Shown here: piece after piece, positions 1-35,907 of the stretch
Position numbering within the stretch: the first letter of the stretch is position 1
Layout: every line of letters begins with the position of its first letter
NCBI GenBank assembly: GCA_032119675.1
Contig: JAUMBN010000062.1
Coordinates: 1-35,907, forward strand
Direction: 5' to 3'
Origin: Solirubrobacteraceae bacterium
GTDB lineage: Bacteria; Actinomycetota; Thermoleophilia; Solirubrobacterales; Solirubrobacteraceae
Length of the DNA stretch: 35,907 bases
Notes under the pieces: generated by a model
What the model was told of the DNA's origin: nothing
Seen by the model: the letters and a program-made list of their open reading frames with translations, nothing else
The model's database searches: none
Translations under genes and position numbers: made by a program

Positions 1-906
1 CGTGCGGCGGAAGTTGAGGAAGGCCGGGTGCATGCGCAGGAACTCCTCAACGGCGCCGGGGATGAGCGACGGGTCGTCGACCAGCTTCTGGCGCTCCTCC
101 GGGTTCTTCAGCAGGGCGACCATCCCGTTGGAGTAGGTGGCCTTGGTGCTGTCCATCCCGGCGGCGACGAGCAGGGCGAAGCCGGCCGCTACCTCGAGGT
201 CGGAGAGCTTCTCGCCGTCGACCTCGGTGTGCACCAGGAGGCTGGTGAGGTCGTCGGTGGGGTTCTCGCGGCGCTCGGCGGCGAGCTCCATCGCCTCCAT
301 CAGCACGCGTTCGACTGTCGCGACGTTCTCCCCGTCCGGCTGGAGCTCCTCGTTCCCCACGGCGAGGCCGCGCAGGGCGAGGTCGGCCCAGTGCTCGTCG
401 TCTTCGGGCGGCGTGCCCAGGAAGCTGCCGATCACGCGCGCCACCACCGGCTGCGCGATGTCGGCGACCAGCTCGGCCTCTTCCTGCCCGTCGATCAGGT
501 CGAACTTCTCGGTGGCGATCGCCCGGATCGCCTCCTCGTGCTCGCCGATCCGCTTCGGCGTGAAGCCGCGCTGGAAGATCGCCTTGATCCTGTCGTGGCG
601 GGGCGGGTCCATCCCGATGAACATCGAGTTCTGCACCTCGAGCGGAACCGAGTGGTCGGCGATCAGCATTCCCCCGCGTTCGGAGGAGAAGGTCTCCCAG
701 TCGCGGCTGATCGCATGGATGTCCTCGGGGCGGGTGATCGACCAGAACCCCGGCTCGTTCTCCCACGTGGCCATCGGGCTCCAGTGGACGGGAGCCTCGG
801 CGCGAAGGCGGTCGAAGATGGCGTGGGGAGGACCCTCCTCCCAGAGGCTCATATCCCCGAGGTCGAGCTCCTCGAGGGGGGTCTCACTTGCGGGGATGGT
901 CGCCAT
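1..906 (-). CDS. cytochrome P450 (N-terminal ~302 codons; the C-terminal part with the heme-Cys loop lies beyond the window start)
   Basis: Absent from the supplied ORF track because it is open at the window edge. My translation of the minus strand from ATG 906-904 gives MATIPASETPLEELDLGDMSLWEEGPPHAIFDRLRAEAPVHWSP...FIGMDPPRHDRIKAIFQRGFTPKRI...VAAGMDSTKATYSNGM...AVEEFLRMHPAFLNFRRT. This shows the P450-typical DPPxH segment, an I-helix-like AGxxST and the K-helix ExxR. A strong SD, GGAGGAGAGA (complement of 909-918), lies 2 nt upstream of the ATG. Confidence 0.85.
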   Translation of the reverse strand, partial: MATIPASETPLEELDLGDMSLWEEGPPHAIFDRLRAEAPVHWSPMATWENEPGFWSITRPEDIHAISRDWETFSSERGGMLIADHSVPLEVQNSMFIGMDPPRHDRIKAIFQRGFTPKRIGEHEEAIRAIATEKFDLIDGQEEAELVADIAQPVVARVIGSFLGTPPEDDEHWADLALRGLAVGNEELQPDGENVATVERVLMEAMELAAERRENPTDDLTSLLVHTEVDGEKLSDLEVAAGFALLVAAGMDSTKATYSNGMVALLKNPEERQKLVDDPSLIPGAVEEFLRMHPAFLNFRRT

Positions 907-929
907 CGTCTCTCCTCCTAGCCGGGCGG

Positions 930-951
930 TGCCGGGCAGCTGCCGGGCAGC
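930..951. repeat. perfect 2 x 11-bp tandem repeat tgccgggcagc, containing the 10-bp palindrome GGCAGCTGCC, between the terC stop and the P450 start
   Basis: Read directly: 930-940 equals 941-951. It sits in the 86-nt intergenic spacer upstream of the P450 SD. Function unknown; it could be an operator or part of a terminator. Confidence 0.5.
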
Positions 952-992
952 GTTACCGCCATTATTGCGCGCGGCCGTCCTCCCGTGAAGGG

Positions 993-1934
993 TCAGCCAG
1001 CCGGCGCTGCGTCGCGCTGCCGGCGGTTGTGCAGCAGGGAGGCGACCACGCCGATGAGCAGGATCGCTGCGATTACCGCCAGGGAGATCGTCGGGCTGAC
1101 CTTGCCGATGAACTCGCTGAGGCCGAGCTTGATGCCCACGAACACGAGCAGCGCGGCCAGCGCAGCCTTGAGGTAGTAGAGCCGGTCGACCAGGTCGGCG
1201 ACCAGGAAGAAGAGCGGTCGCAGCCCGAGCAGGGCGAAGGCGTTGGCCGCCCAGACGATGTAGGTGTCGGTGGTGATCGCCAGGATCGCCGGCACCGAGT
1301 CGACGGCGAAGAGCAGGTCGGTCAGGAAGATCGCCACCAGCGCGGCGCCCGAGGCGGTCAGCATCCGCCGCCCGTTCTCGCGCGTGAGGAGCTTCCTGCC
1401 GGCCGGCTCGTCGGAGACCCGCAGCCGCCTGGAGATCCCCTGGATCATCTTCTCCTCGGCCTCGTGGTCGTGGCGGTGCTGCCAGAGCCGGATTCCGGTC
1501 CAGAGGAGGATCAGGGCGAAGGGGATGCTCAGCCACCCGAAGGCGTTCAGCGCGGCGGCGCCGACCACGATGAAGACCGCCCTCAGGATGAGCGCGACGA
1601 TGATCCCGTAGGTGAGGAGCCGGTGACGGTCGTTGGCTTCGATCGCGAAGGCGTTGAGGATCAGCAGGAAGACGAAGACGTTGTCGAGCGACAGCGACTT
1701 CTCGACCAGGTAGCCGGCGAGGTAGGCCTTCCCCGGGCCGGCACCGAGGGCGAGCGTGACGGCCACGAAGAAGGCCAGCGCGACGCCGACCCAGAAGACG
1801 CTCGCCAGGGCCGCGCCACGGTTGGTCATCACCCCGCCGCGCGAGCGCATCACGACGAGGTCCAGCACGAGCAGGACCGCGATCACGCCGATGAGGACGG
1901 CCCATTCGGCCGCTCCAGCCTGGGTTGCCTCCAC
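993..1934 (-). CDS. terC: TerC family integral membrane protein
   Basis: This is the C-terminal 313 aa of track ORF 993..2774. The multi-TM sequence AEWAVLIGVIAVLLVLDLVV...YLVEKSLSLDNVFVFLLIL...LFAVDSVPAILAITTD is typical of TerC. I chose GTG 1934 (VEATQAGAAEW) because the upstream part of the ORF is Arg/Pro-rich junk and overlaps real genes. The GTG lies 2 nt after the stop of the upstream gene. Confidence 0.85.
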   Translation of the reverse strand: MEATQAGAAEWAVLIGVIAVLLVLDLVVMRSRGGVMTNRGAALASVFWVGVALAFFVAVTLALGAGPGKAYLAGYLVEKSLSLDNVFVFLLILNAFAIEANDRHRLLTYGIIVALILRAVFIVVGAAALNAFGWLSIPFALILLWTGIRLWQHRHDHEAEEKMIQGISRRLRVSDEPAGRKLLTRENGRRMLTASGAALVAIFLTDLLFAVDSVPAILAITTDTYIVWAANAFALLGLRPLFFLVADLVDRLYYLKAALAALLVFVGIKLGLSEFIGKVSPTISLAVIAAILLIGVVASLLHNRRQRDAAPAG

Positions 1935-1936
1935 GG

Positions 1937-2320
1937 TCAGCGTCTCCGGGCCTCGATGACCGCGGGGAGTATCCGGACCGAGTCGGGCTCGGGAGCGACC
2001 GCGGCTTCGAGCCCGGCACCCTGAGCCGCCGCGAGTGCCGTGACGACAACCTCTTCGCCGCTGCAGTGCAGGGTCATGGGCCGGACGAGGCGGCCGCGGC
2101 CATCGAACGCGCCTGCGTCGTCGGCGGTCCAGAACAGGAACGACCCCAGGCCCCCGGGGAAGCGCTTCTCCACATGTCGGCGCACGATCTCCCGCGCCCT
2201 TTCCGGCGGGGCGTCGATCGGCCCGAGCGCGACGATGCTCACCGCCCACAGGCGGTCGATGGCGGCGCCGAGCCGCTCTCCGTCGGTCTGCTGCGGCGTG
2301 GTGGGGGCGGAAAGCCTCAT
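1937..2320 (-). CDS. hypothetical protein (127 aa)
   Basis: This is the tail of track ORF 1937..2677, starting at [27 protein letters not shown]. Its ATG overlaps the fabI TGA as ATGA at 2317-2320. Composition is protein-like. I recognise no family. Confidence 0.6.
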   Translation of the reverse strand: MRLSAPTTPQQTDGERLGAAIDRLWAVSIVALGPIDAPPERAREIVRRHVEKRFPGGLGSFLFWTADDAGAFDGRGRLVRPMTLHCSGEEVVVTALAAAQGAGLEAAVAPEPDSVRILPAVIEARRR

Positions 2321-3126
2321 GCGGCCTCCCCTGCGGCAGTCGGCTGGGCCGAGCGCAGGGCGGTGGCCATGGCGTGGTAGCCGCCGTCGACGTGGAGGAT
2401 CTCGCCGGTGATCGCCCGCGAGAGGTCGGAGAAGAGGAAGCAGGCGGCGTCGGCAACCGGGCCGCTGTCGTTCGGGTCCCACGGCAGGGGCGAGCGGCCC
2501 TCCCACGCATCGAGAAGCACGTCGAAGTCGGGAATGCCGCCGGCCGCGCGCGTGTGGATCGGCCCGGCGGCGATGAGGTTTGCCCGGATTCCGCTCTTGC
2601 CCAGGTCGCGCGCGAGGTAGCGGTTGGCCGACTCCAGGGCGGCCTTGCAGACCCCCATCCAGTTGTAGACCGGCCATGCGCCCCCGGCGTCGAAGTCGAG
2701 CCCGGCCAGGGAAGAGCCGGAGCCGGGCGAGAGGTCGCGGAGGACCCGTCCCAGGGCCGCGTACGAAACGGCACTGGTCTGGAATGCGATGTTCAGGTCG
2801 CCCGCGGGGGCCTCCATGAACTCGCCGGCGAGCGCGGCCCGCGGAGCGAAGGCGATCGCGTGGAGGGCTCCGTCCAGGCGGCCCCAGAGCTCGTCGATGG
2901 AGGAGCGCAGGGCGGCGGTGTCGTCTTCGCTGGTCAGGTCGGCGGCGACGATCGGCGGCTCTGACGGGAGAGTCCTGGCAGCTTCCAGGGTCTTGGCGAG
3001 GTCGCGGGGAAACGCGCTGAGCACGATCTCCGCGCCCAGCTCCTGCGCGCGCGCCGCAGAGGCGAAGGCGATGCTGTCGTCGTTTACGACCCCGGTGATG
3101 AGCAGCCGCTTGCCCTCGAGGATCAT
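2317..3126 (-). CDS. fabI: enoyl-[acyl-carrier-protein] reductase (NADH), FabI/InhA type
   Basis: 269 aa. [24 protein letters not shown] is the Rossmann N-terminus of Fab[14 protein letters not shown] carries the Tyr-x6-Lys catalytic pair. The C-terminal [13 protein letters not shown] is also typical. Confidence 0.9.
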
Positions 3127-3632
3127 CGCTTCGACCCGCTCATCTCGGCCTGTACCCGCGCGTCGCCTTCATGGGCGCGGTCGGCCAGGGCGCCCTGGGC
3201 ATCTGCGACCCGAGACCGGACGTCGGGGTCGCCGGCGCCGATTATCCGGGCGGCGAGCAGGCCGGCGTTGCGCCCACCCCCGATCGCAACGGTGGCCACC
3301 GGCACCCCGGAGGGCATCTGGACGATCGACAGGAGCGAGTCGAGCCCGTCTAGGTTCTTCAGGGGCACCGGCACGCCGATTACCGGGAGCGGCGTACATG
3401 CGGCGAGCATCCCGGGAAGGTGGGCTGCCCCGCCGGCGCCGGCGATCAGCACCTGCAGCCCGCGGCGGGCGGCGGTGCTGCCGTAATCGATCATCTCGTG
3501 CGGGGTCCGGTGAGCGGAGACGACCCTCACCTCGCTGGAGATGCCGAGTTCGTCGAGCGCCTCCGCGGCCGGCTGCATCACCTGCAGGTCCGAGTCGCTT
3601 CCCATCACTATTCCCACTGCCGGTTCGCCCAT
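3123..3632 (-). CDS. purE: N5-carboxyaminoimidazole ribonucleotide mutase
   Basis: 169 aa. [17 protein letters not shown]...[11 protein letters not shown]...[12 protein letters not shown]...PVIGVPV are classic PurE motifs. ATGA overlaps occur with both neighbours (3632 and 3123-3126). Confidence 0.95.
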
Positions 3633-4813
3633 CAGACTTCTCCTTCCAGGATTGATGCCGCTCTCTGCGCCGCCTCGCGGGCGCTGCCCAGGTCGGCAGA
3701 GCGGACGGTTACGTGCCCGAGCTTGCGCCCGGGCGCTGGGCTCTTGTCGTAGAGGTGCACATGAACTCCGGGCTCGGCAAGGGCACGGGGGAGTCGTTCC
3801 CGGGGGTCGGAGCCGTCAGCCGGCCCGACGACGTTGACCATCGCCACCGCCGGGGCGGTCAGGCCCGTCTCCCCGAGCGGCCATCCGAGCACCCCGCGCA
3901 GGTGCTGCTCGAACTGCGAGGTCTCCGCCCCCTCGATCGTGAAGTGGCCCGAGTTGTGGGGCCGCAGTGCCAGTTCGTTGACGGTCAGGCCTCCTTCCAC
4001 GACGAAGAGCTCGAGGGCGATGACGCCGCTGGCCCCCGGGGTGTCGGTGATGGCCAGGGCCAGCTCGCGGGCCTCGCGGGCGAGGTTGTCGTCGATCGGC
4101 GCGGGCACGAGGATCTCGCGGCACATGGCGTCGCGCTGGACGGTCTCGGCGACCGGGTAGGCGCGAGCCTCGCCGGAAGCCGAGCGGGCCACGAGGACGG
4201 CGAGTTCGCGTTCGATCGGCAGCAGCGGCTCAAGGAGCAGGCCGTCCGGGCTCGCGGCGAGAAGCTCCACGGCTTCAGCCTGCGAGCCGACGATGTTCAC
4301 CCCCCGGCCGTCGTAGCCGCCGCGCGGCGCCTTGGCCACCAGCGGCCATCCGTGCTCATCGGCGAACGTCGCGACCTCGTCGGGGGCCGTTGCCAGGGTG
4401 AAAGGGGGAACGGGAAATCCGCGGGCCTGGAGCTCGCGGCGGGCGTGCAGCTTGTCCTGGGCCAACAGCTTGGCCGCAGCCGCCGGCTGGAGAGGCAGCC
4501 CCTCGGCCTCCAGCTCGTTGAGAAGCTCGGGCGGTACCTGCTCGTGGTCGAAGGTCAGCACGTCGGCTCTCGCGGCCAGCTCGCGCAGGACGGCCAGGTC
4601 GTCGCACTCGCCCAGGACGGCGCGGGCGCCCGCGCGTACCGCCGCGTCCTCGGGCGACGAGGCCAGGACGGTCAGCTCGATGCCGAGGTCGATCGCGGCG
4701 CGGTGGGTCATCCGCGCCAGCTGGCCGGCCCCGACCATCGCTACGCGGGGCCTAGCCGATGCCTGCGCCCGGGTGCCGTCAGTGGGAGTTTCGAGGACGG
4801 CCACGTCAGCCAC
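3632..4813 (-). CDS. purK: N5-carboxyaminoimidazole ribonucleotide synthase (ATP-grasp, bicarbonate-dependent)
   Basis: 393 aa. [12 protein letters not shown]...[18 protein letters not shown]...[11 protein letters not shown]...GRKLGHVTV are PurK hallmarks. The GTG start at 4813 overlaps the upstream gene by 8 nt. An alternative GTG lies at 4804. Confidence 0.92.
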
Positions 4814-5771
4814 CCGCCACGAGCTTGGCGGCCTCCAGGTAGAGCGGTATCCCGATGATCAGGTTGAACGGGAAGGTCACGCCGATCGCCAGCGGGAGCG
4901 AGAGCCCGGGGTTGGCCTCGGGGAGAGCGAGCCTCATCGCCGCCGGCGCCGCGATGTAGGAGGCGCTGGCGGCGAGGGTGGCCAGGAGGGCAATGTCGGT
5001 GGCGCCCATGCCGATCGACCAGCCGAGCAGGATGCCCATCGCGGCCCCGATGAGCGGCATGTAGATGGCGAAGGCAATGAGCCTCCAGCCGGCCTCGCGC
5101 AGCGCGCCGATGCGGCTGAAGGCCAGCAGGCCCATGTCGAGCAGGAAGAGGGCGAGTACTCCGGTGAAGGGTGCGACGAAGAAGCCGTCCATGCTTTCCA
5201 TACCCCTGGCGCCGAGCAGCATCCCGATCACCGTTGCCCCGAGCAGGACGACGACGCTGCCGGTGGTCAGGGCCTCGCGCAGGACCTGGCCGGTGCTCTG
5301 TCCGGTCTTCTCGCCGGACTGGCGGGCGAGCATGACGCCGACGGCGATCGCGGGCGCCTCCATCAGGGCCAGGACGGCGGGCATGTAGCCCGAGACCGGC
5401 TGGCCGAGCCCTTCGTAGAGGGCGACGGCGGCGCCGAAGGTAACGAGGCTCACCGAGCCGTAGTGGGCAGCGATCGAAGCGGCGTCGACCTGCTTGACCG
5501 GGGCGAATCGGCGCAGCAGGGCGAAGGCGATGAGAGGGATCGTGAGCCCCAGGACGGTTCCGGCGCCCAGGGCAAGGAACGCGTCGGAGCCGAAGCCGGA
5601 CTCGCGCAGCTGCGCCCCGCCCTTGAAGCCGATAGCGGCCATCAGGTAGATCGCCAGCGCCTGGGCTACCTGCTGGGGGAGCCCGACGTTCGACCGGATC
5701 GTGGCTGCGAATGCGCCCAGGGCGAAGAAGAGAACCCCCGGCGAGGCGAGGTTGCCCAGCGCCGCGCTCAC
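4806..5771 (-). CDS. sodium-dependent bicarbonate transport family permease (SbtA-like, DUF897-type)
   Basis: Track ORF 4806..5813. The protein is polytopic: LGNLASPGVLFFALGAFAATIRSNVGLPQQVAQALAIYLMAAIGFKGGAQL. Both 5813 and 5771 are GTG. I prefer 5771 (VSAALGNLASPG...) because family members start just before this segment, GGAAG lies 8 nt upstream, and 5813 would sit inside the AT-rich promoter/inverted repeat. Confidence 0.8.
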   Translation of the reverse strand: MSAALGNLASPGVLFFALGAFAATIRSNVGLPQQVAQALAIYLMAAIGFKGGAQLRESGFGSDAFLALGAGTVLGLTIPLIAFALLRRFAPVKQVDAASIAAHYGSVSLVTFGAAVALYEGLGQPVSGYMPAVLALMEAPAIAVGVMLARQSGEKTGQSTGQVLREALTTGSVVVLLGATVIGMLLGARGMESMDGFFVAPFTGVLALFLLDMGLLAFSRIGALREAGWRLIAFAIYMPLIGAAMGILLGWSIGMGATDIALLATLAASASYIAAPAAMRLALPEANPGLSLPLAIGVTFPFNLIIGIPLYLEAAKLVAGG

Positions 5772-5806
5772 TCGGCAGGCTTCCGTCCGCAACTCATACG
5801 GCGCAG

Positions 5807-5832
5807 AATACACGATTATTAAGACGTGTATT
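5807..5832. promoter_or_regulatory. perfect 8-bp inverted repeat AATACACG-N10-CGTGTATT in an AT-rich divergent promoter region; candidate operator
   Basis: Read directly: 5807-5814 aatacacg, spacer attattaaga, 5825-5832 cgtgtatt. Two further GTATT copies lie at 5842-5846 and 5854-5858. The site sits between the sbtA-like operon and the divergent wHTH regulator gene. Confidence 0.45.
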
Positions 5833-5835
5833 GTA
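5830..5835 (-). promoter_or_regulatory. candidate -10 hexamer TACAAT for the sbtA-purK-purE-fabI-terC operon
   Basis: The complement of attgta at 5830-5835 reads TACAAT on the minus strand. This is a near-consensus -10 inside the only AT-rich stretch of the region, and it overlaps the right arm of the inverted repeat. Confidence 0.35.
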
Positions 5836-5863
5836 AAGCCTGTATTTCCGGCCGTATTTAGCC

Positions 5864-5869
5864 TATCCT
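5864..5869 (+). promoter_or_regulatory. candidate -10 hexamer TATCCT, 6 nt before GTG 5876 (leaderless arrangement)
   Basis: TANNNT followed by a 6-nt spacer and then the start codon. The same geometry recurs at seven other unit heads in this window. Confidence 0.4.
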
Positions 5870-5875
5870 TGCTTC

Positions 5876-6157
5876 GTGGCGGACTGGACCTTCCTGACCA
5901 ACCACGCCCACGTGATGATCTGCGTGGCCCAGGACCCGAACATACGGCTCCGGGATGTAGCCGAGCGCGTCGGTATCACCGAGCGCGCGGCGCAGCGGAT
6001 CGTCGCTGATCTCGTCGAGGCCGGCTACCTCGAGCGAAGCCGCGAGGGACGGCGCAACAGCTACCGGCTTAACCCCGACCTTCCGCTGCGCCACCCGCTG
6101 GAGCGCCAGCACTCGATCGGCGAGATCATCGAGGTCCTCGCCGGCGCACCCGCCTGA
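5876..6157 (+). CDS. winged helix-turn-helix transcriptional regulator (ArsR/MarR-like, 93 aa)
   Basis: IRLRDVAERVGITERAAQRIVADLVEAGYLERSREGRRNSYRLN is an HTH plus wing. The gene is divergent from the permease operon. Confidence 0.8.
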   Translation: MADWTFLTNHAHVMICVAQDPNIRLRDVAERVGITERAAQRIVADLVEAGYLERSREGRRNSYRLNPDLPLRHPLERQHSIGEIIEVLAGAPA

Positions 6158-6619
6158 TCAGCCCCGGCGCTCGGCGAAGAAATCGGTGAGAAGCCCGGAG
6201 CACTCCGGGCCGCATACCCCCGATGTCGTGGAAGGGCGATGGTTGAGCCGTTCGTCGGCAAGGACGTCGAGGACACTCCCGCAGGCTCCGGCCTTCGGGT
6301 CGTCGGTTCCCCAGACCACCCGTGGGACCCGCGCCAGCACGATCGCGCCGGCGCACATCGCACACGGCTCGAGCGTCACGTAGAGGGTGCTGTCCAGCAC
6401 CCGCCAGGAGCCCAGCTCGTCCGCGGCCTGGCGCAGCGCGATTATCTCCGCGTGGGCGGTGGGGTCGCCGGCGGCCTCCCGCTCATTGTGGCCCCGGCCG
6501 ATTATTCGGCCCTCGTGGACGACCACGGCGCCGACAGGCACGTCGTTGTGGCCGGCCGCGAGCCTCGCCTCCGCGATCGCCTCGGCCATCCAGCGCTCGT
6601 CGTCTTCGGATCCGTCCAT
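6158..6619 (-). CDS. tadA: tRNA adenosine(34) deaminase
   Basis: Track ORF 6158..6739 trimmed to ATG 6619 (MDGSEDDERWMAEAIAEARLA...). The CDA zinc motifs HAEIIAL and TLEPCAMCAGA are present. The region upstream of 6619 is non-protein-like and would overlap the divergent S8 gene start. Confidence 0.9.
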   Translation of the reverse strand: MDGSEDDERWMAEAIAEARLAAGHNDVPVGAVVVHEGRIIGRGHNEREAAGDPTAHAEIIALRQAADELGSWRVLDSTLYVTLEPCAMCAGAIVLARVPRVVWGTDDPKAGACGSVLDVLADERLNHRPSTTSGVCGPECSGLLTDFFAERRG

Positions 6620-6713
6620 CGCGCCAATCTTCGCGCATCTGCGGGAAAGCCCGTAACTTTCGGGGTCTGAGCGTGTCTCTAATGGTGGCGGGCGCCGTTG
6701 CCCGCGACGCCCA

Positions 6714-8003
6714 ATGACCCTGATTTCGCCCAACACCATCAGACTCGTGACCGCCGCTGCGGCGGCCGTTGGCGTCCTCGCCCTCCCGGCCGCCGCTTCG
6801 GCGCTTGAGTACGTGCCCGGCGAGGTCGTCGTCAGCTACGAGCCCGGCCAGGCGCCGGCCGGCGTTGTGCCGGGCCAGCCCGTGGTCGTGCCGGTGGAGA
6901 ACGTCCGCGAGGCGGTCGCCGACCTCAAGGGCCAGCCCGGGATCGAGTACGCCGTTCCGAACGTGATCGCCCGTGCCGCCCGGGCGCGGTCGGCCCAGTT
7001 CCTGCCCAACGACCCGGAGATGAAGAGCCTGCAGTGGAACTTCCTCGGCCCCTACGGCGTGAGGGCGCCGGAGGCCTGGGCCAACGCGATCGCCGCCGGC
7101 CGCCCCGGGGGGAAGGGCGTCGTGATTGCCGTGCTGGACACCGGGGTGGCCTACTCCAACCGCACCCCCTTCAAGCGCTCCCCCGACTTCACTTCAGGGC
7201 AGTTCACCAAGGGCTATGACTACGTCGACCGGGACCGTTATCCCAGCGACGACAACGGCCACGGGACCCACGTCGCCGGGACGATCGCCGAGGCGACCAA
7301 CAACGGCATCGCCGTGGCCGGGCTGGCCTACGGGGCGAAGGTCATGCCGGTGCGCGTGCTCGACGCCAACGGCGAGGGCAACGCCAACGACATCGCGCGC
7401 GGCGTGCGCTTCGCCGTCAGGAACAGGGCCAAGCTGATCAACCTCAGCCTCGAGTTCGACTCCCGCGTGCGCGCCGACGACATCCCCCAGATCCTCGACG
7501 CCCTCGACTACGCGCGCAGCCGGGGCGTGCTGGTGGTTGGCGCCACCGGCAACGAGGGCGCCAACAGCGTCTCCTACCCGGCCCGCTCTTCGGCCGTGAT
7601 GGCCGTCGGTTCCACCACCGAGGACGGCTGCATATCCGAGTTCTCCAACGGCGGCTCCGGCATCGACATCGTCGCGCCCGGCGGCGGACTCGACGCCCGG
7701 GTTCCCGGCGACCCGCGCTGCCGCCAGAGCTTCAACGGCCGCGGCATCTACCAGGTGACCCTCCTGGGCAAGTCGCTCTCGCGCTTCGGCCTGCCCGGCA
7801 CCTACGAGGGAACCTCGATGGCTGCGCCCCACGTAACCGGCGCCGCCGCGCTGGTGATCGCCACCGGGGTCCTGGGCGAGAACCCGTCTCCGGCGACCCT
7901 CCAGAGGCACCTGCAGCGCACCGCCCGCGACTTCGGTCCCTCGGGCGCCGACAGCCTCTACGGCTGGGGGCTGCTCGACGCCGCCCAGGCCACGGCGAAG
8001 TAG
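6714..8003 (+). CDS. secreted S8 family (subtilisin-like) serine peptidase
   Basis: 429 aa. Signal peptide LVTAAAAAVGVLALPAAASA. Catalytic triad motifs are VIAVLDTGV (Asp), HGTHVAGTI (His) and GTSMAAPHVTGAAAL (Ser). Confidence 0.92.
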   Translation: MTLISPNTIRLVTAAAAAVGVLALPAAASALEYVPGEVVVSYEPGQAPAGVVPGQPVVVPVENVREAVADLKGQPGIEYAVPNVIARAARARSAQFLPNDPEMKSLQWNFLGPYGVRAPEAWANAIAAGRPGGKGVVIAVLDTGVAYSNRTPFKRSPDFTSGQFTKGYDYVDRDRYPSDDNGHGTHVAGTIAEATNNGIAVAGLAYGAKVMPVRVLDANGEGNANDIARGVRFAVRNRAKLINLSLEFDSRVRADDIPQILDALDYARSRGVLVVGATGNEGANSVSYPARSSAVMAVGSTTEDGCISEFSNGGSGIDIVAPGGGLDARVPGDPRCRQSFNGRGIYQVTLLGKSLSRFGLPGTYEGTSMAAPHVTGAAALVIATGVLGENPSPATLQRHLQRTARDFGPSGADSLYGWGLLDAAQATAK

Positions 8004-8054
8004 CGGCGCGCGTCCGCAGGGTCCCGCCCGCGCCCGGGTACGCTGCGTCCGCGC

Positions 8055-8498
8055 CTAGGTCGTGCGGATGATCAGCACCGAGCAGGGGGCGTGGTGGCTG
8101 ACCTTGTTGGGAACCGAGCCGAGCAGGAACCGCTTGGCCCCGGTCATCCCCTTGTTGCCGACCACGATCAGGTCGGCTGAGGTCTCCTCGGCGACGTCGA
8201 GGATCGCGTCGGCCGGGTCGCCCTGGCGGGCGTGGGTCGAGCACTCAAGGCCCTTGGCCTTCGCGCTCTCCACCACGTCCTCGAGGGTGGCCTCGACGTC
8301 CTCGCGGGCGTGGATCGTCCACTGGACGTCCTCCGGTGCCTGCTGGGCCTCCTTGCGAAGCCTCGACTGGGGTACCGGCTCGTAGGCGCTGACGACCTCG
8401 AGCTTCGCCCCGGTCTCCTCGGCCAGGTCAAGGGCCTGGCGTACCGCCTCGCTGGCGGTCTCGGATCCGTCGGTTCCTACGACGATCGACTTGAACAA
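8055..8498 (-). CDS. universal stress protein (UspA family)
   Basis: 147 aa. FKSIVVGTDGSETASEAV...ADLIVVGNKGMTGAKRFLLGSVPNKVSHHAPCSVLIIR. The start is TTG, with SD GAGGGAG 4 nt upstream. Confidence 0.9.
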   Translation of the reverse strand: MFKSIVVGTDGSETASEAVRQALDLAEETGAKLEVVSAYEPVPQSRLRKEAQQAPEDVQWTIHAREDVEATLEDVVESAKAKGLECSTHARQGDPADAILDVAEETSADLIVVGNKGMTGAKRFLLGSVPNKVSHHAPCSVLIIRTT

Positions 8499-8553
8499 AA
8501 CGCTCCCTCGGTCGGCAACGCTTCCGATGCTAACGGTCGGGGTGGAGGGCCGG

Positions 8554-8646
8554 TCAATAGAGCTTGATCACGGCGATGACCATGCCGATCACCACGAAAA
8601 TGACGATCAGAACCTGCACCACTATCCAGAAGCGCGACATGCCCAT
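8554..8646 (-). CDS. 30-aa hydrophobic micropeptide (single TM), translationally coupled to pfk
   Basis: MGMSRFWIVVQVLIVIFVVIGMVIAVIKLY. Its ATG overlaps the pfk TGA as ATGA (8644-8648, minus strand). The stretch is AT-richer than the surrounding DNA, as expected for Ile/Val/Phe codons. The rest of track ORF 8554..8922 is junk antisense to pfk. Confidence 0.5.
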   Translation of the reverse strand: MGMSRFWIVVQVLIVIFVVIGMVIAVIKLY

Positions 8647-9680
8647 CAGCCGAAGAACACCTCCGCCGTCTCGTAGAGCTGGGGGTCGAGCAGCTTGGGT
8701 GCCGCGAGCGCCTCGGCCAGTGGGACGGTGACGATCTCCGTCCCCCTTAGCGCGACCATGATCCCGCGCTCGCCGCGGTCCCAGGCGCTGATCGCGCCGA
8801 CGCCGTAGCGGGTGGCGAGGATCCGGTCGTAGGCGGTGGGCGTGCCCCCGCGCTGGACGTGGCCAAGCACGACGGTGCGGGTCTCGAACCCGGTCTCCTG
8901 CTCGATCTCCCGCTCGAGCCACGCGCCGACTCCGCCCAGCCTCGGGTGGCCGAACTCGTCGAGATCGTCCTCCCGGGCGGTCAGGGCCCCGCCGGCGGGC
9001 AGTGCGCCCTCGCTGGCGACGATGATCGAGTAGTTGCGCCCGCGCGCATGGCGGGCCGAGATTAGGCCGCAGAGGGCCGAGAGCTCGAACGGCCGCTCCG
9101 GCACGAGGATCGCGTGGGCGCCGCCGGCCATCCCCGCCGAGCAGGCGATCCAGCCGGCGTGGCGGCCCATGACCTCGACGATGATCACGCGGTCGTGGGA
9201 CTCGGCCGTGGTGTGGAGGCGGTCGATCGCGTCGCTGCCGATCTGCACGGCGGTGTCGAAGCCGAAGGTGTAGTCGGTGCCGGCGAGGTCGTTGTCGATC
9301 GTCTTGGGGACGCCGATCACCGGCACGTCATCGGCCGCGAGCCGGCCGGCGACGCCAAGCGTGTCCTCGCCGCCGATGGCGATCAGCCCGTCGAGCCCGA
9401 GCTTCTCCATCCCCGCGGTGACCAGTGCCGTGCCGTCGCCCCCGTCCTTGTAGGGGTTGGTGCGGGAGGTGCCGAGGATCGTCCCTCCGCGGGGCAGGAG
9501 GCCCGAGACCTCCTCGATCCCGAGTTCGCCCCCTTCGCCCGCCAGGACGCCGGCCCATCCGTGGCGCAGGCCGAGGAAGGAGTGGTCACCGTCCTCGGTT
9601 CCCTTGCGGACGATTCCGCGGATTACCGCGTTCAGGCCGGGACAGTCGCCGCCGCCTGTGAGGATGCCGATCCGCGCCAC
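8646..9680 (-). CDS. pfk: 6-phosphofructokinase, with Asp104/Lys124-type (PPi-dependent-like) signature
   Basis: 344 aa. ARIGILTGGGDCPGLNAVIRG, IAIGGEDTLGVA, GVPKTIDNDL and MGRHAGWIA are present. GTG start. Confidence 0.92.
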   Translation of the reverse strand: MARIGILTGGGDCPGLNAVIRGIVRKGTEDGDHSFLGLRHGWAGVLAGEGGELGIEEVSGLLPRGGTILGTSRTNPYKDGGDGTALVTAGMEKLGLDGLIAIGGEDTLGVAGRLAADDVPVIGVPKTIDNDLAGTDYTFGFDTAVQIGSDAIDRLHTTAESHDRVIIVEVMGRHAGWIACSAGMAGGAHAILVPERPFELSALCGLISARHARGRNYSIIVASEGALPAGGALTAREDDLDEFGHPRLGGVGAWLEREIEQETGFETRTVVLGHVQRGGTPTAYDRILATRYGVGAISAWDRGERGIMVALRGTEIVTVPLAEALAAPKLLDPQLYETAEVFFG

Positions 9681-9698
9681 CGGCTCATCGTATTGGCC

Positions 9699-10856
9699 TC
9701 AGGAGCCGGCCGGTTCGGGGGCCGCTTCGCCCTCGTCGTCGCCGGGAGGGGCGACTATCTGCCGGTCGAGGTGGAAGTGCCACCACTCCTGGGCGCCGAT
9801 CTGGATCGAGGCTGCGATCGGGATGGCCAGCAGCGCGCCGACGATCCCGAACAGCACACCTCCGCAGATCACCGAGATCAGCACGACGAACGGCTCGAGC
9901 TGGACCGCCCGCTTGTGGATCTGGGGCTGGATCACGTAGTTCTCGAACTGCTGGTAGGCGATTGCGAAGACGACCCAGACGATCGTCGCGGTGGGGAAGT
10001 CGGTGAAGAGGGTGACGATGAGGACGATCAGCCCGGCGATCGTCGCGCCGACCATCGGGATCAGGTCGAAGAGGGCGACCAGCACCGCCAGCGCGCCGGC
10101 GAAGGGGACGCCGAGGATCGAGAGGACGATGAAGGCGGCCAGCCCGGCGATCGTCGCCTGGATCGCCGCTCCGGCGACATAGTGGCCGACGGCATTGGCG
10201 ATGCGGTCGAGCGCCACGCCAACCGCCTGGGCCTCCCTGCCGCCGTGCAACCGCAGGGCGCCGTTGACCCATACGCGTCCGCGGGCGGTCATGAAGATGC
10301 TCAGCACGAGGATCGTAAGGGCGGAGAAGAGCCCGCTGAAGAGCCCGCTGCCCACGTCGCGCACCACCCCGGCCGCCTCCCCGATGTGGTTTGGCGCGTC
10401 CTCGGCCAGGCGCTGGAGCTCGTTGGTGACACCGAAGTCGCGGTTGATCTGACGGAGGCGGTCGTTGCCCTCGACCGCCTCCTGCAGGTCGGTCGTGTAT
10501 CCGGGGAGGTTGTTGGCGAAGTTGACGCCCTGGTCGACCACCGGCGGGATCACCGCGGCTGCGATCCCGGCCGGGATCAGCAGGAGCAGGAGGTAGACGA
10601 TCGCGATGGCCAGGGCGCGGGGCATCTTCTTCTCGAGCAGGCTCACCGGACCCGAGAGGGCGATGGCTATGAAGGCGGCGATGATCACCCAGCCGATCGG
10701 CTGCCAGAGCAGCCGGACGAGCAGGACCGTGCCGATCACCACGAGCACGATCGCCGCGATCCGCAGGACCGCTCGCGTGGAGATGATCTCGTCGGCGCGG
10801 GGGCGCCGACCGGGAGGCTCGCCGGCCCCCGTGCCCTGGGCAGGAATGGTGGTCAC
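9699..10856 (-). CDS. AI-2E family transporter (PerM/UPF0118)
   Basis: 385 aa with about 8 TM segments. The C-terminal region LFDLIPMVGATIAGLIVLIV...IVGALLAIPIAASIQIG is typical of the family. Confidence 0.8.
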   Translation of the reverse strand: MTTIPAQGTGAGEPPGRRPRADEIISTRAVLRIAAIVLVVIGTVLLVRLLWQPIGWVIIAAFIAIALSGPVSLLEKKMPRALAIAIVYLLLLLIPAGIAAAVIPPVVDQGVNFANNLPGYTTDLQEAVEGNDRLRQINRDFGVTNELQRLAEDAPNHIGEAAGVVRDVGSGLFSGLFSALTILVLSIFMTARGRVWVNGALRLHGGREAQAVGVALDRIANAVGHYVAGAAIQATIAGLAAFIVLSILGVPFAGALAVLVALFDLIPMVGATIAGLIVLIVTLFTDFPTATIVWVVFAIAYQQFENYVIQPQIHKRAVQLEPFVVLISVICGGVLFGIVGALLAIPIAASIQIGAQEWWHFHLDRQIVAPPGDDEGEAAPEPAGS

Positions 10857-10911
10857 CGTCTGCGCGCCTTCGACGCAGCGGGTGGGCTCCCTCTTTGCTG
10901 GGCGGCTTCGT

Positions 10912-11685
10912 TCAGCCGCGCCGCGGGGGCAGCGGGAAGAAGCCGCTGGTACGGGCGACGTACTCGTCGTAGCCCTCGCGCTTCCTGCTCAGCGACTTCT
11001 CGAGCAGCCCCGCCCCGCTCACCTTGATCAGCAGCAGCGACATCACCAGCGGGCCGACGACGGTCCACCAGGCGCCGGCGGCCAGAGCCACCAGCCAGAT
11101 TCCCCACCAGACGCTGAAGTCGCCGAAGTAGTTCGGGTGGCGGGTGTAGCGCCACAGGCCCTGGTCCATCACCTTGCCGCGGTTTGCCGGGTCGGCGATG
11201 AAGCGGCTGAGCTGCAGGTCGCCGACCGTTTCGAAGAAGAGGCCGACCGCCCAGACGGCCACGCCGACCCACGCCAGCCAGCCGGGGGAACCCTCGCCGA
11301 GCTGGGCGCCTCCCTGGACAGGCAGCGAGACGACCCACATCAGTGCCCCCTGTACCCAAAAGACCGACCAGAGGCTCCGCAGCGGCCACCTGGAGCCGTG
11401 GCGCTCCCGCATCTTCGCGTAGCGGAAGTCCTCGCCGTGGCCGAGGTTGCGATTGGCCAGGTGGACGGTCAGGCGCAGGCCCCAGAGGGTCGTGAGGATG
11501 GCGAGCAGCAGCCGGTAGGAGCCCGAGCCGTCGGCCACCAGGAAGCTGACCCAGGCGACGACCACGAAGCCCGAGCCCCAGAAGATGTCGACTATCGAGG
11601 TGTCCTTCACCGCGACGCTGACCGCCCAGAGCGCGGTGACCATCACGAAGATCGCCGCTGCGTTTATCGCCAGGACGGTGGCCAT
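10912..11685 (-). CDS. DUF1295 / steroid 5-alpha-reductase-like membrane protein
   Basis: 257 aa. DIFWGSGFVVVAW...LWGLRLTVHL...EDFRY...GLWRYTRHPNYFGDFSVWWGIWL is the hallmark RHPNYFG block. Confidence 0.8.
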   Translation of the reverse strand: MATVLAINAAAIFVMVTALWAVSVAVKDTSIVDIFWGSGFVVVAWVSFLVADGSGSYRLLLAILTTLWGLRLTVHLANRNLGHGEDFRYAKMRERHGSRWPLRSLWSVFWVQGALMWVVSLPVQGGAQLGEGSPGWLAWVGVAVWAVGLFFETVGDLQLSRFIADPANRGKVMDQGLWRYTRHPNYFGDFSVWWGIWLVALAAGAWWTVVGPLVMSLLLIKVSGAGLLEKSLSRKREGYDEYVARTSGFFPLPPRRG

Positions 11686-11687
11686 GC

Positions 11688-12725
11688 TCAGGCGCTCGCC
11701 GCCTCGCCATCCATCTTCGATCCGATCCAGTCGTCCATATCGAGCCAGACGTTATCCAGCCACTCGACGCGCCCGTCGCGGCCGGCCGGGATCCCGGAAG
11801 CCGGGATTCGCGTGAACCTCACGCGAATCACCCGCCCGGCGAGCTCGCCGTCCCAGATGTCGGAGATGAGCCGCATCCCGTCGAAGCCCTGGTGGGCCAT
11901 CAGCACCACGTCGGTCTCAGGGGCCCCGTCGAGCACCGCGAGGACGCCGCCTGCCTTCGGCGGGAGCAGGTACTCGATCCCGGAGAGGCGCTGGGCCCGC
12001 GCGGGGTCGCGTTCGGCGATCTTCTCCAGTGCCCGGTCACGCCGCTCGGGCGTGAAGCGGGTCCCCTCCGGGTAGAGGAGGAAGCCGTCCTCGGGGCCCA
12101 TCCCTTCGGCGAGCGCCTGGACGCGCTCGCGCTCCACCTCCTCACCGGTATCGCGGCGAACAAAGTAGTTGGGGAGCCGCTGCCCAGCTATGTCCAGGCA
12201 CGGTTCGGAGAGCAGCTCGCGCTTGAGCACGTAACGCAGGTGAATCCGCTCCCGTGCCGCGATGAAGACTGAGGGGAGCAGGTTGTCGACGATCGAGGCG
12301 TGGCGGATGAAGACGATCACCGGCCCGGGCCGAAGGCACTCTTCGCCCTCGACCTCGACCTTCAGGCCGAGCAGGACGCGGACGACGTCGAAGAACCACC
12401 CGATCCACAGCTGCTGGAAGTGCCAGGTCAGCTCGACCATACGCTCCCTGCTGTGGCCGAAGCCGCAGGCCAGCCAGATCCCGAATAGGCCGAGGATCCC
12501 GGCGGTGTCGATAACGAGGTAGACCCACAGGAAGAGGACCAGCCGCATCGCCATCCACGTCTTGCGGTGGACCGCCCATCGGAAGAGGTCGACGAAGAAG
12601 CCCCCGACGAGCAGCACCGGCAGCAGTGCGGTCACGAGGACCAGCCCCACCAGGGCCAGCGGGACCGTCTTAAGTCGCCGCGCGACCTTCTGGCCGCGCG
12701 GCTCTCTCCAGACGGTCTCGCTCAT
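11688..12725 (-). CDS. lysophospholipid (1-acyl-glycerol-3-phosphate type) acyltransferase family membrane protein
   Basis: 345 aa with N-terminal TM helices. The HxxxxD box is IRHASIVDNL and the second box is LLYPEGTRF. The stop lies 2 nt before the DUF1295 ATG. Confidence 0.75.
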   Translation of the reverse strand: MSETVWREPRGQKVARRLKTVPLALVGLVLVTALLPVLLVGGFFVDLFRWAVHRKTWMAMRLVLFLWVYLVIDTAGILGLFGIWLACGFGHSRERMVELTWHFQQLWIGWFFDVVRVLLGLKVEVEGEECLRPGPVIVFIRHASIVDNLLPSVFIAARERIHLRYVLKRELLSEPCLDIAGQRLPNYFVRRDTGEEVERERVQALAEGMGPEDGFLLYPEGTRFTPERRDRALEKIAERDPARAQRLSGIEYLLPPKAGGVLAVLDGAPETDVVLMAHQGFDGMRLISDIWDGELAGRVIRVRFTRIPASGIPAGRDGRVEWLDNVWLDMDDWIGSKMDGEAASA

Positions 12726-12750
12726 CCGCCCAGCCTATGTTGCGCGGCGA

Positions 12751-15267
12751 TCAGTCGCTGAAGTCCATCACCTGATGGATACCGCTCGGGCGGTTGGTGT
12801 AATCCATCGTGATGAGGCCGATCGGCGAGAAAGTGATGTCCTCGCCGGACTCGGGGACGCGCCAGGCGGCCGGGTCGCTGCCCTTGGATGCCGCCTCGGC
12901 GTTCAGGCCCTCCTCGAAGGCCTTCCACAGGTCGCCGGCGCACTTGTTGACGTCGCCCTCGCCGCAGTACTTGACCTTGTAGGCGCCGGAGACGTTCTCC
13001 CCGAGGGCCTTGCGCAGGTCCTTCCACATGTACTGGTGCCAGCCGCCGTACTGCCCGCCGGGCGGCGCGTCGAAGCGGTCGTCGCCGCCGCTGCGCTTGC
13101 CCAGGTCGTTGCAGAGCTTGCTGCCCAGGCGACCGCACATCGCCGCGTTGGCCATACGGGCAAACGTCGCGTCGATGATCGCGGCTCCCGGCGAGTCGAT
13201 CACGCCGTCCTGGTTTGAGTCCACCCGGCTCGAGCCCTGCGCGTACCACTCGTCGAGCTGCAGGGCGGCCTGGGTCGAGAGGGCGCTCGGGGCCTGGACC
13301 TTGTCGAGCACCTTCTTGAGCGTCGGCCAGAGCAGCGCCACGCGCACGTCCTGGGTGGCGCCTGCGTTGGAGGCAGACAGCAGGCTGGTGAGCGTCTGGG
13401 TCGACTGGCGCGCCAGCTCGTTCTCGAGCAGCTGCGTGCGCTGGAGCGACTGCTCGGACCAGCGCTCGTCACCGGCCGGGAAGTTCTTCGCCGGCTTGTT
13501 GTTCCAGTTGACGATGTAGCCGCTCGACGGGTTGATCACGTGCGGCTGCTTGGACTTGGCCTGGTAGCCGGTCCACTCGTACTTGCCGCGGCCGTCGACC
13601 GGGAGGTCGGGGTTGACGCCCTTCGGCCTCATCGGGAAGCGCCCGGAGGTGTAGAAGGCGATCTCCTTGTCGCTGGCGTAGAACGAGTTGAACGTCTGCG
13701 GCGTCTTCTGGGCCGCCTTGACGAAGTCGCTTGCGCTCTTCACCCGGCCGTAGGTCATCTGCTGGTTGAAGAGCAGGTCGGTGGTCTCCCGGCCGTAGCT
13801 CGAGCGACGCTGCGAGAGGGCGACGGTCTTGCTGCCGCTCTTGGCGTAGCCGACGACCGGGCCGTGGACCGTCTTGTAGAAGCGGACCTTGACCGTCTGG
13901 CCGCCCTTGCTGATCGTGCCGGCGTCAACCTTGGTCATCGACTTGCACTTGCCCTTGTAGGAGTACTTGTACTTGCTGCCCCCACAAAGGGTCTCGGCGT
14001 AGGTGTCGATGATGTCGTTGCCGGCCGAGGTGAGCGACCACGCGTAACTCGGGGCGCGACCGATCAGCATGTAGCCCGGGTACGGGGCCGAGGTGGCGCC
14101 CCGGACCTTGATGTTCGGACCCTGGAGGTCCATCTCCATGGTCAGGCCGGGGTAGTTGTAGCCGATCTGAGGGCCACCGACCATCAGCGGCTTGCCGGTG
14201 TTGGTCTTCGAGCCGCCGGCGATCACGATGTTGCTCGCCTCCTGGCGGGCGGTTCCGGGAGCGCGGAGCGCGGTCGAGGAGGCGCTGGCGCCCGGCAGCC
14301 TGATGTAGCTGTTCCTGAACGAGCCGTTCTTGATCCGGACCATGCCCTTCGGGTCGGAGACGCTGACGCTGGTCTGGTAGTCGAACTTGGCGTCGGTCGT
14401 GGTGGCGGTCTCCGGGTCGTAGCGGCCGCGCATGTCCTGGTAGACGTTGTTGCCTGTGCTCTTGCCGAGCTCGCCGCGCGCCGCGTCGAGGAAGACGGCG
14501 TTCGAGATCTCCTCGCCGCCGCCCTGCCCGAGGAACTGGGCCTTGATGCCGTTGAAGGCGAAGATGTCGATCCGCTCGAACTTCTTGACATCCGGCTGGT
14601 TCTCGCCGTACCACTTGTTGATACCGGCGAGGTAGACGTCGATGTCGTCGAGGATCTGGCGCCCCTGCGAGCCGGCGTCCTTGAGGGCCTTCTCCTGCAG
14701 CTTCGCGGCGTCGCTCTTGACCTTCGAGGTCGGCTGGTAGTCGAAGAGGCCGAGAACGAGGTTGATGCCCGAGACTCCGGGCATGTCGATCAGCGACGCG
14801 ACACCGTTGCTGCGCGCCTGGGCGAGCAGGAGGCTGCGGTCCTGGGCGGTCACGTAGCCGGCCCCGAAGACGACGCCGGCGTCGGTCTCGGAGTAGATGT
14901 GGGGTACGCCGTAGTTGTCGCGGCGGATGCGGACCGAGACGGCGCGGCCCTTGGCCGTGCCGGTGATGGTCTCGTCGGTGATCAGGGAGGGATCGTCGGC
15001 GGGGATCAGGGCGGCGGACTTGAAGTAGCCGGCGCCGTTGGTGCTGGCGGTCAGAGCCGGGCCGACGTCGCGGAAGAGCGGAGTAAGGCGGTTGTACATC
15101 TTCGCCTGGGTGTCGGCAGGGAGCATTCCGGGCGCGCTCAGCCAGGAGACGCCGGGCTGGCTTTGGCCCTGCGGGATGACGTTGAGCTGGGTGCCGGCCA
15201 TCGCGGAAGGCGCGGCAACGGCGAAGATCGCGGCGCTGAGGCCGAGGACGTAACGGTGACGGAACAC
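12751..15267 (-). CDS. secreted penicillin acylase / acyl-homoserine-lactone acylase family Ntn hydrolase (S45)
   Basis: Track ORF 12751..15330 trimmed to GTG 15267, preceded by GGGAGAGAG. Signal peptide FRHRYVLGLSAAIFAVAAPSAMAGT. The beta-subunit nucleophile context ASNIVIAGGSKTNTGKPLMVGGPQIGYNYP matches the SN...GPQ.G motif of penicillin G acylase. Confidence 0.85.
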   Translation of the reverse strand: MFRHRYVLGLSAAIFAVAAPSAMAGTQLNVIPQGQSQPGVSWLSAPGMLPADTQAKMYNRLTPLFRDVGPALTASTNGAGYFKSAALIPADDPSLITDETITGTAKGRAVSVRIRRDNYGVPHIYSETDAGVVFGAGYVTAQDRSLLLAQARSNGVASLIDMPGVSGINLVLGLFDYQPTSKVKSDAAKLQEKALKDAGSQGRQILDDIDVYLAGINKWYGENQPDVKKFERIDIFAFNGIKAQFLGQGGGEEISNAVFLDAARGELGKSTGNNVYQDMRGRYDPETATTTDAKFDYQTSVSVSDPKGMVRIKNGSFRNSYIRLPGASASSTALRAPGTARQEASNIVIAGGSKTNTGKPLMVGGPQIGYNYPGLTMEMDLQGPNIKVRGATSAPYPGYMLIGRAPSYAWSLTSAGNDIIDTYAETLCGGSKYKYSYKGKCKSMTKVDAGTISKGGQTVKVRFYKTVHGPVVGYAKSGSKTVALSQRRSSYGRETTDLLFNQQMTYGRVKSASDFVKAAQKTPQTFNSFYASDKEIAFYTSGRFPMRPKGVNPDLPVDGRGKYEWTGYQAKSKQPHVINPSSGYIVNWNNKPAKNFPAGDERWSEQSLQRTQLLENELARQSTQTLTSLLSASNAGATQDVRVALLWPTLKKVLDKVQAPSALSTQAALQLDEWYAQGSSRVDSNQDGVIDSPGAAIIDATFARMANAAMCGRLGSKLCNDLGKRSGGDDRFDAPPGGQYGGWHQYMWKDLRKALGENVSGAYKVKYCGEGDVNKCAGDLWKAFEEGLNAEAASKGSDPAAWRVPESGEDITFSPIGLITMDYTNRPSGIHQVMDFSD

Positions 15268-15389
15268 TCTCTCTCCCTTGGTTCGGCCCGCGGATCCGTC
15301 CACGGACTGCGGAGAGCTTACACCGCGCACGTGGTTCGCGCTCCGGGTGCCGCCTCTCCCGTCGGACGCGCTCGCGGCCCGCTCTCCCG

Positions 15390-15395
15390 TACGCT
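15390..15395 (+). promoter_or_regulatory. candidate -10 hexamer TACGCT, 6 nt before GTG 15402 (leaderless arrangement)
   Basis: TANNNT-N6-start read directly from the sequence. Confidence 0.4.
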
Positions 15396-15401
15396 GCGCC
15401 G

Positions 15402-16856
15402 GTGGCCAACCGCGTGCGCATTGCGATCGGCAGCGACCGGCGGGACCTCTTCCTGCTGGACGGCGTCACCGGAGGGTTTGCCGAGGCCCGCGGCCTTGAG
15501 GCCGGAGACCGCGAACGGCTGGTCGACGTGGTGCGGCGCATGGCCTCGTGGGTCAACGACAGCGCCTACCCGAACGACCAGACCGGCGAGATTGCCGTGC
15601 AGCTCGAGCTGGCCGAGGGGGCGGTGCGCGTGCTGGTCGAGGACTGGGGCGAGCCGCTTGCCGCCTTCGGCGGTGGCCTGGGTCCGGTGCCGGACGCCCT
15701 GGCGGAGGTCGACGCGCTGACCGGTGACCTGCGGCTGGTGAATCTCGGCCGCGACGGCAAGCGCCTGAGCGCCTCGGTCCCCGCCGAGGGCGTGGCACCG
15801 GAGGAGCTGGTGGCGCTGGCCGACTTTGCGCGTCAGGGGACCGAAGGCGAGGTGACCGCCGACCAGGTGGAGATCGCCGACGCCACGGCGCAGGACGCCG
15901 AGGCGATCTCGAAGCTTCTCTACGTCAATTACGGGCTCGGTTATGGCCACCCCGATTTTTACCGCCCGCTCTGGGTGGCCGACCAGATTGAGTCCGGCCG
16001 GGTCTTCTCGACGGTCGCCAGGCTCGGTGGCGAGGTGGTCGGCCATCATGCGATGCTCCGCGAGGAGGGGATCGAGGCGGGGGAGACCGGCGTGGCGGTG
16101 GTCCACCCCGCATACCGCGGCCTGGGGATCTTCGGCCGCCTCTTCTCCAGGACGGTCGAGCGGGCCCGCGACGCCGGGGTGCCGGCGATCTTCGGCCGCG
16201 CGGTCACCAGCCACCCTTACAGCCAGCGTGCCGAGCACGCGCGTGGCTACCGCGAGAGCGCCCTGATGCTCGGGTCGGTGCCTCCGGGCAAGCCCGACGG
16301 CGACGGCCTGGCACGCCGCGGGGCGTCGCTGCTCACCTACCTGCCGCTCGACATGGGCGAGCGGCCTGTGGCCTTCCCCGGGCGCTATCGGGAGCTGCTT
16401 GGCGCCGCCTACGCCAACCTCGAGCTCCCGGTCGGCAGCTCCGATTCGGTCGCCGCGCTAGCTGACCTCGGCGATGCTCCGGGGGTTGCCTTCGAGCGCG
16501 ACGAGCAGCGGGAGAGCGCGGTGATTACCGTCGGGCGCTGGGGCGAGGAGGCACGCGGGGGACTCCTCGACGGCCTGCGCGAGGCGGTCCGCCACCACGA
16601 TGACGTGGCCTACTGCGACGTCGACCTTGAAACCCTCACTACAGGGGAGCTGGACGAGGCTGTCGAGACGCTGCGCGGCTTCGACTTCTTCTACTCCGGG
16701 CTGGTGCTCGATGGGCGGGCCGGCCATGACCACCTGCGTATGCAGGCGATCCTCTCCGACAACGTCGAGCTCCAGAAGATCGTCCTCGACTCGGAATACG
16801 CCCAGGGGCTCAAGGAGGCGATCTTCGCCGACCGCGGCTGGCTGGCCGGCGCCTGA
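15402..16856 (+). CDS. RsbW-like HATPase (anti-sigma/Ser kinase-like) domain fused to a GNAT N-acetyltransferase domain
   Basis: 484 aa. The N-terminal ~140 aa (LVDVVRRMASWVNDSAYPNDQTGEIAVQLELAEGAVRVLVEDWGEP) resembles RsbW/SpoIIAB-type ATPase. The middle has the GNAT acetyl-CoA loop VVHPAYRGLGIFGRLF. The ~180-aa C-terminal region is unassigned. Confidence 0.7.
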   Translation: MANRVRIAIGSDRRDLFLLDGVTGGFAEARGLEAGDRERLVDVVRRMASWVNDSAYPNDQTGEIAVQLELAEGAVRVLVEDWGEPLAAFGGGLGPVPDALAEVDALTGDLRLVNLGRDGKRLSASVPAEGVAPEELVALADFARQGTEGEVTADQVEIADATAQDAEAISKLLYVNYGLGYGHPDFYRPLWVADQIESGRVFSTVARLGGEVVGHHAMLREEGIEAGETGVAVVHPAYRGLGIFGRLFSRTVERARDAGVPAIFGRAVTSHPYSQRAEHARGYRESALMLGSVPPGKPDGDGLARRGASLLTYLPLDMGERPVAFPGRYRELLGAAYANLELPVGSSDSVAALADLGDAPGVAFERDEQRESAVITVGRWGEEARGGLLDGLREAVRHHDDVAYCDVDLETLTTGELDEAVETLRGFDFFYSGLVLDGRAGHDHLRMQAILSDNVELQKIVLDSEYAQGLKEAIFADRGWLAGA

Positions 16857-16869
16857 GGTCTGGCGCGCC

Positions 16870-16875
16870 TAGGAT
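16870..16875 (+). promoter_or_regulatory. candidate -10 hexamer TAGGAT, 7 nt before ATG 16883 (leaderless arrangement)
   Basis: TANNNT-N7-start read directly from the sequence. Confidence 0.4.
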
Positions 16876-16882
16876 CGTCCCA

Positions 16883-17842
16883 ATGGCGCCCGCAGTCCTG
16901 ATCATCCCCGCGGGAGACCCGGAGCTCGCTCCCGCCGGCCCCCTTGCCGAGGGGCTCCGTGCCGCCGACGCCGGCGTCGAGGTGCGCTTCGCTGAGACGC
17001 CCGGCCCGCGGCTGGCCGCCAGCAACCCGGTGGCGGGTATGGCGGCGCGGATCGCATCCAGGTCGGCGGCGAAGGAGCTGCCCGGACTCGTGACCCTCAA
17101 CGGGGCCCAGGTGGTCGTCTCCGACGACCCGGCCGTGATTGCGGCGATGGGCAGGCTGCGCCGCTCGGGCGGCCTGAGCGTTCCGGCGGTGGCCCTGGTT
17201 ACCCGGCAGGCCGACCCGGCTTCACAGGCGGCCGATGGCGTCGACGTCCACCTCATCGCCGACCCGCGCTTTCGCGCCGTCGTCCGCGAGGCCGCCCCCG
17301 CAACGCGCATCGCCTGCGTCCGCGGCCTCGTGGACCCCCGTTACGAGAGCGAGCTGGAGGTAACGCGCGCCCGCCAGGCGATCGGTGTCCCCGACGGCAG
17401 CCCGCTGGTCGTGATCTTCGGGGGGCAGGACGCCCGGGGCGACCTCGCCGGCGCCGGGGAGGTCGCGCTGGCCGCCGACCCGGCCTCGCGCGTGGTGATC
17501 CTCTGCGGCGACAGCGAGGAGCGCCTCCAGGAGCTTGGGGACCGCTTCTCCCTTGCGCGCCGCCTGCGGGTCGTCGGGCCGACCGACCGGCTTCCGGACC
17601 TGCTGGCCGCCGCCGACGTGCTGATCGACACCGCCGACGGGCTCACCGCGCTGGAGGCCCGGCTCCGTGGCGCCGCGGTGATCGCCCACGGCCGCAGGTC
17701 GGAGCGCGACCGGCAGGAGCTTGCCGACGAGCTGATCGAGACCCTGCGCCGACCCCGGGCGACCGGCTCAGCGATCGCGGACCGGCCCGCCGCGGCCGAC
17801 GAGGTTCTCGCCGCCGCCGGGCTGGCTCCCCTGCCGGTCTGA
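16883..17842 (+). CDS. putative glycosyltransferase (GT28 / MGDG-synthase-like C-terminal domain)
   Basis: 319 aa. PLVVIFGGQDARG...VVILCGDSEERLQEL...LRVVGPTDRLPDLLAAADVLIDTADGLTALEA follows the GT-B C-domain pattern of MurG/UgtP-like enzymes. The N-domain is divergent. Confidence 0.55.
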   Translation: MAPAVLIIPAGDPELAPAGPLAEGLRAADAGVEVRFAETPGPRLAASNPVAGMAARIASRSAAKELPGLVTLNGAQVVVSDDPAVIAAMGRLRRSGGLSVPAVALVTRQADPASQAADGVDVHLIADPRFRAVVREAAPATRIACVRGLVDPRYESELEVTRARQAIGVPDGSPLVVIFGGQDARGDLAGAGEVALAADPASRVVILCGDSEERLQELGDRFSLARRLRVVGPTDRLPDLLAAADVLIDTADGLTALEARLRGAAVIAHGRRSERDRQELADELIETLRRPRATGSAIADRPAAADEVLAAAGLAPLPV

Positions 17843-17850
17843 GGCCCGGC

Positions 17851-18213
17851 TCAGGCCGCAGCGAGAGGGTGCAGCTCGGCGCGCTCCAGGGCTTCGGTTC
17901 GCAGGTGGGTGATCGCCTGGTAGCCCTCGCTCGTGACCATGTCGAGGAAGGCCTGGACGCTGGGGTAGCGAACGAGGAGCACGCTGTCCCAGTCGGAATC
18001 GTCTTCGCCGATCAGCGGTGAGGCGGCCTCGCCGGCAAAGACGATCTCGGCTCCGCTCTCCTGGAGGAAGGGGAAGGCCTTGGCGCCGTAGGCCTCGTAG
18101 CTCTCGCGGCCGCCGTCGGGCTTGAAGCGGAGCAGGTTGAGCATGACCACCGGCCCGCCGGTGTCTTCCTTTACAAGGCGCGAGACCTGCTCTGGAGTGG
18201 GATCGACCGGCAT
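17851..18213 (-). CDS. DUF1330 domain protein
   Basis: 120 aa. VVMLNLLRFK...YEAYGAKAFPFLQESGAEIVFAG...WDSVLLVRYPSVQAFLDMVTSEGYQ is typical DUF1330. SD-like AAAGGAAC lies 5 nt upstream. The gene starts 28 nt after the RDD gene stop. Confidence 0.85.
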   Translation of the reverse strand: MPVDPTPEQVSRLVKEDTGGPVVMLNLLRFKPDGGRESYEAYGAKAFPFLQESGAEIVFAGEAASPLIGEDDSDWDSVLLVRYPSVQAFLDMVTSEGYQAITHLRTEALERAELHPLAAA

Positions 18214-18241
18214 GGGGGTTCCTTTCGGGTTGGCCTGCTGC

Positions 18242-18925
18242 TCAGCGGGGCTTGCTCTTCGACGGGTCGAGGTGCTGCTCGGCCGAGCTGTAGCGGGGCT
18301 TGTACTTGTTGATGGCGGCGTCGCGGGCCAGGCGCCTGCGATCGGCGACAGTGTAAACGGGCGCGTCTATAACGACGCTGTCGCTGATGATGTCCAGGAA
18401 GCAGCGGCAGCGCTCGTTGAAGAGGCCGATGGCATAACCGGCACCGAACGGGATCGCCCCGAGCACCATGCCGACGAAGCGGAGCAGTGAGTGGCGGATG
18501 GTCAGCGGGCGCCCGTCGTCCTCGTCAACGACCCGGAACTCCAACGCCCGGGCGCCCGGGGTCTGGCCGGTGCTCGACCAGAACGAGACGAAGTAGGCGG
18601 TGGCCCAGATCAGGTAAACCACGCCGAGGATCGCGAGGATCACGGCTTCCGCGCTGTCGGGAACACCCAGGGTGTTCATGGTCAGGGCGGTGATCGCCCA
18701 GGTGATTGCCGCGACCAGGTTGACGATCGCCGCGTCGATGACGAATCCGAGCAGCCGGGAGACCAGGCCCACGTACCGCTGTGGTGCTCCCTTGACCGCC
18801 GACGACCCGCGCAGTCGCACCGCCGCGGCCACCTGCGCCCGGGCGATCGCCGACTCGGCCGGGCCGCTTGCCGACCAGTCGTCGGGCTGGGCAGGTGCAG
18901 CCTGTGATGCTCCCGTATCGGTCAC
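18242..18925 (-). CDS. RDD family membrane protein
   Basis: 227 aa. YVGLVSRLLGFVIDAAIVNLV...TPGARALEFRVVDEDDGRP...RFVGMVLGAIPFGAGY with 3 predicted TM segments. The GTG start overlaps the upstream TGA as GTGA (18922-18925). Confidence 0.85.
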   Translation of the reverse strand: MTDTGASQAAPAQPDDWSASGPAESAIARAQVAAAVRLRGSSAVKGAPQRYVGLVSRLLGFVIDAAIVNLVAAITWAITALTMNTLGVPDSAEAVILAILGVVYLIWATAYFVSFWSSTGQTPGARALEFRVVDEDDGRPLTIRHSLLRFVGMVLGAIPFGAGYAIGLFNERCRCFLDIISDSVVIDAPVYTVADRRRLARDAAINKYKPRYSSAEQHLDPSKSKPR

Positions 18926-19656
18926 GAGCCGGCTTCCTTGCCGCCGTGCTTCCCGCCGCCCCTGCTCCCGGCATCGTTCTCCTGGTCGGAGGGCAGCTGG
19001 GCGTCGAGCTTCTCGCTGCGGCCGATGAAGGTGCGTGCGGTGCGGGCGACCACCTGGTCGGCGGTGCGAGAGCGTCCGCGGACCTCGTCGCCGACCTGGT
19101 CGGCGAAGCCGAACCCCTGCTGGCGGACGGCGTCGATGACCGCGGGGCTCTCGGCGATCGTCTGCACGAGGATCCAGAGCTCCTCGCGCTCGAGGAATGC
19201 GTCGACGATCGGCGCCATCTCCCCGGCCTCCATCGCCGCGACGGTGATCTTCTGGACCATCTGGCTGCGGGCCACCTCGTCGGCGATCATGTCGATGGTC
19301 TCGGGGCTGAGGATGGTTCGCAGTGCGCTGGCGAAGGCCGGCCCGCTGACCACCCGCTCGAGCGTCTCCTGGACGGCCGGCGAGCCGACGACGGCGTCGA
19401 CCGCGCTGGTCATCGCCGGACTGGCCACCACCCGCTCGATCGAGTCCTGGACGGCCCTCGATGCCATCACCGTCTCCACGGCGCCCTCGGTGGCGCGAAT
19501 GGTCACCTCGGCCCCGGTACGGGCAGCGGCGCCGACGGCGCCGGCCACGGCACCGGTGATCGCACCGAAGAGGCCACCCGAGGGGCCGGCCGCTTCCGCC
19601 TCGATCACGATGATCTCTGCGCTTGCTTCCACGGGGCGGGAGGCTACCGCCCCCAT
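18922..19656 (-). CDS. hypothetical repeat protein (244 aa): Gly/Ala-rich N-segment, ~8-10 degenerate 13-aa helical repeats, charged C-tail
   Basis: This is the tail of track ORF 18922..20157; the upstream part overlaps the heliorhodopsin gene and is junk. From ATG 19656: MGAVASRPVEASAEIIVIEAEAAGPSGGLFGAITGAVAGAVGAAARTG... followed by AVQDSIERVVASP / AMTSAVDAVVGSP / AVQETLERVVSGP / AFASALRTILSP... An alternative CTG start at 19695 overlaps the heliorhodopsin stop (CTGA). Confidence 0.7.
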   Translation of the reverse strand: MGAVASRPVEASAEIIVIEAEAAGPSGGLFGAITGAVAGAVGAAARTGAEVTIRATEGAVETVMASRAVQDSIERVVASPAMTSAVDAVVGSPAVQETLERVVSGPAFASALRTILSPETIDMIADEVARSQMVQKITVAAMEAGEMAPIVDAFLEREELWILVQTIAESPAVIDAVRQQGFGFADQVGDEVRGRSRTADQVVARTARTFIGRSEKLDAQLPSDQENDAGSRGGGKHGGKEAGS

Positions 19657-19691
19657 TCGGCCGCCGCCGTCGAGCCCGGCGGTGCTCTCTC

Positions 19692-20495
19692 TCAGCCGCC
19701 GGCCAGGGCGCCGAAGTAGACCTGCCAGGCCAGGACGCTCTTGGCGATCAGGCTCAGCCAGAGGTAGGCCTTCTCGGCGAAGACCGGGTCGGCCCAGCGC
19801 CCGACGGCCTGGTACTGCAGCCACATGTTGAGGGCGAAGAGGTTGAAGAGGACGAAGAGCGTCCCGAAGATCACGTAGACGAAGACCGGCACTCCGTCTG
19901 AGTTGTCGGCCGCGGTCGAGGAGAGGATCAGCTGCAGCGCGATCGCGATCCAGGGCACAGCCCCGATCACGCACCCGTAGACGAACGGGCGCCACTGGAC
20001 CCTCGTCCGGTCGACGTTCGTGTACTCCATCACGAGGCCGAAGAGGATCATCGCGGCGTTGGCGCCGAAGATCGCCACCAGCGCGGTCAGCTCGCTGATG
20101 CCGGAGAGCATCGCGATCAGAACCACCATGATCGAGGCGCTGATCGAGTACTCCCACCAGCGCGCCGGGTTGATTCCGCGGCGCACGTTTCGCAGGTACC
20201 AGTCGCGCACCCCGGGGAGGGAGACCCCGAGGTGGTCGATCGCGGCCAGCAGCAGGAAGAGGCCGACCGCGAGGTCGATCCTCATCGTGAAGAGTTCGGT
20301 CATGCCGGGCGGCTCGGGACCCCCCGGCGGGCCGGTCATGTAGTTCAGGTTGACCGGCAGGCGCGCCGGGCCGGCGATCGCCACGATCACGATCGCCTGC
20401 GCGAGGTGGACGAGCCCGACGATTACGTTCAGGCGCAGCAGCGAGCGGTCTTCCCGGCGGACGCCCGATGGCGTGCCCTGAATCGCAGCTTCCAC
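19692..20495 (-). CDS. heliorhodopsin (retinal-binding 7TM photoreceptor, inverted topology family)
   Basis: 267 aa with 7 hydrophobic helices and a long TM1-TM2 loop (NLNYMTGPPGGPEPPGMTELFTM). It matches what I recall of prototype heliorhodopsin 48C12. TM3 RWWEYSISASIMVVLIAMLSG carries the Glu counterion. TM4 is ALVAIFGANAAMILFG. TM7 YLWLSLIAKSVLAWQVYFGAL carries the Schiff-base Lys, encoded at 19740-19742. Both conserved His positions (LVHLAQ and AIDHLG) are present. Confidence 0.85.
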   Translation of the reverse strand: MEAAIQGTPSGVRREDRSLLRLNVIVGLVHLAQAIVIVAIAGPARLPVNLNYMTGPPGGPEPPGMTELFTMRIDLAVGLFLLLAAIDHLGVSLPGVRDWYLRNVRRGINPARWWEYSISASIMVVLIAMLSGISELTALVAIFGANAAMILFGLVMEYTNVDRTRVQWRPFVYGCVIGAVPWIAIALQLILSSTAADNSDGVPVFVYVIFGTLFVLFNLFALNMWLQYQAVGRWADPVFAEKAYLWLSLIAKSVLAWQVYFGALAGG

Positions 20496-20502
20496 GCCCC
20501 CG

Positions 20503-20508
20503 ATGGTA
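20503..20508 (-). promoter_or_regulatory. candidate -10 hexamer TACCAT, 7 nt before the heliorhodopsin GTG 20495 (leaderless arrangement)
   Basis: The complement of atggta at 20503-20508. It lies in the 34-nt spacer between the tRNA-Ser 3' end and the GTG. Confidence 0.4.
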
Positions 20509-20529
20509 GGCGGAAGGGGGGACGCGGAG

Positions 20530-20618
20530 CGGAGAGGGCGGGATTCGAACCCGCGAACGAGGTTTCCCCCGTTACTCGCTTAGCAGGCGAGTGCCTTCAG
20601 CCGCTCGGCCACCTCTCC
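20530..20618 (-). tRNA. tRNA-Ser (anticodon GCT)
   Basis: The minus strand reads GGAGAGGTGGCCGAGCGGCTGAAGGCACTCGCCTGCTAAGCGAGTAACGGGGGAAACCTCGTTCGCGGGTTCGAATCCCGCCCTCTCCG. It has a 7-bp acceptor stem, anticodon loop CTGCTAA, a long variable arm and T-loop GGTTCGAATCC. No CCA is encoded. Confidence 0.93.
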
Positions 20619-20628
20619 GGGATGGCGG

Positions 20629-20634
20629 AGTGTA
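20629..20634 (-). promoter_or_regulatory. candidate -10 hexamer TACACT, 10 nt upstream of the tRNA-Ser(GCT) 5' end
   Basis: The complement of agtgta. The same hexamer at the same 10-nt spacing precedes tRNA-Arg at 22875-22880. Confidence 0.4.
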
Positions 20635-20706
20635 ACCCGGGCGGCAAGGTCGCCGAACACGGTGCGTCACAATCGAAACCCTGGGCGGTCTCCCGTGTAG
20701 ACACCT

Positions 20707-22863
20707 ATGCTGACTACCTACGTGCATCCCGTGAAAGCCCGCAGACAGAGCCGTGTTTCCCGGCGCCTGATGGCGTATTTCGGCCTTTTCGCCGCGGCTG
20801 CGGGCGCGGCGCTGCTTGCCGCTCCGGCCTCGCAGGCCGCCGGTGAGCCCGACTACATCGTTCTTTACAAGCCCGGTACCAACGTCAGCGCCGAGGTACG
20901 CAGCGAGGAGAGGCGCGGCAACGAGGTGGAGGACGTCTTCCGCAGCGCCGTGAAGGGGATCGTCGCCCCGCTCGACAGATCCGACGTCGCCCGGCTGCGC
21001 CGCGACGCCGATGTGCTCCTGGTCGAGCGCGACGGCCCTGTCCGTGCCTTCGCCGCCGGTCCGCGCGACCAGAGCCCTGCCACCTGGGGCCTCGACCGGA
21101 TCGACCAGCGCGCCCTGCCGCTCAACAACCGGATCACCACCGACCAGAACGGTTTCGGCGTCAAGGCCTACATCATCGACACCGGCATCCGGGCCGACCA
21201 CTCCGAGTTCACCGGCCGCATGGTGTCGGGCTTCGACGCCATCGGTGACGGCCAGGGCACCAACGACTGCAACGGCCACGGGACCCACGTGGCCGGCACC
21301 GTCGGTGGCTCGACCTACGGCGTCGCCCCGCAGACGACCCTCGTCCCGGTGCGCGTCCTGAGCTGCTCGGGCTCGGGCAGCTTCTCGGGCGTCATCGCCG
21401 GCATCGACTGGGTCACCGCCAACCACTCGGCCGGCGAGCCGGCCGTGGCCAACATGAGCCTCGGTGGCGGCTACTCAGCCTCCATCAACACCGCGGTGGC
21501 CAACGCGAGCAACGACGGCGTAACGATGGTCGTCGCGGCCGGTAACTCGAACGCCGATGCCTGCAACTACTCGCCGGCCTCGGCTCCGAGCGCGATCACC
21601 GTCGGCTCGACCGTGTCCAACGACGGGCGCTCCTCCTTCTCCAACTACGGAACCTGCCTCGACATCTTCGCCCCGGGCTCGGGCATCACCTCGGCCTGGC
21701 ACACCTCGATTTCGGCGACCAACACGATCTCCGGTACCTCGATGGCGTCGCCGCACGTAGCCGGCGCTGCCGCGCTGGTGCTCTCCCGTGACGCGACGGC
21801 CAATCCCGGCCAGGTCACCGGAGCCCTCAACAACGCCGCGACCACCAATGTCGTGACCAGCCCCGGCACCGGCTCGCCCAACCGCCTCCTGTTCACCGGC
21901 GCGGCGACCATCCCGAACCCCAGCGACCCCGCGCCGACGCCCGATCCGACGCCGGCACCCCCACCCGCGCCGGCTCCGACCCCGCCGGCCAACGACAACT
22001 TCGCCTCGGCACCGACGCTCTCCTCGCTCTCGGCGGTCACGGGCTCAACCATCAACGCCACCCGCGAGGCCGGAGAGCCGGCGCACGTGGGCGCGGCGTA
22101 CGGCAGCTCGAAGTCGATCTGGTACCGCTGGACCGCGGCCGAGTCGGGGACCGTCACCCTCTCGACCCAGGGCAGCGCCTACGACACGCTTCTCGCCGTC
22201 TACGTCGGTGACACCATCTCCGGGCTCTCCGCGAAGGCCGCAAACGACGATTCGGGCGGAGGTCTCTGGAGCCAGGTGAGCTTCCAGGCTTCGGCCGGCA
22301 CCACCTACCGGATCGCCGTCGACGGCTGGAACGGAGCCTCGGGCAGCACGAACCTCTCGGGCGCGTTCGTCGCCGACCCGCCGCCGGCCCCGGCGCCCGA
22401 CCCGACCCCCACGCCGGACCCGACCCCGACCCCGACACCGACGCCGGACCCGACCCCGACGCCGGACCCGACCCCCACGCCTGAGCCCGACCCGACTCCC
22501 GAGCCCGTCCCGCAGCCGGTACCCGGGATCGTCGCACCCACCAGCTCGACGGTGAACGTCTCCCGCCGCACGGCCACCACCACGGTTACCTGCCAGCCGG
22601 TGACCGACGACGGCAACGACGCGCCGTGCGCCGCCTTCCTGCGCCTCGACACCACCCTGGGCGACTCGGTTCGCGGCATCCGTCTGGAAGTGGACGAGAG
22701 CGGGCAGGTCAGCTTCCGCCTCAGCTCGGCGATGGCCCGGCGGGTCAACCTGCGCGGCAGCGTTGCGGCCCGGATCGTCGTCTCCCAGGCGGCCGGCCGC
22801 GCGGTCTACCGCGTGAACCTCGTCAAGGCCTCCTCGGCTTCGCGCAGAGCCGCCCGCCGCTGA
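20707..22863 (+). CDS. secreted multidomain S8 (proteinase K-like) serine peptidase: I9-like propeptide, catalytic domain, PT linker, beta-sandwich domain, PT linker, unknown C-terminal domain
   Basis: 718 aa. Signal peptide [26 protein letters not shown]. Propeptide YIVLYKPG...VLLVERD. Triad motifs are [26 protein letters not shown] and [15 protein letters not shown]. The middle domain reads NDNFASAP...REAGEPAH...IWYRWTA...[11 protein letters not shown]...ANDDS...TYRIAVDG. The start may instead be ATG 20770. Confidence 0.9.
22375..22524 (+). repeat. Pro/Thr/Asp-rich low-complexity coding repeat (linker) within the S8 gene
   Basis: The DNA is made of ccgac/cccgac-type iterations encoding [51 protein letters not shown] shorter PT linker lies at about 21913-21990. 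Confidence 0.8.
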
Positions 22864-22874
22864 GCGCCCGCAGT

Positions 22875-22880
22875 TACACT
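22875..22880 (+). promoter_or_regulatory. candidate -10 hexamer TACACT, 10 nt upstream of the tRNA-Arg 5' end
   Basis: Read directly. Hexamer and spacing are identical to those upstream of tRNA-Ser(GCT). No equivalent is present upstream of the degenerate copy at 25272. Confidence 0.4.
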
Positions 22881-22890
22881 TGCCTTCGCT

Positions 22891-22964
<74 letters not shown>

Positions 22965-23041
22965 CTGCACCGGGTTTTCCGGGCGGCGGCGCAGCCGGCC
23001 AGGAGCTGTCTTGGACCTGCGCTTGCGCCGATGTTGTGTTG

Positions 23042-23047
23042 TAGCTT
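23042..23047 (+). promoter_or_regulatory. candidate -10 hexamer TAGCTT, 6 nt before ATG 23054 (leaderless arrangement)
   Basis: TANNNT-N6-start read directly from the sequence. Confidence 0.4.
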
Positions 23048-23053
23048 CGGGCG

Positions 23054-25249
23054 ATGAGGCTTGTGAGGGTGTTTGTGTTGTCGCTCATGTCGACCGCTCT
23101 GGTTGCCGGTTCGGGTGGTTCTGCGCTGGCGTCGATCGGCTCGGCCTCCTCCGCCGGGCCGGTCCGGGTCGAGGTCGATACACCGACCCCGCAGGCGGTT
23201 GAAGCCCTGGTGGAGGCCGGGCTCGACGTAGCCGCAGGCGACGTGCCCAAATCCGACGTGATCCTCTGGTCGAGGGAGGATCGGCTCACCCTGAGGAAGG
23301 CCGGCGCCCGGTGGCGGCCCCTCCCGGACCCGAGGCCCGTGGCCGGTGCCCAGGTCTCGACGCTCCCTTCAGGCAGGACGACATACCGGGTCTGGGAGGA
23401 CTACGAGACCGAGATGCGGATGCTCGCCAGGCGCTACCCGTCCCTGGTCCGGCTCCGCTCGATGGGCGAGACACTCCTCGGCCAGCCGATGCTCGGCCTG
23501 GAGATCGCAAGAAACGTCTGGGCGAGCGACGGCAGGCCGGCCTTCGTCCAGTACGGGCTCCATCACGCCCGGGAGTGGCCTTCGGGCGAGTGGGGCATCG
23601 AGTACGCGATCGAGATGCTCAAGAAGCAGGGCCAATCCCGTTACGCCAGCCTGCTGCGAAATACCCGCCAGTTCATCTTCCCCGTGATCAACGTCGACGG
23701 CTTCCAGGCATCGCGGGGCGCCGGCCCCAGTCCGATCGGGGCGCCGGACTCGGCCAGCTCGCTGCTCGGGCCGGGGAGTAACGAGTACCGCCGGAAGAAC
23801 TGCCGTCCGTTCCCCGGCGAGGCTCAACGACCCTGCAGTGAGCTCAATACGGAGGCCGGGGTCGACCTGAACCGCAACTACGGCTACTTCTTCGGCGCCA
23901 CCGGAACCGAAGCGATCGCCTCGAGCGAGATCTACCGCGGGCCGGCCGGGTTCTCCGAGCCGGAGAGCGAGAACGTCCGCCTGTTCACCAGGCGGCTCCA
24001 GCCGACCGTCGTCCTCAGCCACCACACCTACTCGGAAGAGGGGCAATGGCTGCGACAGCCCTCCCTGGACCCGGCGATACCCCCCGGCGACATAACGCCC
24101 GACGAGGCCGAGTTCACGGCCCTCGGGGACTCGATGGCGACAGCCACCGGATGGGCCTCGCTGCCTGCCTTCCAGCTCTACCCCACAGCCGGTGCGACCG
24201 ATGACTGGAACTACCACGCCCAGGGAGCTCTCGCCTTCACCAGCGAGGGCCGCGGACCCGACTTCCACTCCTTCTTCGACCAGGTGGTCCGGAACGAGTG
24301 GCCGGGCATGAAGGAGGCGATCCTCCGCGCGGCCGAGGCGTCGGTCCGGGAGGGCTCACGGATAAGGGGCGAGGCTCCGCCTGGCTCGAAGCTGCGGATC
24401 GAAAAGAGGTTCTCGATCCCCGTCTGTCAGGGGTTCACCGAGACAGACCAGTGCATCTCCCCCACACCGACGATCCCCGAACGCCTCTCGAGCGAGATGG
24501 CCGTGCCGGCCTCGGGCGAGTTCTCATGGCGGGTCAACCCGTCCTCGCGGCCGCTGGCCCCCGGGGAGACCTGGCGTCTTACCTGCAAGGCTCCGGGCGG
24601 AGATCCGGTGAGCCGCGAAGTCGCCGTCGGGAGGGGTCGATCGGTGGCCGTGGGACTCGCCAACTGCCGCCCCGGACCGGCCGGGCGACCGGTGGCCAGG
24701 TTTCGTCTGATCGAGCGGGCCATCGCGGGCCGGAGGGCCGTCCTGGTCTCCCGGAGCACCGACCCCGACACCCTCATCGTCTCGAACCGGTGGGACCTCG
24801 ACGGGGATGGCGCATTTGACGACGCCTACGGTCGGGTGGCCGCGCCTACCTGGCGGCGCCCGGGGCTCAGGACCGTGGGCCTGAGGTCGGTCGACCTGAA
24901 CGGCAGGGTCGCGGTGACCCGCCGGCAGGTCCGGGTGGCGCCAAGGCCCTCCGGCCGGCCGTCACTTTCCCTTCGAATCAGCTCTTCGATGGGCGGCACG
25001 AACGTCGTCTTCCGCGCCGCCGGGCCGCTCGGCACCTACAGCTGGGACCTTGACGGCGACGGCGCCTTCGACGACGGACGCGGCAGCGAAATATCCCGCT
25101 CGTATCGCTTCGCAGGCACCTACCGGATCCAGGTCCGGCTGAGAGATCCCTTTGGCCGGATCGCTACCCGTCGGTCCTCGCTGACGATCGCTCAACTGTC
25201 CGATCCCGGGGCCGGGACAACCACGCCCCCGGCAGGCTCCGGCCGGTGA
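23054..25249 (+). CDS. secreted M14 family zinc carboxypeptidase with two C-terminal PKD-like repeats
   Basis: 731 aa. Signal peptide VFVLSLMSTALVAGSGGSALA. Zinc motif GLHHAREWPSGEW (HxxE), then FPVINVDG, DLNRNY and the second zinc His in LSHHTYSE. Two WDLDGDGAFDD motifs are encoded at 24791-24823 and 25043-25075, 252 nt (84 aa) apart. Confidence 0.88.
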   Translation: MRLVRVFVLSLMSTALVAGSGGSALASIGSASSAGPVRVEVDTPTPQAVEALVEAGLDVAAGDVPKSDVILWSREDRLTLRKAGARWRPLPDPRPVAGAQVSTLPSGRTTYRVWEDYETEMRMLARRYPSLVRLRSMGETLLGQPMLGLEIARNVWASDGRPAFVQYGLHHAREWPSGEWGIEYAIEMLKKQGQSRYASLLRNTRQFIFPVINVDGFQASRGAGPSPIGAPDSASSLLGPGSNEYRRKNCRPFPGEAQRPCSELNTEAGVDLNRNYGYFFGATGTEAIASSEIYRGPAGFSEPESENVRLFTRRLQPTVVLSHHTYSEEGQWLRQPSLDPAIPPGDITPDEAEFTALGDSMATATGWASLPAFQLYPTAGATDDWNYHAQGALAFTSEGRGPDFHSFFDQVVRNEWPGMKEAILRAAEASVREGSRIRGEAPPGSKLRIEKRFSIPVCQGFTETDQCISPTPTIPERLSSEMAVPASGEFSWRVNPSSRPLAPGETWRLTCKAPGGDPVSREVAVGRGRSVAVGLANCRPGPAGRPVARFRLIERAIAGRRAVLVSRSTDPDTLIVSNRWDLDGDGAFDDAYGRVAAPTWRRPGLRTVGLRSVDLNGRVAVTRRQVRVAPRPSGRPSLSLRISSSMGGTNVVFRAAGPLGTYSWDLDGDGAFDDGRGSEISRSYRFAGTYRIQVRLRDPFGRIATRRSSLTIAQLSDPGAGTTTPPAGSGR

Positions 25250-25271
25250 CCCTCGAGTTCAACGGGTGACA

Positions 25272-25345
<74 letters not shown>

Positions 25346-25357
25346 TCGTGGCATGCT

Positions 25358-27172
25358 GTGCGCATGACCACCGCGCAGTCCACCGGCACCCTCCTCTCCC
25401 GCAGGGACGTCCAGTTCCTTCTCTACGACTGGCTGGGGGCCGACGAGCTCGCCGGCCGCGAGCGCTTCGAGGGGCAGTCGCGGGAGCTCTACGACGACGT
25501 CCTTGGCCTGGCCGAGCAGGTCGCCACCGAGCAGTTCGCTCCCCACTACCGCACGGCCGACGCGCAGGAGCCCTACATAGGTGATGACGGGAAGGTCGTC
25601 CTGCCGCCCGAGGTCGAGCCGGCGCTCAAGACGCTGGGGGAGACCGGGCTTATCGGGGCCGGGATGAGCGAGGAGGTCGGCGGCATGCAGCTGCCGGCTG
25701 TCATCACCACCGCCGCCTTCTCCTGGCTCTACGCCGCCAACGTCCCTACCGCCGGCTACTCGCTCCTGGCTGCGGCGGCCGCCAACCTCCTGCTCGCCTG
25801 GGGCTCCGAGGAGCAGAAGGAGACCTGGGTCAAGCCGATCGTCGAGGGCCGCTTCTTCGGGACGATGTGCCTATCCGAGACCCAGGCGGGCAGCTCCCTG
25901 GCCGATATCACCACCCGCGCCGAGCCGCAGGAGGACGGCACCTACCGGATCTTCGGCACCAAGATGTGGATCAGCGGCGGCGACCACGAGATGGGCGAGA
26001 ACATCGTCCACCTCGTCCTGGCCAAGGTCCCGGGCGGCCCTCCGGGCGTGAAGGGCATCAGCCTCTTCATCGTGCCCCGGTTCCTCCTCGACGAGGACGG
26101 AAGCCCCGCCGAGCGCAACGACGTGGTCCTGGCCGGCGTAAACCACAAGATGGGATCCCGCGGCACCGTCAACACCGTGCTGGGCTTCGGCGAGGGTGAG
26201 TTCACTCCCGGCGGCGAGGCGGGCGCCGTTGGCTACCTCGTAGGCGAGGAGCATCGCGGCCTCATCTACATGTTCCACATGATGAACGAGGCCCGGATCG
26301 GCGTCGGCCTGGCGGCATCCACCCTCGGCTACACCGCCTACCTCAAGTCGGTCCAGTACGCCGCCGAGCGCCCGCAGGGCCGGACGATCACCGGCGACCG
26401 CAGCGGCCCGCAGGTGCCGATCATCGAGCACGCCGACGTGCGCCGGATGCTCCTGGCCCAGAAGGCCTACGCGGAAGGCGGGCTCGCGCTCGGCCTTTAC
26501 TGCTCGCGACTGGTCGACGAGCAGGAGAGCGCGCCCGACGAGCAGGCCCGCGAGCAGGCCGGGACGCTGCTGGAGATCCTCACCCCGATCGCCAAGAGCT
26601 GGCCCTCGCAGTGGTGCGTGGAGGGCAACTCGCTCGCAATCCAGGTCCACGGCGGCTACGGCTACGCCCGCGAATACGACGTCGAGCAGCACTATCGCGA
26701 CAACCGCCTAAACGCGATCCACGAGGGGACTCACGGCATCCAGGGAATGGACCTCCTGGGCCGCAAGGTGACGATGGAAGGGGGAGCGGCACTGGCCCTC
26801 CTGGCCGAGCGGATGAACGAGACGATCGCCCAGGCCCGCGCCGCGGGCGGCGAGGCGGCCGGGTTCGGCGACGCGCTCGAGGTGAGCCTCGCCCGACTGG
26901 TCGAGGTGACCGGGACGATCTGGGGCCAGGGCGACATCGAGCTGGCGCTGGCCAACGCGAGCATCTACCTCGAGGCCGCCGGCCACGTCGTGATGGCGTG
27001 GATCTGGCTCCAGCAGTACCTGGTCGCCGCCGGTGACGACGACTTCTGCGAGGGCAAGCGGCAGGCCGCGCGTTACTTCTTCCGCTGGGAGCTGCCGAAG
27101 ACAGACCCCCAGTTCGACCTGCTCGCGTCGCTCGACCGCACGACGCTGGACATGGAGCAGGCCTGGTTCTGA
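25358..27172 (+). CDS. long-form acyl-CoA dehydrogenase (FadE5-like, ~600 aa)
   Basis: 604 aa. Contains MCLSETQAGSSLADI, a central beta-domain and QVHGGYGYAREYDVEQHYRDNRLNAIHEGTHGIQ. The start is GTG 25358 or ATG 25364, only 13-19 nt after the degenerate tRNA copy. Confidence 0.88.
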   Translation: MRMTTAQSTGTLLSRRDVQFLLYDWLGADELAGRERFEGQSRELYDDVLGLAEQVATEQFAPHYRTADAQEPYIGDDGKVVLPPEVEPALKTLGETGLIGAGMSEEVGGMQLPAVITTAAFSWLYAANVPTAGYSLLAAAAANLLLAWGSEEQKETWVKPIVEGRFFGTMCLSETQAGSSLADITTRAEPQEDGTYRIFGTKMWISGGDHEMGENIVHLVLAKVPGGPPGVKGISLFIVPRFLLDEDGSPAERNDVVLAGVNHKMGSRGTVNTVLGFGEGEFTPGGEAGAVGYLVGEEHRGLIYMFHMMNEARIGVGLAASTLGYTAYLKSVQYAAERPQGRTITGDRSGPQVPIIEHADVRRMLLAQKAYAEGGLALGLYCSRLVDEQESAPDEQAREQAGTLLEILTPIAKSWPSQWCVEGNSLAIQVHGGYGYAREYDVEQHYRDNRLNAIHEGTHGIQGMDLLGRKVTMEGGAALALLAERMNETIAQARAAGGEAAGFGDALEVSLARLVEVTGTIWGQGDIELALANASIYLEAAGHVVMAWIWLQQYLVAAGDDDFCEGKRQAARYFFRWELPKTDPQFDLLASLDRTTLDMEQAWF

Positions 27173-29733
27173 GCCGGGTCAGCGACTTCGCGGACGGATC
27201 GGCCGACCAGCGCGAGCGGCTCGGCGGGAAGGGGGCGGGCCTGGCCGAGATGACGCGCGTGCTCGGGGCAGATCTCGTGCCTCCCGGCTTCACGATCACC
27301 ACCGACGCCTGCAACGAGTACATGGCCTCCGGCGGCCGGATGCCGGAGGGGCTCGAGGAGGAGGTTGCCGCGGCGATGGTGCGCCTTGAGGAGACGGCCG
27401 GCAAGCGGTTTGGCGACCCGGCCGACCCGCTGCTGGTGAGCGTGCGCTCCGGCGCCCGGGAGTCGATGCCCGGGATGATGGACACCGTCCTGAACCTGGG
27501 TCTCAACGACGAAAGTGTTGCCGGCCTGGCCGAGAGGACCGGCGACGAGCGCTTCGCGTGGGATTGCTACCGGCGGCTGGTCCAGATGTACGGGAACGTC
27601 GTGTTGGGAGTGCCGGGGGAGGAGTTCGAGCGGCTGCTCGACGAGGCCCGCGCAGACGCCGGCGTCCGGAGCGACTCCGAACTCGACGCCTTGCAGCTGC
27701 GGGATCTCGTCGGCCGGTTTCGCGGGCTCTACGACTTTCCCCAGGCCCCCGGCGAGCAGCTCGCGGGTGCGGTCCGCGCCGTCTTCGATTCCTGGCAGGG
27801 GGACCGCGCCGTCGCATACCGGCGCATCAACGGGATCCCCGACGACTGGGGTACCGCGGTCAACGTCCAGAGGATGGTCTTTGGCAATCGCGGCAGCGAC
27901 TCGGCGTCAGGCGTGGCCTTCAGCCGCGACGAGGTAACGGGGGAGCCGCACCCCTCGGGCGACTTCCTCGTCAATGCCCAGGGCGAAGACGTGGTCAGCG
28001 GGGCCCGCACCCCCCTCCACCTCGAAGGGCTGGAGGCACAGATGCCGGAGGTCTACGGGCAGCTGCTCTCAGCCCTTCAGACGCTGGAGCGCCATTACGG
28101 CGACATGCAGGACACCGAGTTCACCGTCGAGGACGGCCGCCTCTACATGCTCCAGACCCGAAGCGCCAAGCGCCCGGCCCAGGCAGCGGTCCGCTTCGCG
28201 GTCGACGCCGTCGAGGAGGGCCTGCTCGACCGCCGCCAGGCGCTGGCCACGATCGACGCCGCGAGCCTGGAGGCCCTTCTGCACCCAACCTTCGACCCTG
28301 CCTTTGACTACTCGGTGGTCACTACCGGCGTGGCGGCCTCGCCGGGAGCGGCCTCGGGCGAAGTGGTGCTCAGCGCTCCCGCTGCCATAGCCGCCGGCGA
28401 GGAGGGTCGCGACGTGATCCTCGTGCGCCGCTTCACCGAGGCCGACGATGTCGCCGGCTTCCATGCCGCGACGGGGATCCTCACCAGCGAGGGCGGCAAG
28501 GCCTCCCATGCCGCGCTGGTGGCCAGGGGCATGGGCCGTCCGGCGGTGACCGGGGCGGCGGCGGTGGAGGTGGACGAAGATGCCGGAGAGGTGCGCATCG
28601 GCGGACTGGTCCTGCGTTCAGGAGACCGGGTCGCCATCAACGGCACGACCGGCGAGGTGACCACCGACGAGGTTCCGCTCGTCGAACCGGAGGTGGGAAG
28701 CGACTTCGAGACGGTGCTGGGCTGGTGCTCGGATATCCAGCGGATGGAGGTCCGTGCCAACGCCGACAGCGGCGAGGAGGCACGGGTCGCCCGGGAGCTC
28801 GGAGCCGTCGGGATCGGCCTCTGCCGGACCGAGCACATGTTCCTGGGCGAGCGCCAGCCGCTGATGGCCGATGTCATCCTCGCCCACGGAATCGACGAGC
28901 GCGAGCAGCGCCTGGAGGCGCTGCGTGAGCTGCAGGAGTCTGACTTCGCAGAGATCTTCGAGGCGATGGACGGGCTGCCGGTGACGATCCGGCTGCTCGA
29001 CCCTCCGCTCCACGAGTTCCTCCCGCGTCCGGAGACGCTCGAGGAGGGCGAGCTGCGCGACCGGGTGACCGCGCTGCAGGAGGTAAACCCGATGCTCGGC
29101 ATGCGTGGAGTTCGGCTCGGGATCCTCTTTCCCGAGATCTACCGGATGCAGGCCCGTGCGATCTTCACCGCCGCCGTCAGGGTGCGTGAGAAGAGCGGGA
29201 CGCTTCCGCGGGTGGAGGTGATGGTCCCGCTGATCGACTACGAGAAGGAACTCGAGATCGCCCGCGGGATCATCGAGGAGGCCGGCGCGGAGTTTGGCCT
29301 CCGGGACGGAGTGGATTACCACGTCGGAACGATGATCGAGCTGCCCCGGGCCTGCCTGCTGGCCGGCCACATCGCCGAGCACGCCGACTTTTTCAGCTTC
29401 GGCACCAACGATCTCACCCAGACCGCGCTCGGCTTCAGCCGCGACGACATCGAGGCGCGGATCCTCTCCGGCTACATCTCCTCCGGGGTCCTCGACCGCT
29501 CGCCGTTCGAGACGATCGACGGCCCCGGCGTCGGGGAGCTGATCGCGATCGCCGCCGAGCGCGGCCGGGCGGCGAACCCCGCCCTTCACCTGGGGGCCTG
29601 CGGCGAGCAGGCCGGTGAGCCGGACTCGATTGCCTTCTTCGAGGGCGTCGGGCTCGACTACGTCTCCTGCTCGCCCTACCGGGTGCCGGTGGCGAAGGTC
29701 GCCGCCGCCCAGGCGGCAATCGCCGCCGATTAG
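27169..29733 (+). CDS. ppdK: pyruvate, phosphate dikinase
   Basis: Track ORF 27250..29733 has GFTITTDACNEY, the phospho-His motif GGKASHAALVARGMG and the PEP-utilising C-domain NDLTQ...CGE. The in-frame sequence upstream of 27250 (SRVSDFADGSADQRERLGGKGAGLAE) is the conserved PPDK N-terminus. That stretch contains no ATG, GTG or TTG, so I place the start at CTG 27169, which overlaps the ACAD TGA. Confidence 0.85.
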   Translation: MSRVSDFADGSADQRERLGGKGAGLAEMTRVLGADLVPPGFTITTDACNEYMASGGRMPEGLEEEVAAAMVRLEETAGKRFGDPADPLLVSVRSGARESMPGMMDTVLNLGLNDESVAGLAERTGDERFAWDCYRRLVQMYGNVVLGVPGEEFERLLDEARADAGVRSDSELDALQLRDLVGRFRGLYDFPQAPGEQLAGAVRAVFDSWQGDRAVAYRRINGIPDDWGTAVNVQRMVFGNRGSDSASGVAFSRDEVTGEPHPSGDFLVNAQGEDVVSGARTPLHLEGLEAQMPEVYGQLLSALQTLERHYGDMQDTEFTVEDGRLYMLQTRSAKRPAQAAVRFAVDAVEEGLLDRRQALATIDAASLEALLHPTFDPAFDYSVVTTGVAASPGAASGEVVLSAPAAIAAGEEGRDVILVRRFTEADDVAGFHAATGILTSEGGKASHAALVARGMGRPAVTGAAAVEVDEDAGEVRIGGLVLRSGDRVAINGTTGEVTTDEVPLVEPEVGSDFETVLGWCSDIQRMEVRANADSGEEARVARELGAVGIGLCRTEHMFLGERQPLMADVILAHGIDEREQRLEALRELQESDFAEIFEAMDGLPVTIRLLDPPLHEFLPRPETLEEGELRDRVTALQEVNPMLGMRGVRLGILFPEIYRMQARAIFTAAVRVREKSGTLPRVEVMVPLIDYEKELEIARGIIEEAGAEFGLRDGVDYHVGTMIELPRACLLAGHIAEHADFFSFGTNDLTQTALGFSRDDIEARILSGYISSGVLDRSPFETIDGPGVGELIAIAAERGRAANPALHLGACGEQAGEPDSIAFFEGVGLDYVSCSPYRVPVAKVAAAQAAIAAD

Positions 29734-29736
29734 GAT
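29731..29736 (+). promoter_or_regulatory. candidate -10 hexamer TAGGAT, 6 nt before GTG 29743 (leaderless arrangement); overlaps the ppdK TAG stop
   Basis: TANNNT-N6-start read directly from the sequence. Confidence 0.35.
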
Positions 29737-29742
29737 TGCCCG

Positions 29743-31104
29743 GTGGGCGAAGAGCGGGTCGAGACCGGTGTCGTCGTGGTGGGGGCAGGCATTGCCGGGC
29801 TGACCGCGGCCTGGGAGCTGGCCGAATCCGGCATTGAAGTCTGCGTGCTCGAGGCGCGCGACCGGGTGGGCGGGCGTACCTGGAACACCGAGATTGGTGG
29901 CCAGGCCAACGAGCTCGGCGGCCAGTGGGTGGGTCCCTACCAGGAGGCTGTGCTCGAGACGCTGGAGATGCTGGGGCTGGAAACCTTCCCCTGCTTTCGG
30001 GAGGGCAGCCACGTCTACATCGACCCGGAAGGGGAGGCCCACCGGTACGAGGGCGAGGAGTTCCCGTTCCCGCCCGAGACCGCCGCCGCCTACGGCGAGG
30101 CGCTCGCCCGCCTCGACGAGCTCGCCGCGCAGATGGACCCGGAGGCACCCTGGGAGCATCCCGACGCCGGGTCGCTCGACTCCATCACCTTCGAGAGCTG
30201 GCTGGCCGCCGAGGTCTCCGACGAGATGGCCCGCGACATGCTTCGCTCGATGCTCGCCGGCGGTTTTATCGCCAAGCCGGCGCAGAGCTTCTCCCTCCTT
30301 CAGGGCCTCTGGATGATCGCCGGGGCCGGCGGCACCTACGAGCTTTTCGAGCCCGAGCAATGCCTGGCCAGCCGTATTGTCGGCGGCTCGCAGATGATCG
30401 CGATCGGCCTGGCCGAGCACCTGGGCGACCGGGTGCGGCTGGGCTCGCCGGTCTCCTCGGTCTCATGGTCGGACGGCGGGGTGGTGGCCGAGGCGCCGGG
30501 GGTCACGGTCAGCGCCCGCGCGGCGATCGTCGCGGTCCCACCGAACATGACCAACGCGATCCGCTTCGAGCCCGCACTGCCAGGCTGGCGCCAGCGGCTG
30601 GCCCAGGACCTCTCACAGGGCTCGATCATCAAGATCCTCGCCGTCTACGACGAGCCGTTCTGGCGACGCGACGGGCTCTCCGGCCAGGGCTTCGGCCCGT
30701 ATCAGCTGGTCCGTGAGCTCTACGACAACTCCCCGCCGTCGGGCCGGCCCGGGGTGCTGGTGACCTTCCTCGCCGGGGAAGCCGCCGAGGTGGGGGCCCG
30801 GATGGACCCGGTCGACCGCCGCACCGCCGTCCTCGAAGGGATGGCCCGCTACCTGGGGGGAGAGGCGCTCAACCCGGTCGATTACATCGAGGTCGACTGG
30901 TCCGAGGAGGAGTGGACCCGGGGCGCATACGGCACCAGCTATGGAACCGGCGGGCTGACCCGCTTCCGCGACGACCTGCGCCGGCCCGTTGGGCCGATCG
31001 AGTGGGCCTGCTCCGACATAGCCGGAGCCGGGCACATTCACATGGAGGGCGCGATCCGCATGGGGCGCCGCGCCGCCAAGGCCTGCCTCGAGCGCCGGAG
31101 CTGA
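29743..31104 (+). CDS. flavin monoamine oxidase family protein (putrescine oxidase-like)
   Basis: 453 aa. FAD dinucleotide fold VVVVGAGIAGLTAAWELAESGIEVCVLEARDRVGGR, then GGQWVGP...WSEEEWTRGAYG...CSDIAGAGHIHMEGAIRMG. Length and block order agree with what I recall of Rhodococcus putrescine oxidase. Confidence 0.85.
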   Translation: MGEERVETGVVVVGAGIAGLTAAWELAESGIEVCVLEARDRVGGRTWNTEIGGQANELGGQWVGPYQEAVLETLEMLGLETFPCFREGSHVYIDPEGEAHRYEGEEFPFPPETAAAYGEALARLDELAAQMDPEAPWEHPDAGSLDSITFESWLAAEVSDEMARDMLRSMLAGGFIAKPAQSFSLLQGLWMIAGAGGTYELFEPEQCLASRIVGGSQMIAIGLAEHLGDRVRLGSPVSSVSWSDGGVVAEAPGVTVSARAAIVAVPPNMTNAIRFEPALPGWRQRLAQDLSQGSIIKILAVYDEPFWRRDGLSGQGFGPYQLVRELYDNSPPSGRPGVLVTFLAGEAAEVGARMDPVDRRTAVLEGMARYLGGEALNPVDYIEVDWSEEEWTRGAYGTSYGTGGLTRFRDDLRRPVGPIEWACSDIAGAGHIHMEGAIRMGRRAAKACLERRS

Positions 31105-31161
31105 GCGGCCGCCCGCACCCGACCCTGCCCGCCGTCCGGGAGGCCCTGCCACAATCGGGGG

Positions 31162-32061
31162 GTGGACCGCTCCGAGCTGGACAGGCGCCGCGCCGAGAGC
31201 CGCGCCCGCACCCGGCGAAACCGGCTGGTCGTCCTCTTCTCGCTGGCGGCGGTCGCCGTCGCCGTTGCCGTGGTGGTGATCGTCTCCGGCCCCGGCTCAG
31301 GCTCAGGCAACAAGGCCCAGGCCGGCCCCGACGCCTACCGGACGGTCCCGGAGAAGGCCGCTTCGAAGCCCGTGGCAGAACCGGCCGAGCCGGAGCCGCA
31401 GGGGCCGCCCCCCCAGCAGATCAAGCCGGCGGTTCCCGGCAAGGGCAAGGTCATCACCGAGGGCCCCTCGAGCGCCGGGCGCAAGGTCGCGCTGACCATC
31501 GACGACGGCACGTGCGCGAAGTGCGTCGACCGCATTCTCGACGTGCTCGAGCAGACCGGCGGCAAGGCGACGATCTTCCCCAACGGGGTTTACGCCTCCA
31601 GCTGGGAGCCCCAGGCGCAGCGAATCCGCAAGCTCGTCGCCAGCCGCCAGCTGACCCTCGGCAACCACACCTACAGCCACCAGGTCTCGACCCAGGTCGG
31701 CCCGGAGGCCTTCGGTGCCGACCTCCAGCGCAACGAGGACTGGATCCAGGAGACCTTCAAGCTCACCGGGCGCCCGTGGTTCCGCCCACCGTACGGCGAC
31801 CGCGACGCCTCGATCGACGCCGCCGCCGGCCAGCGCGGCTACCGCAAGGTGATCATGTGGTCGGGAACGGTCGCCGACTCCGACCCGCGCAGCGAGGCCT
31901 ACATTCTCAACGCGATCGACTACTGGGCAAAGCCGGGGGCGATCATCCTGATGCACGCCAACTACCCGGCGACCGGGAAGGCGCTGCCGAAGATCTTTCG
32001 AATGCTGGAGAAGCGCCGGCTCGAGCCGGTCACCCTGGCCGAGTTGCTCGGCAGCTCCTGA
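31162..32061 (+). CDS. membrane-anchored polysaccharide deacetylase (NodB homology domain)
   Basis: 299 aa. N-terminal TM LVVLFSLAAVAVAVAVVVIV, a Pro-rich spacer, then the NodB motifs VALTIDDG, LGNHTYSH and RPPYG. Confidence 0.85.
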   Translation: MDRSELDRRRAESRARTRRNRLVVLFSLAAVAVAVAVVVIVSGPGSGSGNKAQAGPDAYRTVPEKAASKPVAEPAEPEPQGPPPQQIKPAVPGKGKVITEGPSSAGRKVALTIDDGTCAKCVDRILDVLEQTGGKATIFPNGVYASSWEPQAQRIRKLVASRQLTLGNHTYSHQVSTQVGPEAFGADLQRNEDWIQETFKLTGRPWFRPPYGDRDASIDAAAGQRGYRKVIMWSGTVADSDPRSEAYILNAIDYWAKPGAIILMHANYPATGKALPKIFRMLEKRRLEPVTLAELLGSS

Positions 32062-32526
32062 TCAGGCGGCGAGCACTTCGCGCAGCTCCGCGGCCGCGGC
32101 GTCGGTGCGCCGGCCCTGCCGCAGCCAGCTGACCACCCCGTCGCGGTCGCAGAGCACGACCGCGATCTGGGAGCGGTCGGGGAGCCCCAGCGCGTCGGAG
32201 ACGCGGGAGACGTCGCCGTAGACGGTCAGCGTGCGGGCCAGCACCTCCGGGTCGCGGATGGCGGCCGCCATCCCGCCGTCGATGAAGCCGCGGGCCGGCG
32301 ACCACCGGCGCGAGATGACCGGGATCTCGTAGCTGCGCAGAGCCGGGTCGGCTGCCTCGGCGGCGGCGAAGTCCTCCAGCCAGCTGTCGACGTCGCCTTG
32401 GTGGTTGCGCCGGAAGGCGACGGCGAGGAGATTGCGATCGCCGCCCAGCTCGGAGGGGAGCATCAGGCGCCGGCCGTCCAGGGACCGGGCTTCGACTGCG
32501 GGGAAGTTGCGGACGATCGTGCCCAC
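32062..32526 (-). CDS. hypothetical protein, possibly thioredoxin-fold (no CxxC)
   Basis: 154 aa. FPAVEARSLDGRRLMLPSELGGDRNLLAVAFRRNHQGDVDSWL resembles the start of a redoxin-like fold but has no redox cysteines. The GTG start is preceded by TAGCCT-N7. Confidence 0.6.
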   Translation of the reverse strand: MGTIVRNFPAVEARSLDGRRLMLPSELGGDRNLLAVAFRRNHQGDVDSWLEDFAAAEAADPALRSYEIPVISRRWSPARGFIDGGMAAAIRDPEVLARTLTVYGDVSRVSDALGLPDRSQIAVVLCDRDGVVSWLRQGRRTDAAAAELREVLAA

Positions 32527-32533
32527 GCCCCAG

Positions 32534-32539
32534 AGGCTA
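32534..32539 (-). promoter_or_regulatory. candidate -10 hexamer TAGCCT, 7 nt before GTG 32526 (leaderless arrangement)
   Basis: The complement of aggcta, read directly from the sequence. Confidence 0.4.
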
Positions 32540-32565
32540 GGGGTGAATTGCCGCCGGGCGACGCG

Positions 32566-32571
32566 TACGAT
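32566..32571 (+). promoter_or_regulatory. candidate -10 hexamer TACGAT, 7 nt before ATG 32579 (leaderless arrangement)
   Basis: Read directly. It supports ATG 32579 rather than the track start at 32405. Confidence 0.4.
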
Positions 32572-32578
32572 CCGCGCA

Positions 32579-33670
32579 ATGAGTGAGGTTCTTCACGGAA
32601 CGCCCGCCGCCGACGGGCTGAGGATGCCCGGGGAGTTCGAGCCCCATGAGGCGACCTGGATGCTCTGGCCGGTGCGGCCCGACAACTGGCGCGACGACGC
32701 CGGCCCGGCCCAGGAGGCCTTCGCCCGGGTTGCCGAGGCGATCGTTGCGGCCGAGCCGGTGAGGATGGGTGTGCCGGCGGGGGAGATGGAGCGGGCCGCC
32801 TCGATGCTGCCCGCCGCGGTGGAGCTCGTGGAGATGGAGAGCGACGACGCCTGGATGCGCGACGTGGGGCCGACGGTCGTCACCGCCGAAGGCACCCGGC
32901 GCGGCGTCGACTGGGAGTTCAACGCCTGGGGAGGGGAGACCGGCGGCCTCTACTCGAGCTGGGAGAAGGACGAGGACGTGGCCCGGCAGGTGCTGGAGTT
33001 TGAGGGGATGGGACGCTACTGCGCCCCGCTGGTCCTCGAGGGAGGCTCTATCCACGTCGACGGCGAGGGGACCTGCCTGACCACCGAGGAGTGCCTGCTC
33101 AACCCCAACCGCAACCCCAAGCTCGGCCGCGAGGAGATCGAGCGTCACCTGCGCGACTACCTGGGCGTGACGAAGGTGATCTGGCTCGGGCTGGGCGTCG
33201 TCGAGGACGAAACCGACGGCCACGTCGACGACGTGGCCTTCTTCGCCCGGCCGGGAGTCGTTGGGCTGCAGTGGTGCGAGGACGAGTCGGACCCGCAGCA
33301 CGCAAGATCGGTGGACGCGCTCGAGCGGCTCCGGGCGGCACGCGACGCGAAGGGCCGCGAGCTGGAGATCGTCCTGCTCCCGAACCCGGGACCGCTGTAC
33401 ATGACCGGGGAGGAGGCAGGCGGGATCGAGCAGGCACCCGGCACGCTGCCGCGCCTGGCCGGGGAGCGGCTCGCCGCCAGCTACGCCAACTGCTACCTGG
33501 CCAACGGGCGCGTGATCGCGCCCCGGCTCGACGAGCGCACCGACGACGAGGCCTTCGCGGCGCTCGAAGCGATCTTCCCCGAGCGCGAGGTCGTGCCGGT
33601 GCCCGGCCGGGAGATCCTCCTCGGCGGCGGGAACGTGCACTGCATAACCCAGCAGGTTCCGGCCGGCTGA
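32579..33670 (+). CDS. aguA: agmatine deiminase
   Basis: Track ORF 32405..33670 trimmed to ATG 32579 (MSEVLHGTPAADGLRMPGEFEPHEATWMLWP...). It has WMRDVGP, EGGSIHVDGEGT, the HVDD region and the catalytic-Cys C-terminus GGGNVHCITQQVP. The upstream 58 codons are Arg-rich junk overlapping the divergent gene. Confidence 0.9.
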   Translation: MSEVLHGTPAADGLRMPGEFEPHEATWMLWPVRPDNWRDDAGPAQEAFARVAEAIVAAEPVRMGVPAGEMERAASMLPAAVELVEMESDDAWMRDVGPTVVTAEGTRRGVDWEFNAWGGETGGLYSSWEKDEDVARQVLEFEGMGRYCAPLVLEGGSIHVDGEGTCLTTEECLLNPNRNPKLGREEIERHLRDYLGVTKVIWLGLGVVEDETDGHVDDVAFFARPGVVGLQWCEDESDPQHARSVDALERLRAARDAKGRELEIVLLPNPGPLYMTGEEAGGIEQAPGTLPRLAGERLAASYANCYLANGRVIAPRLDERTDDEAFAALEAIFPEREVVPVPGREILLGGGNVHCITQQVPAG

Positions 33671-33734
33671 GGCCGTTCGGGGTGCCCCGGTGCTGCGGTG
33701 CCGGCCGAGCCCGCCTGCTGCCACAATGCCCCGC

Positions 33735-33822
33735 GGAGGGGTGGCAGAGTGGTCGAATGCACCGGTCTTGAAAACCGGCGTCCGGTAACCCCGGACCGCG
33801 GGTTCGAATCCCGCCCCCTCCG
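33735..33822 (+). tRNA. tRNA-Ser (anticodon TGA)
   Basis: GGAGGGGTGGCAGAGTGGTCGAATGCACCGGTCTTGAAAACCGGCGTCCGGTAACCCCGGACCGCGGGTTCGAATCCCGCCCCCTCCG. Anticodon loop CTTGAAA. The long variable arm forms a GTCCGG/CCGGAC stem. Confidence 0.93.
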
Positions 33823-34680
33823 TCAGGCCGGCCGGAAGCGGATCGTCTCGCCCGGCCGGGCCTGGGCGACCTTCGGGAGGTCTTCCCCGACGACAACGGC
33901 GATGACCGGGTAGCCGCCGGTCGTCGGGTGGTCGGCGAGCAGGACCATCGGCAGTCCCGAGTTGCGCACCTGTATCGCCCCCTCGACCATTCCCTCCGAG
34001 CGCAGTTCGCCTTCGCGCTCACGGGGGATTGGCGTCCCGTCGAGCCGGGTGCCCGAGCGGTTCGACTCGGGGGAGACCGTCCAGGGCTCGCCGGCCAGCA
34101 GCTCGAGGGCCCGGGGGCCGAACCAGTCGGCCCGCGGGCCGGGCGTGACCCGCACGACGGCACCGCTCCCCGGCGGCGCCACCGGTGCCAAGGAGATCGC
34201 CGGCCGCGGCCCCGCCGGCTCGCCGATCGCCAGCCGGTCACCCCCGGCCAGCGGCTCGGGGCCGAGTGCGCTGAGCGTGTCTCGCGAGCGGCTGCCCAGG
34301 ACCGCCTCGGCCTCGATCCCGCCGCGCACGGCGATGTAGGGCCTCAGGCCTGCCGTTGCCGTGCCCACTTCGAGCACCGCGCCCGGCGGGAGGTCGATCG
34401 CCGCGTTCGCCTCGAATTCCTCGCCGTCGACGGTCACCGGCGCCCCGGCGCCCGTGACGGCCACGACCGCGGCCTGCTCAAACCGCAGCGCCGGCCCGGC
34501 CAGGGTGCACTCGAGGCCGGCAGCTCCCTCGTCGTTGCCGACCAGCCGATTGGCGAGCTTCAGCGACTCGCGGTCGACCGCGCCGGCCCGCGGCACGCCG
34601 AGGTGGGCGTGGCCGGGGCGCCCGAGGTCCTGGACCGTCGTCAGCGGCCCCGGCCGGACCACCTCCACCTGGGCGCTCAT
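33823..34680 (-). CDS. pxpC: 5-oxoprolinase subunit C (biotin-dependent carboxyltransferase family / allophanate hydrolase subunit 2-like)
   Basis: 285 aa. VVRPGPLTTVQDLGRPGHAHLGVPRAGAVD...TGGYPVIAVV. The stop abuts the tRNA-Ser 3' end. Confidence 0.88.
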   Translation of the reverse strand: MSAQVEVVRPGPLTTVQDLGRPGHAHLGVPRAGAVDRESLKLANRLVGNDEGAAGLECTLAGPALRFEQAAVVAVTGAGAPVTVDGEEFEANAAIDLPPGAVLEVGTATAGLRPYIAVRGGIEAEAVLGSRSRDTLSALGPEPLAGGDRLAIGEPAGPRPAISLAPVAPPGSGAVVRVTPGPRADWFGPRALELLAGEPWTVSPESNRSGTRLDGTPIPREREGELRSEGMVEGAIQVRNSGLPMVLLADHPTTGGYPVIAVVVGEDLPKVAQARPGETIRFRPA

Positions 34681-35291
34681 GCCGGCACCAGCCGCACCGC
34701 GGCGCCGGCGACCAGCAGGGCCGGGCGCTCCTGCGAAGGGTCGAAGAGGCGCGCCTCACAGCTCCCCACCAGGTTCCAGCCGCCGGGCGACTGGCGCGGG
34801 TAGACGGCCGAGTAGGGACCGGCGATGGCCAGCGCCCCGGCCGGTACCCGGGTGCGCGGCTCGTCGCGCCGGGGCGGGGTAAGCGCCGGGTCGCCGCCGG
34901 TGAGGTAGGCGAACCCCGGAGAGAAGCCCAGGAAGGCGACCCGGTAGTCGGCGGCGCTGTGGCGCTCGACGAACTCCCCGACGCTCACCTCGCAGGCGTC
35001 GGCCACCTCCCCGAGGTCGGGGCCGTCGTAGGCGACCGGGAGCTCGACCATGGCGCCGGCCGGGGCGCCGTACCCCTCCCCGGCCCGGCCGACGAGCCTC
35101 TCGACCGTGGCCACCGGAGGCGCCTCCTCCCGCCAGACCAGGAGCAGCGTCCGGTCGCCCGGGACGATCTCCTCGAGCGTGGAGCCCCGGAGTGGCTCCA
35201 GCGCTGCCGCCAGCGCGTGGACGGCGGCGTTGTCCCCCAGCTCCACGAGCGCGCCACGCTCGCCGGCCGGCCTTACTTCCACGGCGCTCAC
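34677..35291 (-). CDS. pxpB: 5-oxoprolinase subunit B (KipI / allophanate hydrolase subunit 1-like)
   Basis: 204 aa. VRPAGERGALVELGDN...YRVAFLGFSPGFAYL...GGWNLVG. It has 4-nt overlaps with both neighbours. Confidence 0.88.
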   Translation of the reverse strand: MSAVEVRPAGERGALVELGDNAAVHALAAALEPLRGSTLEEIVPGDRTLLLVWREEAPPVATVERLVGRAGEGYGAPAGAMVELPVAYDGPDLGEVADACEVSVGEFVERHSAADYRVAFLGFSPGFAYLTGGDPALTPPRRDEPRTRVPAGALAIAGPYSAVYPRQSPGGWNLVGSCEARLFDPSQERPALLVAGAAVRLVPA

Positions 35292-35907
35292 GCGAAGGGT
35301 CCCACGGCCAGGCCCTCGCCCTCGAGCGCGGCGCGCACCGCCCGCGCGAGCTCGACGGCGTCGGGCGTGTCGCCATGGACGCAGATCGACTCGGCGGTGA
35401 CCGGCACCTCCTCGCCGTCGGCGCTGACCACGCGTCCCTCCCTCGCGAGGAGGAGCGCCTGCTCGATCGCGGCGCCGGCGTCGAGCACGCTGCCGTGCTC
35501 CTCTCGGGGAACCAGGCGCCCGTTGCGGTCGTAGGCGCGGTCGGCGAAGCCCTCCGAGGCGGCGGCCAGCCCGAGCTCCCGGGCCTCGGTGGCGAGCATC
35601 GAGCCGGGCTGGGTGAGGATGGCCAGCGACGGGTCTACCGAGGCGACCAGTGCGGCGAGCGCTGCGGCCAGCTCGCGGTCGGTGGCGGTCCGGTGATAGA
35701 GCGCGCCGTGCGGCTTGACGTGGGTCACCGCCGCGCCCTCGGTGGCGGCCACCGACTCGAGGGCGGCGAGCTGGGCGCCGACCTGGTCGACCACCTGCTC
35801 TACCGGCAGGTCGAGCTCGATGCGGCCGAAGCCCGCGGAGTCCTCGTAGCCGGGGTGGGCGCCGACGCGGACCCCCAGCTCGGCCGCCCGGGCGCAGGCC
35901 CGCCGCA
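35288..35907 (-). CDS. pxpA: 5-oxoprolinase subunit A (LamB/YcsF family), N-terminus beyond the window end
   Basis: Track ORF 35288..35794. The same frame stays open and protein-like up to 35907 (…ELGVRVGAHPGYEDSAGFGRIELDLPVEQVVDQ…HVKPHGALYH…), which matches the LamB/YcsF core. Confidence 0.85.
   Translation of the reverse strand, partial: RRACARAAELGVRVGAHPGYEDSAGFGRIELDLPVEQVVDQVGAQLAALESVAATEGAAVTHVKPHGALYHRTATDRELAAALAALVASVDPSLAILTQPGSMLATEARELGLAAASEGFADRAYDRNGRLVPREEHGSVLDAGAAIEQALLLAREGRVVSADGEEVPVTAESICVHGDTPDAVELARAVRAALEGEGLAVGPFA

Follow-up and report, generated by a model that had tools for sequence, protein, structure and literature searches.

A heliorhodopsin (HeR) gene was found at the head of a compact block of four minus-strand genes in the window (the whole stretch of Solirubrobacteraceae DNA that was analysed; 35,907 nt), followed by genes for a helical-repeat protein (REP), an RDD membrane protein and a DUF1330 protein (Table 1). 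In the reading favoured here, with a probability of roughly 0.45, HeR was joined once to an older REP-RDD module, DUF1330 was added, the genes would be co-transcribed as a leaderless mRNA and REP-RDD would be modulated by light. The unit has a new set of partners, absent from the published neighbour classifications that were searched. All four ORFs and the junctions between them (35-nt gap, GTGA overlap and 28-nt gap) were confirmed on the sequence as the earlier note had given them, as were the convergent downstream gene and the TACCAT hexamer. The tRNA-Ser gene was verified as the upstream boundary, on the same strand as the unit.

Table 1. Features of the heliorhodopsin locus in the window.
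Feature	Position	Strand	Remarks
HeR, 267 aa, GTG start	19692..20495	-	PF18761, E=7.7e-88
REP, uncurated family, 244 aa from ATG 19656	18922..19656	-	more likely 236 aa, from GTG 19632
RDD membrane protein, 227 aa	18242..18925	-	PF06271, E=5.3e-21; start overlaps REP stop (GTGA)
DUF1330 protein, 120 aa	17851..18213	-	PF07045, E=8.2e-10; last gene of the unit
Convergent gene, 319 aa	16883..17842	+	weakly glycosyltransferase/MGDG-synthase-like; downstream boundary
tRNA-Ser(GCT)	20529..20618	-	ARAGORN; bounds the unit upstream in the window subclade
TACCAT −10-like hexamer	20503..20508	-	candidate leaderless promoter, 7 nt before HeR GTG
HeR-REP spacer	19633..19691	-	contains TAGCCT (19646-19641), 8 nt before GTG 19632; possible internal −10

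The HeR product was matched to Pfam family PF18761 over profile positions 2-242 of 242 (294 bits; cut-off 26.7) and to the NCBIfam HeR equivalog NF038020 (280 bits; cut-off 100). In an alignment to the 48C12 HeR (6su3/9ljj), the Schiff-base lysine K252 of helix 7 (within LSLIAKSVLAWQ), the counter-ion glutamate E115 of helix 3 (within RWWEYSISAS) and both conserved histidines, H30 and H88, are kept; the start position is conserved among relatives. Heliorhodopsins are marked by an inverted topology with the N-terminus inside, by retinal binding and by a slow photocycle. Judged by its key residues, the window protein is predicted to be an ordinary, photochemically competent heliorhodopsin.

The RDD protein (75.8 bits against PF06271; cut-off 24.1) has three hydrophobic segments, and its residues R57, D64 and D178 and the motif TGQTPGxR are invariant across 76 REP-linked RDDs. 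The DUF1330 protein (39.4 bits against PF07045; cut-off 23) is homologous to RPA0582 (PDB 3dca; E=2.7e-17), and its gene follows RDD in all linked loci that extend far enough downstream.

No Pfam or NCBIfam family was found for REP; 19 members were scanned against Pfam at E≤1 and gave scattered noise only, so that no assignment was made by this route. The label of repeat protein was borne out by a 26-aa tandem repeat (residues 60-85 and 86-111; score 69 against 37±6 for shuffles). Relatives of REP number 1,098 representative sequences, with a conserved C-terminal motif, SPAV..A..QQGFGFADQVGDEVR.RSRTAD. An AF2 model from a 19-sequence alignment was all-helical, of low confidence (pLDDT 61, pTM 0.25), and a Foldseek search of this low-confidence model against the PDB gave no match. 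Weak profile matches to the helical spore protein GerD (PDB 4o8w, E=0.005; NCBIfam, 0.026) were taken as repeat-helix resemblance and not as homology. The hydrophobicity of REP is too low for a transmembrane helix, and REP is probably a soluble, cytoplasmic helical-repeat protein.

The start of REP had been placed at ATG 19656, which is unlikely: this codon is missing in one relative (L013), and relatives start 8 codons downstream, at the codon that matches GTG 19632 of the window (MEASAEIIVIE). By this comparison GTG 19632 is most likely the true start, which makes 59 nt the more likely length of the HeR-REP spacer. An alternative CTG start overlapping the HeR stop, also proposed earlier, is in frame and was rejected, as it is not conserved, the HeR stop of relatives being TAG or TAA.

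The HeR-REP-RDD-DUF1330 block was recovered from Solirubrobacterales genomes and metagenomes at ~20 loci, none identical to another; their HeRs form a single clade, as do their REPs, and the flanking genes vary from locus to locus. A HeR-centred survey was carried out on 80 Solirubrobacterales loci from species-representative genomes (best 80 of 283 HeR hits). Among these best 80 of 283, HeR-REP-RDD(-DUF1330) was present in 11 loci, all from a single HeR clade; REP followed HeR in 11/11 testable clade members against 0/68 other loci, and ~85% of the sampled HeRs had no REP-RDD link. In the HeR-linked loci no family other than REP is fixed at the same-strand +1 position. Conversely, when 80 metagenome loci were centred on REP, HeR preceded it in 9/9 testable members of the linked clade and in 0/69 others. 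The linked REP clade comprises 25 of 97 REP sequences, and its sample names point to lakes and reservoirs.

By these counts the HeR-REP arrangement is far beyond chance, and by its confinement to one clade the HeR link to REP-RDD arose once. As for the co-occurrence in relatives proposed as a check in the earlier note, the block is there in every testable clade member, in a single clade of single origin. At least four upstream and at least three downstream contexts were found around the intact block, within which identities fall to ~65% for HeR, ~41-50% for REP and ~60% for RDD and DUF1330. Upstream of HeR, the tRNA-Ser is kept in L001 and L012-L015; in the other subclade its place is taken by a divergent gene, and no tRNA lies there. 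The placement of the convergent glycosyltransferase-like gene relative to the unit also differs among loci. A genomic island at the tRNA-Ser gene was considered and rejected, the base composition being like that of the surroundings, with no integrase Pfam match among the 27 window ORFs scanned and no tRNA upstream in the other subclade.

REP and RDD form a module in their own right, defined here as a REP homologue with an RDD gene directly after it; as a rule the two overlap by 4 nt or are fused. The overlap is kept in L001, L003, L005, L008 and L009. RDD occupies position +1 in 46 of 73 REP loci that lack HeR, of which 69 came from the metagenome scan and the others are L008-L011, and fusions with REP as the N-terminal and RDD as the C-terminal part were found in P0178, P0186, P0183 and P0241 as well as in L120, L121 and L156. 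Judged from these arrangements, REP and RDD are one unit, translationally coupled. At the 69 metagenome REP loci outside the linked clade (from samples whose names look like soil, by the identifiers alone), both HeR and DUF1330 are absent (69/69), which marks the two as later additions. REP-RDD is the older, widespread core of the block, and HeR and DUF1330 are add-ons acquired once.

The earlier note had put REP and RDD forward as candidates for a transducer/effector pair for HeR. That the two act together is upheld by the overlap and the fusions; a dedication to HeR is not, because the module is present in the 69 HeR-less loci and persists in a lineage from which HeR was deleted. By its distribution, REP-RDD is an autonomous module and not a dedicated HeR transducer family.

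The deletion was found in two genomes, L003 and L004 (GCA_039744695.1 and GCA_039732675.1), where HeR has been removed in frame and the promoter and REP-RDD are kept. The remnant is a 33-codon ORF made of the first ~10 and last ~15 HeR codons, with a stop that overlaps the REP ATG; its alignment scores are 35 and 21 in the two genomes, against ~9±1.4 for shuffles. An excision that spares promoter and start suggests that the HeR promoter drives REP-RDD. A second natural variant, the L005 lineage, combines a window-type HeR (79-81% identity) with REP, RDD and DUF1330 of the other-subclade type (80-89% identity); by these identities, the HeR allele was swapped by recombination and the arrangement preserved.

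Both L003 and L004 also lack DUF1330, and this bears on an unlikely explanation in which DUF1330 is the HeR-specific partner: the two added genes would have come in together on either side of the older module, HeR would modulate, or be served by, this small dimeric alpha/beta-barrel protein, and REP-RDD would be the landing site. DUF1330 has a HeR-like distribution: it occurs in the linked clade, was seen at none of the 69 other REP-RDD loci and is missing together with HeR in L003 and L004. The third gene is variable in HeR-less relatives (a response regulator or DUF1269). However, one gain and one joint loss carry no statistical weight, and L003 lacks the adjacent glycosyltransferase gene too, so that the loss of DUF1330 may belong to a separate, larger deletion. 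Moreover, no DUF1330 gene was found at a distance of up to 8 kb from the other 68 HeRs (best 80 of 283 HeR hits), no activity is known for DUF1330, and its homologue 3dca comes from structural genomics and is itself uncharacterised.

At a distance of exactly 7 nt, the HeR start is preceded by a TANNNT hexamer in 13/13 loci compared; the background rate of such a hexamer at this distance is 0.7% of all ATG/GTG triplets. The 7-nt spacing fits a leaderless promoter. The claim that the HeR-headed unit is self-contained agrees with these results, since the block is conserved and has its own conserved −10 at leaderless spacing. The genes share a strand, their junctions are short or overlapping, and their order is kept in diverged relatives with changing flanks; taken together, the four genes are probably a conserved, co-transcribed HeR unit.

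Before REP, TAGCCT at N7-8 is conserved in the window subclade, and AAGTAT or AAAGAT at N6-7 is found in the other subclade. As this may be an internal −10, from which REP, RDD and DUF1330 could be transcribed on their own, a single transcript is not assured. Independent, tightly packed transcription units, as are common in compact genomes, with neither an operon nor a shared function, are improbable on balance. They would be compatible with the −10-like hexamer in the 36-59 nt HeR-REP spacer, in which no clear ribosome-binding site was found before REP. Actinobacterial terminators often lack T-tracts, and the simple scan that found no terminator-like site on the minus strand of this spacer could therefore have missed one. 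Against such independence, order and strand are conserved in ~20 non-identical loci, REP and RDD share 4 nt, the spacer holds no stable structure (fold stability no greater than that of shuffles, z=−0.5; no structured RNA) and the remnant ORF of L003 is translationally coupled to REP.

Co-location without direct coupling is a possible, though doubtful, alternative to the favoured reading: the neighbourhood would persist by inheritance or as a convenient shared promoter, HeR would act elsewhere or generically, and REP-RDD would be light-independent. The HeR-REP-RDD link has a single origin, so conservation of the block could partly reflect inheritance and not selection. REP-RDD is autonomous at the 69 loci that lie beyond the clade and in the HeR-deletion lineage, REP may have an internal promoter of its own, and 60% of Solirubrobacterales HeRs share the leaderless promoter geometry whatever their neighbours. 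Nor are the linked HeRs distinctive: just four residues are clade-specific (N49, E67, I142 and Y158), with no cytoplasmic cluster, and the idea that they form an interaction patch was dropped as uninformative. Yet the block is found in every testable clade member despite at least 3-4 flank rearrangements and wide protein divergence, the replacement of the HeR allele retained the exact position, and the in-frame excision of HeR kept promoter and start, as would be predicted if the downstream genes rely on this promoter for their expression.

In the favoured reading, HeR was placed once directly upstream of the older REP-RDD module, and DUF1330 was added downstream. Transcription would proceed from the TANNNT −10, most likely starting at the HeR start codon, and the resulting leaderless mRNA would read on through REP, RDD and DUF1330. 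HeR would serve as the light sensor and would modulate a REP-RDD complex by touching it directly, either within the membrane or on its cytoplasmic side; a pre-existing membrane module would thereby have been put under light control. A role for REP-RDD as transducer of the HeR signal is a plausible proposal; the biochemical roles of REP-RDD and of DUF1330, like co-transcription and the contact with HeR, are inferred. More tentatively, HeR, RDD and REP could form a dedicated light-sensing membrane complex, in which light-driven changes in HeR would reach an intramembrane site of RDD and a cytoplasmic REP scaffold and DUF1330 would be the output or a cofactor.

The model parallels the published light-dependent regulation, by other HeRs, of the products of neighbouring genes, namely glutamine synthetase, photolyase and the ABC transporter OmrDE (Cho et al. 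2024, PMC11109279, and its references 12 and 13). Those systems resemble the present one in a canonical HeR, a shared strand, short spacing and a lineage-specific neighbour, and in their proposed logic, in which the neighbour is modulated by light through protein-protein contact. [quoted passage not shown] REP, RDD and DUF1330 lie outside these ten; neither the text of that paper nor its supplements mention RDD or DUF1330.

HeR partners differ between lineages, which has been termed "photosensory promiscuity" (Bulzu et al. 2021, PMC8612252; Chazan et al., bioRxiv 10.1101/2021.02.16.431466), and both surveys, like the present analysis, draw on neighbourhood conservation. Bulzu et al. (PMC8612252) applied a limit of <10 bp between genes, by which the 36-59 nt HeR-REP spacer would be excluded; the characteristic families of Chazan et al. 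(bioRxiv 10.1101/2021.02.16.431466) are DegV, DUF2177 and DUF1295. Neither RDD nor DUF1330 was found in a search that covered the main text of Bulzu et al. and both the text and the supplements of Chazan et al. The HeR-RDD pairing had been described as uncharacterised, and in keeping with this no pairing of HeR with RDD or DUF1330 was met in the text of the papers that could be searched, nor in the supplements of Cho et al. and Chazan et al.

RDD proteins have been described in other settings. In B. subtilis, SppI (YteJ) is an inhibitor of the membrane protease SppA (PMC7568657), a Halobacillus RDD protein is reported to work as a Na+(Li+,K+)/H+ antiporter (PMC5996927), and fusions of RDD to VanZ or to histidine kinase domains are known (PMC12419801). 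The domain has been suggested to hold a cytoplasm-facing intramembrane binding site. The window protein has the same Pfam domain with the invariant R, D and D and, like these proteins, would be embedded in the membrane as the partner or regulator of what an adjoining gene encodes. The unit differs in having no sppA, VanZ or kinase gene, the partner here being the uncurated REP.

The gene for sensory rhodopsin II lies beside that of its membrane partner, HtrII, and the two products are thought to touch within the bilayer. A transducer of the HtrII type has two membrane helices, a HAMP domain and methyl-accepting signalling domains. The likeness to the HeR unit is one of logic and not of membership: no HAMP or MCPsignal domain was found by Pfam in REP, RDD or DUF1330, and the membrane topology of HeR is inverted.

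Heliorhodopsins are widespread, and each has so far been linked to a function solely through an adjoining gene. REP, RDD and DUF1330 are credible candidates for control by HeR, through a link that arose once, in uncultured organisms. Informative variants are provided by nature, namely the HeR-less module, the clean in-frame HeR deletion and the swapped HeR allele, and these are concrete constructs for testing HeR control of a membrane partner. The newly defined REP family (~1,100 representatives) is a constant, sometimes fused, partner of one RDD subfamily, and this context is a first clue to the function of the large RDD family. If a HeR-RDD-REP complex does exist, it would be the first membrane-embedded heliorhodopsin transducer described, and would give a first physiological handle on the RDD and REP families.

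Four consecutive minus-strand open reading frames (ORFs), encoding heliorhodopsin (HeR), a helical-repeat protein (REP), an RDD-family membrane protein and a DUF1330 protein (together, the block), were recovered by ORF calling and junction reading as the earlier note had placed them. The HeR is an ordinary member of its family. Alignment with the 48C12 HeR, known from its crystal structure, shows that K252 (Schiff-base lysine), E115 (glutamate counter-ion) and the two conserved histidines are all retained; the protein should work as a photoreceptor. The RDD protein has three hydrophobic segments, with residues R57, D64 and D178 invariant among 76 homologues. The DUF1330 protein is homologous (E=2.7e−17) to RPA0582 (3dca), an uncharacterised structural-genomics protein. 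REP matched no Pfam or NCBIfam model; it carries a significant 26-aa tandem repeat, is predicted with modest confidence to be all-helical and is not hydrophobic enough to span a membrane. The remaining genes of the window (G+C ∼70 %) are ordinary chromosomal housekeeping genes. Two tRNA-Arg(ACG) calls flank a single M14 carboxypeptidase-PKD gene; the second shares its 3′ ∼55 nt with the first, has a diverged 5′ part and D-arm, and overlaps the start of an acyl-CoA dehydrogenase ORF. The pair looks like a tRNA 3′-end duplication from an insertion; no integrase was seen with it in the window.

Features of the window, with supporting matches
Feature	Position	Strand	Remarks
HeR	20495-19692	−	PF18761, E=7.7e−88; NCBIfam HeR equivalog, 280 bits (cut-off 100); full-length
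RDD-family membrane protein	18925-18242	−	PF06271, E=5.3e−21
DUF1330 protein	18213-17851	−	PF07045, E=8.2e−10
tRNA-Ser(GCT)	33 nt upstream of HeR	−	same strand as HeR
Convergent gene	end 8 nt past DUF1330		
ATPase/GNAT protein	15402-16856	+	484 aa; histidine-kinase-like ATPase domain (weak HATPase_c_2 match) and GNAT acetyltransferase
S8 subtilase	20707-22863	+	secreted; long Pro/Thr-rich PTPDPTP linkers; divergent, just past tRNA-Ser
S8 subtilase	6657-8003	+	secreted
DUF1295 membrane protein	10912-11751	−	6 kb from block
tRNA-Arg(ACG), first	22891-22965		
tRNA-Arg(ACG), second	25272-25345		
M14 carboxypeptidase-PKD	23045-25249		

Since REP in relatives starts at the codon matching GTG 19632 (MEASAEIIVIE...) and the upstream ATG is absent from one related locus (L013), a REP of 236 aa and an HeR-REP spacer of 59 nt appear more likely. 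The CTG overlapping the HeR stop, once considered as a REP start that would close the gap, is in frame and was ruled out as unconserved.

Co-occurrence of the four genes, which the earlier note had proposed to check, was surveyed by searching an HeR alignment against one genome per species (GTDB) and keeping the best 80 of 283 relatives, nearly all from Solirubrobacterales metagenome-assembled genomes. By profile searches, HeR-REP-RDD(-DUF1330) was found in 11 of these best 80 loci; a twelfth locus ends directly after HeR, and in the other 68 neither REP, RDD nor DUF1330 lies within 8 kb of HeR. All the linked HeRs group in a single clade made up of two subclades (neighbour-joining tree), and the block is present in each testable member of this clade. 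Across all 80 loci, only REP is a family fixed at +1 on the same strand as HeR; photolyase-related proteins and B12-binding MerR-type regulators occur at scattered positions and resemble published HeR neighbour groups. In unlinked Solirubrobacterales HeR loci (L017-L090), B12-binding MerR/CarH-like regulators lie nearby in nine and photolyase-related proteins in seven. DUF1295, DegV and DUF2177 are families characteristic of HeR-carrying genomes (Chazan et al., bioRxiv 10.1101/2021.02.16.431466).

REP is the older component of the block. Searched in full with an HMM, 1.8 billion representative proteins yielded 1098 relatives (591 at E≤1e−10); all four of the longest matches tested are fusions of an N-terminal REP to a C-terminal RDD, and three further fusions were found among metagenome loci. 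When the REP alignment was run against metagenome contigs, 80 loci were obtained, 11 of them of the linked clade, in which HeR lies upstream of REP in 9/9 testable cases and DUF1330 downstream wherever the sequence extends far enough. The other 69, which may come from soil to judge by their sample identifiers, carry REP, usually with RDD directly after; HeR and DUF1330 are absent from all of them. With L008-L011 included, RDD occupies +1 of REP in 46 of 73 HeR-less loci, and in individual distant homologues the two genes overlap by 4 nt and precede a response regulator or DUF1269. These observations mark REP-RDD as an autonomous, widespread module, which HeR and DUF1330 joined once; REP and RDD are shown to behave as a single unit. 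HeR-less loci commonly have, upstream of REP, a divergent gene for a multi-helix SHOCT protein (∼470-560 aa, C-terminal SHOCT domain, ∼30 loci among L103-L171 and L008-L010); in the same set DUF1269 follows RDD in 16 loci, and MalT/LuxR-type regulators and response regulators are neighbours in some.

Within the linked clade, identities fall to ∼65 % for HeR, ∼41-50 % for REP and ∼60 % for RDD and DUF1330. The upstream context has changed at least four times (examples are tRNA-Ser with a divergent S8 peptidase, an M23 peptidase, two other divergent genes) and the downstream context at least three times (a convergent glycosyltransferase, same-strand DegT/epimerase genes, another family followed by a GNAT gene), while the order of the four genes is constant. 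Conservation of diverged proteins in fixed order amid changing flanks argues for more than inertia. The S8 subtilase beside tRNA-Ser is positionally conserved in the window subclade only; in most related loci, the HeR-less L003 among them, the 484-aa ATPase/GNAT protein is found near REP-RDD.

Two natural variants were found. In the related genomes L003 and L004 (six differences in 1700 positions), a 33-codon ORF (L003 5907-6005) separates REP from a hydrolase gene further upstream. It consists of the HeR promoter region and, in frame, the first ∼10 and last ∼15 HeR codons (…AK…LAQQVYFGA); its stop overlaps the REP ATG. Its DNA aligns with the HeR ends of L005 with scores of 35 and 21 (shuffles, ∼9±1.4). 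As this lineage is nested within the linked clade in the REP tree, the absence of HeR is secondary: an internal deletion removed the gene in frame and left the promoter and REP-RDD in place. The glycosyltransferase gene is also absent there, as is DUF1330, which is still present in the sister contig L092; that DUF1330 is the true partner of HeR seems improbable. In L005 and L097, HeR matches the window type at 79-81 % identity, whereas REP, RDD and DUF1330 match the other subclade (cf. L052/L079) at 80-89 %. The corresponding trees disagree, which implies a recombination event within the block, in which the HeR allele was swapped and the arrangement preserved.

The −10-like hexamer reported 7 nt before the HeR start was borne out: TANNNT occurs at exactly that spacing in 13/13 loci (TACCAT, TAACAT, TAGGAT, TAGTTT, TACCGT, TAGCGT, TAGCTT), the geometry of leaderless transcripts in actinobacterial promoters. 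TANNNT lies 6-8 nt before the start of 40 of 67 HeR genes from the order, compared with 0.7 % of all ATG/GTG triplets, which suggests that HeR is generally leaderless in Solirubrobacterales. A terminator scan found no terminator-like sites on the minus strand within the block, and the HeR-REP spacer folds no more stably than shuffles (z=−0.5). REP is without a clear ribosome-binding site, and −10-like hexamers lie before it (window subclade, TAGCCT at N7-8; other subclade, AAGTAT or AAAGAT at N6-7), so an internal promoter, with nested transcripts instead of one, is possible; in HeR-less loci REP follows a related motif, AAGATTG. Full independence of the genes as transcription units is very unlikely. 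The proposal of a self-contained, HeR-led unit stands in that the block is kept while its flanks change, but is qualified by this possible promoter.

In one clade, from lakes and reservoirs to judge by the sample names, a competent HeR has a fixed place heading the array of REP, RDD and DUF1330. As REP lacks a signal peptide and makes up the N-terminal part of the fusions, REP and the RDD N-terminus are probably cytoplasmic, on the same side as the HeR N-terminus and partner-binding loops. RDD domains reportedly form complexes with membrane proteins encoded nearby (SppI-SppA; PMC7568657) and have been suggested to contain a cytoplasm-facing intramembrane binding site (PMC12419801). By analogy with the regulation of GS, photolyase and OmrDE by HeR (PMC11109279), light would act through HeR to modulate a REP-RDD complex; to this, the best reading, we give a probability of about 0.45. 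The earlier suggestion of REP and RDD as transducer and effector is plausible, but REP-RDD is autonomous elsewhere; co-location or co-expression without direct coupling is a less likely, though serious, alternative to light modulation. The link has one origin and is confined to one clade of uncultured organisms.

Lineage-specific HeR partners are an established concept (PMC8612252, PMC11109279); the novel part is the partner set REP/RDD/DUF1330. Neither RDD nor DUF1330 figures among the ten published HeR neighbour groups (PMC11109279) or in the survey supplements searched, and no paper pairing either with HeR was found in the literature searched, in keeping with the view that the RDD pairing was previously uncharacterised. 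The block, with its HeR-REP spacer of 36-59 nt, would be missed under the limit of <10 bp between genes used by Bulzu et al. (PMC8612252). The locus offers a well-supported, testable candidate for HeR partnership, and a new module, REP-RDD, is defined with it.

Follow-up and report, generated by a model that had tools for sequence, protein, structure and literature searches.

The window, by which we mean the whole 35,907-nt stretch of DNA analysed here, carries a heliorhodopsin (HeR) coding sequence on its reverse strand at positions 19,692-20,495, with a GTG start, a TGA stop and a product of 267 amino acids, exactly as the initial annotation had placed it. The open reading frame (ORF) contains no frameshift and no internal stop, and its GC content by codon position (0.65/0.46/0.93) is the coding signature of a genome with 70% GC. 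All features of the immediate neighbourhood described below lie on the same strand. Upstream, a TACCAT hexamer (20,503-20,508) stands 7 nt before the GTG, and the directly adjoining gene is a tRNA-Ser(GCT) identified with ARAGORN (20,529-20,618), 33 nt from the HeR start. Downstream, 59 nt past the HeR stop, follows a gene recognised from its GC3 frame signal and here called X (18,922-19,632), which encodes a helical protein of about 236 amino acids. It overlaps by 4 nt with a gene for an RDD-family membrane protein (18,242-18,925; PF06271, 75.8 bits), and a DUF1330 gene (17,851-18,213; PF07045, 39.4 bits) is the last of the same-strand run. For X, an alternative upstream in-frame ATG at 19,656 would give 244 amino acids, and its relatives start at a GTG or ATG equivalent to 19,632. 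No Pfam, NCBIfam or PDB match was obtained for X, its 48 homologues are all placed near Solirubrobacterales, and its AF2 model, based on 32 homologues, is too poor for a fold search (pLDDT 54.6, pTM 0.22).

The ORF at 19,692-20,495 is a genuine, selectively maintained member of the heliorhodopsins, a family of inverted seven-helix retinal photoreceptors. Profile searches matched it from end to end, with Pfam PF18761 at 294.4 bits (cutoff 26.7), residues 20-264 covering positions 2-242 of the 242 in the model, and the NCBIfam equivalog model for HeR, NF038020, over its full length at 280 bits (cutoff 100). In the Pfam scan of the protein no other seven-transmembrane family scored and the next match had E=0.14, so that the competing family assignment which the initial annotation had named as a possible refutation was not found. 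Sequence matches to the characterised heliorhodopsins 48C12 (E=3e-53) and TaHeR (E=5e-49), together with the predicted structure and a fold search, agree with the profile results, and the motifs RWWEYSISAS, AIFGANAAMILFG and LSLIAKSVLAWQ are all present in the frame.

The AF2 model of the protein (pLDDT 77.7, pTM 0.76) contains seven helices, at residues 9-40, 73-90, 113-131, 135-159, 169-194, 204-228 and 237-266, and the AB loop (41-72) forms a beta-hairpin with strands 45-48 and 69-72 and a low-confidence tip at 52-58. The seven transmembrane helices and the long hairpin loop between the first two that had been described from the letters are thus both present, and the proposed helix-4 block AIFGANAAMILFG occupies residues 141-153, inside the fourth model helix. 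In Foldseek, ranks 1-10 were all HeR structures (E 1e-12 to 8e-11, TM 0.78-0.85), whereas type-1 rhodopsins began only at E=4e-3, about nine orders of magnitude worse. Lys and Arg number eight in the N-terminal, BC, DE and FG segments, or twelve when R13, R14, R17 and R21, where helix A begins, are included, as against two in the AB, CD and EF segments, and by the statistical positive-inside rule this count favours an N-in orientation.

The residues expected to handle the chromophore were identified from pairwise alignments with 48C12 and TaHeR, supplemented by 78 related loci. The predicted retinal Schiff-base lysine, K252 (codon 19,740-19,742), falls within the helix at 237-266 and aligns with K241 of 48C12 and K238 of TaHeR; the predicted counterion, E115 (codon 20,151-20,153), lies in RWWEYSISAS and aligns with E107 and E108, respectively. 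Both are retained in 78/78 related loci. The two conserved histidines are H30 (codon 20,406-20,408; H23 in 48C12) and H88 (codon 20,232-20,234; H80 in 48C12), of which the second is His in all 78 loci. Since the position of the first is occupied by Phe or Ala in 28 of the 78, its retention here is informative and not trivial. Lysine, glutamate and both histidines therefore stand where the initial annotation had put them. S248, the equivalent of 48C12 S237 that takes the place of Asp212 of type-1 rhodopsins, occurs alongside E115 as the single helix-3 Glu, likewise in 78/78 relatives. The polar Schiff-base cavity on the cytoplasmic side, described for 48C12 as H23, H80, N16, Y92, N101, R104, Y108 and E230 (PMC7049168), is identical here (H30, H88, N23, Y100, N109, R112, Y116 and E241). 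In 48C12 numbering the conserved set comprises these eight together with K241, E107, S237 and S111, and further includes E149, Q216, W105, P40, P172 and the Q26/S242/W246 cluster; the fenestration residues F162/C166/G169/F206/N207/A210 are also kept, as F171, C175, G178, F217, N218 and A221.

The claim that all chromophore-pocket residues are intact holds for the lysine, the glutamate, both histidines and the cavity, but not for Ser76, Ser112, Gln148 and Gln213 of 48C12, which are Ala, Ala, Met and Met here. In full, the pocket and tuning substitutions are S76 to A84 (codon 20,244-20,246), S112 to A120, Q148 to M156 (codon 20,028-20,030), Q213 to M224 (codon 19,824-19,826) and Y226 to P237. 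At the positions of A84 and A120 every one of the 78 related loci has alanine, and the substitutions are subfamily-wide and not a product of decay. Among the Schiff-base serines of 48C12 (S76, S111 and S237), S119 and S248 are present and the third is A84; the trio is conserved across the HeR family yet is not family-defining, and A84 is a subfamily trait. The state found here occurs as an engineered variant of 48C12, in that the S76A mutant, as cited in PMC9726877, still forms pigment with a red shift of 6 nm. Based on QM/MM calculations, reorientation of Ser76 has been proposed to be required before the Schiff-base proton can be transferred (PMC9726877), and as this residue is Ala here, the details of proton transfer may differ from those in 48C12.

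With regard to colour, the tuning sites M156, M224 and A251 give the pattern Met/Met/Ala, which is that of HeRs with an absorption maximum below 540 nm (PMC7807009) and predicts for this protein a maximum near or under that value. We predict absorption in the green, with a maximum at roughly 530-545 nm, as a blue shift due to Met156, Met224 and Ala251 combined with a small red shift due to Ala84.

Among the known systems close to this protein is 48C12, which stems from a freshwater actinobacterial fosmid from Lake Kinneret (PDB 6SU3, 6SU4, 6UH3, 9LJJ) and shares 43.5% identity over 246 aligned residues. The two have in common the length class, seven transmembrane helices with the AB hairpin, the W246 cluster, the fenestration, the freshwater actinobacterial host and, among the core residues, the lysine, the glutamate, S237, S111, H23, H80, R104, E230, E149 and N101. 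Besides the pocket substitutions listed above, they differ at L96 and L227 (both Val here) and at the dimer-interface residues Y179 (Gln) and D127 (Glu), in the blue-shifted absorption predicted here and in the host class, which here is Thermoleophilia. TaHeR from Thermoplasmatales archaeon SG8-52-1 (PDB 6IS6, 7U55, 7CLJ; 36-37% identity, with K238 and E108 aligned) shares the 'SISAS' motif, and thereby Ala at the S112 position, but has an archaeal host, shorter AB and EF loops and Ser at the Ser76 position.

The closest genomes are freshwater metagenome-assembled genomes (MAGs) of Solirubrobacterales/Solirubrobacteraceae in the phylum Actinomycetota, with HeR proteins that are 96-97% identical. 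Actinomycetota is a monoderm phylum, and the placement is in line with the earlier remark that an actinobacterial host fits the reported restriction of HeRs to monoderms. Three of these public relatives (JBJTBE010000061, CAIKSH010000230 and JBBATA010000001) have the same downstream genes and differ by few amino acids, by an ATG start where the gene here has GTG, and by a spacer to the tRNA-Ser of 54-79 nt against 33 nt. Relative to the 96-97% identical orthologues, dN/dS is 0.036-0.068, which places the gene under purifying selection. Heliorhodopsins have been known since 2018, and the gene is an ordinary addition to a large and well-known family: the protein has more than 1,700 close relatives, at least 580 HeR loci occur in species-representative genomes, and NCBI already names such proteins via NF038020, for example 'heliorhodopsin HeR [Paraconexibacter sp.]'. 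We consider it highly probable that the ORF encodes a functional heliorhodopsin of the subfamily-1 (48C12-like) type from a freshwater Solirubrobacterales bacterium.

As to expression, a scan of positions 17,700-20,800 with the sigma-70 consensus gave no promoter-like site, which is expected as the host is an actinobacterium, and the comparison of a TAnnnT box was used instead. The TACCAT hexamer is such a -10-like box, and TAnnnT followed by 7 nt and an ATG or GTG was found in 9/9 clade members examined, despite differing flanks. This suggests that HeR has its own promoter, for which the box is the candidate, and a leaderless mRNA. Only the 96-97% relatives have the tRNA-Ser ahead of HeR (spacer 33-79 nt), and in the related loci L001 and L050 it is inverted and distant; its place before the HeR gene is thus not conserved, and co-transcription of the two was rejected. 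Three metatranscriptomes from the same study as the window DNA yielded fragments of the tRNA-Ser region only and nothing over HeR, a result that is uninformative on HeR expression since these runs were kept as contigs.

The earlier observation that no retinal biosynthesis gene is visible also stands. Scanning every GC3-supported ORF of the window except four (5,837-6,157 on the forward strand, the nested 17,222-17,767 and 21,645-22,178 on the reverse strand, and the HeR-antisense ORF) revealed no crt or blh gene. The sole Amino_oxidase-family gene (29,734-31,101), considered as a CrtI candidate, was rejected, as it reaches only 43 bits with crtI_fam, whose cutoff is 238. Its 431 bits to PDB 2yg6 identify it as a putrescine oxidase, and an agmatine deiminase gene lies beside it. 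Among 381 HeR-only genomes, a full de novo retinal pathway was reported in one (bioRxiv 10.1101/2021.02.01.429150). HeR-only genomes thus usually lack de novo retinal synthesis, and the lack of retinal genes in the window is unremarkable. Most likely, retinal would be taken up from outside the cell or be produced by carotenoid cleavage with enzymes encoded elsewhere in the genome.

The mechanism that we propose is drawn from the biochemistry of the HeR family. The protein would insert with a cytoplasmic N terminus, as suggested by 12 Lys/Arg on the predicted inner side and 2 outside, and bind all-trans retinal through K252, while E115 would serve as counterion, stabilised by S119 and S248. After isomerisation, the Schiff-base proton would pass to the cavity on the cytoplasmic side, made up of E115, H88, H30 and waters, with no net transport resulting, and a long-lived intermediate would then alter the protein surface and modulate a partner protein. 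Such modulation by a long-lived state would make the protein a light sensor or regulatory helper and not a pump. For HeRs in general, opinions on function are divided among a sensor or regulator, an enzyme-like activity and a two-antenna light harvester.

Regulatory helpers have been described within the family, namely AbHeR for glutamine synthetase, TfHeR for a photolyase and OcHeR for the ABC transporter OmrDE (PMC9529153, PMC9769723, PMC11109279); the proposed principle is that each modulates, by light-dependent protein-protein interaction, a partner whose gene lies nearby. None of the partners of this type (glutamine synthetase, NAD synthetase, photolyase, ABC transporter, MerR, DUF2177, DUF2238) adjoins the gene studied here. 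Cho et al. [quoted passage not shown] The same-strand neighbours here (tRNA-Ser, X, RDD and DUF1330) belong to none of them; a TerC gene (993-1,949) and an SDR gene (2,317-3,168) are present, 17-18 kb from HeR. No convincing partner candidate was found in the window. Other Solirubrobacterales HeRs adjoin DPRP photolyase-related, MerR-B12 and SDR genes.

An unlikely alternative is that light harvesting with two antennae is the main role of the protein, in which case an exogenous xanthophyll at the lateral fenestration would pass its energy to retinal. Two-antenna harvesting was recently proposed for the whole HeR family in a preprint (bioRxiv 10.1101/2025.11.27.691015), and all six fenestration positions that form the carotenoid-binding site in that text are present here and nearly invariant in relatives. 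The proposal as given there, however, rests on structure comparison and docking, the text consulted describing docking and a bound lipid but no measured carotenoid-bound HeR, and the fenestration motif occurs in 91% of HeRs, which makes it nothing specific to this gene. The harvester model explains light capture and not output, and so it complements the sensor model without replacing it.

It is less probable still, and in our view doubtful, that HeR, X and RDD form a light-regulated unit in which light-activated HeR would bind and modulate X-RDD, as other HeRs do with glutamine synthetase, photolyase or an ABC transporter; HeR being the light input of an undescribed membrane module made of the RDD-family protein and X, an orphan helical protein, is an equally weak prospect. 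The genes share a strand, with HeR-X gaps of 35-59 nt, the short X/RDD overlap and no terminator-like sites on that strand, and all 12 loci of the clade, with HeR identities of 67-97%, retain the gene order HeR-X-RDD(-DUF1330), the upstream flank by contrast being rearranged; in this count, the sequence of locus L006 ends about 100 nt past HeR, short of the downstream genes. DUF1330 is syntenic in L001, L005, L007, L022, L050 and L068. X-RDD is absent from the ten neighbour groups of PMC11109279, and our literature search found no paper mentioning HeR together with RDD or DUF1330. However, the synteny is limited to a single clade, neither X nor RDD lies near HeR in about 70 further Solirubrobacterales loci, and when ORFs within 4 kb of HeR were clustered across the 78 loci, no neighbour was present in more than 13. 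X-RDD modules also occur without any HeR in L085-L090, and two syntenic relatives among these (L089 and L090) keep X-RDD beside a HeR deletion scar, so that X-RDD persists after HeR loss. In the closest relatives, moreover, a separate TAGCCT box precedes the start codon of X by 7-8 nt, which suggests that X is transcribed on its own. X-RDD was therefore rejected as an established HeR partner, being limited to a single clade and found also without HeR.

That the protein, like the viral V2HeR3, is a proton transporter driven or gated by light is very improbable. The superfamily is the same and a protonatable network of E115, H30, H88 and E241 is present, but the protein belongs to the 48C12-like group, in which pumping was not found (PMC11109279). 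It has Leu213 at the helix-F position of 48C12 L202, where viral subfamily 2 often has Glu, and keeps P181, the P172 pi-bulge that is lost in subfamily 2 (PMC7049168); it also has the fenestration motif, which is missing from the transporting subfamily (bioRxiv 10.1101/2025.11.27.691015). Of the subfamily-2 hallmarks, to which an altered retinal pocket also belongs, the Glu, the loss of the proline and the lack of the fenestration motif thus do not apply here.

The idea that this ORF is a gene in decay, a remnant without function or a long frame open by chance, of the kind plentiful in GC-rich genomes, can be dismissed even though a sister lineage did lose its HeR gene, as the full-length profile match without frameshift or internal stop, the GC3 of 0.93, the dN/dS of 0.04-0.07 and the retention of all catalytic-core residues rule it out and bear out the earlier judgement that the gene looks functional rather than decayed.

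The discovery value of a single further heliorhodopsin is low, as many relatives are known and the NCBI pipeline names such proteins. The conserved TAnnnT-7-nt-start arrangement, nevertheless, provides a concrete promoter and leaderless-mRNA model for HeR expression. The sister lineage that deleted HeR and kept the adjoining genes shows that members of this group can do without HeR. The deletion-scar comparison also speaks against taking gene adjacency as a sign of partnership, a point to bear in mind wherever HeR function is inferred from the gene neighbourhood, as is current practice. Further, the gene provides a record of a large subfamily, centred on Thermoleophilia, whose members invariably carry Ala in place of the 'highly conserved' Ser76 and whose tuning sites predict a green-shifted absorption. 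Should HeR here prove to be the light input of the X-RDD module, X-RDD would join the ten described groups as an eleventh and uncharacterised type of HeR partner, and the natural Ser76 to Ala replacement would demonstrate that HeR signalling can work without the proposed Ser76 switch.

The heliorhodopsin gene (HeR) was recovered exactly where the initial annotation had placed it, as an open reading frame at 19692..20495 on the minus strand that encodes 267 aa from a GTG start, and its GC content at codon positions 1/2/3 (0.65/0.46/0.93) is a coding signature for sequence of ~70% GC. The GTG at 20495 is the most upstream start possible, because the open frame then enters a tRNA-Ser(GCT) gene (20529-20618), and 96-97% identical orthologues have ATG at the equivalent codon. 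The proposed family identity was borne out by profile searches: Pfam PF18761 (Heliorhodopsin) gave 294.4 bits where its gathering score is 26.7, with HeR residues 20-264 covering positions 2-242 of the 242-position model, the NCBIfam equivalog NF038020 'heliorhodopsin HeR' reached 280, its cutoff being 100, and no Pfam family competed, the second-best match having E=0.14. The solved structures matching the sequence were heliorhodopsins only, namely 48C12 (6SU3, 6UH3, 9LJJ; E ~3e-53), TaHeR (6IS6, 7CLJ; E ~5e-49) and the eukaryotic Cv06 (9VFC; E=2e-39).

An AlphaFold2 model with 25 homologues as input (mean pLDDT 77.7, pTM 0.76) contains the seven helices (9-40, 73-90, 113-131, 135-159, 169-194, 204-228 and 237-266) and the AB hairpin (strands 45-48 and 69-72) previously read from the sequence. 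Each of its top ten Foldseek matches in the PDB is a heliorhodopsin (E 1e-12 to 8e-11, TM 0.77-0.85), the best type-1 rhodopsin reaching E=4e-3. With the N-terminus inside, the segments placed in the cytoplasm by the model helices would hold eight Lys/Arg, plus four Arg where helix A begins, and the remaining segments two, a predicted distribution that agrees with the family's inverted topology without proving it.

Residues were mapped onto 48C12, to which HeR is 43.5% identical across 246 positions, using the lists of Kovalev et al. (PMC7049168). The Schiff-base lysine, correctly assigned earlier to codon 19740-19742, is K252, aligned to 48C12 K241 and TaHeR K238, and the expected counterion E115 falls on 48C12 E107 and TaHeR E108, both TaHeR residues being in register; the two anticipated histidines are H30 (codon 20406-20408; H23 in 48C12) and H88 (H80). 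Also identical, with 48C12 numbering in brackets, are S248 (S237), S119 (S111), N23 (N16), Y100 (Y92), N109 (N101), R112 (R104), W113 (W105), Y116 (Y108), E157 (E149), Q227 (Q216), E241 (E230), P47 (P40), P181 (P172) and Q33/S253/W257 (Q26/S242/W246). From 48C12 to HeR, the substitutions are S76 to A84, S112 to A120, Q148 to M156, Q213 to M224, Y226 to P237, Y179 to Q188, D127 to E135, S201 to T212, L96 to V104 and L227 to V238. They are no signs of decay, because Ala84 and Ala120 occur in 78/78 related genome loci, Met224 in 75/78 and Pro237 in 72/78. The claim that all pocket residues are intact was nevertheless a slight overstatement: it stands for the Lys, the Glu, both His, S119 and S248, and fails at the position of 48C12 Ser76, one of three Schiff-base serines termed highly conserved (PMC9726877), which is Ala across the subfamily of HeR. 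That HeR keeps H30 is informative, as 24/78 related loci carry Phe and 4/78 Ala in this column. Phe stands there in every one of the ten loci that have a DPRP photolyase-related gene within ~2 kb of HeR (in four of them the gene is adjacent, 11-29 nt downstream), and the Ala loci (L022, L048, L050 and L068) all belong to the clade of relatives linked to the X and RDD genes; these replacements of His23 appear to track neighbour type.

48C12 absorbs at 551 nm. For HeR, absorption near 530-545 nm is predicted, because of its Met/Met/Ala pattern at the Q148/Q213/A240 positions, which is that of natural heliorhodopsins with lambda-max <540 nm (PMC7807009), and because of the 48C12 S76A mutant, cited in PMC9726877 as shifted by +6 nm with pigment still formed. 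All six positions of a lateral fenestration and carotenoid-binding site put forward as a proposal in bioRxiv 10.1101/2025.11.27.691015 are present (F171, C175, G178, F217, N218 and A221), which speaks for an exogenous xanthophyll acting at the fenestration as a second antenna; we consider this unlikely, though compatible with the other readings.

Downstream of HeR, all on the minus strand, lie X (18922-19632, or to 19656 with an upstream ATG), an RDD-family gene (18242-18925; PF06271) overlapping X by 4 nt, and DUF1330 (17851-18213). This order is kept in all 12 clade loci (HeR identity 67-97%) while the upstream side is rearranged; L006 contributes no downstream genes, as its sequence stops ~100 nt past HeR. 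The kept order could suggest a functional unit, and a specific partnership of HeR with X-RDD would fall outside the ten classes of neighbour described by Cho et al. (PMC11109279), which do not include X-RDD; our literature search found no paper joining HeR to RDD or DUF1330. However, ~70 other Solirubrobacterales HeR loci have neither X nor RDD within reach (some have SDR, DPRP photolyase-related, MerR-B12 or PLP-enzyme genes, no such neighbour occurring in >13 loci), X-RDD occurs without HeR in four loci (L085-L088), and two further loci, L089 and L090 (NCBI GCA_039744695.1 / GCA_039732675.1), carry a HeR deletion scar before X (L089:4905-5000) in surroundings that are syntenic with those in the window (X, RDD, GNAT protein, penicillin amidase, acyltransferase). 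In the scar, a TAGCCT promoter-like box and ~18 N-terminal codons MEAATASSPIVAAKARGL run directly into ~12 C-terminal codons AQQVYFGARPGS, and ~700 nt of HeR are missing, Schiff-base Lys codon included, with X-RDD intact downstream; HeR was therefore lost and X-RDD stayed. A partnership is thus distinctly improbable, and the adjacency is best read, from these gene arrangements, as inherited synteny. Protein X itself matches nothing in Pfam, NCBIfam or the PDB, and none of its 48 homologues has a known domain; its gene is always followed by that of an RDD-family membrane protein, with the 4-nt overlap except in L088. X has a conserved core (LWxLVxxIAxSPAVxxAIxQQGxGFADQVGDEVRxRSRxAD) and an all-helical AF2 model of low confidence (pLDDT 54.6).

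The spacer between the tRNA-Ser gene and the HeR GTG is 33 nt (20496-20528) and holds a candidate promoter box, TACCAT (20503-20508, minus strand), 7 nt before the start. The Actinomycetota -10 consensus is TAnnnT, and leaderless mRNAs are recognised by transcription that begins at the start codon. TAnnnT, exactly 7 nt and ATG/GTG occur in 9/9 clade members compared (the window, L001, L005, L006, L007, L022, L048, L050 and L068), although their sequences farther upstream are unrelated. For HeR we infer a promoter of its own and a leaderless mRNA. The closest relatives have TAGCCT 7-8 nt ahead of the X start codon, which may suggest a leaderless X transcript as well. Three metatranscriptome runs of the study holding the window DNA gave no contig over HeR and are uninformative. 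The tRNA-Ser(GCT)-HeR spacer is 54-79 nt in L005, L006 and L007 (protein 96-97% identical), and in L001 and L050 the tRNA-Ser is inverted and kilobases from HeR; the region just upstream is therefore a rearrangement hot spot. Opposite HeR, an antisense ORF (20020-20343, plus strand; 107 aa, GC3 0.95) is open in 56/78 related loci and is most simply a shadow ORF of GC3-rich codon usage on the HeR strand, and no gene.

Many viral subfamily-2 heliorhodopsins have Glu at the helix position where HeR has Leu213; because of this Leu and the kept P181, HeR is not of the demonstrated proton-transporting type, and that it transports protons is very unlikely. A dead gene can be practically dismissed, since dN/dS (Nei-Gojobori) is 0.047, 0.036 and 0.068 against the orthologues L005, L006 and L007 (dS 0.33-0.49), and 0.23 against the 81% identical L001, and the gene is under purifying selection; with the core residues kept, the view of HeR as functional rather than decayed holds as a prediction.

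The family to which HeR belongs, its fold, its core residues and the selective constraint on it are demonstrated, and its working can be proposed by analogy with family biochemistry. Retinal would be bound at K252 with E115 as counterion and isomerised by green light, and the Schiff-base proton would pass to a cytoplasmic cavity (E115, H88, H30 and waters), staying inside the protein. A long-lived state may then change the protein surface, e.g. W257 and the cytoplasmic loops, and the altered surface could modulate some other protein.

The actinobacterial look of the window was confirmed, as the best relatives (96-97% identity) are freshwater Solirubrobacterales / Solirubrobacteraceae MAGs of the class Thermoleophilia, phylum Actinomycetota, and nearly identical DNA is found in metagenomes from freshwater and lakes. 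HeR relatives are encoded at >=580 loci in a scan of species-representative genomes, and 1,723 proteins, some named 'heliorhodopsin HeR', had E<=1e-10 among the database candidates scored; Thermoleophilia heliorhodopsins were earlier assigned to cluster C5 (Bulzu et al.). We annotated each GC3-supported ORF of the window except 5837-6157(+), two ORFs lying within larger genes and the HeR-antisense ORF. In order, they and the tRNA genes are a P450 fragment, TerC, an enoyl-ACP reductase-type SDR, PurK, a bicarbonate transporter, a deaminase, an S8 protease, Usp, phosphofructokinase, an AI-2E transporter, DUF1295, an acyltransferase, penicillin amidase, a GNAT-containing protein, an MGDG-synthase-like glycosyltransferase, DUF1330, RDD, X, HeR, tRNA-Ser, an S8 protease, tRNA-Arg, M14 carboxypeptidase, acyl-CoA dehydrogenase, PPDK, an amine oxidase, polysaccharide deacetylase, agmatine deiminase, tRNA-Ser, PxpC and PxpA. 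As initially stated, no retinal biosynthesis gene (crt or blh) is among these ORFs. The sole conceivable carotenoid desaturase, the Amino_oxidase protein at 29734-31101, was rejected as a putrescine oxidase (431 bits to PDB 2yg6; 43 bits to the crtI family model, cutoff 238). Missing retinal genes are the normal condition for HeR-only genomes, of which 1/381 encoded the whole de novo pathway, a beta-carotene oxygenase being present in 55% and a retinol dehydrogenase in 63% (bioRxiv 10.1101/2021.02.01.429150).

The putrescine oxidase, whose start directly abuts the PPDK stop, forms with the polysaccharide deacetylase and agmatine deiminase a small polyamine-catabolism cluster (29734-33670, plus strand). 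Two secreted subtilisin-like S8 proteases (6657-8003 and 20707-22863, plus strand), the latter with a proline/threonine-rich linker and a PPC domain, and the M14-PKD carboxypeptidase (23045-25249) would point to an extracellular proteolytic lifestyle. The carboxypeptidase gene is the only one between two tRNA-Arg(ACG) genes (ARAGORN; 22891-22965 and 25272-25345, plus strand), of which the second matches the first over no more than its 3' ~52 nt and is degenerate in its 5' half, and the pair looks like an att-type partial tRNA duplication from an integration event.

The gene was recognised correctly and is an ordinary heliorhodopsin, one among thousands in its family, near-identical copies are already in public MAGs, and the side observations leave this classification unchanged. 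Of specialist interest may be that Ser76 is replaced by Ala throughout the subfamily, that the tuning is predicted to be blue-shifted, that the arrangement of a putative leaderless promoter is conserved, that a sister lineage carries a scar of HeR loss, and that the His23 Phe/Ala replacements seem to follow neighbour type.
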